Part shown: positions 1 to 64,000 of the stretch, one piece after another | Numbering within the stretch: position 1 is the first letter of the stretch | Layout of the letters: each line of letters starts with the position of its first letter | From: Bacteroidaceae bacterium | Lineage (GTDB): Bacteria > Bacteroidota > Bacteroidia > Bacteroidales > Bacteroidaceae | Assembly (NCBI GenBank): GCA_045220575.1 | Contig: JBGUVX010000032.1 | Location: 4,055 to 68,054 of the forward strand | Direction of reading: 5' to 3' | Length of the DNA: 64,000 nucleotides | Position numbers and translations under genes: made by a program | The notes under the pieces: model-generated | What the model was told of the DNA's origin: nothing | The model's database searches: none | What the model saw: only the letters and a program-made list of their open reading frames with translations

Positions 1-1721
1 GCGAAGAAGGCGTAGATGGGAATCTTGGCCGTGCAGGACATGAAGGGAGTGAGCAGGATGGTCATGCGGCGGTCGCGCTCGCTCGGCAGCGTGCGGCTGG
101 CCATGACGCTGGGCACCGAGCAGCCAAAACCGATGAGCAGGGGCACTATGCTGCGGCCCGAGAGTCCCAGACGGCGCAGCAGTTTGTCAGTGACGAAGGC
201 TATGCGAGCCATGTAGCCCGTGTCCTCAAGCATGCTGAGGAAGAAGAACAGGCAGACAATGAGGGGCAGGAACACCAACACTGTACCCACGCCGTTGTAG
301 ATGCCGTCGATGATGAGCGAATGCACCGCAGGGGCAATGTTCCAACTGGTGAGTGCCTGGTCGCTAATCTCCGTGAACCAGTCGATGCCCGTCTGGAACA
401 GGTCTTGCAGCCATGCGCCGACGGAGGAGAAGGTGAGGTAGAAGACCAGTCCCATGATGAGTACGAACGACGGAAGGGCCGTCCAGCGACCCGTCAGGAT
501 GCGGTCGATGCGGCGGCTGCGGATGTGCTCGTGGCTCTCCCGCGGCTTCACTACGGCCTGACGGGTTACGGCCTCGATGAACTTGAAGCGCATGTCGGCA
601 ATGGCAGCCTGACGGTCGAGCCCGCGCTCCTGCTCCATCTGCACGACGATGTGCTCCACCGTCTCACGCTCGTTCTGCGTCAGCCCCAGCGCCTCAGCCA
701 CCAAGGCGTCGCCCTCTGCCAGTTTGCAGGCAGCAAAGCGGGCTGGGATGTCGGCCCGCTGGCAATGGTCCTCGGTCAGGTGCATGATGGCGTGCAGACA
801 GCGGTGTACGGCACCTCCGTGGTCGTCGGGGTGGCAGAAGTCCTGCCGCTGCGGACGTTCCTGATAGCGGGCGATGTGCAGGGCATGGGCCACAAGTTCG
901 TCCACACCCTCGTTCTTCATCGCCGAGATGGGCACCACAGGCACTCCCAGCAGGGCCTCCATGCGGTTGATGCGCACCGTGCCCCCGTTGGCCTCCAGCT
1001 CGTCCATGATGTTCAGCGCCACCACCATCGGCACGCCCAGCTCCATCAACTGCAGCGTCAGGTAGAGGTTGCGCTCGATGTTCGTGGCGTCAACGATGTT
1101 AATGATTGCCGTGGGGTGCTCGTCCAAGATGTAGCGGCGGCTTACCACCTCCTCGCTCGTGTAGGGCGACAGGCTGTAGATGCCCGGCAGGTCGATGACC
1201 TGAGCCTCGGGGTGACCCTTGATGGTGCCGTACTTGTGCTCCACCGTCACACCCGGGAAGTTTCCCACATGCTGGTTGGCCCCCGTCAGTTGGTTGAAGA
1301 GCGTGGTCTTGCCGCAATTCTGGTTTCCCGCCAGCGCAAAGGTCAGGCGCTGGGTGGCAGGCAGCGGCTTCGCATGCGCCTCCGGCGACTCGTCGTGGTA
1401 GTGGCCGCCCTCACCCAGTCCCGGGTGCTCTATCTGCGACTGGAACTCCGCCTCGTCCCCCTCTTCACCATCAACCTCTAATCCTTCACCATCAACCCTT
1501 AATCCTTCAACCTCTATCTCCCCTGCCTCGGCAATGCGCAACGTCAGTTCGTAGCCGTGGATGCGCACCTCCATCGGGTCGCCCATGGGCGCAAACTGCA
1601 CCAGTGCCAGTTCGGCACCAGGTATCATGCCCATGTCCAGCAGATGCTGGCGAAGGGCACCCTCGCCGCCCACAGCGACAATGCGTGCCCTTTGTCCTAT
1701 TTTCAGTTCACTCAGTTTCAT
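1..1721 (-). CDS. feoB: Fused FeoA-FeoB ferrous iron transporter (N-terminal ~573 aa; C-terminus lies beyond the window start)
   Basis: My own minus-strand translation from the ATG at 1719-1721 gives MKLSELKIGQRARIVAVGGEGALRQHLLDMGMIPG (FeoA-like). A linker follows, then LTFALAGNQNCGKTTLFNQLTG (G1), DLPGIYSL (G3) and membrane segments. The ORF runs off the window, so it is absent from the ORF track. The + ORFs 321-1481, 649-864 and 874-1065 are its antisense shadows. Confidence 0.9.
   Translation of the reverse strand, partial: MKLSELKIGQRARIVAVGGEGALRQHLLDMGMIPGAELALVQFAPMGDPMEVRIHGYELTLRIAEAGEIEVEGLRVDGEGLEVDGEEGDEAEFQSQIEHPGLGEGGHYHDESPEAHAKPLPATQRLTFALAGNQNCGKTTLFNQLTGANQHVGNFPGVTVEHKYGTIKGHPEAQVIDLPGIYSLSPYTSEEVVSRRYILDEHPTAIINIVDATNIERNLYLTLQLMELGVPMVVALNIMDELEANGGTVRINRMEALLGVPVVPISAMKNEGVDELVAHALHIARYQERPQRQDFCHPDDHGGAVHRCLHAIMHLTEDHCQRADIPARFAACKLAEGDALVAEALGLTQNERETVEHIVVQMEQERGLDRQAAIADMRFKFIEAVTRQAVVKPRESHEHIRSRRIDRILTGRWTALPSFVLIMGLVFYLTFSSVGAWLQDLFQTGIDWFTEISDQALTSWNIAPAVHSLIIDGIYNGVGTVLVFLPLIVCLFFFLSMLEDTGYMARIAFVTDKLLRRLGLSGRSIVPLLIGFGCSVPSVMASRTLPSERDRRMTILLTPFMSCTAKIPIYAFF
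1463..1520. repeat. 21-bp (3x7) tandem repeat inside the feoAB linker
   Basis: CTTCACCATCAACCTCTAATC / CTTCACCATCAACCCTTAATC / CTTCAACCTCTATCTC. It encodes EVEGLRVDGEGLEVDGE in frame. Confidence 0.85.
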
Positions 1722-1800
1722 GACCGCAAAATTACAACATTTCGCGCGTCCGTGCAATACCCTATACTGGGTATTTTCAAAACCACAGCCCCGTGCGTAC

Positions 1801-2766
1801 TCAGCGCATGAGCTGCGACACATCGAAATGACCGTCGATGGTGCGAATCTCCACCTTGCCAGCCATGACGTCGAAGAAGAAGTCGCGGATGCGTTCGATG
1901 CTCAGCGTCACGGGATTGCCCTTGGCATCCTTGCCCATGTCGTAGCTCTTCAGCAACTGAGGCCCCAAGGCGGCAGCCGTCAGCAGGAAGTGATTCTGGA
2001 ACTTGTCCGTGTCGATGAGGTCAGCAGCCAGCACCTTGCCCACTACCGAATAGCAGCGCAGGGTCTTCTGCACCTCCTCGTCGGTAAGTGACGACTTTAG
2101 TTCGTCGGCATCCACATCCATCTCTATGCGGCCTGAGTTGGCAGACTGTTCCACACCACGATACAGGGCACCGAGGTCGGCCAGCGACAGATTGAAGAGC
2201 CTTGCCCCGGGAGCCACAGAAAGTTTCTCGATGGAGAAGGCACTGGGCAGCAGCAGATGGTTGGTGCCCGCAATATGAACGTAAGGCGCATTGAAGGTGC
2301 CTACGACGCTTCCCGTAATGTCGATTTGCTGGGTAGCAAACACACCGCCGATGACGACACAGTTCTCCAGCGTCACGTCGTCGGCATAGATGCTTCCGGC
2401 CACGAAGGCATTATAAAGCGTCACCTGCTTGGCATTGACGTCGGAGGCAAAAACGAGCTTACAGCCCGTAGCACGCGACGTTATCGAATTGGCAGAGCCC
2501 ACGGCCTTGCGGAAGGCGATATCGCCCGTAGCCGATGTGTTGACATACAGCTCCAGTTGTGTGAACACAGCTCCCTGCACCTCCAGCGGGCCGTTATTCA
2601 CCTCGAACTTGTGGGCATAGACGGCACCTTCAATGACCGTAGCCCCCTCGATGCTGATGTCGCGGTTCAGTTCGTCCACCTTCTCGGGCAGTATGCCACC
2701 CTTCACTCTGTTATTGTCCAGCTTCACGCCCTTTCCGTTGAAGCGCAATTCTTTCAGTTCTTCCAT
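1801..2766 (-). CDS. Hypothetical protein with a repetitive beta-helix (bactofilin-like) core; last gene of the six-gene operon
   Basis: The ORF track gives 1801-2787 from a TTG start. The first ATG (MEELKELRF) is at 2766. The central ~150 aa is a degenerate V/G/A/T-rich short-strand repeat (IEGATVIEGAVYAHKFEVNNGPLEVQGAVF...VTLENCVVIGGVFATQQIDITGSVVGTF). I do not recognise a family with certainty. Confidence 0.7.
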   Translation of the reverse strand: MEELKELRFNGKGVKLDNNRVKGGILPEKVDELNRDISIEGATVIEGAVYAHKFEVNNGPLEVQGAVFTQLELYVNTSATGDIAFRKAVGSANSITSRATGCKLVFASDVNAKQVTLYNAFVAGSIYADDVTLENCVVIGGVFATQQIDITGSVVGTFNAPYVHIAGTNHLLLPSAFSIEKLSVAPGARLFNLSLADLGALYRGVEQSANSGRIEMDVDADELKSSLTDEEVQKTLRCYSVVGKVLAADLIDTDKFQNHFLLTAAALGPQLLKSYDMGKDAKGNPVTLSIERIRDFFFDVMAGKVEIRTIDGHFDVSQLMR

Positions 2767-2806
2767 ATTTCTTGTGTGTTTTTTCAATAGGTAAATATGT
2801 CATATA

Positions 2807-3832
2807 TCACTTCACCCGCATGATGCGGTTTTTGGAAAACAGGTTGAGCATCATCTGACGCACCCGTTCGTCGTGGGCCGTCGGAGAAGCAAAGTGGCTA
2901 CCCACCTCGGCCTTGAAGTAGTTGGCCACACGTTCCTGCTCGGCATTGCTGACGGGTTCCCACTGACGATGCTCTATCTGGTCGCGCACCACTCCGTTAT
3001 CAATGGCGTTCGTAATGGCCTTCGGGCTATACAGGAAGGTTGACTTCACGCCGTCCTCCCCTACCCGCTCGGTCATCATCAGCGGTACGTAATAGCAGGC
3101 CTCGTCGCCTTGGAACATGTGGTGAGCAATGGTGCTTCGCATGTCGCGCTGACGATAAAGGTATTCACTGGCATGATGCAGCATTTCGGAAGCCTGATGC
3201 TTCAGCGTAGCAGACGACAAGTGAGCCTGCAACTTGGCTTCCTCACTTCCCGTCACTACAACGGTGCTCACCATGTCGCTGTCCGAACCCTTCTGTGCGT
3301 AGGCATCGGCTGTTTCGCGGAACTTGAACACAGGCAGGTCGATTTCGTGGATGCGGTTTTTCAGTTCGGCATTCAGCGTGTCGAACACCTTGATATAGCG
3401 CTGACAGATGCGCTGATAGTCGACGCCCATCTGGTTCTTCTTCTCCAGGCAGCGCTTGGTCTGCTCCACCAGATGCATGGCCAACGACTCCACTTCATTG
3501 GTGAGTTCGTTGATTTGCTGACTGATTTCCGAGCCGATGGTCTTGAAGAAACCGTTGATGATAGTGGATGCCACACGCTTGGAGTTCGAATCCACCGAGG
3601 CCACCTGAGCCGCTTCGGTAGCCGCAACGGCACCCGTCAGGATGTTCACCTGCTGGTTGCAACTGGCCACACTGTTGTCGAAGGGGTTGGTATCGACGTG
3701 CACATTCACGTTCACGACCTCTGTCGCCGTACCGCTGTAGCTCTTGGTTCCGCCAGTCTGCGAGGCAGGATAACTCACCGTACCCGAATAGTGGATGGTG
3801 ATGGTTTTACTTACTGTTCTGGTATAACTCAT
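2807..3832 (-). CDS. Hypothetical protein, paralogue A of a tandem pair
   Basis: 341-aa ORF whose ATG overlaps the stop of the upstream gene (ATGA at 3829-3832). It aligns by eye with 3829-4758 over ~130 aa (VDTNPFD...INGFFKTIGSEISQQ...GVDYQRICQRYIKVFDTLNAELKNRIHEIDLPVFKFRE). Confidence 0.75.
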   Translation of the reverse strand: MSYTRTVSKTITIHYSGTVSYPASQTGGTKSYSGTATEVVNVNVHVDTNPFDNSVASCNQQVNILTGAVAATEAAQVASVDSNSKRVASTIINGFFKTIGSEISQQINELTNEVESLAMHLVEQTKRCLEKKNQMGVDYQRICQRYIKVFDTLNAELKNRIHEIDLPVFKFRETADAYAQKGSDSDMVSTVVVTGSEEAKLQAHLSSATLKHQASEMLHHASEYLYRQRDMRSTIAHHMFQGDEACYYVPLMMTERVGEDGVKSTFLYSPKAITNAIDNGVVRDQIEHRQWEPVSNAEQERVANYFKAEVGSHFASPTAHDERVRQMMLNLFSKNRIMRVK

Positions 3833-4758
3833 GATGCAGCGGTGTTGAAGGTTTCAAAACTATTCTTCTGGAACAGTGTGCGAGCCATCTCCTTCACACG
3901 GTCGCTGGCCTGGGAGGCAGAAAGCAGTCGGTTGAACTCGTTCTGAATCTCGCCACTAATTTCCCCAGTCTGCTTCCAAGGCAGTTCGTTCACTTGTTCG
4001 AGCACACGATTACGGGTTGCCGCCACGGCCTGTGGGGTAATGCCGTTGGCATTGGCCACCACGTTGGTGGTTGTGGCTCCCGAGCTGTCGATACACGCCT
4101 CCGATACGATGTTCGGCAACATGTACAGGGCACTGGGCTTCGAAGTCGGCAGGTGCAGCAAGATGCGGTTGGTCAGCTTCTTCTGGTTGGCCATACCCGC
4201 CAGGAAGGACGACATTGTGTCGATGACCTCCAAGGCATGATGCTTCACGTTGGAAGCGGCAATGCGTTGGCTCATGGTCAGCGACTCCAACTGTGAGAGG
4301 GGCACCGTCGAGGTCAACTGTCGCGGACGGTTGGAAATCAGTTCCAAGTCGCGCTCTGCAAAGTCGAACGTGGGACGGTCCAGTTCATAGACACGCTGCT
4401 TCAGGCTCTGATTCAGGGTGCCAAAGAGTTTGGTATAGCGGGCTGTAATCATGTTGTAGTCGTGTTCCATGCGCGTCTTGATGTTCAGCAACATACGTGT
4501 CTGCTGCTGCAACTGCATGATTAGCGAGTCCACTTGGCTGGTCAGTTTTGCCGTCTTTTGGGAAATCTGCGAACGGATGAGGGTGTAGAAACCACGGTTT
4601 ACGTTGTTGCAGACATGTTCGGCAGCATCGTTTTCGGCTTTTACCACAGCTGCCTTCATCGCCACGACAGCCGTGGTGGTACCCGTCACATGATGGGAGA
4701 TGGAGTTCATCTCACTGGCCATTGGATGGGTGTCGATTATACAATCTATATTTGCCAT
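3829..4758 (-). CDS. Hypothetical protein, paralogue B of a tandem pair
   Basis: 309-aa ORF with an ATG start. It shares a motif set with 2807-3832 (IDTHPMA...VNRGFYTLIRSQISQK...MEHDYNMITARYTKLFGTLNQSLKQRVYELDRPTFDFAE). The middle looks helical. Confidence 0.75.
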   Translation of the reverse strand: MANIDCIIDTHPMASEMNSISHHVTGTTTAVVAMKAAVVKAENDAAEHVCNNVNRGFYTLIRSQISQKTAKLTSQVDSLIMQLQQQTRMLLNIKTRMEHDYNMITARYTKLFGTLNQSLKQRVYELDRPTFDFAERDLELISNRPRQLTSTVPLSQLESLTMSQRIAASNVKHHALEVIDTMSSFLAGMANQKKLTNRILLHLPTSKPSALYMLPNIVSEACIDSSGATTTNVVANANGITPQAVAATRNRVLEQVNELPWKQTGEISGEIQNEFNRLLSASQASDRVKEMARTLFQKNSFETFNTAAS

Positions 4759-4803
4759 AGAACTTATCTTCTTAGTGCAGGGTTCAACATTCCGTTATCA
4801 CTC

Positions 4804-6921
4804 TCATGCCTTTTCTTCGTCGGACTCAGGTTCGTCACCTTCGGATTCGTCGGCCTCAGAGTATTCGGCTTCGGATTCGTCGACTTCCTCAGTCTCTGCC
4901 TCATCGTCCGTAATCTCAGCTTCGTCGTCTACGACCTCATCGCCTGCGGACTCCTCATCGAAGTCCTCTTCAGGTACATCCTCGGGCACGTCTTCGGGTG
5001 TCTCTTCCACTTCGTCAACAGGCTCTTCCTCGGGTTCCGGCTCCTCGTAACGACTGTTGGCAGCATCGGGATCGCCAGTTTGCAACATGGTATCAAGGTC
5101 CTCAAGTGCACGTTGGGCCAGTCCTGGCAGGTTCAACGAGAAGTGTTCGTAGGTGACATCGTCCACCTTGGGCTGCGGCAACAGTTGTGACGTACGTGCC
5201 AACAACGGGTTAGCCAGTGCCAACGGACGGCTGCGGTCGTCGAGCTCGTTGATGGCAGCAGGACTGGAAGCCACGGCTGCATCGTTGAAGTGCGAATCGC
5301 GCAACTTTGCATCGTAGTATTCGATATGTTCGAACTTCACGGCCTTCTGGTCGATGTCTTCCTTCAGGCGTTCGATGTACTCCTCGAAGTCGTCCTGCGT
5401 CTGACGGAACTGTGCCGACTTGGTCTCGAAGGTGGCAATGGTCTCTGCCGTGTTGTCCACGACATCCACCTTTGTAGCATCCAGCGACTGCGATTTCTGC
5501 ATGTTGGCCTCGGTCTGCTGCAAGGAGATGAGGGTATTGTAGGCTGCCACATATTCGCGCAGGGTTTCCTGCATCTGGCTGATAAGCTGCGAACTCTCGG
5601 CACGGTTGGCACGATAGAAGGCATCCGTGTCCTGATGCCACTTGTTCAGGTAGTCCAACTTCTGGTCGCGGATGTGGTTGTAAATCTTCAGGCGCTCGAT
5701 GCGGTTCTCGGCCATCAGGTTCTGCACCACGGGAGCCACTATCTCTTCGTATATCTGATGTACGCCGAAGGGCATCGTCGTCGTGGAACCGTCCTCTGCC
5801 GTCCACATGCCAGAGGCCATATTGAAACGGACGCGGCTGCTGGTACGCAGTTGGAAGGGTTCGTAGCCCTGCACGTCATCGCTATAGTCGAAGCGTTCCA
5901 TGCGGATTCGCTCTATCTCGTCGTGCTCGAGCATGGGGGAATAGTGGTTGTAGGGAGCCTTCAGAATTTGGTACAGCAGTTTGTTGGACTCCAGCACCAC
6001 CTTGTCCACTGAAGCCACTTTCAGCGACGATATGGCCTGCACCGAGCCTGCCATCGTCACCATCAGCTCCTTCAACACATCCTCGAACTGCTTGGTCTTC
6101 GTGGACAGCGAGTCCTTCAGGGCATTGAGTTCCTGGAACTTGTTGATACCCTTTTCGTAGCGCTGGTCGTCGAAGACCTTCAGCACGGCTGCGTCCTCGG
6201 GTAGGTCTTTCGTGGCAAATTCGTTCAGGAATGCCTGATAGTCGCTGTTTTTGCTCACGAGAGGCAGGGACACCGACGATGTATCGAGGTCGTCCATGCA
6301 ATAGGCGATGGTGCGTAACGAATGGTCGAGTTTCCCGAAATAGTCGTGCTGGTTGATTTCCTGAATAGAGGGTGAGTAATCAGCCGTCTCCACGGTCTCC
6401 GTGTCCTCAGAGGTCTCTACCAAGGGAGCTTCAGCCGACAGTTTCTCCAAATCGGCTATCGTCTCCACCAGAAGGTCGTTCTGCCGCGACATCTGCAACG
6501 TGACTTCCGATTCGGGAACGCTTCCCGTATAGTCCACGATGAAACTCTCGTCCTCGTACTTCACCTGATTGGCAATGGGGGTATAGACCACACCCATCTT
6601 CGTTATCTTGTAGTCACGGAATATCTCGTCGTGCTGTTTCTTGAACTCTCTGATGCGAGGTTCTATGTCATCGATTTGCTTCTGCAGTCCCTTCTTCTTA
6701 AAATAATAGAAGATGAAAAGGACGATTGTGTAGGGCCACCACCAGATTTTGGCGATTTCCTCTTCGATACGCTTCTTCTGTTTCTCCAGGTCGGCAATTT
6801 CTTTCTCTATCCGTTCCTCTTCCTGGACAATCTTCTGAGCCGACCTCATGTAATAGTCGAACAACAATTTAGCCTGATCTTGGTAAACATTCTCCGACTG
6901 AGCAAAAACTTTTCCCGTCAT
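4804..6921 (-). CDS. Large hypothetical protein: N-terminal coiled coil, one TM helix, long helical body and a ~70-aa polyacidic tail
   Basis: 705-aa ORF with an ATG start. Charged heptad-like N-terminus (EEERIEKEIADLEKQKKRIEEEIAKI), hydrophobic segment WWWPYTIVLFIFYYF, and a C-terminal E/D-rich tail (EEPEPEEEPVDEVEETPEDVPEDVPEEDFDEE...). I saw no P-loop or other catalytic motif. Confidence 0.75.
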   Translation of the reverse strand: MTGKVFAQSENVYQDQAKLLFDYYMRSAQKIVQEEERIEKEIADLEKQKKRIEEEIAKIWWWPYTIVLFIFYYFKKKGLQKQIDDIEPRIREFKKQHDEIFRDYKITKMGVVYTPIANQVKYEDESFIVDYTGSVPESEVTLQMSRQNDLLVETIADLEKLSAEAPLVETSEDTETVETADYSPSIQEINQHDYFGKLDHSLRTIAYCMDDLDTSSVSLPLVSKNSDYQAFLNEFATKDLPEDAAVLKVFDDQRYEKGINKFQELNALKDSLSTKTKQFEDVLKELMVTMAGSVQAISSLKVASVDKVVLESNKLLYQILKAPYNHYSPMLEHDEIERIRMERFDYSDDVQGYEPFQLRTSSRVRFNMASGMWTAEDGSTTTMPFGVHQIYEEIVAPVVQNLMAENRIERLKIYNHIRDQKLDYLNKWHQDTDAFYRANRAESSQLISQMQETLREYVAAYNTLISLQQTEANMQKSQSLDATKVDVVDNTAETIATFETKSAQFRQTQDDFEEYIERLKEDIDQKAVKFEHIEYYDAKLRDSHFNDAAVASSPAAINELDDRSRPLALANPLLARTSQLLPQPKVDDVTYEHFSLNLPGLAQRALEDLDTMLQTGDPDAANSRYEEPEPEEEPVDEVEETPEDVPEDVPEEDFDEESAGDEVVDDEAEITDDEAETEEVDESEAEYSEADESEGDEPESDEEKA

Positions 6922-6961
6922 GGCATTAGATTTAGGAGTAAATATTAAGGTTATTCAATCT

Positions 6962-7645
6962 TCAATAGCTCTGTCTGCGAGCCTTCACAAGTTTGTCGAG
7001 CTTGTCGAGCAGGTTCGAAACCTCTTCCTGTCTGCCGGCATCCAGCGAGGCATCCAGCGAGGTAACAAGCTGCAGGATGCGGCTCTCAATAGCGCGTGTC
7101 TCAGGATTCTCACTGGCCGAGGTATAGCGCAGATCCTCCTTCATGGCTTCGATGCGCTGACGCACGTTGATGTCGGCAATGTCGTGCTCCAACAACAACA
7201 TGTTAACGCTTTTCCTGATTTCCTCGAGCGAGCTGCGCATGGCTTCCTCGCGGGCATGCACACTGGCAACCTTATCATTCATACCGAAAACGCCCGAATA
7301 GCCCAAAGACAACAGTCCCAACAGGGCAATTTGGGCAAAAAGCTGTATGCTAAAGGACCATTCCAACTTAGCACCCAGAAAAATTACGGCAATGGCCAGT
7401 AGGGCATACATCCAGTTCACCGTCCAGCGCAATCCCAACGAGCCCACTTTACGCTGAGCCTTATCGGCAAGATTGAGCCAAGGTACGAAGATGTCTACAA
7501 AGAACAAGCCGTAGATGATGAGGGAGACCACGATGTCCAGCGCCAGCACCTTATCGGGCAGTGCAGGACGACCGAATAGCAGAAATGCTCCGACGATGGC
7601 ACCTGCTCCTATGAGACAGGCCAAAATGCTTAATGCTTTTCTCAT
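6962..7645 (-). CDS. Hypothetical 4-TM membrane protein with a C-terminal helical/coiled-coil tail
   Basis: The ORF track gives 6962-7699 from a GTG start that would overlap the upstream gene by 20 nt. The first ATG (MRKALSILACLIGAGAIVGAFLLFG) is at 7645. There are four hydrophobic segments followed by a ~100-aa charged helical tail. Confidence 0.7.
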   Translation of the reverse strand: MRKALSILACLIGAGAIVGAFLLFGRPALPDKVLALDIVVSLIIYGLFFVDIFVPWLNLADKAQRKVGSLGLRWTVNWMYALLAIAVIFLGAKLEWSFSIQLFAQIALLGLLSLGYSGVFGMNDKVASVHAREEAMRSSLEEIRKSVNMLLLEHDIADINVRQRIEAMKEDLRYTSASENPETRAIESRILQLVTSLDASLDAGRQEEVSNLLDKLDKLVKARRQSY

Positions 7646-7679
7646 AGCCGTATCAGTTATATGGATAAAATGTTTCGCT

Positions 7680-8969
7680 TTAATCGCGCTTTTTGCCACA
7701 TTTAGGGCAGAACTTCACATTTGCCGGCATGGGAGTGCCACAGCGGCTGCATACGAAGTTGGCCGTGATAATCTGTGCCCCACAGTTACCGCAGAAGGTC
7801 TGGCCTGGCATAACGGGCTGTCCGCAGTTGGGACAACGGTCCTGAGCCTGCTGCAAGGTGGCTCCGCAACTGACACAGCGGCGTGCGCCCTCGGCATTGT
7901 CTGCCCCGCAATTGGGACACGGATTATAGGGGTCGCCGCAGTAGGGGCAGAACTTGGAAGTGCTGGGATATTTCTTGGCACAGTTCGAACAATAGACCAT
8001 CCGCACCTGTCCTTGTGGTACCTGCTGGCCGTCCTGCACGAAACCCTGCTGCTGACCGCCGCCCTGACCGCCGAAGGTGGGTTGGTTGTACTGGGGGTTC
8101 ATCATTCCGGCTCCCATACCGGCGCCCATGCCATTCATCATTCCCAAGGCCATGATGCCGCCAAGCATGCCGCCGCCTGTGCCGCGTCCCATGCCTTGGA
8201 CAGCCTCTTGAGCCACGCCGAACATCTGCTCCTGCTGCCAGGTGCGTCCCGTTATGGACTGCGCACTCTGCTGCGATATGGCTTCGTGTACCTTGCGACC
8301 AGCTTCCGTCGAGGTGTCGATGTCGATGCCCGTCACATAGAACTTCGTCAGTTCCAGTCCTATCTCGCTCCAGAACGAACTTGTGGCTTCCTTGAGGTAC
8401 TGGGAGAGTTGGTCGAGGTAGGCCGAAATGGACTTGAAGCCCACATGGTTCTGCATCATGAACTGCACGATGCAGGATTTCGTCTTTGTCACAAACTCTC
8501 CGTATGCCTGGTCCGTAAGGTCGCTCTCCGTGAACGTGGCACGTGTACCCACCAAACGAACCAGGAAGCGTTCGGCATCCATCACCCTCAGGCCGTAGCG
8601 ACCACTGGCCACCAGCGGCAACTGGGTCTGGTAGTCGACATCCTGAATGGACATGCTGTCGGTAGTCCAGTCCAAATTGGCGGGCAGGATTTTGTTGACG
8701 AACCACACCTCGGCCATGAAGGGGTTCTTGCCCCCAAAGGGAATGCCGAAGAGGTTGCGTAACAAGGGAATGTTCTCGGTGTCCAGAGTGTACTTTCCGG
8801 GACCGAACTTCTGCAGCAGACGTCCCTTGGAGAAGAGCACAGCCTCCTGCGACTCCTGCACGAGCAACTGTGTCCATGTGGAAAGATTGGTTTCGGGATA
8901 GCGGTAGGCAAAAATGGTCTCTTCTCGCGAATCGCGGGGAGTCCAGCTAACTAAGTCAATTATAGCCAT
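7680..8969 (-). CDS. YdjI-like SPFH/Band-7-type protein with a Gly/Met/Gln-rich linker and four C-terminal zinc ribbons
   Basis: The track start at 8975 is TTG; the ATG (MAIIDLVSW) is at 8969. The architecture matches my recollection of B. subtilis YdjI / COG4260: an N-terminal SPFH-like domain, a low-complexity linker (GMGRGTGGGMLGGIMALGMMNGMGAGMGAGMM) and a C-terminal zinc-ribbon region. Here that region holds 8 CxxC pairs (CSNC, CPYC, CPNC, CVSC, CPNC, CGNC, CSRC, CPKC). Confidence 0.8.
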   Translation of the reverse strand: MAIIDLVSWTPRDSREETIFAYRYPETNLSTWTQLLVQESQEAVLFSKGRLLQKFGPGKYTLDTENIPLLRNLFGIPFGGKNPFMAEVWFVNKILPANLDWTTDSMSIQDVDYQTQLPLVASGRYGLRVMDAERFLVRLVGTRATFTESDLTDQAYGEFVTKTKSCIVQFMMQNHVGFKSISAYLDQLSQYLKEATSSFWSEIGLELTKFYVTGIDIDTSTEAGRKVHEAISQQSAQSITGRTWQQEQMFGVAQEAVQGMGRGTGGGMLGGIMALGMMNGMGAGMGAGMMNPQYNQPTFGGQGGGQQQGFVQDGQQVPQGQVRMVYCSNCAKKYPSTSKFCPYCGDPYNPCPNCGADNAEGARRCVSCGATLQQAQDRCPNCGQPVMPGQTFCGNCGAQIITANFVCSRCGTPMPANVKFCPKCGKKRD

Positions 8970-9000
8970 ATTCAATGTGTTTTTTGGTACGTAGCGGTCA

Positions 9001-9008
9001 CAAATCTA
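9001..9008 (-). promoter_or_regulatory. -7 box TAGATTTG for the six-gene operon
   Basis: The reverse complement of CAAATCTA matches the Bacteroidota TAnnTTTG consensus. It lies 32 nt upstream of the ATG at 8969. Confidence 0.55.
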
Positions 9009-9035
9009 ATAAATAATCATGGAATAGCGTGCATG

Positions 9036-9079
9036 ATGATGTTAAAATTTGCAGTCACGCAAACATTTTTTAACATCAT
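9036..9079. repeat. Perfect 12-bp inverted repeat (ATGATGTTAAAA / TTTTAACATCAT) with a 20-nt loop
   Basis: Read directly from the sequence. It lies upstream of the operon promoter in the divergent 8970-9440 spacer. Confidence 0.8.
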
Positions 9080-9092
9080 ACCGTAAAATTCT

Positions 9093-9241
9093 CATTACAG
9101 ATTACAATTACAGTTAGGGTAGAGGCGTTTTGAAACTTGTTACTTACAATCTTTAATCTATTATATTTATTATATATTAATATATAATAACCATCTGTAT
9201 TCATTTTTCTGAAAACCTATCTGTAATCTGTAATTGTAATG
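9093..9241. mobile_element. MITE-like unit: 21-bp heptamer-word terminal inverted repeats around an AT-rich core
   Basis: Left arm CATTACAGATTACAATTACAG (9093-9113) and right arm CTGTAATCTGTAATTGTAATG (9221-9241) are 19/21 complementary. The core contains the perfect 18-bp palindrome TTATATATTAATATATAA (9170-9187). Confidence 0.6.
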
Positions 9242-9260
9242 GCTTGTGTACTTACGCCCA

Positions 9261-9334
9261 TAGGTTCGTGAACTTGTTGTCGTAGGTTCGTGAACCTTCC
9301 CTTTCAACGTGCACAAGTGTCGTATCTTCAATCA
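9261..9334. repeat. 22-bp phased units: 2x TAGGTTCGTGAAC followed by an ACGTG/GTGTCGTATC unit
   Basis: Copies at 9261-9273 and 9283-9295. The next unit is CAACGTGCACAAGTGTCGTATCTTCAA. Compare 52040-52061 (CGACGTGTCGTATCCTTCGAAG) and 52216 (CAACGTGTCGC). Confidence 0.7.
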
Positions 9335-9385
9335 TGGTGCTTGTATTTTTATGCGCTGAAATTTGCGTTTTCGCTCAGTTTGCAC

Positions 9386-9393
9386 TACCTTTG
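9386..9393 (+). promoter_or_regulatory. -7 box TACCTTTG for the SGNH hydrolase gene
   Basis: Matches TAnnTTTG, with a TTTG at 9362-9365 (20-nt spacer, -33-like). The ATG is at 9441. Confidence 0.6.
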
Positions 9394-9440
9394 ACCTGCA
9401 GAAACGATGTAACTAACCATTAATACTAATAACAAAGGAC

Positions 9441-10142
9441 ATGAAAAGACTGAGAATGGCAGGAATGACTCTCCTGCTTTGGATGGTGAGTGCTAACGGA
9501 GTGTGGGCGCAGAAGCACGACTTTGCCAACTGGAAGCGCTATGCCCAGCAAAATCAGGAACTGGGGGCCCCGAAGAAGGGCGAGAAGCGCGTGGTGCTGA
9601 TGGGTAACTCCATCACCGACGGATGGCCCGGAAAGCGCCCAGAGTTCTTCAAGGACAACGACCTCATCGGACGCGGCATAGGCGGACAGACGAGCTACCA
9701 GTTCCTGCTGCGATTCCGCGAGGATGTCATCAACCTGCAGCCCAAGGTGGTAGTCATCAACTACGGCACGAACGACATTGCCGAGAACACGGGAGCCTAC
9801 GACGAGGACCTGACCTTCGGCAACGTGCTGTCGATGGTGGAACTGGCCCGCTACCACAAGTGCAAGGTCATACTCACCAGTTGCCTGCCCGCCGCAGGGT
9901 TCTGCTGGCGCACCGAAATCAAGGATGCGATGGAGAAAATACGCCACCTGAACGAGCGCGTGAAGGCCTACGCCAAGGAGAACAAGATTCCGTATGTCGA
10001 CTATTTCAGTGCCTTGGTGAGCGAGGACGGTAGCGGCATGAAGCCCGAACTGGGCGAGGACACGCCTGCCGTGCACCCCAACAAGGACGGCTACGCTGTC
10101 ATGGAGAGCCTGCTGCTCCCCGTCATCGAAAAACTGCGTTAA
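9441..10142 (+). CDS. Secreted SGNH/GDSL-family hydrolase
   Basis: Signal peptide, then VVLMGNSITDGW (block I GDS-like), GIGGQTS, and NYGTNDIAE (block III). 233 aa. Confidence 0.85.
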   Translation: MKRLRMAGMTLLLWMVSANGVWAQKHDFANWKRYAQQNQELGAPKKGEKRVVLMGNSITDGWPGKRPEFFKDNDLIGRGIGGQTSYQFLLRFREDVINLQPKVVVINYGTNDIAENTGAYDEDLTFGNVLSMVELARYHKCKVILTSCLPAAGFCWRTEIKDAMEKIRHLNERVKAYAKENKIPYVDYFSALVSEDGSGMKPELGEDTPAVHPNKDGYAVMESLLLPVIEKLR

Positions 10143-11302
10143 AGCAGGCGCTGGATTTCCTCTTCCAGATTCCCAAGGAACTCCATGCGCCCCACGAGAT
10201 TGGAGCCGCGGTCGACGAGGAACCACGTGGGCAGCGTCTGCAGGTTGTAGATACTGACAATGTCGTTCTGCAGCCCCTCGCTGTCCCACACGCAAACCCA
10301 AGGCAGGGTTTCCGAGACGGTCTTCCAGTAGTGTTCGTCGCCGTCGAGCGACACCTGGTAAATCTCCAGTCCGAGGGCATGATATTTGCTATACAACTGT
10401 CGCAGGGCCAAGGTACGGTCCTGCGACCCTTTTATGCTGTAGGCCGTAAAGTCGAGGAGCACCACCTGACCCTTCAGGTCTGACAGACGGCGTTCGCGAC
10501 CCGCACAGTCGGGAAAGCCCATGTCGATGATGCCCGTTTCCGACACCTTCGCGTTGTCCATATCTATCTCCAGCACCTTCTGGCGCGTGTTGGCACGGCC
10601 CTGCAGGGCAATGTTGCGCAGGTTCTCGCCGCGCTGGCTGCCTGGATAGAGCAATTCCCATGAGTTGGCCAAGGCCGTGAACCACGTCACGTCGCCCGGG
10701 TCGCTCACGGGGTTGAACACCATCTGCTCGCCCACCATCTGGAACATGGCGTAGTACGACGAAGCCGCCCCGTAGCGGTTCTGGATGAAACGCAGCTTCA
10801 CGTCCGTCTTGTAGGCATCGATGAGCCGCTGTATCTGCTCCTCGCGCTCCGTGAGCATCAGTCCGCGGTCGTCGGCCACGCGCCGAACCTGCTGCACCAG
10901 CGTGTCCAGTTTCAGCGCCAGAAGGCGGATGGTGTCGCAGTTGCCGCTGCCGCTCACCTGATAGCCCAGGGCCATCTGTGGCAGGCGGGCCTCCACGCGC
11001 ACCGTCTCCGTAGAGTCGATGCTCAGGTTCACCACCTGCATGCCGATGCGCAAGCGGTAGAACTCGGGATTCGAGGGACGCGGGCCGTGGAGCGAGAAAT
11101 CGCCCGTTTCATCGAGCTTTACGCTGTCGAGCCCCACCACGCCGTCGGCCAGCGACAAGTGCTCCAGATAAAGCATCGTGTCCTGCGCCTCGGCGATGCA
11201 GCCCTCTACGGTGAACTGCTCCCCCTTCTCCCTGCAGGCGGAAAAGAAGATGAGTACAAAACCAAAGGCTACGAATAAGAAAAGCGGTCGTTTCATTGTC
11301 AT
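10139..11302 (-). CDS. TlpA-like thioredoxin-fold lipoprotein (AhpC/TSA-type C-terminal domain)
   Basis: Lipoprotein signal (LIFFSAC), an N-terminal beta-rich domain and a C-terminal thioredoxin-like region (GQVVLLDFTAYS...LPTWFLVDRGSNLV). The alternative ATG at 11296 is equally possible. Confidence 0.7.
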   Translation of the reverse strand: MTMKRPLFLFVAFGFVLIFFSACREKGEQFTVEGCIAEAQDTMLYLEHLSLADGVVGLDSVKLDETGDFSLHGPRPSNPEFYRLRIGMQVVNLSIDSTETVRVEARLPQMALGYQVSGSGNCDTIRLLALKLDTLVQQVRRVADDRGLMLTEREEQIQRLIDAYKTDVKLRFIQNRYGAASSYYAMFQMVGEQMVFNPVSDPGDVTWFTALANSWELLYPGSQRGENLRNIALQGRANTRQKVLEIDMDNAKVSETGIIDMGFPDCAGRERRLSDLKGQVVLLDFTAYSIKGSQDRTLALRQLYSKYHALGLEIYQVSLDGDEHYWKTVSETLPWVCVWDSEGLQNDIVSIYNLQTLPTWFLVDRGSNLVGRMEFLGNLEEEIQRLL

Positions 11303-11319
11303 TTCGTCGTTTTATCAGG

Positions 11320-11327
11320 CAAAAGTA
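11320..11327 (-). promoter_or_regulatory. -7 box TACTTTTG for the TlpA-like gene
   Basis: Reverse complement of CAAAAGTA; 18 nt upstream of the ATG at 11302. Confidence 0.5.
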
Positions 11328-11350
11328 CGAATTTATTCAAAAATATTTTG

Positions 11351-11358
11351 TATCTTTG
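11351..11358 (+). promoter_or_regulatory. -7 box TATCTTTG for pnp
   Basis: Perfect TAnnTTTG; 57 nt upstream of the ATG at 11415. Confidence 0.6.
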
Positions 11359-11414
11359 CGCGACTTTTCGAAAGGAAGGCCACTATTTATACACTTTTTA
11401 TACACAAAACTTAG

Positions 11415-13697
11415 ATGAACGTTATTACAAAGACAGTCGAGTTGCCTGATGGAAGAACCATCAGCATCGAGACCGGGAAACTGGCGAAACAAGCCGATGG
11501 AGCCGTCATGCTGCGCATGAACAACACTATGCTCCTGGCCACTGTTTGCGCCGCCAAAGATGCCGTTCCCGGAACAGATTTCATGCCCTTGCAGGTAGAG
11601 TACAGAGAAAAGTATTCCGCAGCTGGAAGATTCCCAGGCGGATTCACGAAGCGCGAGGGTAAGGCTAACGACGACGAGATTCTCACCTGTCGTCTGGTGG
11701 ACCGCGCACTGCGTCCCCTCTTCCCCAGCAACTATCATGCTGAGGTCTACGTGAATGTAATCCTCTTCTCCGCCGATGGCGTGGACATGCCCGATGCACT
11801 GGCCGGTTTTGCCGCCTCTGCTGCTCTGGCTGCCAGCGATATACCCTTCGAGGGCCCCATCTCCGAAGTACGCGTCGCCCGAATCAACGGCGAGTTTGTC
11901 ATCAACCCCACCTTCGAGCAACTGAAGCAGGCCGACATGGACCTGATGGTAGGTGCCACCGAAGAGAACATCATGATGGTTGAGGGTGAGATGAAGGAAG
12001 TGCAGGAGAGCGATCTCCTGGCCGCACTGAAGGCTGCCCACGAGGCCATCAAGCCCATGTGCCGCCTGCAGAAGGAACTCAGCAAGGAACTGGGTACCGA
12101 CGTCAAGCGCGAGTATTGCCACGAGGTCAATGACGAGGAACTGCGCGAGCAGGTGAAGAACGAATGCTACCAGCCCGCCTACGACGTTACGAAGCAGGCT
12201 CTGGAGAAGCACGCCCGTGCCGAGGCCTTCGAGAAGATTCGCGAGGACTTCAAGGTGCGCTACGCCGAGGCTCACGCCGACATGGCTGCCGAGGAACTGG
12301 AAGAGAAGAACGCACTCATCGACCGCTACTACCACGACGTAGAGCGCGATGCCATGCGCCGCTGCGTGCTGGACGAGGGTATCCGTCTCGACGGTCGTAA
12401 GACCACCGACATCCGTCCCATCTGGTGCGAGGCAGGCCCCCTGCCCATGCCCCACGGAAGTGCCATCTTCACCCGTGGCGAGACTCAGTCGCTGAGCACC
12501 ACCACCCTGGGCACGAAACTCGACGAGAAACTGGTGGACGACGTACTCGACAAGAGCTACATGCGTTTCCTCCTTCACTATAACTTCCCTCCCTTCTCAA
12601 CAGGCGAGGCAAAGGCACAGCGCGGCGTAGGCCGTCGTGAAATCGGTCACGGCCACTTGGCTTGGCGCGGTCTGAAGGGCCAGATTCCTGAGGACTACCC
12701 CTACACCATCCGCGTGGTGAGCGACATCCTGGAGTCCAACGGTTCCTCTTCTATGGCCACCGTTTGCGCAGGCTGCCTCAGCTTGATGGATGCTGGTGTG
12801 CCCCTGAAGGCCCCCGTCAGCGGTATCGCCATGGGACTCATCAAGAACCCCGGCGAAGACAAGTACGCCGTGCTCTCTGACATCCTCGGCGACGAGGATC
12901 ACTTGGGCGACATGGACTTCAAGACCACAGGTACTCCCAAGGGCCTGACCGCCACCCAGATGGACATCAAGTGCGACGGCCTCAGCTACGAGATTCTGGA
13001 GAAGGCCCTGATGCAGGCCAAGGCAGGCCGCGAGCACATCCTGGCCGAGATGCTGAAGACCCTGCCCGCTCCACGTCCCGAACTGAAGCCTCACGTACCA
13101 CGCATCGAGCAAATCATCATCCCGAAGGAATTCATCGGAGCCGTCATCGGCCCGGGTGGAAAGATTATCCAGGGAATGCAGGAAGAGACTGGTGCCGTCA
13201 TCACCATCGACGAGGAAGACGGCGTAGGCAAGGTGCAGGTTTGCGCCTCCAACAAGGAGAGCATCGATGCTGCACTGGCCAAGATTCGCGCCATCGTTGC
13301 CCTGCCCGAGGTTGGTGAGGTTTACGAAGGCGAGGTTCGCAGCATCATGCCCTACGGAGCATTCGTAGAGTTCATGCCCGGCAAGGACGGTCTGCTCCAC
13401 ATCAGCGAAATCGACTGGAAGCGCCTTGAGACCGTCGAAGAGGCAGGCCTGAAGGAAGGCGACAAGATTCAGGTGAAGCTCATCGACATCGACGAGAAGA
13501 CCGGCAAGTTCAAGCTCAGCCGCCGCGCCCTCATGGAGAAGCCCGAAGGCTATGTTGAGCGCGAGCGTCGTCCCCGTCCCGAACGTGGAGAGCGCCGCGA
13601 GCGTGCCGAAGGCGAACGCCGTGAACGCCGCGACAGAGGCGAGCGTCGTCCCCGTCCAGAACGTGGCGAGCACAACGAGCACAAGAGCGAAGAGTAA
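11415..13697 (+). CDS. pnp: Polyribonucleotide nucleotidyltransferase (PNPase)
   Basis: 760 aa with two RNase PH-like domains, KH ([18 protein letters not shown]) and S1 ([20 protein letters not shown]) domains, and a basic ERR-repeat tail. Confidence 0.97.
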
Positions 13698-13720
13698 TCC
13701 TTCGCCCCATCCATAAATTA

Positions 13721-13756
13721 AGCGCCGCAGCCCATCAAGGTCGCGGCGCTTTTCTT
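13721..13756. terminator. Bidirectional intrinsic terminator between convergent pnp and the fumarate hydratase gene
   Basis: AGCGCCGC (13721-13728) pairs with GCGGCGCT (13743-13750), followed by TTTCTTT. Confidence 0.75.
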
Positions 13757-13797
13757 TAGACTATAACTTCGTCGAGCTTACTCGCAGGTTTCGATTA

Positions 13798-15438
13798 TCA
13801 ATTCAGGATGGTGCAGCCGGCGCAGGGCTTGAGCTGCTTAAAGAAGTCGTTGCCCTTGTCGTCGACGAGGATGAAGGCGGGGAAGTCCTCGACCTCGATC
13901 TTCCAGATGGCTTCCATGCCGAGTTCGGGATACTCGACGCACTCGATGGACTTAATGTTGTTCTGGGCAAGGATGGCAGCGGGACCGCCGATGGAACCCA
14001 GATAGAAGCCGCCGTGCTTCTTGCAGGCATCGGTGACATCCTGCGAACGGTTGCCCTTGGCAAGCATAATCATCGAGCCGCCGTGGTCTTGGAACTCGTT
14101 GACGTAGGGGTCCATGCGACCTGCTGTGGTGGGACCCATAGAGCCGCAAGCCATGCCCGCAGGAGTCTTGGCTGGTCCAGCGTAGTAGATGGGATGATCC
14201 TTGAGGTACTGGGGCATGCCTTCGCCAGCATCGAGGCGCGCCTTAATCTTAGCGTGAGCAATGTCGCGGCCCACGATGATGGTGCCGTTCAACGAGAGGC
14301 GGGTGCTTACGGGGTACTGCGAGAGCTGCTTGCAGACCTCCGACATGGGGCGGTTCAGGTCCACGCGAACCACCTCGCCCTCGCCTGCTTTGCGCAGTTC
14401 TGCAGGGATGAGTTCGTAGGGTTTGTCGTCCATCTTCTCAATCCAGATGCCGTCCTTGTTAATCTTGGCCTTGATGTTGCGGTCGGCAGAGCAGCTTACA
14501 CCCAAGCCGATGGGGCACGAGGCACCATGACGGGGCAGACGAACCACGCGAACGTCGTGAGCCATGTACTTGCCGCCGAACTGGGCACCGAGTCCAATCT
14601 TGTAGGCCTCCTGCAGGAGTTCCTTCTCCAGCTCAACGTCGCGGAAGGCACGACCTGTCTCGTCGCCCGTTGTGGGCAGGCTGTCGTAGTAGTGCGTCGA
14701 GGCAAGTTTCACCGTCAGCAGATTCTTCTCGGCACTGGTACCGCCGATGACGATGGCGATGTGATAGGGAGGACAGGCAGCGGTGCCGAGGCTCTTCATC
14801 TTCTCCACGAGGAAGGGGATGAGCGTGCCGCGATTCTGGATGCGGGCCTTGGTCTCCTGATAGAGGTAGGTCTTGTTGGCAGAACCGCCACCCTTGGTAA
14901 CCATGAGGAAGCGGTATTCCATACCCTCGGCAGCCTCAAGGTCGATCTGTGCGGGCAGGTTGCACTTGGTGTTCACTTCGTCGAACATAGTGAGCGGAGC
15001 ATTCTGACTGTAGCGCAGGTTGTCCTCAGTGTAGGTCTCGAAAACGCCCTTCGACAGCGCCTCTTCATCGCAGAAGCCCGTCCATACCTGCTGGCCCTTC
15101 TCGCCATGAATAATGGCAGTACCGGTGTCCTGACACAGGGGAAGCTGTCCCTTGCAAGCCACCTCGGCATTGCGCAGGAAGGTGAGTGCCACATACTTGT
15201 CGTTCTCACTGGCCTCTGGGTCGCGCAGAATCTTGGCTACCTGCTCGTTGTGGCTGCGGCGCAGCATGAAGCTGACATCGTGGAAAGCCTGCTTCGACAT
15301 CATGGTCAGCGCCTCGGGGCTTACCTTCAGGATGGGGTGTCCCTCGAATTCGCTCACGCTAACTCCCTCCTTCGAAAGGAGGTAATACTCGGTCTCGTCT
15401 TTGCCCAACTGGAACATGGGCGCATACTTGAATTCCAT
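13798..15438 (-). CDS. fumB: Class I (Fe-S) fumarate hydratase
   Basis: 546 aa. [21 protein letters not shown]..., CQDTGTAII and GGTSAE motifs are typical of FumA/FumB-type hydratases. Confidence 0.9.
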
Positions 15439-15441
15439 ATG

Positions 15442-15539
15442 TAAAGTTTAAAGTTTATGGTTTAGAGTTTAGAGGCTTGGTTTTTCAATTTTCACTTCTC
15501 ACTTCTCAATCTTCAATTTTCAATCTTCAATTATTTAAT
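15442..15539. repeat. Heptamer-phased tract (14 words)
   Basis: TAAAGTT TAAAGTT TATGGTT TAGAGTT TAGAGGC TTGGTTT TTCAATT TTCACTT CTCACTT CTCAATC TTCAATT TTCAATC TTCAATT ATTTAAT. It fills the spacer between the stop at 15531 and the fumarate hydratase start at 15438. Confidence 0.85.
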
Positions 15540-15938
15540 GTCCTTGAGGCGGAGGAGGCTGTCAGGGTCTATGCCTTCCTGAATGAGAGCCTCGCGCAAC
15601 AGTTCGTTGTTCGACTTTATGTGCTCGTATTCCCACAGCTTCTTGGCAATCTTCTTGCGACGACGTTCCTCCTTACGTTGCTTTACGGCAAAGGGGTGCA
15701 TAATCATGTCTGTTGCCTTCTTTCCAATGAGGTCGCTCAGCCGCGGCACACGGGGAGTCTGCTCCTTGGTCTGCGGGTTGACGAAAATAGGCAGGCGGCG
15801 GTCCTTCGTTACTATGACCTCGCGCATCTTCACGCCCTGCAACGTAGTGTCGGGATTGAGCGTATCTTTCTTCTCGCTCTGTGCCCACACATAATGGGCG
15901 CATAAAACGAGCGTTATAAGCAGTAATATGCGTTTCAT
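15531..15938 (-). CDS. Small secreted basic hypothetical protein
   Basis: 135 aa with a signal peptide (LLLITLVLCAHYVWAQ) and a Lys/Arg-rich middle. No family recognised. Confidence 0.6.
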   Translation of the reverse strand: MKRILLLITLVLCAHYVWAQSEKKDTLNPDTTLQGVKMREVIVTKDRRLPIFVNPQTKEQTPRVPRLSDLIGKKATDMIMHPFAVKQRKEERRRKKIAKKLWEYEHIKSNNELLREALIQEGIDPDSLLRLKDIK

Positions 15939-15943
15939 GAACG

Positions 15944-15951
15944 CAAAGATA
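15944..15951 (-). promoter_or_regulatory. -7 box TATCTTTG for 15531-15938
   Basis: Reverse complement of CAAAGATA. It directly abuts the ATG at 15938. Confidence 0.45.
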
Positions 15952-15956
15952 CAACA

Positions 15957-15990
15957 TTAATTAAAAATTAAAAATTAAAAATTAAAAATT
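15957..15990. repeat. (AAAAATT)x4 heptamer tract
   Basis: TTAATT then four perfect AAAAATT units, located between divergent -7 boxes. Confidence 0.9.
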
Positions 15991-16005
15991 GTCGTGTTTT
16001 TAACG

Positions 16006-16013
16006 TAACTTTG
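16006..16013 (+). promoter_or_regulatory. -7 box TAACTTTG for the ATP-grasp-like operon
   Basis: Perfect TAnnTTTG, 8 nt before the ATG at 16022, which implies a very short or absent leader. Confidence 0.5.
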
Positions 16014-16021
16014 TGCTCGTT

Positions 16022-17020
16022 ATGTTACCTGCACTGTTCAATCCGTCGAACGACATGGCTCTGGCAGCAAACGTGCGCCAGTACTTTCCGCCACAACGCA
16101 TCCAGCAGATGGAGGACGACCTTGCCGACCTTTCACGATTCTGGGATTCAGGTCCTTGGGGATGGAGCTTAGCCACGAAGCAGCGCTATCACCGCATGGG
16201 CGTTCCTGCCGACCAGTTGCCAAGCGACGAATGGCTCGCCGAGGTGCGACGGCTGTCGAGTCGAGAGTTCGGGGTAGCATATTATCAGAAGTTGACCCCC
16301 CTCTTATCCCCCCATGATGGAGGAAGAAATCCCTTATTACCTAGTCAAGTACAATACATCAAATCCATTCCGCAGGAACTTTTTCTCTCCCCATTATGGG
16401 GGAGCAGGAGGGGGCTCATTATTAAAGCTCCCTGGTCGAGCAGCGGGCGAGGGAATATTATTATCGGCAAAGAAATTGCCGACCACGCTACATTGCAGCA
16501 CATTGAGCGAATCATACGCGAGCAGGGAGGAATAGTTGTGGAGCCGTACTATGACAATAAGGCACTGGACTTCGCGACGGAATTCGAAGTCACCGATGAC
16601 GGTACGGAATTTGTAGGGTATAGCGTATTTTATGCCGATGAAACGGGGCATTATGGTGGTAACTTAGTAAAGAGTCAGGCTGAACTACTTTCTATTATCG
16701 ACTTGCCACAGCCGCTGCTTGACGAACTCATTGCATTTCATCGTCGAGAGCTTGGCAAATTAGCATATCGCGGTCCCGTGGGAATAGACATGATGCGACT
16801 TCGCGACGGTCGAGTGCATCCTTGCGTGGAAGTGAATTTCCGCATGACCATGGGACTGTTGGCCATCCTCCTCCATCGGCAGGGTATAACCGACGACCAA
16901 CTTCTGGCCGGCCATCCCGACCAAGGATTCTCAGCCTCCATCAAACAGGGAATCCTCGTTATCGACTATAAACCATTATCGAAAAAGCAACTCCAAGAAG
17001 AACTAAACAAAAGAAAATGA
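16022..17020 (+). CDS. ATP-grasp-like hypothetical protein carrying an in-frame palindromic insertion
   Basis: The track start at 16013 is GTG and lies inside the -7 box; the ATG is at 16022. ATP-grasp-like blocks are KAPWSSSGRGNIII, IVVEPYY and GPVGIDMM...CVEVNFRMTMG. Residues LSPHDGGRN...LSPLWGSRRG are encoded by the 16295-16416 palindrome pair. Confidence 0.6.
   Translation: MLPALFNPSNDMALAANVRQYFPPQRIQQMEDDLADLSRFWDSGPWGWSLATKQRYHRMGVPADQLPSDEWLAEVRRLSSREFGVAYYQKLTPLLSPHDGGRNPLLPSQVQYIKSIPQELFLSPLWGSRRGLIIKAPWSSSGRGNIIIGKEIADHATLQHIERIIREQGGIVVEPYYDNKALDFATEFEVTDDGTEFVGYSVFYADETGHYGGNLVKSQAELLSIIDLPQPLLDELIAFHRRELGKLAYRGPVGIDMMRLRDGRVHPCVEVNFRMTMGLLAILLHRQGITDDQLLAGHPDQGFSASIKQGILVIDYKPLSKKQLQEELNKRK
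16295..16416. repeat. Cargo-less C-run/G-run palindrome pair embedded in frame in a CDS
   Basis: CCCCCCATGATGGAGG (16308-16323) and the perfect 17-bp palindrome CTCCCCATTATGGGGAG (16387-16403), followed by CAGGAGGGGGCT. Same end motifs and same order as the birA cassette. Confidence 0.7.
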
Positions 17021-17493
17021 AGAAAATTATCAATCCCTGGCGCAATCATCCCGAATACGATTGTTTCGGCTGCAGCCCCGATAACCCCATTGGACTGCAC
17101 ATGGAGTTTTACGAAGACGGCGACTACATCGTTAGTACATGGCATCCAAGCACCCACTATCAGGGTTGGGTGAATACGATGCACGGCGGCATATTGAGTA
17201 CGCTGATTGACGAAGTGTGCGGATGGGTGGTTACCCGCAAGCTGCAAACCAGCGGCTATACGGTGCAACTGACAGTTAAGTTCCGCAAGGCCATCCCGAC
17301 AACCGATCCGGAATTGACCATACGTGCCAAAGTAACGAAGCAGGTGCGGAATCTGGCCTACATCAACGCTGAGATTATCAACTCGAAGGGAGAACTCTGC
17401 AATGAAGGCGAGGCCATCTACTTCCTGATGAACGAAGAAAAGGCCAAGGAAATGGGATTCATTCGTTGCGAAGTGGAGGATAAGGATGAATAA
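17017..17493 (+). CDS. PaaI-family hotdog-fold thioesterase
   Basis: 158 aa with GCSPDNPIGLHMEF and MHGGILSTLIDEVCG motifs. ATGA overlap with the upstream gene. Confidence 0.8.
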   Translation: MKKIINPWRNHPEYDCFGCSPDNPIGLHMEFYEDGDYIVSTWHPSTHYQGWVNTMHGGILSTLIDEVCGWVVTRKLQTSGYTVQLTVKFRKAIPTTDPELTIRAKVTKQVRNLAYINAEIINSKGELCNEGEAIYFLMNEEKAKEMGFIRCEVEDKDE

Positions 17494-17788
17494 GGTTCGG
17501 ATTACTGCCATTCGCCAGACGGTCTATACAGACTTGATGGCGAAATATGAGAACCCTATTGAGCACACTTGCGATGTCAGGGAGGGACAACAGTGGGTTT
17601 CCATAGACGGAGCACGCCCAAAGGGGATGTGTCCCGAAGCTTGGTCTTCCATGCGCAAGTTTGTGGAGTCTCTGGCAAAGGGCGAAGGTAATTTCTACGA
17701 AGGATGGATGAAGAACCCCATGAGTGCAATGATTAGCTGCAACGACGGTTTCCGTCCTTTCAGTTTTTACATCGAAGCTATTGAGTGA
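17486..17788 (+). CDS. TIGR04076-family small protein
   Basis: 100 aa. KVRITAI..., PKGMCPEAW and ISCNDGFRPFSFYIE match the family as I recall it. 8-nt overlap with the upstream gene. Confidence 0.65.
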   Translation: MNKVRITAIRQTVYTDLMAKYENPIEHTCDVREGQQWVSIDGARPKGMCPEAWSSMRKFVESLAKGEGNFYEGWMKNPMSAMISCNDGFRPFSFYIEAIE

Positions 17789-17793
17789 TTACT

Positions 17794-19353
17794 ATGTTTA
17801 TATTTGAGAAGAACGGACTATTGCATAGATTCATGCTGCTGGCAACAGCTTTGCTGGTATTCGCAGAGGCAAGGCTATCCGCCACGGATGTCATCCCCCT
17901 GCGCAGTTGCAGGATGGGAACACCCAATCCCCAGTTTTCGCCCCGTCGTGCCAAGGCTATGACAAACGGCGAGAACCCATATATCGGCCAACGCCGTCAG
18001 TTGGTTATTTTGGCTTCCTTCCAAGATCAGGACTTCATCGGAGAACCTGAAGCCACGCTGCAGACGTGGAACAATATCTTAAATGCCGAGGACTTCACCG
18101 AAGGCCAGTTTGCAGGCTCGGTTCGCGACTATTTCCTGGCACAAAGTTACGGACTATTTGACCTGACATTCGACCTTGTGATGGTGACACTGCCCGATGT
18201 GCGCTATAAATATCGCAGTACTGACGATGATGAAAACTCGCAATACATGGTTGACGACATCATAGATGTCTTGCAAAATGAGCCGATAAACTGGAGCATA
18301 TACGACTGGGACGGCGACGGCTTCGTAAATCAACTGCTCATCATCTATGCAGGAAAAGGTATGAATGCTGGTGGTGGCAGCAACACCATTTGGCCCCACC
18401 AGTGGTGGCTCAGTCAGCACATGAACCTTGAGACGGAAGATCCCAACGATTTCCGCAGTTACCGCACCGTATTCAGCGGTAACAAAGAATACATCATCGA
18501 CTGCTATTGCTGTGTGCAGGAATATGTGAATCATGGTGACGTTCAGAGCTCGTTTGGAACTCTCTGCCACGAGTACAGCCATTGTTTCGGATTCCCCGAC
18601 TTCTATTATGATGGCGGAACACAGGTGGTGAGCACCTGGGACCTCATGGACTACGGAAACTACAATGAGCACGGATTCCGCCCCACTGGCTATTCGGCTC
18701 ACGAGCGCATGCTAATGGGGTGGCTCACACCTACGGAACTCACCGAAGCCACCACTATCACCGATCTGCCTGCCCTGTGCGACGAGCCACAGGCCTATCT
18801 CATCCGCAACGATGGTGCAGAAAACGAATTCTTCATCATCGAGAACCGCCAGCAGAGCGGTTGGGACCTGCGACTGCCAGGCAGTGGCATCGTCATCTTC
18901 CACATCGACTACGACAAGGAGATATGGGAGGGAACCACCTCTGTTCCCAATAGCTACGCGAAAAAACGCTATAGCATTTTCCCTGCCAACAACGGAACCA
19001 GTATATATAGACGTCAAAGTTGGGCCTACCCATATATCGTGAAAGGCAGTCAGGACAATGATTCGGTGGCAAATAACTGCTTGACCAACACATCAAAGCC
19101 CGCCGCTACGTTGAACAATGCAAATGCCGACGGAGAATACCTGATGTCGAAACCCATCACCCAGATGTCTGTTGACGCGAACGGTATGGCAAGCTTCGTC
19201 TTCATGGACGAGACAACAGGAATATCAGAGTTTCCAAAGCAATCAGAGCATCCCGACAGAAAATGGTACACCCCCGACGGTTGCAGGCTCAGCTACAAGC
19301 CTACCTCCAAGGGCGTGTATATACATAAAGGAAACAAAGTCGTGATTAAGTAA
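17794..19353 (+). CDS. M6-family (InhA-like) metalloprotease with a T9SS C-terminal sorting domain
   Basis: The track start at 17785 is GTG; the ATG is at 17794. Contains HExxH in LCHEYSHCFGFPDFY and a T9SS-type C-terminal tail (KGVYIHKGNKVVIK). Confidence 0.8.
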   Translation: MFIFEKNGLLHRFMLLATALLVFAEARLSATDVIPLRSCRMGTPNPQFSPRRAKAMTNGENPYIGQRRQLVILASFQDQDFIGEPEATLQTWNNILNAEDFTEGQFAGSVRDYFLAQSYGLFDLTFDLVMVTLPDVRYKYRSTDDDENSQYMVDDIIDVLQNEPINWSIYDWDGDGFVNQLLIIYAGKGMNAGGGSNTIWPHQWWLSQHMNLETEDPNDFRSYRTVFSGNKEYIIDCYCCVQEYVNHGDVQSSFGTLCHEYSHCFGFPDFYYDGGTQVVSTWDLMDYGNYNEHGFRPTGYSAHERMLMGWLTPTELTEATTITDLPALCDEPQAYLIRNDGAENEFFIIENRQQSGWDLRLPGSGIVIFHIDYDKEIWEGTTSVPNSYAKKRYSIFPANNGTSIYRRQSWAYPYIVKGSQDNDSVANNCLTNTSKPAATLNNANADGEYLMSKPITQMSVDANGMASFVFMDETTGISEFPKQSEHPDRKWYTPDGCRLSYKPTSKGVYIHKGNKVVIK

Positions 19354-19379
19354 CATGATTAAATGATGACACCCACAAA

Positions 19380-20588
19380 ATGATAATGGCTATGCGAAAA
19401 GTCTGTTTCTGCCTTTTTATACTGATGAGTTGTCTGCCTCCCCTTTCCTTGGAAGCCAAGCCCAAAGCCAAGCATCCAGAAATCCCCATCTTGGCCTGGT
19501 TCAGCATTCCTGATGGGAAATATGCCACAAAGGAACAATATCAGGCATTGAAAGATTGCGGATTCACCCTCTCGTTCTCTCACATCTATACCTATGAAGG
19601 GGCTATGCGAGCCCTGAATCTTTGTGCCAAGGTGGGTATGAAGTCCATCTTCATGTGCCCGGAACTGGAGAAAAAGCCTGAGGAGACAGTGAGGAAAGTA
19701 AAGAAACATCCTGGACTGGGAGGCTATTTCCTACGAGATGAGCCCCAAAACGATGCCATGAAAGCACTGGGAGAATGGGCACGGCGCATACAAAGCGTGG
19801 ACAAGAAACACCCCTGCTACCTGAACCTGTTGCCCGTTCAAGGAATGCCAGAAGGGACCTACAAGGAGCATCTGCGACTTTTCAACGAATTGACTCCCCT
19901 GCCCCAACTCTCTTACGACCACTATCCCGTGAAAGCCAACGAGAAAGGCGAAGTGAACCTAAACACCACATTCTATCAGAATCTGGAAATGGTTGCAGCG
20001 GAAGGAAAGCGGACGGAAAAGCCCTTCTGGGCCTTTGCCTTATCGACGGCACATGGCTCTTACCCCATCCCCACCATAGAACATCTTCGTCTGCAGATGT
20101 ATAGCAATTTGGCCTACGGAGCCCAGGTGCTACAGTATTTCACTTACTGGAATCCTGGCACAGAAACGTGGGACTTTCACCAAGCTCCCGTGACAGCAGA
20201 AGGCTTGCGCAGCACTGTCTATGAGCTGGTGCGAGAGTTCAACCAAGAAATCCAACAACGGGCCTTCGTATGGGCTGGTTGCAAGATGGAGTCAGTCTTT
20301 CATTTGGGCGAGAATATTCCCAAGGGAACAAGCCGTCTCACTACCCTGCCCCCGCACTTTAATCAACTAAGCGTCGAAAAAGGTTCTATCCTTATATCCA
20401 CGCTGACAAACGGTAGCAAGCATTACATACAAGTAGTGAATACAAGTCCCTCACAGTCTGCACAATTCCGACTGGTCACCGACAACAAGGTCAGCCTTGT
20501 CCGTCGCGATGGCAGCCGACAACAAGCCAGTCTTTATGATTCGCTACACATACTTGCTCCTGGCGACACCGAGATTTACGGCTATTGA
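19380..20588 (+). CDS. Secreted hypothetical protein, possibly a TIM-barrel glycoside hydrolase-like fold
   Basis: 402 aa with a signal peptide. The functional guess rests only on a loose resemblance (GGYFLRDEPQ, YDHYP, FTYWNP) to GH42-like N-domains. Confidence 0.5.
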   Translation: MIMAMRKVCFCLFILMSCLPPLSLEAKPKAKHPEIPILAWFSIPDGKYATKEQYQALKDCGFTLSFSHIYTYEGAMRALNLCAKVGMKSIFMCPELEKKPEETVRKVKKHPGLGGYFLRDEPQNDAMKALGEWARRIQSVDKKHPCYLNLLPVQGMPEGTYKEHLRLFNELTPLPQLSYDHYPVKANEKGEVNLNTTFYQNLEMVAAEGKRTEKPFWAFALSTAHGSYPIPTIEHLRLQMYSNLAYGAQVLQYFTYWNPGTETWDFHQAPVTAEGLRSTVYELVREFNQEIQQRAFVWAGCKMESVFHLGENIPKGTSRLTTLPPHFNQLSVEKGSILISTLTNGSKHYIQVVNTSPSQSAQFRLVTDNKVSLVRRDGSRQQASLYDSLHILAPGDTEIYGY

Positions 20589-20589
20589 A

Positions 20590-21522
20590 TTATAGTATCG
20601 ATTCTCCAAGAAAGAACAGGCTGACACCAACGACAGATATGACGGCTCCAATGATGGCACGCCATGTGATTCTTTCGTGGAAAAGCCACCAAGCGGGAAG
20701 AAGGATGATGATGGGTGTCATAGCCATCAGCGTGGAAGCAATGCCGGCAGCCGTGTATTGAACAGCCATCAGCGAAAAACCGACGCCTACAAAGGGACCG
20801 AAGATGGTTGTGGCGATGGCCACCGTGAGGCCTTTCCTATCGCGAACAGCATGACGCAACGGTTCCAGTCCATCGCGGAAATATAGCAACACCGAAAAAC
20901 CGATAATGCCAGCAACACAACGATAGAAGTTGGCACTGAAAGGCACAAGCCATTCGGGCATTCCACTAACAGGAACGTAATGGTCCATGCCGACTTTGCT
21001 GAGCACAAGCCCAATACCCTGACACAATGCTGCACCAATGGCAAAGAGGATGCCGTTGAGCGGCAAGCGTAGAGAAATCCTATGGTGCTCGCCTCGTCCG
21101 AGGATGGAGATGCTTATACCAAAGAGCGTCACCAACATAGCTACAATGTTCATCGGTGTCATCTGCTGACCCAACGCAATCCAAGCCGTCAGTGCTGCCG
21201 AAAGGGGCGCAAGCGTCATAAACAGCTGGCCAAAGCGCGAACCGATGATGATGTAGCACTGAAACAAGCAGAAGTCGCCAATCACATAGCCCACACAACC
21301 CGACAACAACATCCAGCCAATAGCTTCCGACGAAGCTCCCGGAGGCAACGGACTCCCAGTTACTACCATGAACAATAGCAGCGAGAACGACAATGCCAAT
21401 GCCATACGCAGCACGTTCAGCGTAAGATTGCCCAAACGCTTGCTGCCAAACTCACTCAGCAACGCCGTTGCCGTCCATGAGAATGCTACGCCTATCGATA
21501 TCAGTTCACCTATGTATGCCAT
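20590..21522 (-). CDS. EamA/DMT-family transporter
   Basis: 10-TM pattern with duplicated EamA halves. I start it at the ATG at 21522 (MAYIGELISIG) because a -7 box (21566-21573) lies inside the longer track ORF that runs to 21618. Confidence 0.8.
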   Translation of the reverse strand: MAYIGELISIGVAFSWTATALLSEFGSKRLGNLTLNVLRMALALSFSLLLFMVVTGSPLPPGASSEAIGWMLLSGCVGYVIGDFCLFQCYIIIGSRFGQLFMTLAPLSAALTAWIALGQQMTPMNIVAMLVTLFGISISILGRGEHHRISLRLPLNGILFAIGAALCQGIGLVLSKVGMDHYVPVSGMPEWLVPFSANFYRCVAGIIGFSVLLYFRDGLEPLRHAVRDRKGLTVAIATTIFGPFVGVGFSLMAVQYTAAGIASTLMAMTPIIILLPAWWLFHERITWRAIIGAVISVVGVSLFFLGESIL

Positions 21523-21565
21523 TATCCTCTTGAAAATGAAGTATATCTGTTGGGAAAAGCCGCTG

Positions 21566-21573
21566 CAAAAATA
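21566..21573 (-). promoter_or_regulatory. -7 box TATTTTTG for the EamA transporter gene
   Basis: Reverse complement of CAAAAATA; 44 nt upstream of the ATG at 21522. Confidence 0.5.
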
Positions 21574-21668
21574 CACTTTTCCCGACAAACTCTTATGATT
21601 TCGACGCATTATTTTCATCTAATCGACTATTTTCTGAAGTTTTCGGGCTGTATTAGGGGTAGATTATG

Positions 21669-21676
21669 TATCTTTG
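21669..21676 (+). promoter_or_regulatory. -7 box TATCTTTG for the ccsA-like gene
   Basis: Perfect TAnnTTTG, 4 nt before the ATG at 21681. Confidence 0.5.
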
Positions 21677-21680
21677 CACT

Positions 21681-22862
21681 ATGAAACGCAAACTTCCGTT
21701 TATCCTGTTAGGTATTGTGGCAATGGTCATTGCCGCAGCCACATTTGTAGAGAATCGTCTGGGCACTCACTATGTTCTGCAGAACATCTACGGCGCATGG
21801 TGGTTCATCTTGCTATGGGGGCTGACTGCCATAACCGGATGCTGGCTTTTGTTGAAGAAAAGGATGTGGAAACGCATGCCTGTCATGCTTTTGCACGTAA
21901 GCCTCCTTATCATCCTGGCTGGAGCGCTCACGACTCACATCACCAGCAAGAAAGGGATGATGCACCTGCGCAAAGGGGAGGTCAGCCGTACATACTGGAC
22001 AAAAAACGAACTGGGCTACTACACCTTGACAGAGGAAATGCCATTTTATCTGGCACTCAACGAATTCAAGGTCATGTACGATGCCGACGGCGTGACGCCC
22101 AGCGACTATGTCAGCAAAGTGGTAATTGCCACTACGGAAGGAGAAGAGCAGACGACCATCTCCATGAACAACATCGGACGCGTCAAGGGCTATCGCATCT
22201 ATCAGACTTCCTTCGATGACGATTTGGGCGGAAGCACCTTCACCATTAGCTACGACCCGTGGGGAACGGCCATCACGTATGCCGGCTATCTGCTGCTGGC
22301 CATCAGCATGATTCTTGTTTCGTTGAAAAAGAAGCAGCACACTACCCTCATTAGCAAAGCATCAGCTGCCGACACTCAACTCGACAAAGCCAAGAAGCGC
22401 TTCGGCGGCGAGAAGTTCTCCATTATTTTGCTGGCGTTCTGTGGAATTGTCATGGCTTCGTATATGGTGATAGCCATTTGCATGAGGCCACTGGTTCCCG
22501 TGCTGCGTTCCCCGTACCTTGTTGTTCACGTGGGCTCTATTATGCTCAGCTACATTCTGCTGGTAGTGAGCATCGTACGCCGCAGTCTATTGCGCCCTGC
22601 CGTATTCCTGTTGGCTACGGGAATCTTCCTTGGGGCCGTATGGGCTAATGTGTCATGGGGCACTTACTGGAGCTGGGACCCGAAGGAAAGCTGGGCACTT
22701 GTTACCTTATTAATATATAGTCTGCCACTGCACTCCGAGAGTCTTCCATGGTTCCGTTCCGAACGAAACTACAGACTCTACTCACTCCTGGCACTGGCCT
22801 CACTCCTGATGACTTATTTCGGAGTGAACTTCCTGTTAGGAGGGTTGCACAGCTACACTTGA
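21681..22862 (+). CDS. ccsA: Cytochrome c biogenesis protein, CcsA/ResC-like (WWD motif)
   Basis: Polytopic membrane protein with WGTYWSWDPKESWAL (tryptophan-rich heme-handling motif). The ATG at 21681 lies 5 nt after a -7 box. Confidence 0.7.
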   Translation: MKRKLPFILLGIVAMVIAAATFVENRLGTHYVLQNIYGAWWFILLWGLTAITGCWLLLKKRMWKRMPVMLLHVSLLIILAGALTTHITSKKGMMHLRKGEVSRTYWTKNELGYYTLTEEMPFYLALNEFKVMYDADGVTPSDYVSKVVIATTEGEEQTTISMNNIGRVKGYRIYQTSFDDDLGGSTFTISYDPWGTAITYAGYLLLAISMILVSLKKKQHTTLISKASAADTQLDKAKKRFGGEKFSIILLAFCGIVMASYMVIAICMRPLVPVLRSPYLVVHVGSIMLSYILLVVSIVRRSLLRPAVFLLATGIFLGAVWANVSWGTYWSWDPKESWALVTLLIYSLPLHSESLPWFRSERNYRLYSLLALASLLMTYFGVNFLLGGLHSYT

Positions 22863-22873
22863 TTTCCTTTCCC

Positions 22874-24337
22874 TTAGCGCTTTGAATAAGCAAAACGAAG
22901 CGTAGCGAGGACGGTAACGACAGAGGCAAAGACGAGTGACAGCCAATAGTTGAGACCCAGAATGGTGGGAGATACGAAGAAGAAGTCCGTAACCACCATT
23001 GTCATGAACATGGCTGGCAGCAGGGTCATCCAATAGCATTTGTGCTCCTGACGGAGATAGACGGTACACATCCACAGGGTGATGGCAGCCATCACCTGAG
23101 TTCCCCAAGCCACATACTGCCACACGGTGCCGAAGCCCGAAGGATTGCCTATCTGCCAAGCCAGCAGGGCGATGCCCACGGCAAAGACGGGCAACGAGAG
23201 TAACAAGCGGCTGCGCACGGAAGTCTGGGACCAGCCAAAAGCTTCGGAAAGGATGAGACGTGCGGCGCGGAACGACGAACCACCCGTGGTGATGGGGGCT
23301 GCCACAATGCCCAACAGCGCCAGAATGCTGCCTGCAACACCCAACCAACTATGGCACACGATGTTGACCACCGTGGGTGCATCGAAGAACTGAATGAGGG
23401 TGAGATCCGACTGACCCGTGAAGGCAGCCACCGTTTCGGGTGTACAAACCTGGCGCCAACCGTCAGCAAAGAAGAAGTAGCTGCTGATGGTAGCCCAGAC
23501 CAAGGCAACAATGCCCTCCGTAATCATGGCACCGTAGAAAACGGCTCGTCCCTGACGTTCCGACTTCATGCAACGAGCCATCATGGGCGACTGCGTGGCA
23601 TGGAAACCACTGACCGCTCCACAGGCAATGGTCACGAACAAGGCGGGGAAGATAGTTTGCTTCAGTCCGAAGCGTGCCTGCCCCCAGTTGCCCAGTCCGT
23701 CCCACACCTCGGGCAGTACAGGATGCTTGATGATGAGCACCACGCCCAAGGCCAGCACCATGAACAACATAGAAAGGGCAAAGAGGGGATAGATGCGACC
23801 GATAACCTTGTCGATGGGCATCATCGTGGTAGCAACGTAATAGGCAAAGATGATGAACACCCACATCATCTTCTCGCCCCAGATGCCACTGAGGATGATG
23901 GCTGGACAATAGACGAAGAAGGCGCCCACGAGCATCATCATCATCATGGTGAACACCACAAGTCCCTTGCGGGCGGCAGAACCCAGATAACGGCCCGTCA
24001 GTTCGGGCAGGCTCTGTCCGTCGTGGCGCAGCGAGAGCATACCACTCAGGTAGTCGTGCGTGGCACCGCCAAAGATGCAACCCAGCACAATCCACAGGTA
24101 GGCAGAAGGCCCGAACCACATGCCCATGATGGCACCGAAGATGGGACCTGTCCCTGCGATATTCAAGAACTGTATCATGAAGATGCGCCAGCCGGGCAAT
24201 ACGATATAGTCGATTCCATCAGCCTTTCTGATGGCTGGTGTTTCACGGTCGTCCGGACCGAACACACGCTCCACCACCCTACCATATACCATGTAGCCCA
24301 CAATCAAGGCCAGCAAACTAATCAAGAACGATACCAT
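22874..24337 (-). CDS. cstA: Carbon starvation protein A (peptide/pyruvate transporter family)
   Basis: 487 aa. N-terminal GRVVERVFGPDD and FLNIAGTGPIFGAIMG are typical of CstA. Confidence 0.85.
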   Translation of the reverse strand: MVSFLISLLALIVGYMVYGRVVERVFGPDDRETPAIRKADGIDYIVLPGWRIFMIQFLNIAGTGPIFGAIMGMWFGPSAYLWIVLGCIFGGATHDYLSGMLSLRHDGQSLPELTGRYLGSAARKGLVVFTMMMMMLVGAFFVYCPAIILSGIWGEKMMWVFIIFAYYVATTMMPIDKVIGRIYPLFALSMLFMVLALGVVLIIKHPVLPEVWDGLGNWGQARFGLKQTIFPALFVTIACGAVSGFHATQSPMMARCMKSERQGRAVFYGAMITEGIVALVWATISSYFFFADGWRQVCTPETVAAFTGQSDLTLIQFFDAPTVVNIVCHSWLGVAGSILALLGIVAAPITTGGSSFRAARLILSEAFGWSQTSVRSRLLLSLPVFAVGIALLAWQIGNPSGFGTVWQYVAWGTQVMAAITLWMCTVYLRQEHKCYWMTLLPAMFMTMVVTDFFFVSPTILGLNYWLSLVFASVVTVLATLRFAYSKR

Positions 24338-24372
24338 CTCTTTACCTTATTTATATAATACTGTTTCGCGAA

Positions 24373-25572
24373 TCAGCTATTAATGCTTTCGTTTGAGGAC
24401 GAATTATTTACCCCCCCCCATTTCTTTTGGTTGCGATAGAACGACTGCATGGAATCATAGCCCGAACGATGCGCCACCTCAGTCATTGACAAATTGGGCT
24501 GATGATGATGCAACTCGTTGGCATGGGAGATACGCCGACAGTTGACATAGTCCGAGAACGTGGCTCCGATGACCCGATTGAAGGCCATCGATATGTATTT
24601 CACGTTCGTCCCCAGCTTTTCCGCAACATCACTGACCCGAAGGTCTGGCTTCAAGTAGAATTCCTCCTTCGTCATCAATTCTTCGATTTGACGTGCCAAC
24701 AACGCAATCTTAGAAGTCATCTCCTCATCAGTCTCTACCGCTTCATCTAAATCGTCATGTATCTCCTGCCGATGCTCGGCCTGGAAGTCGGCAAAAGAGA
24801 ACATGGAGCGACTTCCGATATAGCAAACCAAATAAAGCATGATGGAGAATACGACGGAGGGTATGGCCAACAGCGAGACAGACTCCTGAAAGAACTGACG
24901 TCCGACGACGATAGATACCGAAGACAGGAGAGAAGCGAACACAAACACCATGAGCATAACATGCACAGGACGAAGGGTTCGGCCTTCCAAATCGGCATAC
25001 ATCTGAGCCATTCGGTGCTCAAAATTGTGAAGATGCTTGAATCCAAGCCAGCCTATCAGCATCACATTCCACAGGAACACCAACTTGAAGAACTGATGAG
25101 TCCAAGCCAAAGCAACACCAATACTCGACATCTGAGTGAAGCTTTCCTGATAAATATATTTCTCGATGAAATCGAGCGTTTCCGCCTCATCCATGCATGC
25201 ATACAGCACAGCATACAACACCCCACAGAGCACGCTGGGCAACAGCGTCAGCCAATGACGGGGAAGCAGACGACCTTGGGTCAGTTGCACGATATACAGG
25301 AAATACATGGGATAGACGGCAAGGTTTGCCATACCATAAAGCGTGTCAGTGACAGGAATCAAATTATTGAAATGCAAGAAGAAAACAGCATGACCCGCAT
25401 AAAGCACAACAGCTGTCAGACAGAACACCAGCAGGCGGAATGTGACGGCTGAACGATTCAGCAAGTAATCCAGCAAAAGATGGAGTGCCCACATCGAACA
25501 CACCATAAAAGGTAGTATTGCAAAAAGAAACCTTGTCATAGCGGATGCAAAGATACTACTTTTTATCGTCAC
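24373..25572 (-). CDS. Membrane-anchored AraC-family transcriptional regulator
   Basis: Multi-TM N-terminal half plus a C-terminal AraC HTH (VSDVAEKLGTNVKYISMAFNR...VAHRSGYDSMQSFYRNQKK). The track start is GTG; an alternative ATG lies at 25539. Confidence 0.75.
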   Translation of the reverse strand: MTIKSSIFASAMTRFLFAILPFMVCSMWALHLLLDYLLNRSAVTFRLLVFCLTAVVLYAGHAVFFLHFNNLIPVTDTLYGMANLAVYPMYFLYIVQLTQGRLLPRHWLTLLPSVLCGVLYAVLYACMDEAETLDFIEKYIYQESFTQMSSIGVALAWTHQFFKLVFLWNVMLIGWLGFKHLHNFEHRMAQMYADLEGRTLRPVHVMLMVFVFASLLSSVSIVVGRQFFQESVSLLAIPSVVFSIMLYLVCYIGSRSMFSFADFQAEHRQEIHDDLDEAVETDEEMTSKIALLARQIEELMTKEEFYLKPDLRVSDVAEKLGTNVKYISMAFNRVIGATFSDYVNCRRISHANELHHHQPNLSMTEVAHRSGYDSMQSFYRNQKKWGGVNNSSSNESINS

Positions 25573-25673
25573 AAAATAAGAATATTCGTATCAATAATAG
25601 AAAAAGTGAAGGATTTCTCGATTTGAGACTATTATTTTCATGTTATAAGGTACAACGTACTACGCTTTCGCCT

Positions 25674-25681
25674 TAACTTTG
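25674..25681 (+). promoter_or_regulatory. -7 box TAACTTTG for the 773-aa lipoprotein gene
   Basis: Perfect TAnnTTTG, 31 nt before the ATG at 25713. Confidence 0.55.
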
Positions 25682-25712
25682 CGATATACTTTAATTATTA
25701 TTATTTAATAAC

Positions 25713-28034
25713 ATGCTTATGAAAAAGATGAATTCTTGGCTGCTTGCCAGCCTGTTCATGGGAGCAATGGCATTCAGTGCTTGCTCCAGCAGTGACGACA
25801 CTCCGAGTGGCGGTACCACTCCCAGCGTTCAGCCTGGTACACCCGTCAACCCTGCCAACATGAAGATGTCGGCTCTGTCGGGTTTCGTTAAAGATGCTTA
25901 TGGATATGCCCTGAAGGATGTAGAAGTCATTTCAGGTACAGAGACCACAAAGACCGATGCCAATGGTGGTTTCGTTCTGAACAGCGTGAACGCGCAGAAC
26001 GGCCGTACCGTTGTAAAGTTCCAGAAGGATGGCTACATGGAAATCGTGCGTGCTGCCGAGAAAGTAGACGGCGACGTATGGGAAGTTGTTATGGTTTCCA
26101 CTTGGGATACCGATATTGCCCTGAATCAAGCCTATTCTACGTCAAGTACAGGTCTTAGCAAGAACGGTATGTCGGTTAATTTGCAGGCCGATGGCTACAA
26201 GGTTGATGCCACAGGTTCTGCATTCAGCGGTCTGGTTAACCAGCAGATGTTGTATCTGAGTCCCGACAAAGAGAACTTTGGCGAGATGATGCCCGGTGGC
26301 GACTTGGCAGCTGTACGTAGCGGTGAGAACGGTGGTACTGCTGGCGAGCAGGTACAGCTCATTTCCTACGGTATGACCAAGGTTGACCTGACGGATGTTG
26401 CAAGCGGTCAGAAGCTGCAGTTGGCTGACGGCAAGCCCGCAACCCTGACTTTCCCCGTTCCTGAGAAGTTCAAGGACAACACTCCCGCTGAGATTCCCCT
26501 CTGGAGCTTCAACGAGACCACGGGTCTGTGGGAAGAGGAAGGTATTGCCACATACGATGCTGGTCAAAATGTTTACGTAGGTACTGTAACCCACTTCTCT
26601 TGGGTTAACCTCGACTATCCCGAAAGACGTGTTACCCTGAAGGTTATCGTGAAGGACGCAAATGGCAACGTAGTGCCCAACGTAAAGGTGGACATCGATG
26701 GTCAGAAGAACATCACCACCAACAACAAGGGTGAGGCCGAGACTTATGTGCCCAGAGCTACCGATTTCTATGTAACTATTCACTCTGAGGACTATGCCAA
26801 CTACCCCAACGAGGTGAAGGTTGAGGTTGAGCCTCTGTACGAGGACAAGACCGTCACCATCGAACTGCCCACGCTGGCACACATCAGCGGTAAGATTATC
26901 AACAAGGGCGAGGGTGGCAACATTGCTACTGTCTGGATTGAATACAACGGCAAGTCAACCAAGAAGGTGCACAGCGACGTCAATGGTCAGTTCTATCTGA
27001 ATGCACCTGCTGACTACGAGGGTGTAGCCGTACTGAAGGTTCGCACGGGCGACGGCAAGACCAAGTCCATCAACCTCGAGCTCAACGGCAAGGACCAGGC
27101 CTTCGAAATCACCGTCAACAGCGCAGTTGGCAACGGTGGAGCTGTCCAGCTCAAGTACCAAGATAAGACTTGGGACCTGACCATCGATCCTATAGATGAT
27201 GACGAACTGTATGGTGCTACCATCTTGGACGACGAATTCTATATCGAGCCCAACGAGCACCGTCAGGGTCAGGAGATAGACTGGGAAAAGGGTATCATCA
27301 TGTTCTACACAAGAATTGAGAAATTCAAGGACGGCGTAGCCCGCTACGACAGCATCGACTTTGGTGTTAACCGTCATGGTGGAGAATACGTTAGTGCAAA
27401 CGGCAGCGGTGCCGGTACGGTTACGAAGAGTGGCGACACGTATCGCATCCAGGCTGAAGTAAATGCACTCATCTACGCTGATGGTATTGAAAGTAGCGGC
27501 AAGAACGAAACCAACGGCACCATGAAGGTAGACGTGAGCATACCGTTGCTGTATAAGGCTGTTACCAAGAAGAACGTGAAGGCCGCTGACGTACCCAGCT
27601 TCGTTACCCTGCTTTCCGGTCGCAGCAACATTGCCGCCGTCATTACCGAAAGTGCTAAACTGGGTAAGGGCTGCTCTATTGTCTACGGCGACAGTACGCT
27701 GACCAGCAAAGACTTCAATACACTGAAGGAGGCTGCCAAGAAGCAGTTTGGCGAACCCATGTACGACTCGAACGCCGGTGGTCGCGAAGTAAGTGACGAC
27801 AACTATCAGGAAGTCAAGTTCTTCAAGGATGGCAAATATCTGTTTATAGCCTATAATCCTTGGGATAAGTGGGCAGACGAAGATTTAGATAACGTATATT
27901 TCAACTTCAACTATCCCAACGGACGCATCGGCATCATCGCTCTTCCTGCTGTAACCGTTCCCATTTCTGCCCTTGACTACTATGTAAAGGCAGAGCGCAA
28001 GGACTGGCAGCCCGTTTGGAGCAAGCGCAAGTAA
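25713..28034 (+). CDS. Large surface lipoprotein with carboxypeptidase-regulatory-like beta-sandwich repeats
   Basis: Lipobox (MAFSACSSSDD). Repeated G.V.D..G..L..V....T..TD.NG.F segments. 773 aa. Confidence 0.65.
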   Translation: MLMKKMNSWLLASLFMGAMAFSACSSSDDTPSGGTTPSVQPGTPVNPANMKMSALSGFVKDAYGYALKDVEVISGTETTKTDANGGFVLNSVNAQNGRTVVKFQKDGYMEIVRAAEKVDGDVWEVVMVSTWDTDIALNQAYSTSSTGLSKNGMSVNLQADGYKVDATGSAFSGLVNQQMLYLSPDKENFGEMMPGGDLAAVRSGENGGTAGEQVQLISYGMTKVDLTDVASGQKLQLADGKPATLTFPVPEKFKDNTPAEIPLWSFNETTGLWEEEGIATYDAGQNVYVGTVTHFSWVNLDYPERRVTLKVIVKDANGNVVPNVKVDIDGQKNITTNNKGEAETYVPRATDFYVTIHSEDYANYPNEVKVEVEPLYEDKTVTIELPTLAHISGKIINKGEGGNIATVWIEYNGKSTKKVHSDVNGQFYLNAPADYEGVAVLKVRTGDGKTKSINLELNGKDQAFEITVNSAVGNGGAVQLKYQDKTWDLTIDPIDDDELYGATILDDEFYIEPNEHRQGQEIDWEKGIIMFYTRIEKFKDGVARYDSIDFGVNRHGGEYVSANGSGAGTVTKSGDTYRIQAEVNALIYADGIESSGKNETNGTMKVDVSIPLLYKAVTKKNVKAADVPSFVTLLSGRSNIAAVITESAKLGKGCSIVYGDSTLTSKDFNTLKEAAKKQFGEPMYDSNAGGREVSDDNYQEVKFFKDGKYLFIAYNPWDKWADEDLDNVYFNFNYPNGRIGIIALPAVTVPISALDYYVKAERKDWQPVWSKRK

Positions 28035-28227
28035 AAAATATCATTAACTCTTGTTTATAGTGAGAGGGGGGTGTTCCTTAGTGGGCATCCCCTTCTTCGT
28101 GCCCTTTGGTCAGGGTGCGGAAGGGATAAGGACGAACGACTGGTCTGCCGTGCCTCGGCTCGAAGCGTGCCGACATCTTCACGAAGACGACGCATTGACT
28201 CCCAGACAGCGACAGGACGTTCAGGAA

Positions 28228-28319
28228 AGTGCCATAGTATGAAACTACCCAGTGCCATAGTATGGTACCAAGTAGTGCCATAGTATGGAACAGCCCAGTA
28301 CCATAGTATGGCACTTTTG
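28228..28319. repeat. Four 23-bp phased units with the palindromic core GTGCCATAGTATGG(C/T)AC
   Basis: AGTGCCATAGTATG starts at 28228, 28251 and 28274; AGTACCATAGTATG starts at 28297. The next unit contains ACGACGTGTTGC (28323-28334) and a GCGAAGC-TAC-GCTTCGC hairpin. Confidence 0.9.
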
Positions 28320-28413
28320 GGAACGACGTGTTGCTATAAGCGAAGCTACGCTTCGCATAACGGTTCGGCACAAAATAAGTTGAAAGACGGAAGCCGAAAT
28401 AGAAAGTTTTTTG

Positions 28414-28421
28414 TAATTTTG
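28414..28421 (+). promoter_or_regulatory. -7 box TAATTTTG for xerD
   Basis: Perfect TAnnTTTG, 6 nt before the ATG at 28428. Confidence 0.5.
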
Positions 28422-28427
28422 TAAGCG

Positions 28428-29351
28428 ATGAGGACGAGAATCGTTTACAACAACGCCGTGCCTGCTGCCATCCTGCGGCGCTACGAGCAATACCTGAGAC
28501 TGGAGAAATCGTTCTCCGTCAACACGCTCGACGCCTACCTTCGCGACCTGCAGAAGCTCATCAACTTCTATGCACAGCGAGGCATCGACTTCCGCACAGT
28601 TACCCTTCAGCAAATCGACCAGTTTGCCGGCACGCTGCTCGACAGCGGAGTGACGCAGAAGACCATCGCCCGCATCCTGGCTGGCGTGCGTTCGTTCTAC
28701 AAGTTCCTGCTGTTGGAAAAGGAGATAGAGACCGACCCTACGGAGCTGTTGCCTTTTCCCAAGCGAGGTCTCTATCTACCAGAGGTGCTTTCCCTCGATG
28801 AAATCGACCGAATTGAGAAAATCATAGACATTTCGAAGGAGGAGGGCGTGCGCGACCGTGCCATCGTGGAAACGCTGTACAGCTGTGGGTTGCGCGTGTC
28901 GGAGCTTTGCAACCTCACCTTCTCGAACCTGTTTCTGGAGGAAGGCTACATCCACGTGCGCGGCAAGGGTAACAAGGACCGCCTCGTACCCATCTCACAG
29001 ACCGCCATCGACGAACTGCGACGCTGGTTCGTCACACGGCAGGGCATCAACGTGAAGCCGGGCGAGGAGGATTTTGTCTTCATCACAAAGCGAGGCAGTC
29101 GCATGAGTCGCATCACCGTCTTCCACAACATCAAGCAATACGCCCAGGCGGCAGGCATCCAGAAAGAAATCTCGCCCCACACCTTCCGACACTCCTTTGC
29201 CACCCACCTGCTGGAACGCGGCGCAAACCTGAGCGGCGTGCGAGCCATGCTGGGGCACGAAAACATCTCAACAACAGAAATTTACCTACATCTCAACCGT
29301 CAACACCTGCGCGAGGAAATCCTCACCTGCCACCCCCGTAACAAGAAATAA
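28428..29351 (+). CDS. xerD: Tyrosine site-specific recombinase XerD
   Basis: 307 aa with SAM-like N-domain motifs (NTLDAYLRDL). The catalytic region has ...GLRVSEL..., HTFRHSFATHLLERGANL, LGHENISTTEIYLH. Confidence 0.88.
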   Translation: MRTRIVYNNAVPAAILRRYEQYLRLEKSFSVNTLDAYLRDLQKLINFYAQRGIDFRTVTLQQIDQFAGTLLDSGVTQKTIARILAGVRSFYKFLLLEKEIETDPTELLPFPKRGLYLPEVLSLDEIDRIEKIIDISKEEGVRDRAIVETLYSCGLRVSELCNLTFSNLFLEEGYIHVRGKGNKDRLVPISQTAIDELRRWFVTRQGINVKPGEEDFVFITKRGSRMSRITVFHNIKQYAQAAGIQKEISPHTFRHSFATHLLERGANLSGVRAMLGHENISTTEIYLHLNRQHLREEILTCHPRNKK

Positions 29352-29381
29352 ATCGTGGGCTGCAGGCGGGCTGGTTTCTTG

Positions 29382-30404
29382 CTAATAAGGCTTGCGGTAG
29401 CGGTCCTCGTCCTTGTCGTCGAGCATTCCTAAATAAGAGGTATAGCGGCTCTGGGCGATGCGTCCCTCCTCCAAGGCCTGCAGGACGGCGCAGCCAGGTT
29501 CGTGGGTGTGGGTGCAGTCCTGGAAACGGCACTCCTGCCCGATAGTGAAGATTTCGCGGAAATAATGTCCCACCTCCGTGCGTTCGATGTCGAAGGTGCC
29601 AAAGCCCTTGATGCCCGGCGTGTCGATGAGACTGCCGCCCGTTGGCAGGTCGAAGAGTTCGCTGTAGGTGGTGGTGTGCTGCCCGGTATCGTGGGAAAGG
29701 CTGATTTCCTCCGTTCGCGCCTTCAAGCCGGGAATGAGGGCATTCAGCAGCGTGCTCTTGCCCACACCGCTGTTTCCGCTCAGCAGGGTGGTCTTGTCGC
29801 AGAGCAACTGGGTAAGCGGCGCTATTCCCTCGCCCGTAAGTGCCGAGCAGGGCACGCAGGTATAGCCAATTGCGCTATACAGCTCCACCAGTTGACGCAT
29901 GCGATTCTGCGCCATTTCATCATAAATATCGGTCTTGTTGAAGACCAGGATGACAGGCACCCTGTAGGCCTCTGCAGTAGCGAGGAAACGGTCAACAAAG
30001 GTGGTGCTGGTTTCCGGGTGGGCAATGGTGACGAGCAGCAGCACCTGGTCGACATTGGCAGCCAGGATGTGGCTTTGCTTAGAAAGGTTCGAGGCCTTGC
30101 GGATGATGTAGTTACGACGGTCGCAGATGTCGGTTATCAGCCCGACAAGTTCTGAGTTCAAAGTGCTGAGTGCTGAGTTTCCGCTGCCATTAGACGTTGA
30201 ATCCTCCGAACTCTGAACTCCCAACTCCGAACTGGCCGCAATATTAGCGGCCTTAAATACTACCCTGTCGCCCACGGCAACAGGATTGGTGCTGCGAATG
30301 CCGCGAAGGCGGAAGTTGCCCTTCACCTTGCACGAAAAAAGCTGGTCGTCGTCCGTGCGGACAACGTACCAGCTTCCTGTGTTCTTGATGACTGTACCAA
30401 TCAT
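29382..30404 (-). CDS. rsgA: Ribosome small-subunit-dependent GTPase A, with a 28-aa in-frame repeat insertion in the OB domain
   Basis: OB domain (VAVGDRV), circularly permuted GTPase motifs ([19 protein letters not shown]) and a Zn knuckle ([16 protein letters not shown]). The extra segment [28 protein letters not shown] is encoded by 30149-30232. Confidence 0.9.
30149..30232. repeat. 84-bp palindromic heptamer element inserted in frame in rsgA
   Basis: Left arm GTTCTGA GTTCAAA GTGCTGA GTGCTGA GTTTCCG. Right arm TCCGAAC TCTGAAC TCCCAAC TCCGAAC, which is the reverse complement of GTTCGGA/GTTGGGA/GTTCAGA words. 12x7 nt = 28 codons. Confidence 0.8.
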
Positions 30405-30964
30405 TAGACGGTCATGATTTCCTTCTCCTTGGCAGCGAGCAGGTCCTCAATCTTCTTGATGTACCTGTCGTGGAGCTTCTGCAGCTTGTCCTCGGCATCC
30501 TTCTCGGCATCCTCGGCAAGGCCGTCCTTCACGCCCTTCTTCAGTTTGTCGATAATCTCGCGACGACCGTTGCGCACGCTCACCTTGGCCTGTTCCTCCT
30601 CCTTGCCGCACTGCTTCACGAGCTGCTTACGACGCTCCTCCGTGAGAGGGGGAATGTTGATGCGAATGATTTCGCCGTTGTTCTCAGGCATAATGCCCAG
30701 GTCGCTGTCGATGATGGCCTTTTCGATGATGCGGAACATGCTCTTGTCCCAAGGCTTGATGGCAATGGTGCGGGCATCGGGAGTGTTCACGGCTGCCACA
30801 TTGTTCAGGGGAACCATAGAGCCGTAGCTGTCAACACGAATGTTATCCAGCAACTTAATGTTAGCCTTCCCGGCACGAATGCGAGCCAATGCATCCTCGA
30901 GATACATCACGGTTTCCTCGAAGCGCTCTTCCGCTTCGTTCAGAGTCTCTTTTACGTCTATCAT
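30404..30964 (-). CDS. frr: Ribosome recycling factor
   Basis: 186 aa with typical RRF sequence ([22 protein letters not shown]...[14 protein letters not shown]). TAATG overlap with rsgA. Confidence 0.95.
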
Positions 30965-30989
30965 AGCATTATTTTTAGAGTAATTTGTG

Positions 30990-30997
30990 CAAAAATA
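30990..30997 (-). promoter_or_regulatory. -7 box TATTTTTG for frr-rsgA
   Basis: Reverse complement of CAAAAATA; 26 nt upstream of the ATG at 30964. Confidence 0.55.
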
Positions 30998-31000
30998 CGA

Positions 31001-31049
31001 AATAATTCTTAATTCTTAATTCTTAATTCTCAATTTATTTGTATTTTTG
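31001..31049. repeat. Heptamer tract (CTTAATT words)
   Basis: AATAATT CTTAATT CTTAATT CTTAATT CTCAATT TATTTGT ATTTTTG. The last word overlaps the VTC -7 box. Confidence 0.85.
31042..31049 (+). promoter_or_regulatory. -7 box TATTTTTG for the VTC cluster
   Basis: Perfect TAnnTTTG, 10 nt before the ATG at 31060. Confidence 0.5.
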
Positions 31050-31059
31050 TCCCGAATCT

Positions 31060-31854
31060 ATGGTGAAAAACAAGAATATAGACGAACGAATCGGGACTTT
31101 GGTTAACGAATTGGAACCGATTACGTTGGAAGAGATGTCGGGCATCAAACTGATGAACCGCACGGATACCAAGTTCGTCACCAACAAACAGCATCTGGCC
31201 CGACTGCTGGAACTGGCTCAGGGCAAATACTACGCCCAGGAGACCAACGACACCCGCATTGCCGAATACATCACAACGTATTGGGACACAGACGACTTGG
31301 AATACTATTTCCAGCACCACAACGGACGCGCGCCGCGACAGAAAGTGAGGGTGCGCACATACGTGGGCAGCGACCTTACCTTCCTGGAAGTGAAGACCAA
31401 GAACAACCACGGGCGGACGAAGAAGAAACGCATCGAAGTGCCCAGTCAGGAGGTGGCAAAGGTGAAGGCCGAGGCCGATGAGTTCCTGATGCACAGGGCA
31501 AACCGCACGCTGGACGACATACACCCCACGGTGCAGAACCATTTCCATCGCATCACCCTGGTCAACAAAGGAAAGACGGAACGCCTGACCATAGACTTCG
31601 ACGTGGAGTTCCACAACTTCGAGACCAGCGACGAGAAGCAGACCGGCGACTTGGTCATCATCGAACTGAAGCGCGACGGCAACGTGCCCTCGCCCGTGCT
31701 CGACATCCTGCGCCAACTGCGCATCAAGCCCTCCGGCTTCAGCAAATACTGCATCGGCTCCGTGATGACGAATCGCGGCCTCAAGCACAACATGTTCATG
31801 GAGAAGATGGTGTGGATAAACAAACTGGTTGGAAAACCGTTGGGAACTGAATGA
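31060..31854 (+). CDS. VTC-domain (polyphosphate polymerase-like) protein
   Basis: ATG at 31060, 11 nt after a -7 box. RTDTKFV, VRVRTYVGSDLTFLEVKTKNNHGRTKKKR and VIIELK resemble the bacterial VTC (PF09359) family as I recall it. Confidence 0.7.
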   Translation: MVKNKNIDERIGTLVNELEPITLEEMSGIKLMNRTDTKFVTNKQHLARLLELAQGKYYAQETNDTRIAEYITTYWDTDDLEYYFQHHNGRAPRQKVRVRTYVGSDLTFLEVKTKNNHGRTKKKRIEVPSQEVAKVKAEADEFLMHRANRTLDDIHPTVQNHFHRITLVNKGKTERLTIDFDVEFHNFETSDEKQTGDLVIIELKRDGNVPSPVLDILRQLRIKPSGFSKYCIGSVMTNRGLKHNMFMEKMVWINKLVGKPLGTE

Positions 31855-31881
31855 AAGATTAATACATAATAATAGTATACT

Positions 31882-32589
31882 ATGGATTTCACTCTGATTA
31901 ACAACCAATTGGGCGACATGTTCGGTGTTACCCTATTCGACCCCCAGCAATTCATCTCGCTGGTACTGCGCTTTGTGATTAACCTGGTAGTGGTGTTCAC
32001 CATTGCCCGCTTCTTCTACTATCCACACAGCCGCAGGCGCGACTACATGTTCATCTTCATCCTCATGTCAATGAGCATCTTCCTGCTCGTGAGCCTGATG
32101 GAAGGCGGAGGCATGGAACTGGGAGCCGCTATGGGTCTGTTCGCCATCTTCGGCATCATGCGCTTCCGTACAGAAGCCGTACCCATCCGCGAGATGACCT
32201 ACCTGTTCATGCTGATTGCCGTCAGCGTAATCAACGCCGTTGCCCAAGGCGACTACCACCCGAAGGCACAGTACTGGGACGGCGTGGGCATTGTCACCAT
32301 CCTTTTCGTGAACCTCGTCTTCATCCTGATGGCTTGGCTCTTCGAGTCGAGCAAGATTATGACCGACAGTTGCTCGAAGTACATCAAGTACGATAACGTG
32401 GCTCTGGTGGCTCCCGACAAGCGCGAGGAGCTGAAGGCAGACCTTGAGAAGCGTACGGGACTGAAGATTCAGCGCATCGAGGTGGGCATGATCGACTACC
32501 TGAAGGATGCCGTCCTCATCCGCATCTTTTACAACGAGAAGATGGACCGCGGCAGCAGCATCGAGGGAATGACGAAGATGCCAAGATAA
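31882..32589 (+). CDS. DUF4956-like membrane protein
   Basis: 235 aa with 4-5 TM helices and a soluble C-terminal domain. Its position directly after a VTC gene is the usual pairing, from memory. Confidence 0.65.
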   Translation: MDFTLINNQLGDMFGVTLFDPQQFISLVLRFVINLVVVFTIARFFYYPHSRRRDYMFIFILMSMSIFLLVSLMEGGGMELGAAMGLFAIFGIMRFRTEAVPIREMTYLFMLIAVSVINAVAQGDYHPKAQYWDGVGIVTILFVNLVFILMAWLFESSKIMTDSCSKYIKYDNVALVAPDKREELKADLEKRTGLKIQRIEVGMIDYLKDAVLIRIFYNEKMDRGSSIEGMTKMPR

Positions 32590-32635
32590 TTAAGAGTTAA
32601 GAGTTAAGAGTTAAGAATTAAAAGATAAATAAAGA
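32587..32635. repeat. Heptamer tract (GAGTTAA words), inverted relative to 31001-31049
   Basis: TAATTAA GAGTTAA GAGTTAA GAGTTAA GAATTAA AAGATAA ATAAAGA. It spans exactly from the DUF4956 stop to the next ATG. Confidence 0.85.
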
Positions 32636-33456
32636 TGAAGCGGCTAAGCCTTTTTGTTGTCGTATTATCTCAACTTCTCATTTCTGCATCGGCACGGGCT
32701 GATGACAACACGGGTGCCTTGTGGACGGAGGTGGGCGTGACAAAGGCCCTCCCCTACAACCTGAGCGTGGAAGGCAACGTGGGGCACCGCACCATCGACT
32801 GGTTCGACTGGTCGAGCCGCACCGATGTGGGTGCAGGGCTGGGCTATAAGCCGAACAAATACGTGAAGCTCGGCTTCGGCTATGCCTACATTGCCAAGCA
32901 CAACCAGGAAACGTGGAAGCCCCACTTGAACGCTGCTGACAACTGGAACGGCTACAACGTGGACGCTGCCAACTGGGCTCAGCGCCACCGCCTGATGCTG
33001 GATGTGACGGGCACCATCCGTGCAAAGAAGCTGGTGCGCTTCTCGCTGCGCGAACGCTACCAGTACACCTACCAGCCGGCACGCGACGTCGACCGTACCA
33101 AACTGCGCAAGCCCCTGCCCGGCATCACGGAAGGCTACGAGGAATGGGACGGATATGCCAGCTCCACACAGGTGGTTGACCACAAGCACCACAAGAACCG
33201 CCATCTGCTTCGTTCGCGACTGAAAATCAGCATCGACAAGAAGGGCTGGAAGTGGGAGCCCTACGTCAGCGTAGAGACCCACAACGACCTGCAGAGGAGC
33301 ATGCACCTCGACAAGATTCGCACCGCCGTGGGCGTCGACTACAGCATAAACAAGCATCACGAGGTGGGCATGGGCTACATCTTCAACCACGAGAACGACG
33401 ACGATGGCGACCAGAACATCCACGCCATCTCCATCGGCTACAACATCAAGTTCTGA
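32635..33456 (+). CDS. Putative outer-membrane beta-barrel protein (DUF2490-like)
   Basis: Signal peptide, alternating beta-strand pattern, aromatic C-terminal signal (SIGYNIKF). Confidence 0.55.
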   Translation: MKRLSLFVVVLSQLLISASARADDNTGALWTEVGVTKALPYNLSVEGNVGHRTIDWFDWSSRTDVGAGLGYKPNKYVKLGFGYAYIAKHNQETWKPHLNAADNWNGYNVDAANWAQRHRLMLDVTGTIRAKKLVRFSLRERYQYTYQPARDVDRTKLRKPLPGITEGYEEWDGYASSTQVVDHKHHKNRHLLRSRLKISIDKKGWKWEPYVSVETHNDLQRSMHLDKIRTAVGVDYSINKHHEVGMGYIFNHENDDDGDQNIHAISIGYNIKF

Positions 33457-33490
33457 CACATACTATTATTAATTAAAGAGGAACACCGCT

Positions 33491-33847
33491 ATGAAAAAAT
33501 TGTTAATCATGGTTTTGCTTGCTGTCGGCACAGCAGCCTTTGCTGACGACTACAAGTACCTGACAATGGGATATAACAGCGTGGAAAAGAGCATCGAACT
33601 GTCCACCATACAGAAAATCACCTTCGAGAACGGACAGGTGGTGGTGGCTACGAGCAATGGCAACCAGACCTTCGCGCTGACGGAGATGGAAAAGATGTAT
33701 TTCAGCGAGGAGGCAACGGCCATCGAGCGCGTCAACCAGGAGAAAGAGCCGGCAGACGAGGTGGTCTACGACCTTTGCGGTCGCGCCGTCACCCGTCCCG
33801 CCAAGGGCATCTACATCGTGAATGGCAAGAAAGTATTAATCAAGTAA
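33491..33847 (+). CDS. Small secreted protein with a T9SS-type C-terminal tail
   Basis: 118 aa. Signal peptide, ~50-aa beta module, tail VVYDLCGRAVTRPAKGIYIVNGKKVLIK. Paralogous to 37429-37839 and 63616-63993. Confidence 0.7.
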   Translation: MKKLLIMVLLAVGTAAFADDYKYLTMGYNSVEKSIELSTIQKITFENGQVVVATSNGNQTFALTEMEKMYFSEEATAIERVNQEKEPADEVVYDLCGRAVTRPAKGIYIVNGKKVLIK

Positions 33848-33860
33848 GCACAGCACGACT

Positions 33861-35099
33861 ATGAAAAAGATTATACTTCTTCTCGCATTCCTTTCCGCCC
33901 AGTTGGGCACGCAGGCACAGGAGCTCATCCGCATCTGGCAAAACGGCGAATCCACGAAGGTGGCTCTGTCGAGTGCCGGAAACATGGTGTATAGCAACAA
34001 CGGTGCTACGCTCACCATTGCTGGAGTCACCTACCAGACCGCAGCCATCGACAGCATCACGCTGGTACATCAGGTTGCCGTCACCTATTCCGAAGGGACG
34101 GCAAATGTCACCGTACCTCAACTCGTGGCAAACGACATAACGGTTCAAAAAGACGGCGCAAACGTGACCATCACGAACAACAACGTCAGCAACGAAATAG
34201 AGTTCGTGCTCAAAGGCTCTGCCAGCAACGGCTCGTTCACCTACAACGGCTCGTACAAGACCACGCTGCGACTGAACGGCCTCAGCCTGACAAGCCAGAA
34301 GGGCGCGGCACTGGACATCCTGTGCGGCAAGCGCGTGGCAATGGTGCTGGAGGACGGAACCACGAACACCCTGGCCGACTATGCCAAGGGAAGCCAGAAG
34401 GCGAGTCTCTACTGCAAGGGACACTTGGAAGTGGAGGGCTCGGGCACGCTGAACGTCACGGGTAACCTGACCCACGCCATCAAGACCAAGGAATACCTGG
34501 AACTGAAGAAGGGCACGGGCACCATCAACATCGTGAGTGCCGCTGGCGACGCCATCCACGCAGGACAGTACTACAAGCAGAACGGCGGCACCGTCAACAT
34601 CACCTCCACCACACAGGCCGACGGCATTCAGGTGGAACAGTTGACGCTGGACGACGACGTGACCCCAGACCCCGACAAGGAACTGAACGGACAACTGATT
34701 ATCAAGGGCGGCACCCTGAACATCGAGGTTGCACACGAAGACTGCAAAGCCATAAAAGCCGACGCCGACATCACCATCTCGGGCGGCACCTTCACCCTTA
34801 AGGCCAGCGGCAACGGCAGTCGCGGCATCCAGACCGACGGCAACATGGTCATCGGCACAGAGAATGCCACTACCAAAATCACCATCACAGCCACTGGCGG
34901 CATCTGCACGGCAGAAGCCGATGCCGACGACCCACACCGCTGCATGGGCATCAAGGTGGACGGCAACCTCACCATCAACGCAGGCACCGTCACCGTCACA
35001 GCCACAGGCAAGAAGTCTCGCAGCATACGCGTAGGCGGCACCTACACCGTAGGCAAAAACGCCACCGTAACCGCCAGCCCCGACCCCAAAGTCGGATAA
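33861..35099 (+). CDS. Cthe_2159-type (PF14262-like) right-handed beta-helix 'carbohydrate-binding domain' protein
   Basis: 412 aa. Signal peptide, then repeated GxGTLN(I/V)... and ...I(T/S)GGT(L/F)... coils. Same repeat logic as 61676-63619. Confidence 0.65.
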   Translation: MKKIILLLAFLSAQLGTQAQELIRIWQNGESTKVALSSAGNMVYSNNGATLTIAGVTYQTAAIDSITLVHQVAVTYSEGTANVTVPQLVANDITVQKDGANVTITNNNVSNEIEFVLKGSASNGSFTYNGSYKTTLRLNGLSLTSQKGAALDILCGKRVAMVLEDGTTNTLADYAKGSQKASLYCKGHLEVEGSGTLNVTGNLTHAIKTKEYLELKKGTGTINIVSAAGDAIHAGQYYKQNGGTVNITSTTQADGIQVEQLTLDDDVTPDPDKELNGQLIIKGGTLNIEVAHEDCKAIKADADITISGGTFTLKASGNGSRGIQTDGNMVIGTENATTKITITATGGICTAEADADDPHRCMGIKVDGNLTINAGTVTVTATGKKSRSIRVGGTYTVGKNATVTASPDPKVG

Positions 35100-35120
35100 C
35101 AAACCCCACATACAAAGAAA

Positions 35121-35153
35121 AGCCTTTTCGCCCACAAAGCGGGAAGGCTTTTT
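35121..35153 (+). terminator. Intrinsic terminator after the Cthe_2159-type gene
   Basis: AGCCTTTTCGC...GCGGGAAGGCT stem followed by TTTTG. Confidence 0.7.
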
Positions 35154-35406
35154 GTGTGTAGGGGATTCTGGTGAGCCGATTTTAGAGGGGAAAACAAGAG
35201 AAATTACGCTGGTACACAAAATTGTGGACCACAAACTTGTGTACTTCTCCTCATTGGTCCCATAAGCCCCCTTAGGCCCCTCCCGACCTCGCCCGTCGTA
35301 CCCTCCTTCGCGACACGTCGCATCCCATCACGCGATACTATCCCTGTGGCTGATGCATTACTATCGCGTCGCCCCTGAAAAACGTACACTCACGGAAAAA
35401 CCTCCC

Positions 35407-35452
35407 AACCTCCCCCAGAGCCGATGAATAAAGGGCTCGCGAGGGGGAGGTT
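35407..35452. repeat. G-run hairpin H1 (perfect 10-bp stem AACCTCCCCC / GGGGGAGGTT)
   Basis: The loop contains GCCGATGAATAAAGGG and the stem is followed by TTTATTTG. Related to H2 at 35608-35664. Confidence 0.75.
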
Positions 35453-35607
35453 TATTTGTAAAGGTCACCCAGACCTCACCTAAACCTCCCCGCTTTGATT
35501 TGATTGCTCCAAAGTGTAAATCATTGATTTTCAATTACCCCGTTTTTGATATAGTCCTTAATCGGAGGGGAGGTTTGGGGGACTTTTGGGTGAGGTTTGG
35601 AGGCAAA

Positions 35608-35664
35608 CCTCACCGCCTCCAGCCCCGATAAATAAAGGGAAGGGGGAGGTGAGGAGGTGTTTTT
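35608..35664. repeat. G-run hairpin H2 (CCTCACC...GGTGAGG), related to H1
   Basis: The loop contains CCCCGATAAATAAAGGG and the stem is followed by GTGTTTTT. Confidence 0.65.
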
Positions 35665-35892
35665 AAAGTTTTGACTAAATGTCAAAACGGCCCGACGAAG
35701 GGAGCCATAACTCCTATGGCGATGGAGGGATGTGAGGTTTCCTGCAGAATTCCCTCATTTTTGCAACAACCGTCAACCTATTGCAGGGTTAAAAGGTGAG
35801 AGTCAATCTATATAAGTTTTAATGTTTAACCGAGTCAACTAATCTTAGGGTTTAGACATACTGACAGTCAACCCTAATCAGGAAACGTCATT

Positions 35893-35951
35893 TTTGCAAA
35901 AATCCTGCGATTCTCTTTCGGCTGTGAAAATCTTTTCGTAATTTAGCAGCC
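35893..35951 (+). repeat. 59-bp direct repeat, copy 1
   Basis: TTTGCAAAAATCCTGCGATTCTCTTTCGGCTGTGAAAATCTTTTCGTAATTTAGCAGCC. 57/59 identical to 37094-37152. Confidence 0.9.
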
Positions 35952-36036
35952 AAGTACCCGCTAATTTTCGTGTCACATGGAGAGTAGCCATAAGGAAGAA
36001 AAGGAGTAAACAAGAAAAAACAACAACTATAGATAT

Positions 36037-36084
36037 ATGAGCAACAAAGAACCCGGCTACGTTTACATTCTTGAAAATAATTGA
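36037..36084 (+). pseudogene. Possible 15-codon remnant of a GIY-YIG-type nuclease gene
   Basis: ATG at 36037 gives MSNKEPGYVYILENN then a stop. KPGYVYIL.N is the usual N-terminal GIY block. It is too short to be functional. Confidence 0.3.
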
Positions 36085-36085
36085 T

Positions 36086-36093
36086 TATCTTTG
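36086..36093 (+). promoter_or_regulatory. -7 box TATCTTTG for dinD
   Basis: Perfect TAnnTTTG, 53 nt before the ATG at 36147. Confidence 0.55.
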
Positions 36094-36146
36094 CACCAAT
36101 AACAAGTAATCAGCAGAGTCGTCCCTGTAATTCAACATATAGGAAT

Positions 36147-37004
36147 ATGGATATACAGAAAATACAAGAATACAAATCAGCCTTTGACTTGATAGCAAAG
36201 AATATCAAGGATGAAGAAGGTAATACTATTGAAGTATGGTACGCCCGCGAGCTGCAACAAGTGTTAGGCTATTCCAGATGGGAGAATTTTGTCGTAGCCA
36301 TTGGTCGTGCAATGGAATCATGTAAAACACTGGGAATCAACATTGACGATCATTTTCGTGAGGTCACGAAAATGATAGCGTTGGCAAAGGGTGCTCAGCG
36401 TGATATTCAGGACTTCATGCTCACCAGATATGCCTGCTATCTGATAGCTCAGAATGGTGACCCGAAGAAGGAAGAGATTGCTTTTGCTCAAAGTTATTTT
36501 GCCGTGCAGACTCGCAAGGCAGAACTCATAGAGGAGCGTTTGAATGAGTTTGCCCGCCTCAATACCCGTGAGCGTTTACGTGCATCGGAGAAACAACTTA
36601 GTCGCAATATTTATGAGCGTGGAGTGGATGACAAAGGCTTTGGCCGTATCCGTTCCAAAGGCGATTGTGCCCTGTTCGGCGGACTCTCTACAGAGCAGAT
36701 GAAGAAGCGGTTGGGCATCAAAAGCGGTGCTTTGGCCGACTATTTGCCGACGCTCACCATCGCTGCCAAGAATCTGGCGACGGAGATGACCAACTACAAT
36801 GTGGAACAGAAGGACCTCTATGGCGAGGCCAACATTACTGCCGAGCATGTTCAGAACAACCGTAGTGTTCGTAGTATGCTGGGCCAGCGAGGCATCAAGC
36901 CTGAGAACCTCCCACCTGCTGAGGACATCAAGAAGGTAGAAAGGCGTGTAGCCAAAGATGAAAAGAGTATGCAGAAAGATACACCAAAATTACCTAAGAA
37001 ATGA
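36147..37004 (+). CDS. dinD: DNA damage-inducible protein D homologue
   Basis: Aligns by eye with E. coli DinD (ARELQQVLGYSRWENF, IDDHFRE, LTRYACYLIAQNGDPKK, SYFAVQTRKAEL). The track start at 36081 is TTG; ATG at 36147. Confidence 0.85.
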   Translation: MDIQKIQEYKSAFDLIAKNIKDEEGNTIEVWYARELQQVLGYSRWENFVVAIGRAMESCKTLGINIDDHFREVTKMIALAKGAQRDIQDFMLTRYACYLIAQNGDPKKEEIAFAQSYFAVQTRKAELIEERLNEFARLNTRERLRASEKQLSRNIYERGVDDKGFGRIRSKGDCALFGGLSTEQMKKRLGIKSGALADYLPTLTIAAKNLATEMTNYNVEQKDLYGEANITAEHVQNNRSVRSMLGQRGIKPENLPPAEDIKKVERRVAKDEKSMQKDTPKLPKK

Positions 37005-37093
37005 GAAGGCCTAATATTTACGATTGCACTTTTATATGCTCCTATGACATTATAATATTTGGACTATACCGAAGTGCTTGAAGTCCACGAGGC

Positions 37094-37152
37094 TTTGCAA
37101 AAATCCTGCGAATCTCTTTCGGCTGTGAAAAACTTTTCGTAATTTAGCAGCC
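37094..37152 (+). repeat. 59-bp direct repeat, copy 2
   Basis: TTTGCAAAAATCCTGCGAATCTCTTTCGGCTGTGAAAAACTTTTCGTAATTTAGCAGCC. It lies 1201 bp downstream of copy 1. Confidence 0.9.
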
Positions 37153-37375
37153 GTAACAACCAAAATTGACTGCCAATGGAATAATATATTGATGTAAGGA
37201 CATACAGACAGAAGCGTCCGCTTAGATTCTTGTTCTACAAATTCGCCAAAATTTCAAGAACTATCAAGAGTAAAGGCACGGATGCTCACGCCGATGGCGT
37301 GGGCTTTTACTCGGATATGATAGTTGGGTGTTTGGCGATACCTGTAGAGCGTAGACGAATGAAGTCCACGTCTTT

Positions 37376-37383
37376 TATATTTG
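37376..37383 (+). promoter_or_regulatory. -7 box TATATTTG for 37429-39467
   Basis: Perfect TAnnTTTG, 45 nt before the ATG at 37429. Confidence 0.5.
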
Positions 37384-37428
37384 TATACAATACATCTCTT
37401 CCAAATAAGATTCTAAATCTTTAAAGCA

Positions 37429-37839
37429 ATGAAGAAAAAGTTACTTCTTTTATTATTTTCAACAATATCTCCTTTAGCTGGTATAGGCCAATGTAGTATT
37501 CTTACAATATGGCAAACAGGCAAACCAGCAGTGGAATTCGCTTTCGAGAACAAACCGCGAATTACTTACCAAGCAGAGACGATGCTTCTCAAGGCCAATA
37601 ACATTCAAGTTGAATATCCTCTTAAAGAAATAGAGAGAATTACATTCAATGGAGCACAGCAGGATGCAATCAGTTTTCTATATGTTAAAGCTAAATCAGG
37701 AGGGACCAGCGTGTACTCTATGGATGGGCAACTCATCCAAACTATTGACCAGGAAAGACAACTGAACTTAGACGCGCTTCCCAAGGGTGTCTATGTCATT
37801 GAACGCAATGGCGTAACATTTAAATTGCTGAAGAAATGA
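37429..37839 (+). CDS. Small secreted protein with a T9SS-like tail (paralogue of 33491-33847)
   Basis: 136 aa. Signal peptide, N-terminal beta module, tail SVYSMDGQLIQ...LPKGVYVIERNGVTFKLLKK. AT-rich codon usage. Confidence 0.65.
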   Translation: MKKKLLLLLFSTISPLAGIGQCSILTIWQTGKPAVEFAFENKPRITYQAETMLLKANNIQVEYPLKEIERITFNGAQQDAISFLYVKAKSGGTSVYSMDGQLIQTIDQERQLNLDALPKGVYVIERNGVTFKLLKK

Positions 37840-39467
37840 GAACGATTTACACTTACGCACTTTTGTTTGCACTGTCAGCGACGTTGAGGATAGAAGCACA
37901 GACCATTCAGGTTTATCGCAAAAACCTTGGATTAGAACAATACATGTCTTCAAAGGTTGATTCGATTTTATCATTCTATGATGGTATAGAATACTTTCAC
38001 GAGATAAGGCAAGGCGAGAACAGCGAAACAATATATGTCAATGATATTGATAGTATCATCTGCACTTCTGAGGGGAATCAACAGGTCACAGGTCCAACTG
38101 TAGGACGTTTCCTTGCTGATTGTTTGGAAAATCCGATCTCAGGATACCAAGTCTGGGCAAAGCTAACACAGGCTACAGGATTCAAGGATTCTCTAAACGC
38201 CACCTCACAAAATTCATGGGAATCCCGATTTACCCTCTTCGCTGAACCTGACACCTGCTGGGAAAAGATATTGAGTAAACCTGCAGCGGACATAACTGTT
38301 GAAGATATTAAAGGATACATCCTTCAGGTAGATAATTCATTGGATGGAACCAATGATAATGAATACACAAACGATTCAAATGTTGTTCATCAGTTTGTGG
38401 CATACCATATTCTACCCGTGCAGCTCTCTCCTTATCAACTGGTCGTGCATGCAAACGAATATGCTTACGACATAAATCGCCCTGGAAAGTTAACCATCCC
38501 CGTGATGGATTATTACCAGACAATGAATAGTCGTCTACTGAAAGTGTATGAATCAGCTGAGAGTAATGGCATATACCTGAACAGATTCCCTGTCCTTGAC
38601 AATTCACGTCATGGAACTGGGCATGAAATTTCATGTTCCCAAGAATATATTGGTGTGAGGGTTCAAAAGGACAATGCCATATTGAACCTGACTAATGGCA
38701 TCATCTATCCTATCGAAGGTTTACTCTTGTATGATACAAAAACAAAGCATTCATTAGCAGACAGTCGTTTACGCTTTGATGCTATTACCCTGTTCCCAGA
38801 ATTATTGAATCTCGGTATACGTCGAAAATGCTCAAAAGAAGAAGCAGACCAAAATGTTTCAATACCCGTTGATACAATATTCCAAGGTTCTGACAATCTT
38901 GAAGCGAACGATGAAACTTCACTTGTATATTTCAATGGATATAAAGAAAACTATTGTTATTATCAAGGCGATGTCCTTAACTTCAATGGCGATTCTTATA
39001 ATATAGTTATTAAACTCCCACCAATTCCTGCAACGGGAACATATCAATTTAGAATAGGTTCAACCTTAGCAGATGATAGGAGCTTATATCAGTTATATTT
39101 CGGAGAAGATAAAAACATGTTGATGCCTATGGGAATTCCTCAAGATTGGCGTACAAGGATGATTGAATCCTCTGGTTGGAAGGAAGATACAAATGATGAT
39201 GAGACAAATGCACTACATGATAAAAATATGCGAAACTTAGGATTTTGCAAAGGACCTTTCAGCTACGGAGGTGAAGGCTATGAGTCAGCACGTAATAATC
39301 CCAAAAGTTTAAGAAATATTGGTTTCATCCAAAAAATGGAAGTGGATAAATCCTATTACATCCGCATTAAAAATGTATGGCAGGGAAATGGCATCTTCCT
39401 CGATTATATTGAATTAGTTCCTGAATCGATATATAATAATCCCAATATAGAAGAAGACATTTGGTGA
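37836..39467 (+). CDS. Secreted hypothetical protein (543 aa)
   Basis: Signal peptide. ATGA overlap with the upstream small gene. AT-rich. FVAYHILP is faintly FAS1-like, but I am not confident of any family. Confidence 0.65.
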   Translation: MRTIYTYALLFALSATLRIEAQTIQVYRKNLGLEQYMSSKVDSILSFYDGIEYFHEIRQGENSETIYVNDIDSIICTSEGNQQVTGPTVGRFLADCLENPISGYQVWAKLTQATGFKDSLNATSQNSWESRFTLFAEPDTCWEKILSKPAADITVEDIKGYILQVDNSLDGTNDNEYTNDSNVVHQFVAYHILPVQLSPYQLVVHANEYAYDINRPGKLTIPVMDYYQTMNSRLLKVYESAESNGIYLNRFPVLDNSRHGTGHEISCSQEYIGVRVQKDNAILNLTNGIIYPIEGLLLYDTKTKHSLADSRLRFDAITLFPELLNLGIRRKCSKEEADQNVSIPVDTIFQGSDNLEANDETSLVYFNGYKENYCYYQGDVLNFNGDSYNIVIKLPPIPATGTYQFRIGSTLADDRSLYQLYFGEDKNMLMPMGIPQDWRTRMIESSGWKEDTNDDETNALHDKNMRNLGFCKGPFSYGGEGYESARNNPKSLRNIGFIQKMEVDKSYYIRIKNVWQGNGIFLDYIELVPESIYNNPNIEEDIW

Positions 39468-39667
39468 ACTGCATCAACGAACATGAGAGTCATAGGGACG
39501 GCTTCGCTAACCTTATGAGGGCATTTACGAATAGAAAAACCGCATTTGTCACTCAGTTAGGTGGCAGGTGCGGTAGAACGCGAAAGGGCAGATAAAAGGG
39601 CAGATAAACAAATATATAAAAGGAGATTAACATCCCGAACCACAAACTATCGACTATTGGAAAGAAA

Positions 39668-39709
39668 CACCGCACTTGTCACTCATCGTGGCAGGTGCGG
39701 TTTGGTTTT
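39668..39709. terminator. Strong hairpin terminator between convergent genes
   Basis: CACCGCACTTGTCAC-TCATC-GTGGCAGGTGCGGT (about 14 bp including G-U pairs) followed by TTTGGTTTT. A related hairpin lies at 39539-39574. Confidence 0.75.
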
Positions 39710-39872
39710 GTGGTGAAGCAGGGGCGGTTAGAAGGCGCGTTCGGCCCAGTCGCTACGGTCGAGGTTGCGGTAGCCGATGGCTTCGGCGATGTGGTGGGAT
39801 TGCAGGTATTCACATCCTATGTTCCGATGGCGGACTGCCTTGGCACGATGATGGGGTGATGTCTGCGAAGGG

Positions 39873-42437
39873 TTATTTGGCTACGATCTTATTGCCGCCC
39901 TGGATGTAGATGTTCCCTTTTTCTACCTTGTTGACTCGCACGCCGCTGAGGTGGTAGATAGGCTGAGCGTGGGTTTCCGCTTCTGTGATGCGGTTCGCCC
40001 CTGTCTCGATAACATCATAGACTGTGATCTTCCAGTCGGTGGACCAGTTATATTGGTCAGACTGCACGGTGTTGTTTGATGCTTTGTATTTACCGCCCAT
40101 ATCACCATTCTCGGAAGAGGCTGACCACACACCATTGATGCGCATTGACAGACAACCGGCGGCAACACCGGGCTCGATGGTATAGACGGCCCCCGTGGCA
40201 TCCACGCCCTCGTACGTCAGATAACGGCCTTCTGCCTTGGCGGATTCAAACTTCCAGCCGCCATCCACCTTCACAGCCCTCCAACCGCCGTCGCTGTCGG
40301 TAGGTGGGGTAGTGCTCATCGAACGGGTCGTGCCGTCGTAGTAAACGTAGTTGGTGGTGCCGCCATTGCGGGCAACATATCCCGCGATGGTATATAGCTG
40401 GCCGTCCTGAACTTGTAGGCGGTCGAAATCGGAAGCGTCCACCTCTTCAATCTTGTACTTACAGCCGTCATCGCTCAAATTGCTGCCGCCGCCCCAGTTC
40501 AGAATGTTGTAGGGGGTGTTGTTCTGCTGGTTGAGCTGGTTCGTGCCGCTCTTGATGATAAACAGCCCGGGGGTGTTGCTCTCGACAAACGACCATCCGT
40601 TGGCGGGTTTTGCCTTTGTCGTGGAAATAGGCGAGGTCATGGCCATGTAGGAGTCGTCATAGACGCTCTTGATGTCGAAAGAGCCATCGTTACGTCCCTC
40701 CAACTGCCATACTTGACTGTCGAAGGTGGTTAGTGGCAGACCAGACATGGTTGTGCCGCTGCCGTTGTTTGTCAGATAGCGGGAACCGCGGTTGGGAGTA
40801 TAGAGGCGGAAGTACTTGCCTGCTGTGTTCGCACTTGTGGGGGCAATCACCTCAAGACCGGCCTTAAGCGCATTGACGGCATTCGTCACCTCGGCATCGG
40901 TGATGGTCTGCTGGGCCAGCACGCTAAATGCGGCATCCTCTGCAGCCCTGAAGGCACTGACGCTGGCTTCGGTGTAGTCGCCGACTTTCGTCCCGGCCAC
41001 TATGTCACGACCAGCGGTGATGGCTGTTCCGATGGTGTTGCGGCGCGTGGCCATGGCATAGTTGGTGTTGCCTGTCTCAACGGATACGGGAACCAGTTGG
41101 TTGGTGTCAAAATCGGCATTGTAGGCGGCAGCCATCGCATTGGCAAAGACTACACTACCTTTTCCGAGGAGGTATTGGTTGCTGTTGACGTAGTTGCCAT
41201 CCGCATTGTCACCATTGAGCAACGGGGTGTAAGTATCTACGAACTTGACATTCGCGTCGCCGGCAGCGAGCGTATTATTTAACCAGTTGTTGAAGGTGGT
41301 GATGCGGCCTGTATTCAGAGAGGCATTGTTGTAGCGAGGATGGATGGCCATCACGTAGATCTTAGCTGTCGGGGCTTTCGCCTTCAGCTTGTTGATGAGC
41401 GCTGTGTAGTTCGACTGCACCGTTGCCATGGCGGTAGAGCCTGTGACATCGCTCGTTCCTGTATATACGAAGATGGCTCTCGGACAGCCGGACTTGTCGG
41501 CGCCGGTGGCTGCCCATGTGGCATCCACTTCCTTGCTGGTTGTGGCGATGTCTCCGCTGTTGTTCCAGCCCGTGCCGCGGTTCTTGACGTTGGGGTTGCC
41601 CAGCAGCTCCCACCATTCGGCCGTCTTGATCTCGGCATCGCCGAATATCATGATGTCATCGTCGCTGATGGGCATCACCGAGAACATGGTGGCACGTCCA
41701 CCGTGCATACTGGTGAGGCCGTCCTGACGCTGAACGGTGGTGAGGTCTCCGTTGACATCGTCGTACACGCTGGTGACATTCTCGCCTAAGTAGGGTAGGA
41801 TGGCGTGACACCATATCTTATAGGCGGCGGCATTGGGGTGGAGGTTGTCATTGCTCCAGGCTCCGCCGTTAGCCAGATTCTGCAGTGCGTCGTAGATATC
41901 TACGAAGGTGAGGAGGGCATCGTTCGATGTGTTGATGTAGTCCTTCAGGATCTCGTTGTAGTGCAGCCACGTTGCCCGAACACGATTACCAGTGTTGTTG
42001 TTCAGAATCGGGTACAGGTAGATATGTGTGCTTGGCGAACGCCGGTGAATGCGATTCACCATGCTCTTGACATAGCTGAGCACCTGCTCGGGGGTGAAGT
42101 TGAGGCCGCCGCTGGTGGCGATGTCGTTTGTGCCTATCATCAGAAACACCTTGGATGGTCCGTTGGCAATGTAGCTCTCGATGTTCTCACTCTGCTCCGT
42201 GGAGTAGGAACCCGAGTTTCCGCGGTTGCAGATGGGTAGGTAGTTGCCGTTGGCATCCCGGAATACCTCCTGCCAGATGTGCATGTCGGTGATGCTGTTA
42301 CCGATCATCAGGATACTGCCTGCCTTGGGAGACAACACCTTGAAACCGTCATAGCGTGCAGTACGGAATGGACCGTCGGCCCATGATAGAACGATGCCGC
42401 AGATGAGCAACATCAGTGTAGTTAAGGTCTTTTTCAT
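39873..42437 (-). CDS. Secreted tandem SGNH/GDSL esterase with lectin-like domains and a T9SS C-terminal sorting domain
   Basis: 854 aa. Contains ILMIGNSITDMH and LMIGTNDI, then a second SGNH-like half (IMIFGDAEI, VYTGTSDV). Tail is IYHLSGVRVNKVEKGNIYIQGGNKIVAK. Confidence 0.8.
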   Translation of the reverse strand: MKKTLTTLMLLICGIVLSWADGPFRTARYDGFKVLSPKAGSILMIGNSITDMHIWQEVFRDANGNYLPICNRGNSGSYSTEQSENIESYIANGPSKVFLMIGTNDIATSGGLNFTPEQVLSYVKSMVNRIHRRSPSTHIYLYPILNNNTGNRVRATWLHYNEILKDYINTSNDALLTFVDIYDALQNLANGGAWSNDNLHPNAAAYKIWCHAILPYLGENVTSVYDDVNGDLTTVQRQDGLTSMHGGRATMFSVMPISDDDIMIFGDAEIKTAEWWELLGNPNVKNRGTGWNNSGDIATTSKEVDATWAATGADKSGCPRAIFVYTGTSDVTGSTAMATVQSNYTALINKLKAKAPTAKIYVMAIHPRYNNASLNTGRITTFNNWLNNTLAAGDANVKFVDTYTPLLNGDNADGNYVNSNQYLLGKGSVVFANAMAAAYNADFDTNQLVPVSVETGNTNYAMATRRNTIGTAITAGRDIVAGTKVGDYTEASVSAFRAAEDAAFSVLAQQTITDAEVTNAVNALKAGLEVIAPTSANTAGKYFRLYTPNRGSRYLTNNGSGTTMSGLPLTTFDSQVWQLEGRNDGSFDIKSVYDDSYMAMTSPISTTKAKPANGWSFVESNTPGLFIIKSGTNQLNQQNNTPYNILNWGGGSNLSDDGCKYKIEEVDASDFDRLQVQDGQLYTIAGYVARNGGTTNYVYYDGTTRSMSTTPPTDSDGGWRAVKVDGGWKFESAKAEGRYLTYEGVDATGAVYTIEPGVAAGCLSMRINGVWSASSENGDMGGKYKASNNTVQSDQYNWSTDWKITVYDVIETGANRITEAETHAQPIYHLSGVRVNKVEKGNIYIQGGNKIVAK

Positions 42438-42521
42438 AGTTGTAACTTATTGGTTGAGTTATTTAATTTCCGTTTGTCTATTTACCATCTGACGATTTAT
42501 GATTTATCATTTACCGTTTAT
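42438..42521. repeat. Heptamer-phased spacer (12 words)
   Basis: AGTTGTA ACTTATT GGTTGAG TTATTTA ATTTCCG TTTGTCT ATTTACC ATCTGAC GATTTAT GATTTAT CATTTAC CGTTTAT. It is the whole comM-to-esterase spacer. Confidence 0.75.
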
Positions 42522-42523
42522 TG

Positions 42524-44083
42524 TCACTCTCCCCACGTTTCGCGGTCGAGACTGCGGTAACCGATGGCCTCGGCAATATGCTGGCGCTGCACCTTCTCCG
42601 AGCCTTCGAGGTCTGCAATGGTGCGGGCCACCTTCAAGATGCGAGTGTAGGCACGAGCCGAGAGGCTTAGCTTCTCCATAGCCATTCGCAGCATATCGAA
42701 ACTCTGTGCATCGGGTTCGGCAAACTGGTGCAGCATCTTTTCCGTCATTTGTGCATTGCAATAGATGCGTGAGGCGCCCTCGGCAATAGGGAGCGAACGG
42801 AAACGCTCTTCCTGAATCTGTCTTGCCTTGATGACTCGCTCTCGAATCTTTTCGCTTGGTTCCCCTGGCTGCATCTGACTAAGCTGAGCAAAGGGCACGG
42901 GCTGTATCTCGCACTGGATGTCTATGCGGTCGAGCAGCGGGCCGCTGATTTTGCTCATATACTGCTGGATGCGACCGGGCGTGCAGGTACAGGTGTGGGT
43001 AGGGTCGCCATAATAGCCGCAGGGGCATGGATTCATGCTGGCAACGAACATGAAGGATGCAGGATAGGTGACGGCATAGCGAGCACGGGATACGTTGATA
43101 ATCCTGTCCTCCAAAGGCTGGCGCAGGACTTCGAGCACCGAACGCGAAAACTCTGGCAATTCATCAAGGAAAAGAACTCCATTGTGAGCCAGGCTAATCT
43201 CGCCCGGCTGCGGGTTTTGTCCACCTCCCACGAGAGCCACCTGTGAGATGGTATGATGAGGCGAGCGGAAGGGACGCTGGGCAATGAGCGACGTATCGCG
43301 GTTCAGCTTTCCTGCCACAGAATGAATCTGTGTCGTTTCCAAGCTTTCGCTGAGCGTAAGAGGTGGCAATATGGTTGGAAGCCGCTTGGCCAACATGGAC
43401 TTTCCACTTCCCGGCGGCCCTATCATTATCATATTGTGCCCTCCAGCAGCAGCCACCTCCATCGCACGCTTCACAGCCTCTTGTCCCTTGACATCTGCAA
43501 AGTCCAGCTCAAAGTCATTCTGGCGACGATAAAACTCCTCGCGCGTCTGCACCTCGGTAGGTGAGATGGCAAGTGGGGTGTCGTTGAGCAGGTCGATGAC
43601 CTGTTGCATGTTGTCGGCCCCGTAGACCTGCAACTTATTGACCACAGCAGCCTCACGCACATTCTGCTGAGGCACGATGAGCCCTTCGTAACCTTGTTCA
43701 CGAGCCATTATGGCTATGGGCAAGGCACCACGTATGGGCAGCAGGGAACCGTCGAGACTGAGTTCGCCCACCATCAGGAACTTCGGCAGGCGCTCGGTAG
43801 AAACTTCACCCGCCGTAGCCATAATGCCGATGGCTATGGGCAGGTCATAAGCCGAGCCTTCCTTCTTCAGGTCGGCAGGCGTGAGGTTCACCGTCAGGTT
43901 CTGCATGGGGAAGCGGTAGCCGCTGTTCTGAATGGCAGCCACAATGCGCTGGTAGCTTTCCTTAACCGCATTGTCCGGGAGTCCCACGAGGAAGAAGTGC
44001 ATACCTCGCGAGGCATTTACCTCCGTCGTTACGGGAATGGCTTCCAAACCCTGTACTGCTGCTGCGTGAACCTTAACGAGCAT
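42524..44083 (-). CDS. comM: YifB/ComM-family Mg-chelatase-like AAA+ ATPase
   Basis: 519 aa. Lon-like N-domain, Walker A (IGPPGSGKSMLAKRL), FLDELPEF, and a C-terminal ChlI-like domain. Confidence 0.9.
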   Translation of the reverse strand: MLVKVHAAAVQGLEAIPVTTEVNASRGMHFFLVGLPDNAVKESYQRIVAAIQNSGYRFPMQNLTVNLTPADLKKEGSAYDLPIAIGIMATAGEVSTERLPKFLMVGELSLDGSLLPIRGALPIAIMAREQGYEGLIVPQQNVREAAVVNKLQVYGADNMQQVIDLLNDTPLAISPTEVQTREEFYRRQNDFELDFADVKGQEAVKRAMEVAAAGGHNMIMIGPPGSGKSMLAKRLPTILPPLTLSESLETTQIHSVAGKLNRDTSLIAQRPFRSPHHTISQVALVGGGQNPQPGEISLAHNGVLFLDELPEFSRSVLEVLRQPLEDRIINVSRARYAVTYPASFMFVASMNPCPCGYYGDPTHTCTCTPGRIQQYMSKISGPLLDRIDIQCEIQPVPFAQLSQMQPGEPSEKIRERVIKARQIQEERFRSLPIAEGASRIYCNAQMTEKMLHQFAEPDAQSFDMLRMAMEKLSLSARAYTRILKVARTIADLEGSEKVQRQHIAEAIGYRSLDRETWGE

Positions 44084-44086
44084 AGT

Positions 44087-44503
44087 CTATTCTTCGTTGA
44101 GAATTTCCTGAAGCGGCATCATCACGAATTCGCGTTCGTTGATGTGGGGATGCGGCAGCACAAGGTCGGGTTCTTCGATGTGCAAGTCGTCATACATCAG
44201 CAGGTCGATGTCGATGGTGCGATCCTGAAAGAGACCGTTCTCCGTTTTATCGGTACGTCCCAACTGACGCTCGATACGCTGCGACTCCTTCAGACAACGC
44301 TGTGGCGAGAGCGTGGTGATGACCAGTGCGGCGGCATTGAGGAATTCATTCTCGGACTCGAATCCCCAAGGTGCCGTTTCATAGTACGACGACACACGAA
44401 CAACCTGCCCGATGCGTTCGTCAACCAGTTGCAACGCCTCGTCGAGCAAAGCCTTACGGTCGCCCAGATTACTGCCCAGACCAATATACAACTTGTGTTC
44501 CAT
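44087..44503 (-). CDS. folK: 2-amino-4-hydroxy-6-hydroxymethyldihydropteridine diphosphokinase
   Basis: Starts at the ATG at 44503 ([16 protein letters not shown]), which forms an ATGA overlap with the queA stop. Contains IDIDLL, LVLPHP. Confidence 0.88.
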   Translation of the reverse strand: MEHKLYIGLGSNLGDRKALLDEALQLVDERIGQVVRVSSYYETAPWGFESENEFLNAAALVITTLSPQRCLKESQRIERQLGRTDKTENGLFQDRTIDIDLLMYDDLHIEEPDLVLPHPHINEREFVMMPLQEILNEE

Positions 44504-45567
44504 CAGTCTTGAATAATAAGCATGGCATCGCCGTAAACGCCAAAGCGGTAGCGCTTGTCGTGAAGGGCTTCGTTGTAGGCTTTCATAATACGTTCGTAGC
44601 CACCGTAGGCACAAGTGAGCATGAGCATCGTGCTCTGTGGCATATAGAAATTAGCCACCATAGCATCGGCTATCTGGAACTCGTAGGGAGGGAAGATGAA
44701 GCGGTTGGTCCAGCCCTCGAATTCCTTTATCTTTCCATCGGCAGAAACGGCTGTTTCGAGAACACGCTGCACGGTGGTACCCACGGCACAAATCTTGTTT
44801 CCCTCTTCCTTGGCCTTGTTCACGGCATCGCAAGCCTGCTGTCCGACGTGCATCTCCTCGCTGTCCATCTTGTGCTTGGTCAGGTCTTCGACATCGATTT
44901 CGCGGAAGTTACCCAAACCGCAATGCATGGTGACATAGGCAAACTCGATACCCTTGATTTCCATGCGCTTCAACAGTTGGCGCGAGAAGTGGAGTCCTGA
45001 GCAAGGAGCCGTCACGGCACCTTCGTTACGGGCATAGATGCACTGGAAGTTTTCCATGTCATCGGGCTCAGACGGACGCTTTATCATCTCCTTCGGCAGC
45101 GGAGCCTCACCAAGGGCAAAGAGTGCCTGCTTGAATTCTTCGTGGTCGCCATCGTAGAGGAAGCGAAGCGTACGACCGCGGCTTGTGGTATTGTCGATGA
45201 CTTCGGCCACCATAGAATCGTCCTGACCAAAATAAAGTTTGTTGCCGATACGAATCTTTCGTGCCGGGTCGACGAGGACGTCCCACAGGCGTAACTTCTC
45301 ATTCAACTCCCGAAGCAGGAACACCTCAATCTTGGCACCTGTCTTCTCCTTGTTACCATAGAGGCGGGCAGGGAACACCTGCGTGTCGTTGAACACGAAA
45401 ACATCCTTCTCATCGAAATAATCCAGTATGTCACGGAACTGATCACGATGTTCGATGACGCCACTCTTGGTATGAATGACCATCAGTCGGCAATCGTCAC
45501 GATAGGGGGTGGGATACTGTGCTATGCGTTCCTCTGGAAGTTTGTAGTTGAATTGTGAAAGCTTCAT
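44503..45567 (-). CDS. queA: S-adenosylmethionine:tRNA ribosyltransferase-isomerase
   Basis: 354 aa. [41 protein letters not shown]. Confidence 0.95.
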
Positions 45568-45630
45568 ATAAACAATTTAACGATTAACTATTTACAATTT
45601 ATTTACGATTTACTATTACCGATTTGACAA
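45568..45630. repeat. Heptamer tract (ATTTAC words)
   Basis: ATAAACA ATTTAAC GATTAAC TATTTAC AATTTAT TTACGAT TTACTAT TACCGAT TTGACAA. It covers the truB stop and the spacer up to the queA start. Confidence 0.8.
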
Positions 45631-46313
45631 TGTTCGAGCCACGACTCGAAGTCGTCAATCTGCATACATTGCTCCACCCGAACATCAGCAATTCGTGTGC
45701 GGCGCAGGGCAATGAGGTGTGCCCCACTCTGCAGGGCCTGCCCTATGTCGCGAGCCAAGGCCCTTATATAGGTTCCCTTGCTGCAGACAATGCGAAGGGT
45801 CAGTTGCATCTTCCCTGCATCGAATGCCACAAGCTCCAGTTCATCGATAACCAGAATCTTCGGTTTCAACGGCACATCCTCGCCCCGTCGGGCCAGTTTG
45901 TACGCCCTGTGCCCATCGACCTTGCAGGCAGAGAAGGCAGGGGGAACCTGCTCGATGCGTCCCATGAAACGGGGCAGAATCTGCTGAATGAGCTCAAGGG
46001 TGATGTGTTCGGTGGGATAGGTCTGGTCTATGGGTTTCTCCAAGTCGAAGCAGGGCGTGGTGGCTCCCAGTTGCAAGGTTGCCACATATTCCTTGGTGCC
46101 TGCCTGCAGTTCATCGATGCGCTTTGTGGCGCGACCGGTGCAAACGATGAGCACCCCTGTTGCCAGAGGGTCGAGTGTGCCGGCATGTCCCACCTTCAAT
46201 TTCTTCAGACCGAGGCGCTGACAAAGCATCCAGCGCACCTTGGCCACCAGATTAAACGATGTCCAACGCAGCGGTTTGTCGAAATAGAGAATCTGTCCTT
46301 CTTCGAAATCCAT
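45603..46313 (-). CDS. truB: tRNA pseudouridine(55) synthase
   Basis: 236 aa. KVGHAGTLDPLATGVL catalytic block. The last ~8 codons (CQIGNSKS) are encoded by a heptamer tract. Confidence 0.93.
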   Translation of the reverse strand: MDFEEGQILYFDKPLRWTSFNLVAKVRWMLCQRLGLKKLKVGHAGTLDPLATGVLIVCTGRATKRIDELQAGTKEYVATLQLGATTPCFDLEKPIDQTYPTEHITLELIQQILPRFMGRIEQVPPAFSACKVDGHRAYKLARRGEDVPLKPKILVIDELELVAFDAGKMQLTLRIVCSKGTYIRALARDIGQALQSGAHLIALRRTRIADVRVEQCMQIDDFESWLEHCQIGNSKS

Positions 46314-46353
46314 ATTTCTTTGTTTTGCCCGGATAGCACCGGGTCATCCAAGG

Positions 46354-47157
46354 TTATCCCAGGAAGATTAGCAGCAAACCTACGATGGCACAATAGATGC
46401 CAAAGTAGATGAGTTTTCCACGGCGTACAATACCTATCATCCAACGGCAAGCCAGACATCCGCTGACGAAAGCAGCCAGAAAACCTGCCACAAGAGGCCA
46501 CAGTCCTATGCCGGCTGTTGCAGCCTCCGTCCCTTCCTTCATGGCCTTCATGACATCGAGCAATGCCTCACCTAATATGGGAGGTATGACCATCAGGAAG
46601 GAGAACTGTGCCAGCTTCTCCTTCTTGTTACCCAACAAAAGACCCGTGGCAATGGTGCTGCCCGAACGGCTGAGGCCTGGCAGGACGGCTGCGGCCTGAG
46701 CCAATCCGATGATGAAGGCATCTCCTAAAGAAACATACTCCTTACGGCGAGGTTTGGCGTAGTAGCTGAAAATGAGCAAAGCAGCCGTCAGCAGCAGGCA
46801 GCAGCCGACGACAAACAGTCCAGCGCCGAATATCTCTTCAACGTAGTCCTTAAAGAATACGCCCACAATGCCCACGGGAATCATTGAGACCAAGATGGCC
46901 AAAGCATAGCGCTGTTCGGCATTCATGGCTCCGTCCCACTTGAAGAGGCCGCGCAATATCCACACGATTTCCTTCCACAGGATGACGAGTGTAGAGAGCA
47001 CCGTAGCCACATGTACGGCAACGGTAAATGTAAGGTTCTGCTCTCCGTCGACACCCAAGAAATGCGATGCAATGGTCAGATGACCACTGCTCGATACGGG
47101 CAGGTACTCCGTCAGTCCCTGCAGTATGCCCATCAATATGGCTTCAATCGTACTCAT
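46354..47157 (-). CDS. uppP: Undecaprenyl-diphosphate phosphatase
   Basis: 267 aa. [18 protein letters not shown] and PGLSRSG motifs. Confidence 0.93.
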
Positions 47158-47384
47158 GCCTTGTCGCTGGGTTTATGCATAATACCATAAATCATGAACA
47201 GGAATCCCAGGAAGCATACCACTGGGGCCACCTTGATGCGCTGGGCGCTGAAGATGTCAGCATTGAAGGTGGTCTCGTTGCTACCCGAGCCAGCCATCAA
47301 CACAAAGCCCAGAATGATGACAACCATGCCGATAGCCAGCAGGATGTAGTTCATTCGGCCAAATGCAAAATCTTTCTTACTCAT
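47154..47384 (-). CDS. DUF3098-like small 2-TM protein
   Basis: 76 aa with two TM helices. ATGA overlap with uppP. Its position between ftsX and uppP is typical of Bacteroidota, from memory. Confidence 0.7.
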
Positions 47385-47412
47385 ATCTAATGTTTAGTCG
47401 TTAATGTGAGTT
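47385..47412. repeat. Short heptamer tract
   Basis: ATCTAAT GTTTAGT CGTTAAT GTGAGTT. It is the whole ftsX-to-DUF3098 spacer. Confidence 0.6.
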
Positions 47413-48284
47413 TAACCGTAAAGCTCCTTTTCGCGCATGGAGAGGAAGTGGCTGACGCTGATGAAGGTGCAGAGCAGCGTCAAAAGCAATCCGCAGCCCA
47501 AGACTGCCAAAGCCGTAATGATGACATTCTCCTGCGTAACATAGGCCTGCATAACAGGGTCGTAGTTCCACAGCGCACGGATGCCTCCGAGCAAGACGGC
47601 ATCGGCCAACACGCTTGCAGCCAGTCCTATCCACAAGGCACGCAGCATGAAGGGACGTCGGATGAATCCCCAACTGGCACCCACGAGCTTCATGGTGTGT
47701 ATGATGAAGCGACGCGAATAGACCGACAGGCGCACGGTATTGTTGATGAGCACCAGCGTAACGAGCAACAGCAGAATCGCAATGCCCAGCAGTACGTAGG
47801 TCACTTTACGCAGGTTGCTGTTCAGTCGCTCTATCAGTTCCTTCTGGTATATGACGTCCGTCACCAGTTTGTTGCTCTTCAGGCGCTTGCTTATCCACAG
47901 CAGGCTGTCGGTGCAGGCATAGTCAGCTACGAGGTACAGTTCCAGCGAGGGGGTGAAAGGGTTCACTCCTCCCAGGAAGTCTGTTGGATCGGTGCCCAAG
48001 GCTTCGGTCTGCTCTTCGAGAGCCTGTTCGCGGCTGATGAAGGTGATGTCCTTCACCCAGGGACGTTTCTCAAGCTTTGCCTTGTAGTCGAGCGCATCCT
48101 GATTCGAGGCGTCGTCGCCCATCATCACCATGACGGTCAGGCTTTCCCTCACACTCTCGCTCAACTGTCGGGCGGTGAGGGCACAAATGACAACCAGCCC
48201 CATCAGTATGAGCACAAAGGTCGTACTGATGGTGCTGGTGAGGGCCTGCCAACGCAGGGATATCTTCTTTCTTTTTCTTGGCAT
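47412..48284 (-). CDS. ftsX: FtsX-like cell-division permease
   Basis: 290 aa with 4 TM helices and a periplasmic loop; FtsX topology. Confidence 0.8.
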   Translation of the reverse strand: MPRKRKKISLRWQALTSTISTTFVLILMGLVVICALTARQLSESVRESLTVMVMMGDDASNQDALDYKAKLEKRPWVKDITFISREQALEEQTEALGTDPTDFLGGVNPFTPSLELYLVADYACTDSLLWISKRLKSNKLVTDVIYQKELIERLNSNLRKVTYVLLGIAILLLLVTLVLINNTVRLSVYSRRFIIHTMKLVGASWGFIRRPFMLRALWIGLAASVLADAVLLGGIRALWNYDPVMQAYVTQENVIITALAVLGCGLLLTLLCTFISVSHFLSMREKELYG

Positions 48285-48291
48285 TACACAG

Positions 48292-48326
48292 CGCTTAGTT
48301 CTTCACTTCTATTTCTTAATCCTTCA
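48292..48326. repeat. Heptamer tract (CTT words)
   Basis: CGCTTAG TTCTTCA CTTCTAT TTCTTAA TCCTTCA. It overlaps the stop of the CoA-transferase gene. Confidence 0.65.
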
Positions 48327-49830
48327 AATACTCAGCCCAGTCGGTCAAGCGCATATCACCTTTGCGCAGGAAGGTATCGTGCATGGCAAAGGCAGCGCTG
48401 AGGCAGTGGTGAGTGTGACCACCCGTCTTCTCGGCATACTTCAGGTAGTCCATCAGCATGGGGCGATAGTCGGGATGAGCCACCTTGATGAGTTCGAGGC
48501 TCTTCTGCATGTCGCTCTTGTGACGCAGGTCAGCCACGCCGTATTCCGTAATCACGGCATTGACAAAGTGGTTGGTGTGGTCGATGTGGCTGGCGAAGGG
48601 CACGATGCTCGAAATGGCACCACCCTTGGTGGTAGAGCCGCAGGTGAAGATAGAGAGGTAGGCATTATTCGTGAAGTCGGCGCTTCCACCGATGCCGTTC
48701 ATCATCTTCGTACCGCAAATCTTGGTGGAGTTGACGTGTCCATAGAGGTCAACCTCGATAGCAGTGTTCAGCGAGCAAACGCCGATGCGTGCAATGACTT
48801 CGGGATTGTTGGAGATTTCGGAGGGACGCAGCACCAGCTTGTCCTTAAAGAAGTCCATATCACGATAGATGCCCTTCATGCACTCGTTTGTGACGGTGAG
48901 CGAGCAGGCAGAGGCAGAGAGCACGCGGCCCTCGCGCATCAATTCGATGGGAGCATCCTGCAGCACCTCGGTGTAGATGTTGAAGTTGGGCACCTCGGGG
49001 CACTGTCCCAGTGCGCCCAGCACGGCGTTTGCACCACTGCCCACACCGCTCTGCAGGTTCAGGAATGTGGGAGGAATCTTGCCTGCCTTCATGTTTGCCA
49101 GCAGGAAGTCGGCTACGTTCTGACCAATCTGTGTGGTGATGGGGTCGGCATCCTTGAACGAACGGGCCTCATCGGGGATATTGCCCTCTACAACGCCTAC
49201 GATGCGGTCGGCATCCACCTCGATATAGGGTTTACCGATGCGGTCGCTGGGCTTCATAATCATGATGGGCTTACGGTAGGGATGGTCCTCTATCTCGTAA
49301 ACGTCGTGAATGCCCATTCCGCTACGCTCGTGGAAGGCGTTCAGCTCGATGATGATGCCCTCGGTGGCCAGTCGGCAGACAGTGGGGGCGATACCGCCGG
49401 CAGCAGTCAGGTAGATGTGTGCCTTGTTGCCAACCTTCTCGATAGCGCAAGCCTCGATAATAGCCCAGTTGACAGGGCCAAGATAGCCTTGGCGAATCTG
49501 CGTGGCCATGTTCGAGAGGTTCAGGTCGCTATAGTTCAGCTCGTTCAGGTTCACGTGTTTACGGAAGTCAGGGTTCGTAGTGTAGGGGGCGCGGAAGTCG
49601 ATTGCCTGTGCGTTCGACATAGCACCGTCGCAGCTCTGACCCGTAGAGGCTCCCGTAAAGATGTTTACCTTGTAGGGGCGTCCGGCAGCATGTTCTGCCT
49701 CTGCCAGCTTAGCAATCTCGGCAGTAGTCATCTTGGCTGTGCCGGCAGGTGTGAATCCACTCAATCCGATGGTCTGACCATTCTTTACCAACGCTGCAGC
49801 TTCGGCAGCGGTAATTTTATTGAAATCCAT
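48316..49830 (-). CDS. Acetyl-CoA hydrolase/transferase family protein (succinate/acetate CoA-transferase type)
   Basis: 504 aa. GLSGFTPAG, SGVGSGANAVL, and the EVDLYGHVNST...NGIGGSADF blocks. Confidence 0.88.
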   Translation of the reverse strand: MDFNKITAAEAAALVKNGQTIGLSGFTPAGTAKMTTAEIAKLAEAEHAAGRPYKVNIFTGASTGQSCDGAMSNAQAIDFRAPYTTNPDFRKHVNLNELNYSDLNLSNMATQIRQGYLGPVNWAIIEACAIEKVGNKAHIYLTAAGGIAPTVCRLATEGIIIELNAFHERSGMGIHDVYEIEDHPYRKPIMIMKPSDRIGKPYIEVDADRIVGVVEGNIPDEARSFKDADPITTQIGQNVADFLLANMKAGKIPPTFLNLQSGVGSGANAVLGALGQCPEVPNFNIYTEVLQDAPIELMREGRVLSASACSLTVTNECMKGIYRDMDFFKDKLVLRPSEISNNPEVIARIGVCSLNTAIEVDLYGHVNSTKICGTKMMNGIGGSADFTNNAYLSIFTCGSTTKGGAISSIVPFASHIDHTNHFVNAVITEYGVADLRHKSDMQKSLELIKVAHPDYRPMLMDYLKYAEKTGGHTHHCLSAAFAMHDTFLRKGDMRLTDWAEYLKD

Positions 49831-49863
49831 ATTGTTTTAGTTTTGATTTTGGTTTAGCGCGTG

Positions 49864-49871
49864 CAAAGATA
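49864..49871 (-). promoter_or_regulatory. -7 box TATCTTTG for the CoA-transferase gene
   Basis: Reverse complement of CAAAGATA; 34 nt upstream of the ATG at 49830. Confidence 0.55.
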
Positions 49872-49875
49872 CAAT

Positions 49876-49920
49876 AATTTAATTAAAAATTAAAATATTG
49901 AAAATTAAAATTTGATTTGA
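49876..49920. repeat. Heptamer tract (TTAAAAA words)
   Basis: ...TTAAAAA TTAAAAT ATTGAAA ATTAAAA TTTGATT TGA. It lies between the pyrH stop and the CoA-transferase promoter. Confidence 0.75.
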
Positions 49921-49924
49921 GGGC

Positions 49925-50635
49925 TCAATTATGCACGAGCGTACCTATTTCCTCGCCTGCCATCACCTTCTTCAGGTTGCCGACGATGTCCATGTTGAAG
50001 ACGTAGATGGGCAGGTCGTTCATCTTACACATGGTAGTGGCTGTCAGGTCCATCACCTTCAGACCGCGGTTGTAAATTTCGTCGTAGGTGATTTCCTTGA
50101 ACTTCGTAGCCGTGGGGTCTTTCTCCGGGTCGGCGGTATAAACGCCATCTACACGTGTTCCCTTCAGCATCACGTCGGCCTCAATCTCTATGCCGCGAAG
50201 CGAAGAGCCCGTGTCGGTAGTGAAGTAGGGATTGCCTGTCCCGCCACTCATGATGACCACCTCGCCGCGCTCCATTGCCTCGATGGCCTTCCATTTAGTG
50301 TACAGCTCGCCGATGGGTTCCATGCGGATAGCCGTCAGCACCGTCGTCTTTTGTCCGATGGCTTGCAGGGCACTGCACAGGCCCAGCGAGTTGATGACGG
50401 TTGCCAGCATTCCCATCTGGTCGCCCCTGACGCGGTCGAAGCCCTTGCCGGCTCCAGTCAGACCGCGGAAGATGTTTCCGCCTCCGATGACGATTCCCAC
50501 CTGGACACCCATGTCCACTACTTCCTTAATCTGACGTGCATAGTCGTTCAGACGGTTCACGTCGATGCCATAACCCTGTTCTCCCTGCAGGCTCTCGCCC
50601 GAGAGCTTCAGCAGAATTCTCTTAAACTTTGCCAT
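49925..50635 (-). CDS. pyrH: UMP kinase
   Basis: 236 aa. RILLKLSGE, VIGGGNIFRG, TGNPYFTTD. Confidence 0.96.
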   Translation of the reverse strand: MAKFKRILLKLSGESLQGEQGYGIDVNRLNDYARQIKEVVDMGVQVGIVIGGGNIFRGLTGAGKGFDRVRGDQMGMLATVINSLGLCSALQAIGQKTTVLTAIRMEPIGELYTKWKAIEAMERGEVVIMSGGTGNPYFTTDTGSSLRGIEIEADVMLKGTRVDGVYTADPEKDPTATKFKEITYDEIYNRGLKVMDLTATTMCKMNDLPIYVFNMDIVGNLKKVMAGEEIGTLVHN

Positions 50636-50677
50636 AATATCTTAATTCTTAACTCTTAATTTTTAATTCTTAATTTG
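50636..50677. repeat. Heptamer tract (TAATTCT words), inverted relative to 49876-49920
   Basis: AATATCT TAATTCT TAACTCT TAATTTT TAATTCT TAATTTG. It encodes the birA C-terminal KLRIKN plus stop, and the whole birA-pyrH spacer. Confidence 0.85.
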
Positions 50678-51891
50678 TATTCCACTTCCTTAAAGCCATA
50701 GCTTCGTTTTCTGCCCGTTTCATCGACAATTATCAGGTGCCCCGCAGGCTCCACATCCACGATGGTGCCCACGAACTCCCCATCCTTGTCGCGAAACGTA
50801 TGCTTCTCGCCGCGACGATAGAGTTGATCGAGGTACATCTCGTGCAGTTCGTCCAACCGCCCCTGTTCCGTCCACTCGTAGTAGTGGGTAAAGTTCTCCA
50901 CCACCCTTTCAAGGACGAAGCGACGTTCCACCTCCTCGCCCACAATCTGTACCAACGACACAGGTTCTGCCATTCGTCGCAGGCCGTCCTGTTGGGTTCT
51001 GTCGAATGTGAACTCCGTCTGGTTAATGTTGATGCCCACGCCCATCACCGAGCGCTCTATCCTGTCGCCCCTCAGTTCGTTCTCGATGAGCATTCCACAT
51101 ATCTTCCTGTCGCCCCAATAAATATCGTTGGGCCACTTGATTTGAAGCCCCCCACCATCTCCCCCCATAATGGGGGAGGGTTGCAAAGCCACTTGAAGAG
51201 TACGACACACGTTTTGTGTATTACCAATTATTTCTTCGTTCGTGAAACGTATAACTCTGAACCCCATACGTTGTAGCGAGGCTGTTCTATCGGCATCACA
51301 TTCCTTTTGCTCCGAGTGTTTATGGTAGCCACCATCTATTTCAACTATCAAGTTGTGCTGAAGGCATACGAAATCAACTATATAGTCTCCAATAATATGT
51401 TGTCTTCTGAAGGAAACCCCCAGATTTTTATTTTTTAATATTTCCCACATAGCATTCTCTGCCTCTGTGGGATATTGTCTGTTTTCTTTTGCGAATTCCT
51501 TCAGCAGTTTGTATCTGTCTGGCGAGGCTGTCTTATAGGCATCACGTCCATTACTGCGGGCAAAGTCCCCCCTCATGGGGGGATTTAGGGAGGCCTGGAT
51601 GGCGAGGGAAAGGACCTCGCTGAGGACGAACATGCGGTCGGCAGGGATGTGGCGAGGGTGCAGGAGCAAGCTGAACAGCAGGTTCTGCCCAGGCTGCGAC
51701 TCCCACCGGTTGCTGCCCGCCCCGCGACCAGCCGTCTGGTATTCCGCCGTCACCAGCGTCAAGCGTCGCTCCGGCCCCACAGGGCGGTAGTTGCGCAGGA
51801 AGTCGTTCGTGCTCGTCACCTCCCCCAGCTCCACCATACGGAACTCGGGCGAGTCGTCCAGACAAAAATGTCTATCCAATTTATAGTCCAT
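50656..51891 (-). CDS. birA: Biotin--[acetyl-CoA-carboxylase] ligase interrupted in frame by a ~145-aa DUF559 endonuclease cassette
   Basis: Starts at the ATG at 51891 (MDYKL), downstream of the -7 box at 51929-51936. BirA blocks are TAEYQTAGRGAGSNRWES and, after the insert, IKWPNDIYWGDRKICGMLIE, GVGININ. One uninterrupted reading frame runs through the insert. Confidence 0.85.
   Translation of the reverse strand: MDYKLDRHFCLDDSPEFRMVELGEVTSTNDFLRNYRPVGPERRLTLVTAEYQTAGRGAGSNRWESQPGQNLLFSLLLHPRHIPADRMFVLSEVLSLAIQASLNPPMRGDFARSNGRDAYKTASPDRYKLLKEFAKENRQYPTEAENAMWEILKNKNLGVSFRRQHIIGDYIVDFVCLQHNLIVEIDGGYHKHSEQKECDADRTASLQRMGFRVIRFTNEEIIGNTQNVCRTLQVALQPSPIMGGDGGGLQIKWPNDIYWGDRKICGMLIENELRGDRIERSVMGVGININQTEFTFDRTQQDGLRRMAEPVSLVQIVGEEVERRFVLERVVENFTHYYEWTEQGRLDELHEMYLDQLYRRGEKHTFRDKDGEFVGTIVDVEPAGHLIIVDETGRKRSYGFKEVEYKLRIKN
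51147..51593 (-). mobile_element. Palindrome-bounded DUF559 (Vsr-like PD-(D/E)xK endonuclease) cassette inserted in frame in birA
   Basis: The encoded segment PPMRGD...YPTEAENAMWEILKNKNLGVSFRRQHIIGDYIVDFVCLQHNLIVEIDGGYH...RMGFRVIRFTNEEI...SPIMGGDGGGLQ matches DUF559 as I recall it. Its boundaries are CCCCCCTCATGGGGGG (51567-51582) and CCCCCATAATGGGGG (51162-51176). The interior is visibly AT-rich compared with birA. Confidence 0.75.
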
Positions 51892-51928
51892 AACCTGATG
51901 GCAACGCGATGCCGATATCAAAACCACA

Positions 51929-51936
51929 CAAAGATA
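51929..51936 (-). promoter_or_regulatory. -7 box TATCTTTG for birA
   Basis: Reverse complement of CAAAGATA; 38 nt upstream of the ATG at 51891. It lies inside the longer track ORF, which argues for the shorter start. Confidence 0.55.
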
Positions 51937-52017
51937 GAAAATATTTGCGAATTGTGCATTATGAATCCCGCTTTATTTATGGATTAGGTCTTAATCAACG
52001 TGAGTTCTTGGACAAGG

Positions 52018-52237
52018 CGACGTGTTGTTAACGATAAGACGACGTGTCGTATCCTTCGAAGCGACGTGTCGTTAGTTTAAAAGGATAATTATCCGACATC
52101 GATAGGATAATTATCCGATGGCATTAACATAATTATCCGTTTGTGATAGGATAATTATCCTGTTTTGAAAAGATAATTGCACGAGTAAAGCAACGATACG
52201 TCGCTTGGAGGCAAACAACGTGTCGCTCCGCCTGTTT
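52018..52237. repeat. Ten contiguous 22-bp phased units: 3x CGACGTGT(C/T)G, 5x (G)GATAATTATCC-type, 2x ACGT(G)TCGC-type
   Basis: Units start at 52018, 52040, 52062, 52084, 52106, 52128, 52150, 52172, 52194 and 52216. The perfect 12-bp palindrome GGATAATTATCC occurs at 52083, 52105 and 52149, with degenerate copies at 52127 and 52171. Confidence 0.9.
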
Positions 52238-52410
52238 TTTCCCGTTGAGTTTGGCGGAAGGAACGGAATACATTCCATACACTTCTTGCAGATGGGAAAA
52301 GGGGAACAAAAGGTTAGTAGATAGGGAGAGTTTTTGGTCGTTTGGCTTTTTATTTGTAATTTTAGCGCGAAATAAACGATATTGCCCATAAAAACATAGA
52401 AGAAAGTCTC

Positions 52411-56966
<4,556 letters not shown>

Positions 56967-56968
56967 GC

Positions 56969-57649
56969 ATGAAAGTTATAGTATCGAAGGAAATAGAACA
57001 GGTGTGCCCCGATTTCGTGGGGGCCTGCGTGGAGGCACAAGTGGTGAATTCGCCCTATTGTCAGGAGCTTTGGCAAGAGATAGAGGTGTTGGGCGAGCGC
57101 TTCCGCAGCGAACTGACAACGGAGTCGCTGAAAGACATAGCCAGCATTGCCGCCACCCGCAGGGTATACAAGGCCTGCGGCAAGGACCCCTCGCGCTACC
57201 GGCCCGCCTCAGAGGCACTGATACGGCGCGTGCTGCAAGGCAAGGAACTCTATCAGCGCGACACGCTGGTGGACTTGGTGAATCTGGCCTCCATAGCCTA
57301 TGGTTACAGCATCGGAGGCTTCGATGCCGACCGCTTCGTGGGCGACACGCTGACGCTGGGCATCGGACGCGAAGGCGAACCCTATGAGGGCATCGGACGG
57401 GGTATGCTGAACATCGAGGGACTGCCCGTCTATCGCGATGCCATGGGCGGAGTGGGTACTCCCACCAGCGACAACGAGCGAACGAAAATGACGCTCGACA
57501 CCACACATCTGGTGGTGCTAATCAACGGATACGACGGCAACGAACAGCGCGTCCGTGAGAATGCCGAATACATCCAGCAGCTTCTTCGCAGGTATTGCCA
57601 AAGCGACGGGGGAAGTTATGAAGTGTACAGAAGCCCCTCTTCTAATTAA
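56969..57649 (+). CDS. B3/B4 tRNA-binding-domain protein (PheT-related)
   Basis: Re-called from the ATG at 56969 (MKVIVSKEI). The track ORF from 56750 would overlap the GH2 gene. RRVYKACGKDPSRYRPASEAL and LVDLVN are typical of the family. Confidence 0.75.
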   Translation: MKVIVSKEIEQVCPDFVGACVEAQVVNSPYCQELWQEIEVLGERFRSELTTESLKDIASIAATRRVYKACGKDPSRYRPASEALIRRVLQGKELYQRDTLVDLVNLASIAYGYSIGGFDADRFVGDTLTLGIGREGEPYEGIGRGMLNIEGLPVYRDAMGGVGTPTSDNERTKMTLDTTHLVVLINGYDGNEQRVRENAEYIQQLLRRYCQSDGGSYEVYRSPSSN

Positions 57650-57661
57650 TGAGGGAATAAA

Positions 57662-59698
57662 ATGATATATGATATGAAAGGAAAGGGATTATTGTGTTTG
57701 GTGATGCTGATGGGCATCCTGACGGGAGGGAGCGCCCGTGCCGAAGAGACGGAAAAACCGTTTTGGACCTTGAACGACGAGGGAGGGATTACATGGACAA
57801 ACGATGGAAGGGCGCATAGCGACCACATCGAGATGTCGGGCAAGCGGATGTCGGTGGTGCTGCACTATGGCATAGCACCCGAGGGGAACTTCACCTGCGA
57901 ACGTCATTTGGTGTTTCCCATGCTCAGAACTATCCCCAACGACACGCACGCCAGCTTCATCCGCTACGTCAACTGGAATCCGCTGGAGAGTGTGCTCATC
58001 GGGCAGAGCCGCTTGACGAACCGCAAGGAGCGGGTGGAAAAGATTTCCCTGCAGGAGGGCGCGATGGTGGTAGAAAGCCACTTTGGCAACATCAGCGTCA
58101 GCCGCAGGCTGAGTCCTTCGCCAACATTGCCCGCGCTGGTAGAGCTGTACGCGCTGACGAATACGGGCGACCGCACCTTGTCCGTCAGCATCGAACCCAC
58201 GGAACACCGCATAACGAGCGATGCCTCCAAAGGCGTGGACGGAGCCTACGTAGTGGAGTCCAGGCTTTACGATACAGGCACTTTCCAGTTGAAGCCCAAA
58301 GAGAGCCTGACCTTCTCGTCAGTAGTCAGCGCCCGCAGGCAAAGCGAACAGCCGCTGACCTGTGATGCTTCAGCAGAGATGGCAGCCCGACGGGAATTAG
58401 TGGAAAGCTGGCAAAAGAATCTGGTGCTACAGACGCCAGACCCCGTGCTCGACCGCATGTTCGCCTTCTCCAAGATTCGTGCCTGCGAGAGCATCTACGA
58501 GACCAAGAACGGCCCCATGCACGGGCCAGGCGGCGAACGCTACTATGCTGCCATCTGGGCTAACGACCAGGCGGAATATGCCAATCCCTTCTTCCCCTTC
58601 ATCGGCGACGAATATGCCAACGCATCAGCTATGAACTCGTGGCGGATGTTTGCTGCGTGGATGAACGATGAATGGAAACCCATACCCAGCAGCATCATTG
58701 CCGAAGGCACGGACTACTGGAACGGCGCAGGCGACCGCGGCGATGCTGCCATGATTGCCTACGGTGCCTCACGCTATGCACTGGCTCGTGGCAACCTTGA
58801 GGAAGCCCGACAACTGTGGCCTCTCATCCAGTGGACACTGGAATACTGCCACCGGCAGTTGAACGAGGCTGGTGTGGTGCGCTCCGACCGCGACGAACTG
58901 GAGGGACGTTTCCCCAGCGGCAATGCCAACCTCTGCACCTCCTCGCTGTACTACGACGCCCTGCTCTCTGCCGCCTATCTGGCACGCGACCTGAAGCAGC
59001 CGGCAACTGTAGCGAAGAGCTATGAACGGCAGGCCCGCGAGTTGCGCACGGCTATGGACCAATACTTCCACGCCGAGGTGGAGGGTTTCGACACCTATCG
59101 CTACTACGAAGGTAACGATGTACTGCGCTCGTGGATTTGCATCCCCCTGACAATGGGCATCTTCGAGCGGGCAAAGGGAACCATCGACGCACTGTATTCG
59201 CCTCGGTTGTGGACGAAGGACGGCATGCTGACACAGGCTGGCAGCGAGACCTTCTGGGACCGCTCCACACTCTACGCCCTACGCGGAGCACTGATGGCCG
59301 GCGACACGGAGCGCACGCTGAGGTTCCTACAATATTATTCGCGTACGCGCCTGTTGGGAAGTCATGTGCCCTACGCCATCGAGGCGTGGCCTGAAGGCAA
59401 CCAGCGCCACCTCTCCGCCGAGAGTGCCCTGTACGGTCGCATCATCACGGAAGGACTGTTCGGCATACGCCCCACAGGGCTGCATAGTTTCAGCGTAGCC
59501 CCTCGCCTGCCCAAGGACTGGCCGGAGATGAGTCTGCGCCACATCCGCATCGGCGGCGGCGACTTCGACCTGCGAGTCTATCGCGATGCCAAACAACGCA
59601 TCCGCGTACAACTCATCGAGGGCAACAAGGTGGTGAAGGAGCACATCGGCATGTTACCGAAAGTGTTTGATATTCCCTGCAATCCTGAAAAGCCGTAA
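57662..59698 (+). CDS. Secreted (alpha/alpha)6-barrel-like glycoside hydrolase-family protein (family not assigned)
   Basis: 678 aa. Signal peptide, beta-sandwich N-domain, and a helical-repeat C-domain reminiscent of glucoamylase/debranching-type folds. Confidence 0.55.
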   Translation: MIYDMKGKGLLCLVMLMGILTGGSARAEETEKPFWTLNDEGGITWTNDGRAHSDHIEMSGKRMSVVLHYGIAPEGNFTCERHLVFPMLRTIPNDTHASFIRYVNWNPLESVLIGQSRLTNRKERVEKISLQEGAMVVESHFGNISVSRRLSPSPTLPALVELYALTNTGDRTLSVSIEPTEHRITSDASKGVDGAYVVESRLYDTGTFQLKPKESLTFSSVVSARRQSEQPLTCDASAEMAARRELVESWQKNLVLQTPDPVLDRMFAFSKIRACESIYETKNGPMHGPGGERYYAAIWANDQAEYANPFFPFIGDEYANASAMNSWRMFAAWMNDEWKPIPSSIIAEGTDYWNGAGDRGDAAMIAYGASRYALARGNLEEARQLWPLIQWTLEYCHRQLNEAGVVRSDRDELEGRFPSGNANLCTSSLYYDALLSAAYLARDLKQPATVAKSYERQARELRTAMDQYFHAEVEGFDTYRYYEGNDVLRSWICIPLTMGIFERAKGTIDALYSPRLWTKDGMLTQAGSETFWDRSTLYALRGALMAGDTERTLRFLQYYSRTRLLGSHVPYAIEAWPEGNQRHLSAESALYGRIITEGLFGIRPTGLHSFSVAPRLPKDWPEMSLRHIRIGGGDFDLRVYRDAKQRIRVQLIEGNKVVKEHIGMLPKVFDIPCNPEKP

Positions 59699-59701
59699 AG
59701 A

Positions 59702-60415
59702 TTATTTGCTGAGGAATCTTGTATCGAGAAAAGAGCGGAAGGCATCTTTGTAGAGATCGCCGATGGGCAGGCGGGTGTTGGCATCCAAGATAACGCGGTT
59801 CTTGTCGACCTCCTGTATCTTGTTGAGGTTGACGATATATGAACGGTGGATACGCATGAAGCCGTCGGGCAGGTACTCTTCCATCTTCTTCATCGACAGC
59901 AGGGTGACGATGGGTTTCGGCTCGCCTTCCAGCCAGACCTTCAGATACTCGCTCATGCTCTCGACATAGCGGATGTCGCGGACAGAGACCTTGACGATGC
60001 GTGAATCGGCCTTCAGGAAAATATCGGAACCATCCCCCTCCCCACGCTGTGACGGCTGGGGGGAGAGCCTTTCCCTCAACCGATTTGCCGCCCGCTGGAA
60101 GTCCTGCAGGCCAAAGGGCTTCAGCAGATAATCGACAGCATTCACGCGAAAACCCTCGACAGCGTACTCCGAGTAGGCCGTGGTGAAGACAACGAGGGGC
60201 GGCGAGGCGAGCGACTTCACGAAGTCCATGCCGTTGAGGTCGGGCATGTTGATGTCGCAGAAGATGGCATCGACTGTGTCGTGCTCCAGGAACGAACGGG
60301 CCTCTATGGCGCTCTGGCACTGAGCGGCGAGTTCGAGGAAAGGCACCTTGCTGATGTAGGTGACGAGTTGTCGGAGCGCCAACGGCTCATCGTCAATAGC
60401 CATGCAACGTATCAT
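59702..60415 (-). CDS. LytTR-family response regulator
   Basis: REC domain (MAIDDEPLAL...DINMPDLNG) plus a LytTR domain (IRYVESMSEYLKVWL...HRSYIVNLNKI). The linker LSPQPSQRGEGDGSD is encoded by a C-run/G-run inverted repeat. Confidence 0.9.
   Translation of the reverse strand: MIRCMAIDDEPLALRQLVTYISKVPFLELAAQCQSAIEARSFLEHDTVDAIFCDINMPDLNGMDFVKSLASPPLVVFTTAYSEYAVEGFRVNAVDYLLKPFGLQDFQRAANRLRERLSPQPSQRGEGDGSDIFLKADSRIVKVSVRDIRYVESMSEYLKVWLEGEPKPIVTLLSMKKMEEYLPDGFMRIHRSYIVNLNKIQEVDKNRVILDANTRLPIGDLYKDAFRSFLDTRFLSK
60033..60067. repeat. Solo C-run/G-run inverted repeat in the response-regulator linker
   Basis: TCCCCCTCCCC-N14-GGGGGGAGAG on the + strand. It is read in frame as LSPQPSQRGEGDG on the gene strand. 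Confidence 0.45.
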
Positions 60416-60427
60416 GCGGGTGAAGGA

Positions 60428-61561
60428 TTAAGGGTGGAGGGGAATGACAAGGTTTACGGTAAAGACGCTGGCCTCGTCGTGTATGCTGAGGGTGTAGTTG
60501 TTGCCGTAGAGCAGGTCGAGGCGCTTGCGGACGTTGACAAGCCCCACGCCGCCCTTCTCCTCGTTGGGTTTCTCTGCCTTCGAGTTGCGGCAACGGAACT
60601 GCAGCCTGCCGTCTTCGACAGCCACCTTCACCTCGATGAACGAATCGCGCTGATAGCTGACGCCGTGCTTGAAGGCGTTCTCGATGAAGGTGATGAGGAT
60701 GAGTGGTGGTATCTGGTAATTGGGCGCGTCCATAGGCAGTTCGAGGGTTATCTTCACCTTATCGGTATAGCGCAACTGCATCAGTGCGACATAGTGGCGG
60801 ATGAAATCCAGTTCCTGAGTGAGGGGTACACCTTGTTTGTTGCCCTCATAGAGCACGAAGCGCATCATCTTCGACAGTTCCACAATGGTTTCCTTCGCCT
60901 GTTCCGGGTCGATATCGACGAGGGCGTGGATGTTGTTGAGCGTGTTCATGAAGAAGTGTGGATTAATCTGATAGCGTAGGTACTCCAGCTGCTGCTCCAG
61001 ATTCTCGTGCTCCAACTGTGCCAGCCGCCTGCGGTCGTCGCGGCTACGGAAATAGCCCTTGATGCCCAGATTGGCGCCGAACATCAGTAGCAGCACCACT
61101 ATGGCCATAATGTCGTGCTCGCCGACTATTAGCGGCGGACGGCGGTCTTGTCCGAAACGCGGCGGTTCGGGTCGTTCAGGAAAGTCCGAATCGTGTGAGG
61201 GCTCATGAAACTCGGGTCGATTCATTTCGCGGGAGGGACGCCCGTCGGGTATCTGCGGTCGGCTGTTGCACTGATAGAGCGTGAAGGTGGCAACGATGAC
61301 AGCCATTACGGAAAAGTATGCCGCACGCTTGTGTTTGTGCACCAACAGCGGTGCCAGCAGGAAATTGTGGACGAGGAACAGCAGCAGGTAAATCGCGAAC
61401 TTACGCCACACGACGAACACCTCGAACCAGTCGAATACGGCATTGGCATCGCTGGCCATGCGCACATACAAACTCAGCAGCGGGGATGCAAAGAGCAAAC
61501 CCCACACTGCCAAGTATAGCATATTTTCCTGTCGCGACTGGTGTTTCATCAGATGTGTCAT
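60428..61561 (-). CDS. LytS/YehU-type sensor histidine kinase
   Basis: N-terminal TM helices, His_kinase block (LRYQINPHFFMNTLNNIHALV) and a HATPase_c-like C-terminus. Confidence 0.85.
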   Translation of the reverse strand: MTHLMKHQSRQENMLYLAVWGLLFASPLLSLYVRMASDANAVFDWFEVFVVWRKFAIYLLLFLVHNFLLAPLLVHKHKRAAYFSVMAVIVATFTLYQCNSRPQIPDGRPSREMNRPEFHEPSHDSDFPERPEPPRFGQDRRPPLIVGEHDIMAIVVLLLMFGANLGIKGYFRSRDDRRRLAQLEHENLEQQLEYLRYQINPHFFMNTLNNIHALVDIDPEQAKETIVELSKMMRFVLYEGNKQGVPLTQELDFIRHYVALMQLRYTDKVKITLELPMDAPNYQIPPLILITFIENAFKHGVSYQRDSFIEVKVAVEDGRLQFRCRNSKAEKPNEEKGGVGLVNVRKRLDLLYGNNYTLSIHDEASVFTVNLVIPLHP

Positions 61562-61628
61562 TTCAATTTTTTGAAGTTCTTGCTAGCAAGCGTCTCTTCG
61601 AGCCGAGCGAATGAGCTTTACTCCATCT

Positions 61629-61657
61629 CCTCCCCTCGGGGAGGTCGGGAGGGGGCT
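61629..61657. repeat. Intergenic copy of the C-run/G-run palindrome end motif
   Basis: CCTCCCCTCGGGGAGGTCGGGAGGGGGCT. Compare 16387-16416, CTCCCCATTATGGGGAGCAGGAGGGGGCT. Confidence 0.7.
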
Positions 61658-61675
61658 GTTTCTCATTTTCGAGTC

Positions 61676-63619
61676 TTACCACCAAGGGCCTCCACCACCG
61701 CCGGGGCCTCCGCCGCCTCCGCTGTTACCTGTGTAGGAGGAGAGGCTGACGGACGAGCCGCTGCTGACGGTGGGACTGATGTTGCCCATGCCGCCGAAGA
61801 TGCTTGTGCCGCCCGTGACGGTGACGCCAGACTTCAGCGTGGGTTGCGATGCACCGCTGACAACGATTCCGCTGCCGCCGCTCGACGGGGTCTTGAAGGC
61901 GAAAACGTCAGAGCCGACGGTGATGCTGTACCAAGTGCTCTTGCTCCACGACGAGGACTGATAGCAGCTCTGTGTGAGGCTGCTGCCGTTCTCCAGGCCG
62001 CCAATGGCGATGATGGTGCCGCCCGTGACGTAGAGTTTGTAGCCGCCCTCGGTATTGGCATCGAGGCCCACTTCCGGCGAACCCTTGCAGATGGCATAGA
62101 CGAGGCCGCCCTTGATGTACATGTTGCCGTTGGAGTCGAGGCCGTCGTTGCCCGTTGAGTAGCCCATGACGTAGCCGCCGCTGACGGTGAGGTGACTGGC
62201 CGCGTTGATGGCATCGTCGCTGGCCTGAACGGAAACCTGTCCGCCACTGATGTCAATGGTTCCCTTCGATTCCAGTCCCTCGTGGTTTGCCGAGTAGACG
62301 GAGAGCGTGCCGCCCGTGATGACGATGTTGCCGTCGGCCTTCACGCCCTTGGCATATTTGTGGCTGGAGCTCGAACTGCCGCCGCCACCGGGCCGTGCGC
62401 CGCCACCGCTGGACGAACCGTAGTTCGAACCTTCGGCACGAGCTGTGATGTTGCCTCCGCTGATGGTAAGGGTTCCGTCGGAGTTGATAGCACGTCCGCC
62501 CTGTCCGCTGTTGGTCAGCGTCAGTGTGCCGCCAGCGATGTTTATGGCCTTGTCGCTTTTCAGGCAGGCACTGGCCGAGAGGTCTGAGGAGTTGGTCGTA
62601 TCCACGCCACCCTTGTTCGTCACCTTGACGACTGTCTCGCTGCTGCTTTCGTTTATGAAGAGTTCGCCCGTGGCCTTGATGCCCTTCGAGGCCGTTGCCG
62701 TTGTGCTCACGTTGAGCGTGCCGCCCTGGATGTAGATGTTGCCGCTGTCCTCATCGTCGTGGTCGGTGGTCTCGCCCGTCGAGGTGTCGCCGTCCAGGTC
62801 GCACTGGATGCCGTCGTCGCCCACGCCGCTGATGCTCACCGTGCCGCTTTCCATCAGGAAGTATTCGTTGCACGAGATGCCGTCGCCCACGGCCTTCGTG
62901 ATGTTCAGCACGAGGTTCTTCACGGCGATGTAGTCACCGCTCTTGATGCCGTGCTTCGTGTTGCCCACGATGTTCAGCGTGCCGTTGCCCTGCAGTTGCA
63001 ACTGTCCCTTGCTGTAGATGCAGGCCTTCTGCTCGCCGCTGGCGCCGTCCGTCAGCGTGTTCACGGTGTTCTTCTTCGCACTCAGTTGTATGCGCTTGCC
63101 GTTCGTTATGCTGATGGCAGCGCCGCTGGGGTTGGTCAGCGTCAGGCCGCCCAGCGCGATGCTGCACTTGTAGGAACCCGTGAGGGAGAACTCGCCGTCG
63201 GTGGTCGTGCCGCTCAGGGTGTAGGTTATCTCGTCGTCGTCCACAGCTTCAGTATTCGTCTGGGCGATGCTGACGTGCGCTCCGCTGACGGTTGGCGTGA
63301 CGTACTGAGCCACATTGCCTGCCACCGTCACCGTTGCCGATGCGCCGTCGTAGGTCACCGTCACTGCGTTGTCCTTCACCGTTGTGTTGTCAACATCCAT
63401 TGCATCCACCTCGCTGAGTGCGAAGGTCCTGCCCATGATGGTCACCGACTCACCGTTGTTGTAGGGCATTTCGCCCGTTTTCGAGGCGGGGAACTGGTAA
63501 ACCACATTTCCCGTGCGGACGTTCAATGTCTGCGCCCCCGCTGTCAGTGTCAGCACGAGGGCTATAAAAAGAACAAATATCTTTTTACCCATTAGGAGAA
63601 AAATCATCGAATCCTTCAT
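61676..63619 (-). CDS. Cthe_2159-type beta-helix 'carbohydrate-binding domain' protein with a Gly/Pro-rich C-terminus
   Basis: 647 aa. Signal peptide, repeated GGT(L/I)x(V/I) and GxGTLNI coils, ending ...GNSGGGGGPGGGGGPWW. ATGA overlap with the upstream small gene. Confidence 0.7.
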   Translation of the reverse strand: MKDSMIFLLMGKKIFVLFIALVLTLTAGAQTLNVRTGNVVYQFPASKTGEMPYNNGESVTIMGRTFALSEVDAMDVDNTTVKDNAVTVTYDGASATVTVAGNVAQYVTPTVSGAHVSIAQTNTEAVDDDEITYTLSGTTTDGEFSLTGSYKCSIALGGLTLTNPSGAAISITNGKRIQLSAKKNTVNTLTDGASGEQKACIYSKGQLQLQGNGTLNIVGNTKHGIKSGDYIAVKNLVLNITKAVGDGISCNEYFLMESGTVSISGVGDDGIQCDLDGDTSTGETTDHDDEDSGNIYIQGGTLNVSTTATASKGIKATGELFINESSSETVVKVTNKGGVDTTNSSDLSASACLKSDKAINIAGGTLTLTNSGQGGRAINSDGTLTISGGNITARAEGSNYGSSSGGGARPGGGGSSSSSHKYAKGVKADGNIVITGGTLSVYSANHEGLESKGTIDISGGQVSVQASDDAINAASHLTVSGGYVMGYSTGNDGLDSNGNMYIKGGLVYAICKGSPEVGLDANTEGGYKLYVTGGTIIAIGGLENGSSLTQSCYQSSSWSKSTWYSITVGSDVFAFKTPSSGGSGIVVSGASQPTLKSGVTVTGGTSIFGGMGNISPTVSSGSSVSLSSYTGNSGGGGGPGGGGGPWW

Positions 63620-63993
63620 CTTACTACTATTTTATAGGTCTTTTCTTTTGTCTTCACGATGTACACACCATGAGGTAATTTACCATTTGACAATTTACTA
63701 TTTACAATTTTCTTTCCGCTGAGGTCGTAGATAGAATCGTCCGATTCTAAATCGTCCAATTGTCCAATTGTCTCAATACCCGTAGTCTCGTCGGCATCCG
63801 AGAAGTACATCTTGGCAAGGTTCACGAGGGTGAACGACTGCGAACCAGCCTTCAGCGTGGTCCCGCTGATGCTCAGCGACAGCGACTCAACAGGCACAGA
63901 CACCCGTGCCCCGTCCGTAGTCTCAAAGGTCAGGTAGGGAAAGCCCTCGGCATTTACCGCGATTGCTCCCACAGACATGAGCAACGTTAACAT
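63616..63993 (-). CDS. Small secreted protein with a T9SS-like tail (paralogue of 33491-33847)
   Basis: 125 aa. PYLTFETTDGARVSVPVESLSLSI...LAKMYFSD module; tail IYDLSGKKIVNSKLSNGKLPHGVYIVKTKEKTYKIVVR. The ATG lies 7 nt from the window end. Confidence 0.65.
   Translation of the reverse strand: MLTLLMSVGAIAVNAEGFPYLTFETTDGARVSVPVESLSLSISGTTLKAGSQSFTLVNLAKMYFSDADETTGIETIGQLDDLESDDSIYDLSGKKIVNSKLSNGKLPHGVYIVKTKEKTYKIVVR
63676..63717. repeat. Heptamer tract inside the T9SS tail of 63616-63993
   Basis: TAATTTA CCATTTG ACAATTT ACTATTT ACAATTT TCTTTCC. It encodes KIVNSKLSNGKLP on the minus strand. Confidence 0.7.
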
Positions 63994-64000
63994 AAGTTTT

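Follow-up and report, generated by a model that had tools for sequence, protein, structure and literature searches.

How does an essential gene come to carry, in frame, a quasi-palindrome built from heptanucleotide words? Among the long simple-sequence repeats of bacteria, heptameric ones are over-represented most strongly (PMC4692102; PMC4679880; for long simple-sequence repeats, Mrazek et al. 2007 as cited in both papers), and they vary between close relatives (PMC4692102; PMC4679880). Their over-representation is known and largely unexplained, and they are viewed as intergenic. The question is raised by an 84-nt segment of rsgA in the 64-kb stretch of DNA analyzed here (hereafter the window), which comes from a gut Prevotella-like bacterium. 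An earlier note, made from the sequence alone, had described this segment as two inverted arms of 7-nt words translated as a Ser-rich loop, and had read it as an insertion-like palindromic element able to land in coding sequence.

Results

The 84-nt element and its host gene

The 340-aa minus-strand ORF that hosts the element is rsgA, encoding the ribosome small-subunit-dependent GTPase A. Its product carries the Pfam domains RsgA_N (PF16745, residues 3-54) and RsgA_GTPase (PF03193, residues 93-269), matches YjeQ/RsgA proteins among the PDB sequences (1u0l at an E-value of 7e-58), and was modeled by AF2 into a fold matching the RsgA structures 7boi, 2rcn and 5no2 (Foldseek, 7boi_W, E-value 3e-23). 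All parts of the RsgA/YjeQ architecture, namely the N-terminal OB domain, the circularly permuted GTPase and the C-terminal zinc-binding region, were found. In the window the start codon of rsgA overlaps the stop codon of frr (ATGA).

Both the in-frame 84 nt (12 × 7) and the encoded 28-aa peptide proved to be exactly as the earlier note had claimed. On the plus strand the element reads GTTCTGA GTTCAAA GTGCTGA GTGCTGA GTTTCCG CTGCCAT TAGACGT TGAATCC TCCGAAC TCTGAAC TCCCAAC TCCGAAC, and the proposed inverted arms of 7-nt words were confirmed as four-unit arrays on either side of a 28-nt centre (Table 1). TRF detected period-7 arrays at 30162-30178 (2.4 copies, 100% match) and 30204-30233 (4.3 copies, 82% match), while an inverted-repeat search returned arms at 30148-30170 and 30204-30226 (23 nt, 78% complementary); over the outer 28-nt arms, 20 of the 28 positions are paired (71%). 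The identical 84 nt are present in two further independent assemblies (L001, Logan; L090, ENA), and with the insert seen in three independent assemblies an assembly artefact was ruled out. The GC mini-hairpin that adjoins the arms retains its stem in strain L090, with one base different in the loop, and by itself does not exceed chance expectation.

In a MAFFT alignment, positions 30180-30194 of the centre (TCTAATGGCAGCGGA, encoding SNGSG) align with the GATAATGGCGATGG (DNGDG) turn of the nearest insert-free relative. With AATGGC plus GG common to both, the alignment is suggestive, and only suggestive, of a centre that may represent the ancestral β-turn. In a related gene (L084/P0030) the corresponding loop contains the word of the 5' arm as a perfect (AGTTCAG)x4.7 array. 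Arrays of the TCAGAAC type form the end of the loop insert in P0043 (L088) and P0102 (L095), and one of the TCGGAAC type does so in P0010 (L094).

Table 1. Coordinates of the rsgA element, its parts and the heptamer arrays of the window
Feature	Position	Strand	Evidence
rsgA	29382..30404	-	ORF list, Pfam, PDB sequence matches, AF2 fold matches
In-frame quasi-palindrome, 84 nt (12 x 7), 28-aa Ser-rich peptide (residues 58-85)	30149..30232	-	Sequence, shuffles, RNA fold, AF2
5' arm (mRNA sense) GTTCGGA GTTGGGA GTTCAGA GTTCGGA, G-rich, 10 aa encoded	30205..30232	-	TRF period 7, 4.3 copies; pattern matches
Centre, 28 nt, sense GGATTCAACGTCTAATGGCAGCGGAAAC	30177..30204	-	MAFFT alignment
3' arm (mRNA sense) TCAGCAC TCAGCAC TTTGAAC TCAGAAC, C-rich, 10 aa encoded	30149..30176	-	TRF period 7
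Perfect 6-bp GC mini-hairpin GGCCGC-N7-GCGGCC, encodes AANIAA, directly 5' of the heptamer arms	30234..30252	-	Sequence
(TAATTCT)x4.7, divergent frr/VTC promoter region, with an outward-facing TAnnTTTG box on either side	31003..31035	.	TRF
Two arrays between convergent genes, one purine-rich (AGAGTTT) and one pyrimidine-rich (TTYTCAA), separated by 7 nt	15442..15531	.	TRF
(GTTAAGA)x4.6, short spacer between two co-directional genes	32590..32621	.	TRF, pattern matches
(TAATTCT)x5.7, immediately 5' of a minus-strand gene start (MAKFKRILLKLSGESLQG)	50635..50675	.	TRF
(AATTAAA)x4.6, directly upstream of the TAnnTTTG box of a minus-strand gene	15959..15990	.	TRF
Array similar to (AATTAAA)x4.6	49881-49910	.	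TRF

Periodicity, palindromy and folding

The earlier note had made its palindrome conditional on an arm complementarity better than that of shuffled controls. The whole element is self-complementary at 50 of its 84 positions against 22.6 ± 5.7 after dinucleotide shuffling, a value that none of 2000 shuffles reached. Shuffles of whole heptamer words, however, equaled the best inverted-repeat score in 200 of 2000 trials, so that much of the palindromy is due to the presence of two mutually complementary word types. The fold of the sense RNA spans the full 84 bases, with an energy of -28 kcal/mol (z -2.9; 1 of 200 shuffles), and the fold of the 111-nt stretch comprising the element and the mini-hairpin reached a z of -4.6; as single-stranded DNA, the plus-strand element gave no significant fold (z -1.5).

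Synonymous recodes of the insert peptide attained the hairpin energy in 229 of 1000 cases. The match at lag 7 was 0.57 in the element and 0.36 ± 0.05 in the recodes, none of 1000 reaching 0.57; the 7-nt periodicity is therefore a property of the DNA and no by-product of the peptide. Further, the two arms differ systematically at word position 5, where R in one stands opposite A in the other. This consistent difference excludes a simple, recent template-switch event in which one arm was copied from the other. Avoidance of stop codons accounts only in part for the periodic hairpin mismatches. Although the reverse complement of GTTCAGA yields an in-frame TGA, the pair GTTCGGA/TCCGAAC is fully complementary and free of stops, and the reading-frame constraint thus does not force the mismatches.

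Period-7 arrays and spacer hairpins in the lineage

The link that the earlier note had drawn to heptamer tracts at gene junctions turned out to be real, with period 7 dominating the short tandem repeats of this lineage. All arrays of at least 4 copies in the window have period 7. The related loci, sampled through rsgA and totalling 833 kb, contain 15 arrays of this size, 14 of them with period 7; at a laxer threshold, 885 kb yielded 52 period-7 arrays, where each of the other periods between 5 and 11 gave 0-3. At the site upstream of frr, three relatives (L052, L092, L084) carry heptamer arrays with different words or in opposite orientation, and the array at 31003-31035 is an intergenic member of the same repeat class as the rsgA element. 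The pair at 15442-15531 has the arm polarity of the rsgA element and no significant hairpin (z +0.27); both this pair and the one in the L088 spacer were rejected as hairpins, since they fold no better than shuffles.

Near-perfect hairpins with heptamer-array arms occupy the frr-rsgA spacers of several relatives (z -10.4 in L027, -8.7 in L047, -8.6 in L060, -5.8 in L002 and -3.0 in L040). Hairpins of this kind that fold strongly also occur at other intergenic sites in relatives, and they have arms of the four-unit type, a centre of 19-70 nt and arm polarity in common with the rsgA element. From its sequence, the latter looks like the same class of structure as the intergenic-spacer hairpins of the lineage, here placed within a gene. 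In all 11 pairs examined (the rsgA element and 10 others) the purine/G-rich arm lies at the 5' end. The 7-nt arrays of this lineage are thus often paired, a purine/G-rich array being followed, around a short centre, by its pyrimidine/C-rich complement.

Spacer hairpins are present or absent between related species: the frr-rsgA junction of L027 has one, and in L028 and L029 the stop of frr overlaps the start of rsgA. Of the 15 loci whose spacer measures at least 45 nt, at least 11 have a strong hairpin (z ≤ -3) just 5' of the rsgA start, with arm words and centres that differ from species to species and from locus to locus. As a repeat unit the word is widespread: (GTTCNGA)x3 was found in more than 120 metagenome contigs with GC contents of 36-74%; among 120 of them, 11 had an inverted partner within 200 nt, in the same polarity in 10 of the 11. 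One such GTTCNGA pair (L210) lies within a gene for a hybrid histidine kinase, where it is translated in frame as part of the HATPase-REC linker.

The encoded loop and its alleles in relatives

The insert occupies the last β-hairpin loop of the RsgA OB domain, a loop different from the β1-β2 loop that contacts helix 44 in E. coli RsgA. In the AF2 model residues 55-84 have a pLDDT below 50 (about 28-30) and no secondary structure, and the strands at 47-52 and 88-93 are intact. The extra 28-30 residues are therefore predicted to form a disordered Ser/Asn/Gly/Glu-rich loop between two intact OB strands.

The short turn that the earlier note had expected in relatives was borne out by a survey of 70 GTDB species loci in which the stretch from GD to RRNY could be found, together with 117 close homologues: this stretch mostly measures 14-20 aa, compared with 49 aa in the window. 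Loops of at least 23 aa were present in 23 of the 117 close homologues; their inserts are mutually unrelated and mostly 7-nt periodic, and each of the 23 has an insert-free relative at 79-92% core identity. Compared with the nearest insert-free relative, the window's rsgA shows a net gain of 30 aa, and flanking strand residues are also replaced, as are neighbouring codons compared with L082, so that the event was no clean 84-nt insertion.

The loop DNA of other species includes (GAACTCG)x8 in L094, (GTGCAAA)n in L093, arrays of (TCNNNAC) in both L086 and L091, and (GTGAAGG)n plus (TCAGAAC)n in L088, and the lag-7 match is 0.43-0.74 in most of the insert-bearing loops. These orthologous loops mostly hold single-orientation or direct arrays that form no significant hairpin; a statistically strong loop hairpin is found only in the window's allele. 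Heptamer arrays also lie in a second, likewise permissive RsgA loop (LP..IDTPG), as (CAACTCT)x5 giving TTLNSQLSTLNS in L014 and as other arrays in L016, L012 and L018. The OB-domain loop of RsgA repeatedly carries heptamer arrays across species and strains. The recurrence of one loop, and of GTTCNGA-type words, across rsgA lineages could reflect shared ancestry together with recombination, or a site- or sequence-specific process.

Three alleles (L084, L091, L086) illustrate the turnover of this loop between strains: the flanking rsgA DNA is about 97% identical, with 95-100% identity right up to the loop, and the loops of 81, 132 and 216 nt (27, 44 and 72 aa) cannot be aligned. A single exact 84-nt indel separates L091 from L086, alleles of the P0043 cluster differ by 21 nt (DVMVKGE), and a single 90%-identity cluster contains loop alleles of 19, 27, 32, 44 and 72 aa; loop length changes in multiples of 21 nt. 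Allelic recombination within species is possible at the loop, since L084 and L091 diverge only there and over the next 27 nt or so. A recent horizontal transfer of a cassette made of the insert plus VGLITDIL was rejected, because synonymous sites in the VGLITDIL flank differ widely among insert-bearing species. In this group, some gene calls begin only downstream of the loop, and others are extended far at the N-terminus.

Both known strains of the window's species have an identical 84-nt insert, yet differ by 3.8% in downstream rsgA; the neutral probability of zero differences in the insert is about 0.04. This identity, unlike the behaviour of a hypermutable tract, could reflect constraint or a recent sweep. 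Whole-unit length polymorphism was seen in the orthologous loops of other species and not between these two strains, for which no intermediate alleles (a single arm or fewer units) were found; a protein search for such alleles with a 67-aa loop query returned no matches and missed even its own source protein.

Discussion

We consider it probable, at roughly 60%, that the 84 nt represent a heptamer-armed hairpin: two inverted heptanucleotide repeat arrays that lie in frame in rsgA and are tolerated there because they add a disordered loop to the OB domain. Points against this reading are the identical inserts of the two strains, the systematic difference between the arms, the lack of intermediate alleles in this species, the recurrence of one loop and of similar words in separate rsgA lineages, and a hairpin that is statistically strong only in the window's allele. 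Replication slippage would create and alter such arrays and would be frame-neutral only in three-unit steps; ectopic or allelic recombination would contribute too, and template switching between arms may do so. Arrays would persist at the RsgA loop because any stop-free filler would be tolerated there. The palindrome in rsgA would then be a by-product of the repeat class, with no structure selected in rsgA, and the window's copy, with its 71% arm pairing and words that vary within arms, is probably an old, degenerate version that slips little now.

The earlier note's proposal of an insertion-like element landing in genes found no support in this form: no second copy was found in the 64-kb window (up to 2 mismatches in 14 nt), where the related hits were ordinary heptamer arrays with other words, no direct repeat bounds the insert, and the words differ between loci and between species. 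We regard it as unlikely that a small mobile palindromic element of the Rickettsia RPE, REP or MITE type inserted in frame into rsgA, with related copies in the frr-rsgA spacers. Such an element would agree with the end-to-end fold of the 84 nt, a length that is a multiple of 3, the presence or absence of inserts between relatives at 78-92% identity, the scatter of insert-bearing alleles over the RsgA tree, and the discrete hairpin blocks that in some species are placed precisely from the stop of frr to the start of rsgA, two codons that overlap in other species. It would not account for boundaries free of target-site duplications and terminal direct repeats (sense flanks ...GCGGCCA and TTGTCGG...), arm words and centres that are different in every species and locus, orthologous loops that hold single or direct arrays and no shared element, replaced strand residues where a clean insertion should be, or indel steps of 21 and 84 nt, as slippage or recombination would give. 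In addition, the insert peptide was found in no other protein, by an insensitive search in which the duplicated peptide drew five word-sharing candidates, none of which scored.

Ribosomes unwind a translated hairpin, which counts against a role at the RNA level, be it as barrier, attenuator or processing site, in which expression of rsgA would be uncoupled from that of the highly expressed frr and the in-gene copy would be the functional equivalent of the spacer hairpins. The fold gains nothing from synonymous sites, given the recodes that fold equally well, the loop inserts of other species lack a significant hairpin, and spacer element and loop insert occur together in L002, L084 and L088, so that the one does not substitute for the other. 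A terminator and promoter scan of 29300-31100 found nothing at the insert and no terminator-like T run, and no Rfam family matched at gathering thresholds over the whole window or in E-value mode around the insert. We consider this role unlikely, even with the strong hairpins 5' of rsgA in most longer spacers, a window whose frr overlaps rsgA and whose sole hairpin is found 170 nt into the latter (z -2.9 to -4.6), and an insert that stayed identical in two strains diverged elsewhere in the gene. Quite improbable, in our view, is selection on the protein, in which a Ser-rich, flexible extension of the OB hairpin would modulate 30S binding and the periodicity and palindromy of the DNA would be incidental. 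Inserts do recur at one structural position with the flanking strand consensus VGLIT(D/E)I kept, and the OB domain anchors RsgA on the 30S subunit (PMC5499641); but the 7-nt periodicity exceeds that of every synonymous recode, the insert peptides, with lengths from 23 to 72 aa, have neither sequence nor charge nor length in common, not even within a single species, and the loop is predicted to be disordered and carries no insert in most species. Finally, the perfect 4.7-unit tract in the rsgA of L084 and the hypervariable heptamer tracts of the lineage would suit a contingency tract in which gain or loss of single 7-nt units switches rsgA off and on. The window's arms are degenerate and form no homogeneous tract, and every allele among the few tens of cluster sequences read is in frame, with steps of 21 and 84 nt and no frameshifts, which makes phase variation very improbable.

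Among known systems, the rsgA element is best read as related to the heptameric repeat pairs of Xanthomonas and Nostoc, and not as an RPE- or MITE-like mobile element. The arrays known from Xanthomonas (GGGAATC) and Nostoc (GGGGAYT; Rehm et al. 2015, PMC4692102) likewise consist of 7-nt units, about four per array, with frequent close pairs on opposite strands able to form stem-loops, and occupy the same intergenic positions in relatives with extensive variation in length and sequence; period 7 is over-represented there, too, relative to neighbouring periods. In Xanthomonas most heptameric repeats have four units, and 70-75 convergent pairs occur per genome (PMC4692102); the rsgA element has the form of such a pair, with four-unit arms 28 nt apart. 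In contrast, the words found here (GTTCNGA, GAATGAA, GGTTAGR and others) are not G4-forming and vary by locus, the rsgA copy lies in frame within a gene although the Xanthomonas/Nostoc arrays show under-representation within coding regions, and the host belongs to the Prevotellaceae, for which the literature yielded no report of heptamer array pairs. The STRR heptanucleotide repeats of Calothrix PCC 7601, as cited in PMC4692102, and the TAACTGA repeats of Beggiatoaceae, Cyanobacteria and some Bacteroidetes (PMC4679880) are also tandem heptamers, mostly intergenic, often just 5' of start codons, occasionally within genes, and sporadic in their phylogenetic distribution. They differ in having one dominant word per genome, compared with the many words and the prominent paired, hairpin-forming arrangement seen here.

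What Ogata et al. reportedly described in 2000, the Rickettsia palindromic elements (RPEs), is selfish palindromic DNA lying in frame in protein-coding genes. RPEs form families of 100-150 nt with hundreds of similar copies per genome. The rsgA element resembles them in being palindromic, in a length that is a multiple of 3 and in a translated extra surface segment that leaves the conserved host fold intact; it differs in its single copy in 64 kb with no shared consensus, in arms made of tandem heptamers and in its repeat-like dynamics, with steps of 21 and 84 nt. Extragenic palindromes of the REP/BIME type act as mRNA stabilizers between operon genes. The spacer hairpins of relatives, between the highly expressed frr and the weakly expressed rsgA, are similarly placed. 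They have heptamer-array arms and no conserved REP consensus, however, and the window's copy is intragenic.

A bolder reading, possible but doubtful, is that heptamer-armed hairpins constitute a self-extending class of DNA structure, in the Prevotellaceae and the many other bacteria with GTTCNGA pairs, that grows outward from a seed hairpin by 7-nt slippage and template switching between arms and colonizes permissive loops of essential genes. If true, this would explain how the arms stay complementary while their words change among species, why the 5' arm is always purine/G-rich and why the same junctions, such as frr-rsgA, are hit. Hypervariability of the RsgA OB loop among strains would also follow, and the ratio of frr to rsgA expression may be tuned by the RNA hairpin.

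The locus shows that this heptamer repeat class, including its paired hairpin form, can be borne in frame by an essential ribosome-assembly GTPase, and that one loop of the protein can vary in length by tens of residues even where the remainder of the gene is about 97% identical between strains. In practice, RsgA loops are strain markers, and a trap for gene callers and aligners. The natural series of alleles at this locus would be useful for studying the origin of 7-nt arrays, a possible action of paired arrays as RNA structures, and the amount of filler tolerated in an OB-fold loop beside the decoding centre. The Prevotellaceae, which are major gut and rumen bacteria, are rich in heptamer arrays at promoters and gene junctions.

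The heptamer element of rsgA

The window (53% G+C) carries a 340-aa RsgA in which Pfam places RsgA_N at residues 3–54 and RsgA_GTPase at residues 93–269; in the PDB, Thermotoga YjeQ (1u0l) is its top match by sequence (E 7e-58), and its AlphaFold model matches the RsgA structures 7boi, 2rcn and 5no2. The rsgA start overlaps the frr stop, and a xerD-like recombinase gene (28428–29351) lies downstream. An earlier note on this DNA had described an 84-nt heptamer palindrome translated in frame within rsgA, and sequence, open reading frame and complementarity all bear this out: the DNA at 30149–30232 matches exactly the twelve heptamers listed there, and the element is an in-frame pair of inverted heptamer arrays. 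In the AlphaFold model the insert (residues 55–84) is predicted to be disordered, with pLDDT about 28–30, and strands 47–52 and 88–93 are intact on either side of it. E. coli RsgA contacts helix 44 via β1-β2, a loop other than the one bearing the insert (PMC5499641).

The short turn which the earlier note ascribed to Bacteroides RsgA is indeed the rule in relatives. Among 70 GTDB species loci in which the loop was found, from a representative set without the source organism, an uncultured gut or rumen Prevotellaceae MAG, the stretch from GD to RRNY measures 14–22 aa (mostly 18–20, usual form xVxIxPxxDGxTALIxxIxD) as against 49 aa in the window, with two exceptions, L002 (45 aa) and L067 (36 aa). 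An equivalent loop is thus not common to all orthologues, since most of these loci have the short turn. The closest insert-free relatives, the homologues P0003 and P0004 (89% core identity), carry FVDNGDGTGLIAEVCN in place of the insert, and their loci share the frr-rsgA-xerD synteny of the window.

Between the outer arms, 20 of 28 positions can pair, and self-complementarity of the 84 nt (50/84 positions) exceeds that of all 2000 dinucleotide shuffles (22.6 ± 5.7); permutation of the twelve words gave a weaker contrast, with 10% of trials equalling the best inverted-repeat score. The sense RNA is predicted to fold from first to last base at −28 kcal/mol (z −2.9, 1/200 shuffles), and z falls to −4.6 for a 111-nt stretch that includes an adjacent perfect GGCCGC-N7-GCGGCC stem, while 23% of synonymous recodes of the insert peptide fold as well as the native sequence. 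The lag-7 match of the insert, 0.57, was reached by none of 1000 synonymous recodes. Because the word-permutation and recoding controls temper the hairpin evidence, the 7-nt periodicity is the robust nucleotide-level signal; also robust is the occurrence within the element of two word types that complement each other.

An assembly artefact was rejected, as the identical 84 nt are found in the Logan assembly L001 and the ENA assembly L090. The latter represents a second strain (98% protein identity to the window RsgA), whose insert (L090:504–587) is identical despite differences at 27/720 downstream rsgA positions and 7/135 upstream positions. Given 3.8% rsgA divergence elsewhere between the two strains, the chance of zero insert differences is about 0.04, and the identity could reflect constraint or a recent sweep.

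Features of rsgA and of heptamer arrays in the window and in related loci (L-numbers; P-numbers are RsgA homologues)
Feature	Location	Strand	Description
rsgA	29382–30404	minus	340-aa RsgA; Pfam, PDB sequence match, AlphaFold model
5' arm, mRNA sense	within 30149–30232	minus	GTTCGGA GTTGGGA GTTCAGA GTTCGGA
Centre, 28 nt	between arms, within 30149–30232	minus	TCTAATGGCAGCGG inside, encodes SNGSG
3' arm, mRNA sense	within 30149–30232	minus	TCAGCAC TCAGCAC TTTGAAC TCAGAAC
A/T-rich heptamer arrays	window 15959–15990, 31003–31035, 49881–49910		intergenic; directly upstream of Bacteroidetes-type TAnnTTTG boxes
A/T-rich heptamer arrays	window 50635–50675, 32590–32621		immediately 5' of promoter-like TAnnTTTG boxes or start codons
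Near-perfect spacer hairpins, 94–143 nt	L027:4880–5003; L047:1300–1433; L060:4900–5003; L002; L040		exactly frr stop to rsgA start
Similar heptamer-armed hairpins	L004 2455–2600; L074		away from junction
rsgA loop DNA	L084 (P0030)		perfect (AGTTCAG)x4.7
rsgA loop DNA	L094 (P0010)		(GAACTCG)x8
rsgA loop DNA	L093 (P0027)		(GTGCAAA)n
rsgA loop DNA	L091, L086 (P0008, P0009)		(GTGATGG)-like arrays, then (TCNNNAC)n arrays
rsgA loop DNA	L088 (P0043)		(GTGAAGG)n, then (TCAGAAC)n
rsgA loop DNA	L095 (P0102)		(CAAGGAA)3, then (ACTCAGA)n
LP..IDTPG loop	L014:2921–2954		perfect (CAACTCT)x5, encodes TTLNSQLSTLNS
LP..IDTPG loop of RsgA	L016:5686–5711; also L012, L018		in-frame heptamer arrays

Turnover of the rsgA loop

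The lineage makes and quickly alters heptamer arrays at the rsgA loop and the adjoining junction. The insert position is a hotspot: loops of 23–72 aa occupy it in 23 of 117 close homologues, which are scattered on an RsgA tree built with the loop left out, each having an insert-free relative at 79–92% core identity. Most long-loop inserts have a lag-7 match of 0.43–0.74, and the window shares its 5'-arm word with L084 and its 3'-arm word with L088 and L095; among the long-loop alleles, a significant hairpin was found in that of the window only. Allele comparisons show fast turnover. L084, L091 and L086 share about 97% identity across the remaining rsgA, and 95–100% right up to the loop, and their loops of 81, 132 and 216 nt are unalignable, with one exact 84-nt indel separating L091 and L086. 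Further, the loops of L092 and L093, whose downstream rsgA is 93% identical at the DNA level, are the same length but unrelated in sequence, one 90%-identity cluster holds alleles of 19, 27, 32, 44 and 72 aa, and alleles of the P0043 cluster show a 21-nt length difference. Loop length changes are multiples of 21 nt. In other species, in-frame heptamer arrays occur in a second RsgA surface loop (LP..IDTPG), in the GTPase domain.

Heptamer arrays at the frr-rsgA junction and beyond

Of 60 loci with frr adjoining rsgA, 45 have an frr-rsgA spacer below 45 nt, and in several (the window, L028 and L029 among them) frr stop and rsgA start overlap; the remaining 15 have spacers of 75–224 nt, most of which are strong hairpins. 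Heptamer arrays form the arms in L027 (z −10.4), L047 (−8.7), L060 (−8.6), L002 (−5.8) and L040 (−3.0), and their words (GAATGAA/TTCATTC, GGTTAGR/CTAACCY, GAATTAT/TAATTCA and similar) are species-specific. In all 11 array pairs examined, the rsgA element included, the purine/G-rich arm lies 5' and the pyrimidine/C-rich arm 3', whichever strand is read. The insert agrees with the intergenic hairpins of its lineage in the length of its units, the sizes of arms and centre, and polarity, which supports the link drawn earlier between junction tracts and the rsgA palindrome; the palindromic architecture also stands, but the idea of a landing insertion element does not.

Some rsgA gene calls (P0008, P0030; L084:2533–2700, L091:1501–1660) have about 50 aa of extra N-terminus (MRSEKLTPLPSSPEGEGEP...), and other calls in the same cluster begin at MEGVIIKN. 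These extra residues appear to come from translation of the spacer element, and junction repeat or hairpin DNA therefore seems to mislead start-codon calling.

Among periods 4–15, only period 7 is represented by arrays of at least four copies in the window, and related loci totalling 833 kb contain 15 such arrays, 14 of them of period 7; at a laxer threshold, 885 kb held 52 period-7 arrays, and the other periods between 5 and 11 had 0–3 each. Many species have an array upstream of frr that differs in words or orientation, such as AAGAATT in the window and AATTCTT in L052, and other words or the opposite orientation are also seen at this position in L092 and L084.

Other repeated DNA was observed in the window. 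Upstream of the xerD-like gene, 28228–28315 holds four copies of AGTGCCATAGTATGG at 23-nt spacing, each with a CCATA-N-TATGG palindrome. The intergenic stretch 52040–52225 has the perfect palindrome GGATAATTATCC four times at 22-nt spacing, flanked by three CGACGTGTCG copies; the stretch has the look of an operator or an origin-like cluster, with TTATCC resembling a DnaA-box half. At 35433–35625, AAACCTCCCC and GGGGAGGTTT motifs make up a long inverted repeat that is imperfect, its 59-nt arms being 71% complementary, and in which no ORF of at least 80 aa and no Rfam match was found; similar C-rich/G-rich hairpin DNA fills the frr-rsgA spacer of L084/L091 and the rsgA loop of L002/L067.

Outside the lineage, (GTTCNGA)x3 turns up in metagenomes of soils, sediments, waters and guts, in more than 120 contigs ranging from 36% to 74% GC; 11 of 120 have an inverted partner array within 200 nt, with the polarity of the lineage in 10 of the 11. 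An unrelated bacterium (64% GC) carries an inverted pair, (GTTCGGA)3...(TCCGAAC)2 (L210:3490–3575), within the gene of a GAF-HisKA-HATPase_c-REC-REC kinase, where it is translated in frame as part of the linker that joins HATPase_c to the first of the receiver domains. The window rsgA is therefore not the only gene with an in-frame pair.

Discussion

Rickettsia RPEs are in-frame palindromic elements, and a mobile RPE- or MITE-like element inserted in rsgA was considered. This reading is disfavoured, given that neither a second copy in the 64-kb window nor a target-site duplication at the insert boundaries was found, that arms and centres have no consensus common to loci, and that the insertion is not clean when aligned with L082. 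In kind, we class the rsgA element as a heptameric repeat pair. A role as an RNA-level regulatory hairpin is possible but unsupported, as the window allele alone has a significant loop hairpin and the same 23% of synonymous recodes fold equally. It is unlikely that the loop is selected at the protein level, for the insert peptides are unrelated and the periodicity resides in the DNA; phase variation at the array is likewise unlikely, the window arms being degenerate and every observed allele in frame.

For the heptameric repeat pair, we propose that arrays would arise and change via slippage, plus recombination between alleles or arrays, with template switching between arms as a possible further contributor. 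In the permissive loop an array would survive only if it is free of stops and its unit number is frame-neutral, and the palindrome would be a property of the repeat class without function in rsgA. In a MAFFT alignment the centre TCTAATGGCAGCGG (SNGSG) falls on the ancestral turn GATAATGGCGATGG (DNGDG) of L082, so the arms may flank the original turn by growth on both sides rather than by one-block arrival, although this is suggestive only. Counting against a simple origin story are the consistent difference of the arms at word position 5 and the identical inserts in two strains; nor does it account for similar words recurring at the rsgA loop in separate lineages.

As cited in PMC4679880 and PMC4692102, Mrazek et al. 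(2007) found that in many prokaryotic genomes heptanucleotide repeats are the commonest class of long simple-sequence repeat, and proposed polymerase-footprint slippage for them. In Xanthomonas, GGGAATC arrays, mostly of four units, occupy the same gene gaps in related species, between which they vary extensively in length and sequence, and 70–75 convergent pairs per genome are potential stem-loops or cruciforms (PMC4692102). Our literature search found no published report of heptamer arrays in Prevotella. The rsgA element is a variant of the kind to which the Xanthomonas pairs belong, notable for being translated inside an essential GTPase, at a site which is hypervariable between strains, and this locus reveals the Prevotellaceae to be rich in heptamer-armed hairpins.

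Follow-up and report, generated by a model that had tools for sequence, protein, structure and literature searches.

Heptanucleotide arrays at gene junctions of a Bacteroidaceae contig and its Prevotella-type relatives

Heptamer tracts in the window

The window, by which we mean the whole 64-kb stretch of DNA analysed, carries tandem tracts with a 7-nt period in gene spacers, next to promoters and within genes. A sliding lag-match scan (28-nt sliding window, at least 80% identity, lags 2-24) found lag 7 to be the sole short tandem period enriched, with six strict tracts; the other lags in this range gave none except the multiples 14 and 21 and one tract at lag 22. Across 24 short intergenic spacers, lag-7 identity was 0.371, where dinucleotide shuffles gave 0.297 +/- 0.011 (z=6.9), with further signals at lag 14 (z=3.9) and lag 21 (z=4.3). 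This places the period-7 signal described in an earlier sequence-only reading well above chance. TRF called period-7 arrays at 9094, 9219, 15445, 15482, 15959, 30162, 30204, 31003, 32590, 42494, 45575, 49881, 50635 and 63677. That reading had claimed fourteen or more tracts; in per-tract shuffles allowing for any lag from 4 to 12, ten of the fifteen listed (those at 1463, 15442, 15957, 30149, 31001, 32587, 42438, 45568, 50636 and 63676) were individually significant and five (9093, 9221, 47385, 48292 and 49876) were not. The test is weak for the 49876 tract because its composition is A/T-only; TRF does call it. The five non-significant tracts would be expected if the arrays were chance, compositional or assembly artefacts of A/T-rich spacers, a view that is almost certainly wrong: it is refuted by the enrichment of lag 7 alone at z=6.9, by base-for-base recurrence in the independent assemblies L083, L209 and L211, and by an excess that holds over 1.47 Mb of related loci.

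Tracts at junctions and promoters outside the comM-to-birA run:
9093..9118, no strand: ATTACAG triplets, left arm of an inverted pair (TRF; inverted-repeat match; period 7 not significant alone)
9216..9241, no strand: CTGTAAT triplets, right arm, pairing with 9093..9118 (TRF; inverted-repeat match; period 7 not significant alone)
15442..15539, minus: two adjoining heptamer arrays (TRF, lag scan, p<0.0005)
15957..15990, no strand: AATTAAA x4.6, perfect (TRF 100% matches; lag-7 identity 0.93)
31001..31049, no strand: TAATTCT x4.7 array (TRF, lag scan, shuffles)
32587..32635, plus: TTAAGAG x4.6 array (TRF, lag scan, shuffles)

The inverted ATTACAG and CTGTAAT arms, with 97 nt of A/T-rich DNA between them, lie in a 465-nt divergent spacer separating an SPFH/zinc-ribbon gene from a GDSL lipase gene. 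The arrays at 15442..15539 (sense words ATTGAAR/AGTGAGA, then CTCTAAA/CTTTAAA) make up the entire 92-nt spacer from ORF 15531-15938 to fumarate hydratase (13798-15438), and the TTAAGAG array takes up all 45 nt between the stop of the DUF4956 gene and the start of the DUF2490 gene. Three window arrays lie upstream of Bacteroidetes -7 promoter boxes, and such arrays, on that promoter's own evidence, would not be transcribed. The perfect AATTAAA array fills the gap between divergent -7 boxes at 15944-15951 (minus) and 16006-16013 (plus), as the TAATTCT array does between those of frr (30990-30997, minus) and a VTC-domain gene (31042-31049, plus).

Tracts in the comM-to-birA run:
42438..42521, minus: degenerate RTAAATN array constituting the 86-nt spacer between comM and the GDSL lipase gene (TRF core only; shuffle p=0.0035)
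45568..45630, minus: GTAAATN array covering the last 9 truB codons and the 35-nt spacer before queA (TRF; p=0.0015)
47385..47412, minus: ftsX-to-DUF3098 spacer, 27 nt, a claimed tract at chance level (no TRF call, p=0.69)
48292..48326, minus: CoA-transferase-to-ftsX spacer, a claimed tract at chance level (no TRF call, p=0.45)
49876..49920, minus: A/T-only AATTAAA-type array (TRF 4.1 copies, 83%; shuffles not significant)
50636..50677, minus: TTAAGAR x5.7 covering the last 7 birA codons and the 20-nt spacer before pyrH (TRF, lag scan, shuffles)

All six had been put forward as tracts; those at 50636 and 45568 are strong, 42438 is moderate, 49876 is doubtful, and 47385 and 48292 do not rise above chance. 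The 49876..49920 array immediately precedes the -7 box (49864-49871, minus) of the acetyl-CoA hydrolase/transferase gene. For truB, birA and the CoA-transferase, the C-terminal tails given in the earlier reading agree with the translations.

Tracts inside genes:
1463..1520, minus: 21-nt (3x7) in-frame repeat in the feoAB linker (TRF period 21, 2.2 copies, 92% matches; p=0.0135)
30149..30232, minus: two stop-free heptamer arrays in opposite orientations (TRF, Pfam, translation)
63676..63717, minus: AAATTGT/AAATAGT array, in frame (KIVNSKLSNGKL), in ORF 63616-63993 (TRF, translation, p=0.004)

Almost all tracts had been said to sit at gene junctions; about 12 of 15 do, and these three lie within the feoAB linker, the rsgA loop and ORF 63616-63993. 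The 1463..1520 repeat does not mark a plus-strand gene end; it is coding on the minus strand, where it encodes GEGLEVD-type units between the FeoA (aa 61-132) and FeoB_N (aa 187-339) Pfam domains of feoAB (3-1901); the plus-strand ORF 321-1481 has no Pfam match. The arrays at 30149..30232 (sense words AGTTCGG-type, then AACTCAG-type) are translated in frame into a 30-aa insert, located in a loop of the N-terminal (RsgA_N) domain of RsgA (29382-30404); RsgA homologues span 305-380 aa with length variation confined to this loop, and L206 and L207 too have heptamer DNA at the site. The end of ORF 63616-63993 resembles a T9SS C-terminal sorting domain; because this ORF has no Pfam match, its coding status rests on codon score and that motif. 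Stop-free in-frame arrays also occur inside birA of relatives. Within genes, only stop-free in-frame arrays in tolerant loops or linkers survive.

Lineage and turnover of the arrays

The window belongs to the Prevotella lineage, its source being an uncultured Bacteroidales genome from the rumen. We compared it with 80 related loci (1.47 Mb together), in which genes were called with our own codon-score caller. Lag 7 accounts for 87 arrays in this set, lag 8 for 19 and lag 9 for 7; lags 5, 6 and 10-13 have 0-5 each. In 80 viral contigs there were 223 arrays at lag 7 versus 5-18 at other lags; one heptamer pattern served as the seed for these contigs and is missing from 136 of the 223 lag-7 arrays. 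Non-coding DNA of the window, of its closest MAG relatives and of Prevotella-titled loci carries 0.6-1.0 lag-7 arrays per kb, and no lag-7 arrays were found in 56 kb of non-coding DNA from Bacteroides/Phocaeicola loci or in the Paraprevotella loci sampled. The arrays are common throughout rumen Prevotella-type Bacteroidales and absent from the sampled sister-genus loci.

Between strains, indels were found within the tracts. L212, about 0.5% diverged from the window over lipase, comM, folK and queA, differs from it over 3,971 nt by two 7-nt gaps only, both within tracts: at 42438..42521 it differs by exactly one ATAAATC unit and is otherwise identical, and at 45568..45630 it shares one extra 7-nt unit with L213. 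Over 4 kb of L083, the sole indel is of 4 nt and lies within the birA-pyrH tract 50636..50677. In these two near-identical-strain comparisons, all three indels thus fall in tracts and two are exactly 7 nt. Substitution was also faster in the truB-queA tract; a recombination boundary may account for part of this, since truB has diverged by 3% and its neighbours by 0.5%.

Between species, the words themselves differ at the truB-queA, ftsX-DUF3098, birA-pyrH and frr-VTC junctions. At birA-pyrH, L081 and L001 have two decayed copies, L010 an AAAATTN array and L007 a GC-rich hairpin; L081 and L001 also have no array matching 49876..49920. In the sister species L210, a TTTTCAC array replaces TAATTCT at frr-VTC, and the DUF4956-DUF2490 spacer consists of TTAAAAA-type units instead of TTAAGAG, every unit having changed together while spacer length stayed constant. 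Arrays gain and lose whole 7-nt units, and their words turn over fast. The sequence-only reading had proposed comparing junctions in close relatives, and had said that tracts unconserved in position or type would speak against its idea; neither word nor copy number is conserved.

Period specificity, word turnover and the confinement of indels to tracts argue that the tracts are heptanucleotide simple-sequence repeats, microsatellite-like, most probably made by unit-wise slippage and filtered by selection. Among the origins suggested earlier, decayed slippage repeats is the one that the evidence supports; ends of a mobile-element family do not fit arrays with no common flanking sequence and 45 canonical words among 70 arrays. 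Replication slippage or unequal exchange, intrinsically biased towards 7-nt units, would create such repeats, and selection would set where they persist and in which orientation. The same bias has been noted before in prokaryotes at large. A polymerase-based cause of the 7-nt unit is a published conjecture, and nothing here accounts for the unit size.

One-unit differences between strains, in arrays located in promoters and leaders, recall contingency loci, in which frequent copy-number switching alters promoter spacing or leader length and hence expression; Haemophilus influenzae hmw ATCTTTC is the model and the known heptamer precedent (PMC12721329). We consider this extremely unlikely here: the arrays are short (3-7 units), their neighbours are housekeeping genes (pyrH, queA, frr, fumarase), and no link to surface or variable genes was found within the window. 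Moreover, arrays are identical in 100%-identical strain contigs from different samples, and those at 15442..15539 are identical in the same-strain contig L209.

Placement, composition and possible roles

Same-direction and divergent spacers each carry 0.47 arrays per kb, convergent spacers 0.14 and coding DNA 0.015, so that convergent spacers are about 3x poorer (Poisson p=0.009) and non-coding DNA about 30-fold richer than coding. From the end of the array to the start codon the median distance is 7.5 nt, and often the array fills the whole stop-to-start spacer. On the sense strand, arrays whose end is no more than 20 nt from a start codon favour A over T (25:10) and G over C (26:7); this strand is rich in purines and poor in C (A.46, G.18, C.04), a G/C sign opposite to that of ordinary leaders (C>G 243:160). 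Arrays abutting a TAnnTTTG box lean to T over A (12:2) and C over G (10:2; Fisher p about 3e-4), a bias to which the -7 box search, which may slightly favour T-rich arrays, could contribute. In about one-fifth of cases a non-coding array precedes a promoter box, and its orientation is then reversed. This dependence of orientation on context, A/G-rich before starts and T/C-rich before promoter boxes, hints at functional constraint, in which case the arrays would not be neutral and could have a more specific function.

One such function would be an RNA-level binding platform, in which transcribed arrays serve as pads for a single-strand binder with a footprint of about 7 nt (candidates being ribosomal protein S1 domains, a cold-shock-type OB fold or an RRM protein) and act as translation enhancers or regulators replacing Shine-Dalgarno sites. 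The position just before starts and the inverted G/C sign suit it, as do the disuse of Shine-Dalgarno sites in Bacteroidia (PMC6847099, PMC7797042), the binding of one heptamer per CspB protein, and the proposal of S1/Csp for TAACTGA repeats (PMC4679880). We nevertheless judge it unlikely, since 45 canonical words among 70 arrays fit no sequence-specific binder, housekeeping-gene arrays are lost or replaced between close relatives, the promoter-side fifth is oppositely oriented, and the same arrays are found in coding loops. Predicted structure is weaker in array-bearing leaders (-3.5 vs -6.2 kcal/mol, p=4e-4), but the difference vanishes after GC correction and there is none from shuffles of the same sequence; composition explains the effect, and therefore periodicity itself adds nothing measurable to unfolding.

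The sequence-only reading suggested a frame-independent translation barrier, in which three or more copies of a stop-bearing heptamer halt ribosomes in every frame between packed genes. Its arithmetic is right: all three sense frames contain stops in 78% of array spacers versus 47% of array-free spacers of the same loci, and a stop is present in 81% of consensus words in sense versus 42% in antisense. The sense-strand bias of operon-internal arrays (G>C 25:7) also fits a stop-rich alphabet, a barrier prediction that holds and that we attribute to leader composition. The purpose, however, is very unlikely to be the right one, because letter-permuted words carry a stop in 77% of cases, so that word composition explains the stops and the letter arrangement is not selected for them. 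Divergent spacers, into which no ORF reads, are as dense in arrays as same-direction ones and convergent spacers are poorer; some arrays sit upstream of promoters, and stop-free arrays exist within genes. Near relatives lack arrays at the same junctions, as do all Bacteroides/Phocaeicola loci despite equally tight gene packing, and the upstream gene is already ended by its own stop codon.

As slippage-made repeats, persisting arrays may serve as generic spacer DNA. In Bacteroidia, ribosomes take no account of Shine-Dalgarno sequences, and initiation relies on low structure and upstream A residues (PMC6847099, PMC7797042); before starts, arrays would provide A/G-rich, C-poor, weakly structured leaders suited to such initiation, and upstream of -7 boxes they would supply T-rich DNA. 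The all-frame stops and the altered truB and birA C-terminal tails would be by-products.

Comparison with known heptamer repeats

The arrays are real but not a new kind of feature, having been recorded in other bacteria. The earlier statement that no function had been described was fair, although the phenomenon, over-representation of heptamer simple-sequence repeats, had already been described (PMC4060949, PMC4679880, PMC4692102); our literature search on these repeats turned up none that deals with Prevotella. Among long simple-sequence repeats the heptanucleotide class is the most abundant, with polymerase slippage proposed as the cause (Mrazek 2007, as cited in PMC4679880 and PMC4692102), and 7n3 is the only class over-represented in Bacteroidetes (value 0.75; PMC4060949, Table 2). 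Prokaryotic 7n3 repeats (Mrazek, Guo & Shah 2007, as cited by later papers; Huang & Mrazek 2014, PMC4060949) resemble those here in their head-to-tail 7-nt units beyond chance length, preference for period 7 over its neighbours and mainly intergenic location; unlike here, the surveys give statistics without anatomy. Beyond them, we describe restriction to the Prevotella lineage, many words per genome, arrays forming whole operon spacers, context-dependent orientation and in-frame coding arrays.

The TAACTGA repeats of marine Beggiatoaceae, cyanobacteria and a few Bacteroidetes (MacGregor 2015, PMC4679880) are likewise intergenic direct heptamer repeats of 2-6 copies, a few nucleotides upstream of starts at the Shine-Dalgarno position, on housekeeping genes, with occasional copies in ORFs and a stop-containing word; S1, Csp and CsrA were proposed as binders. 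Those genomes have a single dominant word with related words rare, whereas dozens of unrelated words occur here, and the window has no tandem TAACTGA. The GGGAATC (Xanthomonas) and GGGGA(C/T)T (Nostoc) repeats (Rehm et al. 2015, PMC4692102) and, as cited there, the STRR heptamers of heterocystous cyanobacteria are also heptameric and intergenic. Some Xanthomonas/Nostoc repeats are paired in inverted orientation, as are 9093/9221 and the two rsgA arrays here, but they are G-rich, G-quadruplex-capable and drawn from one word family in each genome. Units of the arrays here are A/T-rich and contain one or two G or C, and neither set of words occurs in tandem in the window. Finally, the ATCTTTC repeat in the hmw1/hmw2 5' UTR of Haemophilus influenzae (PMC12721329) shares a 7-nt leader unit whose copy number shifts by slippage; it has at least 11 copies, occurs at two adhesin loci, is hypervariable in culture and works by way of an RNA hairpin that RNase III cleaves. 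The arrays here have 3-7 copies; there are a dozen of them in 64 kb, next to housekeeping genes, and within a strain they are stable.

Period-7 tracts in and around the housekeeping run

Every gene between 39.9 and 51.9 kb lies on the minus strand, and the ftsX-DUF3098-uppP-truB-queA-folK core keeps its synteny in the 45 related genome loci tabulated. The closest matches to the window are uncultured rumen Bacteroidaceae/Prevotellaceae MAGs, with UppP identity of up to 92% (locus L001, RGIG8165).

Genes of the minus-strand run
39873-42437, minus, GDSL lipase
42524-44083, minus, comM
between comM and queA, minus, folK
44503-45567, minus, queA
45603-46313, minus, truB
46354-47157, minus, uppP
47154-47384, minus, DUF3098 gene
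47412-48284, minus, ftsX
48316-49830, minus, acetyl-CoA hydrolase/transferase gene
49925-50635, minus, pyrH
50656-51927, minus, birA

The sequence-only reading had listed 15 tracts of degenerate 7-nt words, and the periodicity it described is largely borne out: TRF recovered each strong tract, and a lag-match scan of the window (28-nt window, 80% identity) found six tracts at lag 7 and none at the other lags from 2 to 13. Across 24 short spacers lag-7 identity was 0.371, where dinucleotide shuffles gave 0.297 (z=6.9), and the signal recurred at lags 14 and 21. Taken singly, in a shuffle test that allowed any lag from 4 to 12, 10 of the 15 tracts passed, and those at 9093, 9221, 47385, 48292 and 49876 failed. 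By TRF, lag scan and shuffles, the tracts consist of a 7-nt unit repeated head to tail in at least three copies and are longer than expected by chance, as heptanucleotide LSSRs are. Several adjoin a recognisable Bacteroidetes -7 promoter box, TAnnTTTG.

The placement of the tracts at gene junctions stands with three exceptions: 1463-1520 is an in-frame 21-nt repeat within the FeoA-FeoB linker, 30149-30232 falls within rsgA, and 63676-63717 falls within an ORF whose end resembles a T9SS sorting domain. Pfam matches nothing in the plus-strand ORF formerly assigned at 1463-1520, which is a shadow ORF. Such opposite-strand ORFs match or exceed real genes in length, both at 321-1481 (plus) and at 48130-49857 (plus), where 575 aa face the 504-aa CoA-transferase of 48316-49830 (minus); picking ORFs by length misassigns strands here, which is what misled the earlier reading at tract 1463. 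Arrays will mislead ORF callers, shadow ORF 321-1481 itself ending inside one.

Elsewhere the window holds repeats of other spacings. At 28228-28311, upstream of a gene at 28428-29351, the near-palindrome GTGCCATAGTATGG occurs four times at 23-nt spacing, a row that looks like operator sites for a putative dimeric regulator. In the divergent spacer upstream of birA (52020-52225) the perfect palindrome GGATAATTATCC recurs every 22 nt, four to five times in all (52082-52178), flanked by four copies of CGACGTGTCG; this arrangement suggests two sets of putative regulator binding sites. Clustered inverted repeats (AACCTCCCC / GGGGAGGTTT) at 35390-35640 precede a low-GC stretch (0.42) at 36000-39870. 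It codes for a protein with a Bro-N domain, a short ORF weakly matching a T9SS tail, and a protein of 543 aa for which Pfam has no match; this is possibly the edge of an acquired island.

Lineage, location and orientation of the arrays

We surveyed the window and 80 related loci (1.47 Mb) with one detection rule applied to every period. Period 7 stood above its neighbours: lag 7 gave 87 arrays, lag 8 gave 19, and the remaining lags between 5 and 13 gave seven at most; the double period, lag 14, gave 51.

Arrays detected at each lag (window and 80 loci)
Lag 5: 0
Lag 6: 1
Lag 7: 87
Lag 8: 19
Lag 9: 7
Lag 10: 5
Lag 11: 2
Lag 12: 3
Lag 13: 1
Lag 14 (multiple of 7): 51

The lag-7 arrays are mostly non-coding, at 0.47 per kb in both same-direction and divergent spacers versus 0.015 per kb in coding DNA; convergent spacers have 0.14 per kb (3 seen versus about 10 expected, p=0.009). 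The window, the MAGs closest to it and the Prevotella-titled loci have 0.6-1.0 such arrays per kb of non-coding DNA, while the Bacteroides/Phocaeicola and Paraprevotella loci of the survey have zero lag-7 arrays, and arrays are absent from the syntenic junctions in Bacteroides and Phocaeicola. Viral contigs chosen by a single heptamer pattern gave 223 lag-7 arrays versus 5-18 at other lags, and 136 of the 223 were built of other words. Four IMG/VR contigs of 3-10 kb (L104, L145, L095 and L111) hold 8-9 heptamer arrays each, of several unrelated words, some in inverted pairs that enclose about 50 nt. A search of JGI metagenomes for the birA-pyrH junction, its gap length left variable, gave no match, and neither did an exact-protein look-up for frr.

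In same-direction spacers the array usually fills the gap, at a median of 11 nt from the stop codon and 7.5 nt to the start codon, and its sense-strand composition is A.43, T.31, G.19, C.06. Whole spacers with an array have A.40, C.11, G.19, T.31; those without one, in the same loci, have A.38, C.17, G.16, T.29. Orientation depends on context: arrays ending within 20 nt of a start codon (n=36) have A>T in 25:10 and G>C in 26:7, whereas those abutting a -7 box (n=14) have T>A in 12:2 and C>G in 10:2 (Fisher's test, p ~3e-4 for each comparison, from a small sample with non-independent orthologous sites and a box search that may be biased towards T-rich arrays). It follows that array orientation is not neutral. 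The G/C bias of ordinary leaders runs against that of leader arrays (C>G, 243:160). Replication-strand bias is ruled out as the cause, because leader and promoter-upstream arrays take opposite orientations on same-direction genes. Leader arrays in divergent spacers, which lie downstream of no ORF, number only about six, too few for testing whether G>C orientation is retained there.

Turnover between species and strains, and arrays inside genes

At orthologous junctions across species, arrays are gained and lost and their words differ. The truB-queA junction carries words that include GTAAATN, GAAGGAT, AGTGAAA, ACATTTT, CACAGTT and TTTCAAT, and its spacer in Bacteroides and Phocaeicola is short, conserved and non-periodic. 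At birA-pyrH the window has five units of TTAAGAR. Two units, both decayed, occur in the relatives L081 and L001, whose PyrH protein is identical; L010 carries an array of AAAATTN there, and L007 a GC-rich hairpin. GC-rich palindromic elements such as ggactctcccccaccccctccctaagcagggaggggag occupy the ftsX-DUF3098 and uppP-truB spacers of L006 and L008 and the birA-pyrH spacer of L007, where other relatives have heptamer arrays; they look like a REP-like element family. In a sister species (L210), the DUF4956-DUF2490 spacer keeps its 45-nt length with TTAAAAA-type units instead of TTAAGAG, between genes of 96-97% nucleotide identity, a concerted replacement; the frr-VTC spacer there holds a different array.

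Within the species, flanks of strain L212 are about 0.5% diverged from the window. In the comM-lipase spacer exactly one ATAAATC unit is the entire difference, and the truB-queA tract differs by one 7-nt unit plus substitutions; these two exact 7-nt gaps are the sole indels in 3,971 nt, the whole-unit length change that is the signature of slippage. The exception is a 4-nt indel relative to the near-identical strain L083, also inside a tract and the sole indel in that comparison. The truB segment at 45631-45966 is 3% diverged in L212, its neighbouring genes about 0.5%. This points to a recombination boundary in or close to the truB-queA array, so that recombination may account for some of the excess substitutions in that tract.

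Arrays also enter coding sequence. RsgA homologues are usually 305-311 aa, ranging up to 380 aa, and a single loop takes up all the extra length; it follows the conserved GDRV motif where the N-terminal (RsgA_N) domain ends. The insert DNA is a heptamer array: GAACTCG seven times in L207, a 21-nt triple twice in L206, and two opposed arrays in the window. Its words are stop-free in all three frames, so that each 21 nt is read as a 7-aa repeat. The BirA loop before IKWPNDIYW holds a similar in-frame array in L001, L007 and L085. At the same point in the window, just before the conserved IKWPNDIYW strand, the biotin-ligase catalytic domain of BirA is interrupted by a DUF559 / Vsr-like endonuclease domain (aa 142-248; ~51183-51504, minus), which is present in L083 and absent from the 265-aa BirA of close relatives L081, L082 and L084; the loop is an insertion hot spot. 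In-frame arrays in the RsgA and BirA loops therefore indicate that the same 7-nt process acts everywhere, with selection keeping only what is tolerated, and they argue against stop codons as the reason for the arrays.

Candidate functions and comparison with known repeat systems

That the tracts might act as frame-independent translation barriers had been proposed from the stop arithmetic, which itself holds: stops in all three frames occur in 78% of array spacers versus 47% of array-free spacers. The barrier function is without support. Stop-containing words make up 81% of the words versus 77% of letter-permuted words, so that there is no excess to mark stops as a selected property, and composition and orientation account for them. 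The barrier interpretation also misfits the distribution of the arrays, which are found in divergent spacers, ahead of promoters and within coding loops, and are absent in relatives.

Array leaders fold less (-3.5 versus -6.2 kcal/mol, p=4e-4), but the difference is gone after GC correction, and the sequences' own shuffles equal it. A terminator scan of 39.8-52.5 kb found no hairpin with a T-run in the junction spacers, and its total of 14 is not raised over shuffles (11 +/- 3). Rfam (gathering thresholds) and tRNA scans of the whole window gave no matches, so the tracts are not known RNA elements. A miniature mobile or REP-type element is also rejected: the arrays share only the repeated word, the words vary by site, no conserved sequence with defined ends recurs among them, and Rfam has no match in the window. 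Word diversity (45 canonical words in 70 arrays) rules out the ends of mobile elements as well as sites of sequence-specific DNA binding. In the H. influenzae hmw leader a heptamer SSR with a function is known (PMC12721329). Phase-variable contingency SSRs would be expected beside surface, restriction-modification or other variable-expression genes; here the arrays flank pyrH, queA, truB, frr, fumarate hydratase, comM and birA. Same-strain contigs of other samples (L209, L211) carry the arrays unchanged, and strains about 0.5% diverged are one unit apart, in consensus assemblies, which cannot show within-population heterogeneity.

The arrays are a real, lineage-wide population of heptanucleotide slippage repeats, of a kind already known and unexplained. 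Reports that 7-nt tandem repeats are over-abundant in the intergenic DNA of bacteria go back to 1990 (cyanobacterial STRR) and 2007 (genome surveys), and we know of no established cause or function for this excess. Our literature search for heptamer repeats in Prevotella or Bacteroidetes found only MacGregor 2015, and nothing on Prevotella. New relative to the literature found are the boundary between Prevotella and Bacteroides, strain polymorphisms of one unit, arrays read in frame within protein loops, and an orientation that depends on context.

It is improbable that the arrays are selected modular cis-elements of the Prevotella lineage, with purine-rich leader and pyrimidine-rich promoter-upstream forms. 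The 7-nt unit would then match the footprint of a lineage-specific machine, either an OB-fold or RRM RNA-binding protein loading Shine-Dalgarno-blind ribosomes or some replisome property that Bacteroides and Phocaeicola lack, and copy number would tune housekeeping-operon expression. Context-dependent strand orientation and the sharp lineage boundary are compatible with such cis-elements.

The arrays rewrite the C-terminal tails of truB and birA, create hypervariable protein loops in RsgA and BirA, and are natural markers for strain typing. The lineage offers a clean natural contrast between rumen Prevotella-type genomes, which have arrays, and Bacteroides and Phocaeicola, whose corresponding syntenic junctions have none; with the strain polymorphisms, concerted replacement, loop arrays and orientation, it makes the questions of why the unit is 7 nt and whether orientation matters testable in culturable organisms.

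In most repeat-rich genomes of prokaryotes heptanucleotides outnumber every other long SSR class, with polymerase slippage over a segment of about 7 nt as the proposed cause, according to Mrazek 2007 as relayed in PMC4679880 and PMC4692102; in the survey by Huang and Mrazek, 7n3 is the sole SSR class over-represented in Bacteroidetes (PMC4060949). Shine-Dalgarno sites are ignored by the ribosomes of Bacteroidia (PMC6847099, PMC7797042). Neither the cyanobacterial STRR (CCCCAGT, TTGGTCA, CAACAGT) nor the G-rich heptamers of Xanthomonas and Nostoc (GGGAATC, GGGGAYT) have a tandem copy in the window. GGGAATC and GGGGAYT repeats differ at the same junctions between close Xanthomonas species and form inverted pairs (PMC4692102). 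At 9093-9241 two ATTACAG triplets lie inverted around 97 nt of A/T-rich sequence with a 24-nt perfect palindrome (9167-9190), like the inverted heptamer pairs of Xanthomonas and of viral contig L104. In Beggiatoaceae, cyanobacteria and five Bacteroidetes, TAACTGA repeats closely precede start codons, with S1, Csp and CsrA as suggested binders (PMC4679880). That system has a dominant word, whereas the window has TAACTGA three times singly and never in tandem, and 70 arrays here use 45 canonical words; the two systems share forward-oriented arrays a few nucleotides upstream of start codons.

Follow-up and report, generated by a model that had tools for sequence, protein, structure and literature searches.

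The common view is that selfish nuclease genes invade essential genes only in the company of a self-splicing intron or intein, and otherwise lie between genes. REP sequences are by definition extragenic, and the RAYT enzymes are HUH/Y1 single-strand transposases. Rickettsia palindromic elements (RPEs) are 100-150 bp long, encode no enzyme and are present as dispersed copies within a genome. They are said, after work by Ogata et al. in 2000, to be palindromic repeats that sit in frame in unrelated genes and are tolerated at the protein surface. The association of REP sequences with a RAYT transposase ('REPtrons') is treated in PMC5581495 and PMC3733652. The homing endonuclease I-Bth0305I is a homodimer whose cleavage site is the centre of a pseudopalindrome (Taylor et al. 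2011, PMC3239194), and hairpins have been described upstream of the nuclease ORFs of Vsr-like 'EDxHD' homing endonucleases (Dassa et al. 2009, PMC2677866). The I-Bth0305I family, Vsr and DUF559 fall in one PD-(D/E)xK clade (Steczkiewicz et al. 2012, PMC3424549).

The DNA analyzed here, a stretch of 64,000 nucleotides referred to hereafter as the window, carries a birA gene that is interrupted in frame by a DUF559 cassette (Table 1). The birA frame is open throughout, in agreement with the 411-423 codons of the original prediction. Its 411-aa product is identical to the database protein P0001, and the nearest relatives of the window protein come from rumen and gut MAGs (Prevotella/Bacteroidaceae). 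The TIGR00121 birA_ligase profile matched in two stretches that flank the insert (138.1 bits against a cut-off of 83.1), and the ligase motifs GRGAGSN (residue 55) and KWPND (residue 252) are kept. Group I biotin ligases lack the N-terminal DNA-binding domain, and the BirA of the window is a biotin-protein ligase of this group, without an N-terminal repressor domain. In Pfam, DUF559 at residues 142-248 splits BPL_LplA_LipB into two and is the only domain of the insert.

The element encodes ASLNPPMRGD...DUF559...SPIMGGDGGG, and its junctions read ...QASLNPPM... and ...GGDGGG followed by LQIKW. An alignment to the insert-free allele L002 left 51142..51595 as the stretch without homology. The insert lies where it had been predicted, but the limits set by the two bracketing palindromes were too narrow: the element is larger and includes an outer C-run and an outer G-run. 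An intein signature had been predicted to be absent, and the birA product indeed gave no Hint-type match in Pfam and has neither Cys/Ser/Thr at either junction nor His-Asn. With E values of up to 5 allowed, no group I or group II intron family of Rfam 15 matched. The mature BirA protein is therefore expected to retain the insert.

Table 1. Features of the interrupted birA gene and of the solo hairpins in the window.
Feature	Position	Strand	Remarks
birA ORF	50656..51927	-	Open across 423 codons
birA CDS, cassette-interrupted in frame	50656..51891	-	411 aa + TAA; likely start is ATG at 51891
BirA N-terminal part, residues 1-99	51595..51891	-	98.3% DNA identity to insert-free L002
BirA C-terminal part, LQIKWPNDIY to stop	50656..51147	-	94.5% identity to L002
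Entire insertion, stop-free and in frame, 447 bp (149 codons)	51148..51594	-	Ends common to L009 and L001
Left outer end GCCTCCCTAAA, outer C-run and spacer of left inverted repeat	51584..51594	-	
Hairpin 1 TCCCCCCATGAGGGGGGA, encodes PPMRG, holds in-frame ATG	51566..51583	-	Palindrome CCCCCCTCATGGGGGG at 51567-51582
DUF559 / Vsr-like PD-(D/E)xK nuclease domain	51184..51504	-	Pfam E=1e-32; PDB 3HRL E=2.4e-18
Hairpin 2 TCCCCCATTATGGGGGGA, encodes SPIMGG	51160..51177	-	Palindrome CCCCCCATAATGGGGG at 51161-51176
Right outer end GATGGTGGGGGG, spacer and outer G-run, encodes DGGG	51148..51159	-	
Solo hairpin unit TCCCCCATAATGGGGAGA	16386-16403	-	In frame, variable loop of ORF 16013..17020(+)
Solo hairpin unit TCCTCCATCATGGGGGGA, then TAAGAGGGGGG	16307-16324	-	In frame, separate variable loop of ORF 16013..17020(+)

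The cassette is an insertion that is polymorphic among close relatives. Among the 120 nearest clusters of BirA orthologues, 117 lack it and three have it, and its composition differs from that of the host gene, which agrees with the predicted insertion and not with an ancestral domain. The protein P0003, encoded by L002, is insert-free, yet its gene is nearly identical to the window birA on both sides of the insert (Table 1). NCBI, ENA, JGI and Logan together contributed at least 14 distinct sequences of the filled allele, which is also present in a second metagenome contig (L136). In a second lineage, the filled L001 and the empty L091, from samples with neighboring ENA accessions, are 96-97% identical in DNA with the cassette as the sole difference; the empty L089 likewise differs from L001 by the cassette only.

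These alleles locate the empty site, for which an orthologue alignment had been proposed. It is a single perfect 19-bp palindrome, TCCCCCCAT(G/T)ATGGGGGGA (TCCCCCCATNATGGGGGGA), within C6...G6, with a loop base that is G in L091 and T in L089. The position of the cassette is the centre (dyad) of this palindrome, and in filled alleles the arms have 6 C/G on the outer side and 5 on the inner. The cassette thus occupies the dyad of a palindrome that either was there beforehand or was left behind; whether alleles gained or lost the cassette we infer. The C part of birA is more diverged from L002 than are the N part and pyrH (1-4 mismatches per 50 nt against 0-1 in both), a pattern suggestive of a tract imported in one direction or the other. 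When divergence was compared between the window and L001, values of 74-75% (aa) for the insert and 69-77% (aa) for BirA were obtained, with synonymous sites near saturation in both.

Apart from 2 mismatches, hairpin 2 equals hairpin 1 reverse-complemented. The C-run/G-run palindromes lie at the predicted positions but are not simple brackets; each forms the core of a terminal inverted repeat that spans 26 bp or more. The pattern C5-N2-8-G5 had four overlapping matches in the 64 kb, all of them at the two birA hairpins, compared to a chance expectation of 0.30, and four matches were reached in 0 of 100 shuffles. The birA hairpins create no terminator-like site. A match of hairpin 1 to the Rfam family whalefall-1 (22.8 bits against a threshold of 37) was set aside as mere resemblance, and none of the loci scanned reached an Rfam gathering score. 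The ATG predicted in hairpin 1 (CCC CCC ATG AGG GGG GAC) is present and is retained in L001, but a copy of the element in MiaB (L009) has GTA instead, and the proposal that the nuclease is translated independently from this ATG is unsupported. The insert is AT-rich, as predicted: its GC content is 0.41-0.44 and its GC3 0.42, compared to 0.56 and 0.75 for the host birA. DUF559 was AT-richer than its surroundings at 17 of 17 embedded loci and at 45 of 45 free-standing loci.

Hairpins of this kind also occur alone. Matches to the hairpin family in the window numbered 4, compared to 0.06 expected by chance, and two solo units lie in a gene far from birA (Table 1). That this pair (16307-16403) might be a mini-cassette from which the nuclease was deleted was ruled out, since the 61 bp between the units are host sequence (LLPCQARF...) conserved in 19 orthologues. 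The short forms of the element are hairpins of 18-42 bp. The left-end form GCCCCCCTAAATCCCCCC-loop-GGGGGGACTTT was found in at least 49 metagenome contigs, and of 120 contigs retrieved by a 17-mer of the element's left end, 9 have DUF559 next to the hairpin. Among the solos tested, one third were inside long reading frames. The solo site L003 has the same 6/5 arm asymmetry as the filled alleles.

A nuclease element is present in the biotin ligase as predicted, but it is not a one-off, since it belongs to a large family. The MiaB copy of another genome (L009) is in frame and has the same ends, GCCCCCCTAAATCCCCCC...GGGGGGAGAYGGAGGGGGG; identities of the core were 75% between L009 and L001, 74% between the two birA copies and 73% between the window and L009. 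Embedded copies were found in MiaB, RecG, ValS, LeuS, GH31, WecB, ABC-F and CapD-like proteins. They make up 45 of the best 150 family clusters (about 30%), a less biased figure than that from the 80-locus genome set, in which embedded copies were enriched because the query held the junction peptides. A scan of 44 embedded proteins returned 66 Pfam families including DUF559; GT2 glycosyltransferases, MetH and chorismate synthase are among them. DUF559 cassettes thus form a widespread family inside many Bacteroidota housekeeping genes. The occurrence of the same subfamily in MiaB, and of related cassettes in dozens of unrelated proteins, favors the predicted analogy to Rickettsia palindromic elements and the view of the insert as a selfish element.

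Hairpin-bearing inverted repeats flank almost every related DUF559 gene. At 49 of 59 DUF559 loci the downstream hairpin region, compared over 26-27 nt, resembled the upstream region more when the latter was reverse-complemented than when it was read directly, and at some loci the inverted pair has 0-2 mismatches. The sequence of the flanking hairpins differs among DUF559 subfamilies. Phage and plasmid collections held only distant relatives (<48% identity) and no copy of this subfamily. We found no published description of such cassettes in the searchable literature, and one may exist elsewhere. In annotation, proteins with embedded cassettes are called odd two-domain fusions or are split at internal ATGs, as in P0146.

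The predicted DUF559/Vsr-like segment was confirmed by a match to PF04480 of 112.7 bits (gathering cut-off 20.6) over profile positions 3-108 of 109. The NF007294 profile matched the same segment, and the PADLOC 'HEase' profile gave a weak match to the insert (E=2.4e-5). Identity to 3HRL (phmmer E=2.4e-18) was 40%. In Foldseek, the AF2 model of the nuclease matched 3HRL with a target TM of 0.86 (rmsd 2.5) and I-Bth0305I (PDB 3R3P), the nearest enzyme to have been characterized, with a target TM of 0.78 (E=3e-5, 22% identity). The residues D173, E184, D186 and H190 (411-aa numbering) are in columns that are invariant across 50 relatives and 44 embedded copies, and by analogy to the fold family they are probably catalytic. 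In the comparison of the 44 embedded copies, 17 DUF559 residues were invariant. The nuclease domain is under purifying selection, with a dN/dS of about 0.11 between the window and L001. Its conservation suggests that embedded DUF559 is active as a nuclease. The DUF559 family as a whole exceeds 45,000 clusters at 50% identity.

The insertion loop, located between the helix that ends in ...LSLAIQAS and the strand IKWPNDIY, varies in length from 28 to 75 residues among BirA orthologues. Whether the insertion sits in a surface loop had been posed as a question, and the AF2 model is consistent with such a position: pLDDT was above 90 in the BirA parts, 70-88 in the nuclease and below 50 in the linkers, at residues 106-116 (hairpin 1) and 239-245 (hairpin 2). 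The BirA model matched solved biotin ligases across the insertion (for example 2e41, target TM 0.83 in Foldseek). Pro, Gly and Ser together make up 37-41% of the junction peptides, compared to a background of 17%. In the models, the BirA fold appears intact and the nuclease is predicted to be carried on two disordered Pro/Gly linkers encoded by the hairpins. BirA function is presumably retained in the fusion, with indirect support from a dN/dS of 0.17 for the N part of BirA.

Starting from what is established, namely the insertion, its polymorphism and architecture, its recurrence in many genes and the purifying selection on the nuclease, we consider it likely that the insert is a selfish nuclease cassette of a homing-like kind, which BirA accommodates as an extra domain in a permissive surface loop. 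The unit consists of a DUF559 nuclease gene and terminal inverted repeats, each with a C-run/G-run hairpin and an outer C- or G-run. In the birA copy, the nuclease frame has neither a start nor a stop of its own and passes through both repeats, so that it would be translated as part of BirA. Because the repeats read as flexible Pro/Ser...Gly linkers, BirA would still fold and the nuclease would hang off as an inserted domain. A nuclease dimer, if it acts as I-Bth0305I does, would recognize the cognate palindrome and cut at or near its centre; the cleavage and target of DUF559 in this branch are guesses on our part. Repair from a filled allele would then copy the cassette into the dyad of the palindrome, and recombination between the two flanking hairpins would remove it and leave one palindrome. 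The chemistry of this mobility we infer, and the duplicated hairpin can be read either as a target-site duplication or as the ends of the element.

Some observations do not fit this scheme easily. Against classical homing, both flanking hairpins are still near-palindromes after insertion and the recognition site is not destroyed. The 6/5 arm asymmetry might protect filled alleles, although the cases are very few and the solo L003 shares the asymmetry. Against active spread, the divergence of the insert between the birA lineages is about that of BirA, which would also fit a single old insertion that was later lost, precisely and more than once. The phage and plasmid collections gave no sign of a vehicle. 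No transposase was recognized in the element, of which DUF559 is the sole domain in Pfam. More generally, we suggest, tentatively, that some DUF559 nucleases could be the engines of a distinct mobile element of Bacteroidota, a minimal nuclease gene whose hairpin repeats would serve as the site of recognition and insertion, as dispersed REP-like repeat and as Pro/Gly linker code, so that the element could persist in frame in essential genes and in their mature proteins.

The hairpin repeats themselves might be the mobile or target entity, as are REP sequences, with DUF559 as their cognate enzyme in the way that RAYT is for REP. The birA loop would then have gained a solo repeat first and the nuclease gene later, between two units, and the nuclease would serve the repeats (or the host) and not only itself. 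This is plausible if somewhat doubtful. Inverted cognate hairpins flank DUF559 genes and vary in sequence by DUF559 subfamily, solo units are many while few have a nuclease (9/120 contigs, above), solos are in frame in another gene of the window, and one third of the solos tested are in long frames. However, PD-(D/E)xK nucleases cut DNA and do not join it, so that a copy-out/paste-in process would need other factors. The overlap with the selfish cassette is large, and the two differ mainly in who benefits. Alternatively, a single ancient insertion into the birA of an ancestor of these Prevotella-like lineages, now immobile, might have been inherited vertically and lost piecemeal between the hairpins, in which case the pattern would reflect decay and not spread. 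Insert and host have diverged equally between the window and L001, and the solo palindromes are the leftovers expected of hairpin-by-hairpin deletion, with both crossover types seen in the G loop of L091 and the T loop of L089. We regard this history as unlikely. The GC3 of the insert has not drifted (0.42 compared to 0.75, and 0.34 compared to 0.60) despite near-saturated synonymous sites, and the MiaB copy is as near to each birA copy as those are to each other. Purifying selection as strong as that on the putative catalytic residues of 44 embedded copies is difficult to reconcile with a dead passenger, and what appears to be a recombination tract separates the window allele from L002, since divergence is higher in the C part than in the N part or in pyrH.

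The remaining explanations concern the fusion itself. A nuclease-fold domain that gives BirA a new function, such as DNA binding in place of the repressor domain, would suit a group I ligase, which has no N-terminal DNA-binding domain, and would account for purifying selection on the domain. Such an adaptive fusion is nonetheless highly improbable, since the domain is missing from nearly all orthologues, near-identical ones included, the same cassette is found in proteins unconnected to biotin or DNA, and it always comes with its own inverted repeats and a foreign composition. It is just as hard to believe that the insert is removed before functional BirA is made, by an unrecognized intein, an intron or a translational bypass. 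Pairing of the two hairpins in the mRNA could bridge the insert, and birA is presumably essential; yet intein domain, junction residues and Rfam intron families are lacking as described above, and if the insert were skipped there would be no need for 149 codons to stay open and under purifying selection, either in birA or in dozens of further host genes. Finally, the window probably derives from a metagenome-assembled genome, as judged from its nearest relatives among rumen and gut MAGs, and a chimeric contig produced by assembly or binning might be considered. The chance of this is negligible given the exact frame, the precise ends and the recovery of the filled allele from four independent sources, with at least 14 distinct sequences among them, and in the contig L136.

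If the mechanism proposed for the selfish cassette holds, it would give a testable function to the very large DUF559 family and would account for the Pro/Gly-rich, hairpin-encoded peptides scattered in Bacteroidota proteins. It would also mark naturally permissive insertion loops in BirA, aminoacyl-tRNA synthetases, RecG and MiaB, and provide compact palindrome-specific nucleases for study.

Among known systems, stand-alone proteins of the same DUF559 family include NGO0050 of Neisseria gonorrhoeae (PDB 3HRL) and PRK09767 of E. coli; no embedded or repeat-flanked state of DUF559 of this type is described in the searchable papers. The cassette shares terminal inverted repeats with insertion sequences but has no recognized transposase. 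Like RPEs, the birA cassette and the solo hairpins are palindromic, preserve the frame of unrelated genes and occupy surface positions; in contrast to RPEs, the element carries a conserved nuclease gene and belongs to Bacteroidota, not Rickettsia. The REP/RAYT system has in common with it a single enzyme gene between inverted G+C-rich hairpins, which are also dispersed as solo units, and a pairing of repeat and enzyme subfamilies. It differs in that DUF559 is a PD-(D/E)xK nuclease and that its hairpins and cassettes often occur in frame within genes.

Inteins with a homing endonuclease are likewise selfish, in-frame insertions in essential genes that are co-translated with the host and whose nuclease could drive spread, but the birA insert has no protein-splicing domain or junction residues. 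The EDxHD nucleases, of which I-Bth0305I is the prototype, have the same fold as that of the birA cassette and also invade conserved housekeeping genes, and cleavage at the centre of a pseudopalindrome by I-Bth0305I matches the position of the cassette at the palindrome dyad. EDxHD genes are found in group I introns, between split inteins or breaking the host gene, as separate ORFs with extra DNA-binding domains. In contrast, the birA cassette involves no intron, intein or break, and encodes only a minimal domain (about 110 aa) that continues the host frame and has no extra domain attached. By staying in frame, with its repeat ends serving as flexible linkers, it appears to manage without an intron or intein. 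If this is true, selfish nuclease genes would have a third route into essential genes, besides introns and inteins, that spares the host.

The birA frame proved uninterrupted, as the original prediction had held, and the predicted nuclease segment was recovered as a DUF559 domain at residues 142-248 of the 411-aa BirA (Pfam, E=1e-32), where it splits the biotin-ligase catalytic domain in two. The TIGR00121 birA_ligase profile also matched above its cut-off in two stretches. The insert is AT-rich as had been claimed, with a GC content of 0.41-0.44 and GC3 of 0.42, compared to 0.56 and 0.75, respectively, in the remainder of birA. Both of the C-run/G-run palindromes said to bracket it were found in place, and they are the only C5-N2-8-G5 sites in the 64-kb window (0.3 expected). 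Intein features were sought in the insert and its junctions and none was present, which agrees with the prediction; no intron was present in the element DNA. The features are collected in the table, which includes a 575-aa ORF, probably no separate gene but the open frame commonly found antisense to a GC3-rich gene.

Coordinates of birA, the cassette and associated features in the window
Feature	Position	Strand	Remarks
birA ORF	50656..51927	minus	open frame, 423 codons
birA likely start ATG	51891	minus	411-aa product, identical to public P0001
Whole element	51148..51594	minus (birA strand)	447 bp = 149 codons
Hairpin 1, region matched to whalefall-1	51563-51615	plus	
AT-rich short repeat AATTAAGAATTAAAAATTAAGAGTTAAGAATTAAG	50630-50680		birA stop to pyrH start
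Two solo hairpin units, birA-cassette-end family	16307-16403	minus	in ORF 16013..17020 (+)
575-aa ORF	48130-49857		antisense to 504-aa gene
504-aa gene	48316..49830	minus	

Comparison with orthologues supported the claim of an insertion over that of an ancestral domain. DUF559 was present in only three of the 120 best BirA clusters (P0001, P0002 and the fragment P0007); the other 117, including the closely related locus L002, lack it. The spacing from HPR to KWPND was 28-75 residues in orthologues with both motifs (48 of the 120 best clusters), but 171-175 residues in the two filled alleles, which carry the cassette. Identity between L002 and the window is 98.3% on the upstream side of the cassette and 94.5% on the downstream side. 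Divergence is higher in the downstream part of birA than in the upstream part or in the following gene, pyrH, a pattern suggestive of a recombination tract that passes through the BirA loop. In the second filled lineage (L001), the cassette is the sole difference from L091 and from L089, two birA loci without it; L091 is 96-97% identical to L001 and the sample accession numbers are neighbouring. An assembly artefact was rejected because at least 14 distinct sequences, drawn from four sources, carry the filled allele, as does a further metagenome contig, L136. Judged from these alignments, the cassette is an insertion that is polymorphic among BirA alleles.

The empty sites of L089 and L091 read GCCCCCC-TAAA-TCCCCCCAT(T/G)ATGGGGGGA-GATGGA-GGGGGG, a perfect 19-bp palindrome nested inside outer C- and G-runs. 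In the filled allele the sequence is GCCCCCC-TAAA-TCCCCCCATGATGGGGGA...DUF559...TCCCCCATTATGGGGGGA-GATGGA-GGGGGG, which puts the cassette at the dyad. The outer arms retain six C or G, against five in the inner ones, and hairpin 2 differs from the reverse complement of hairpin 1 by one or two mismatches. The outer runs are part of the element, since they also end the cassette copy found in MiaB of another rumen genome (L009); the single-palindrome "empty" birA sites are therefore solo forms of the element. Loops that are truly naive are found in orthologues such as P0010 or P0054.

Scanning genomes with the 146-aa insert gave 80 loci; the majority come from rumen Prevotella/Bacteroidaceae, and some belong to Aequorivita, Flavobacterium, Paludibacter or Muribaculum. 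In almost all, embedded or free-standing, a C-rich/G-rich hairpin flanks DUF559 on both sides. Over the 26-27 nt compared, 49 of 59 scorable loci had a downstream hairpin region that resembled the upstream one more closely in reverse complement than in direct orientation (five were direct and five were ties), and several loci had inverted pairs with 0-2 mismatches. These hairpin regions are terminal inverted repeats, the sequence of which varies by DUF559 subfamily. At 30 loci the nuclease lies in a stop-free frame reaching at least 100 aa beyond it on one or both sides (both sides in 17), with Pfam hosts that include MiaB, RecG, ValS, LeuS, GH31, WecB, ABC-F, CapD-like and epimerase proteins. 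The junction peptides in the query bias this set towards embedded copies. In a less biased census, a DUF559 core profile searched against 1.84 billion representatives gave 45,078 family clusters; 45 of the 150 best were embedded, being flanked on each side by more than 60 aa, and the 44 of these that were scanned matched 66 Pfam families in all, DUF559 itself counted. For the 203-aa protein P0146 and loci L010, L065 and L082, the called product is a short "DUF559 plus Polysacc_synt_C" protein with an internal ATG as its start, while the DNA encodes a full-length NAD-epimerase/polysaccharide-synthesis protein in which the nuclease is an in-frame insert; annotation therefore partly hides embedded cassettes.

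Solo units also occur elsewhere. The two in ORF 16013..17020, which encodes a conserved protein without a Pfam domain, lie in frame in two variable loops (peptides TPLLSPHDGG and SPLWGSRRG); among its orthologues some have solo units, some lack them and some have other repeats there. The exact left-end 17-mer CCCCCCTAAATCCCCCC was found on at least 120 metagenome contigs and continued into a hairpin and GGGGGGACTT(T) in at least 49 matches. A DUF559 gene adjoined it in nine of 120 contigs among the matches listed, and among the hairpin-type matches lying 200 nt or more from a contig end, 11 of 35 were inside long reading frames. The motif GCCCCCCTAAA-TCCCCCC-loop-GGGGGGA-CTTT, conserved in stem and flanks and variable in loop, recurs on many metagenome contigs of different projects (L093-L212), so the repeat family seems to extend beyond the rumen bacteria represented by the window. 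Paired units without DUF559 between them, inverted or direct and a few hundred bp or less apart (L144, 494-602; L176; L195, 2565 and 674; L168, 379 and 574), may be REPIN-like doublets or gene-less cassettes.

Hairpin 1 gave a sub-threshold match to Rfam whalefall-1 (RF01762; 22.8 bits versus 37), whose consensus stem UCuCuCC-UuGG-GGaGaGA resembles the C/T-run plus G/A-run palindrome class; the "RNA motif" may itself be such a DNA repeat. Separately, AATTAAGAATTAAAAATTAAGAGTTAAGAATTAAG, also present in L002 (about 610-665), makes up the last birA codons (KLRIKN) and the spacer before pyrH. Other BirA orthologues carry related repeats, translated in frame, in the loop that here holds the cassette (QFSIYNFQF, ELRIKNEE, FTLHPSSF), and loops of the ORF16013 family carry them likewise; this looks like a second in-frame repeat family in these genomes.

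The predicted nuclease is under purifying selection. When the insert of the window is compared with that of L001, pN is 0.16, pS 0.67 and dN/dS about 0.11, comparable to the constraint on BirA itself, and 17 DUF559 residues, among them D, E-x-D and H, do not vary over 44 embedded copies in unrelated hosts. The domain has a sequence match to 3HRL, a DUF559 protein of solved structure (E=2.4e-18), and its AF2 model fits 3HRL and the homing endonuclease I-Bth0305I (target TM 0.86 and 0.78) and, more loosely, Vsr (0.52). In the whole-protein model, pLDDT exceeds 90 in both BirA parts, is 70-88 in the nuclease and falls below 50 at the hairpin-encoded peptides (residues 106-116 and 239-245); the model can be aligned to solved biotin ligases across the insertion. 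Junction peptides at 17 embedded loci are 37-41% Pro+Gly+Ser, compared to 17% in the hosts. Because the C-run/G-run palindromes translate as Pro...Gly, we infer that the repeats double as linker code, which would help to explain how BirA tolerates the insert.

Architecture, polymorphism, recurrence in many genes, selection on the nuclease and foreign composition were all observed. As to mechanism, a dimeric nuclease would recognise the palindrome and cut near its centre; I-Bth0305I cuts near the centre of a 14-bp pseudopalindrome (PMC3239194). Recombinational repair would copy the cassette into the cut site, and hairpin-hairpin recombination would delete it, leaving a solo site. Simple homing fits poorly, as the flanking hairpins persist after insertion and the insert has diverged as much as its host between the two birA lineages. 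Because of that equal divergence, an old insertion in birA followed by repeated loss is possible, but movement is favoured by the unameliorated GC3 of the insert and by the MiaB copy, which falls among those from birA.

We found no published account of such an element in the full-text literature, coverage of which was incomplete. The nearest known systems are the Vsr-like homing endonucleases of introns and "fractured genes" (PMC2677866, PMC3239194), REP/RAYT units and the Rickettsia palindromic elements. The likeness to the last, drawn in the original prediction, holds for shared features and fails for a defining one; indeed, the cassette element shares something with each of these three systems and misses a defining feature of each.
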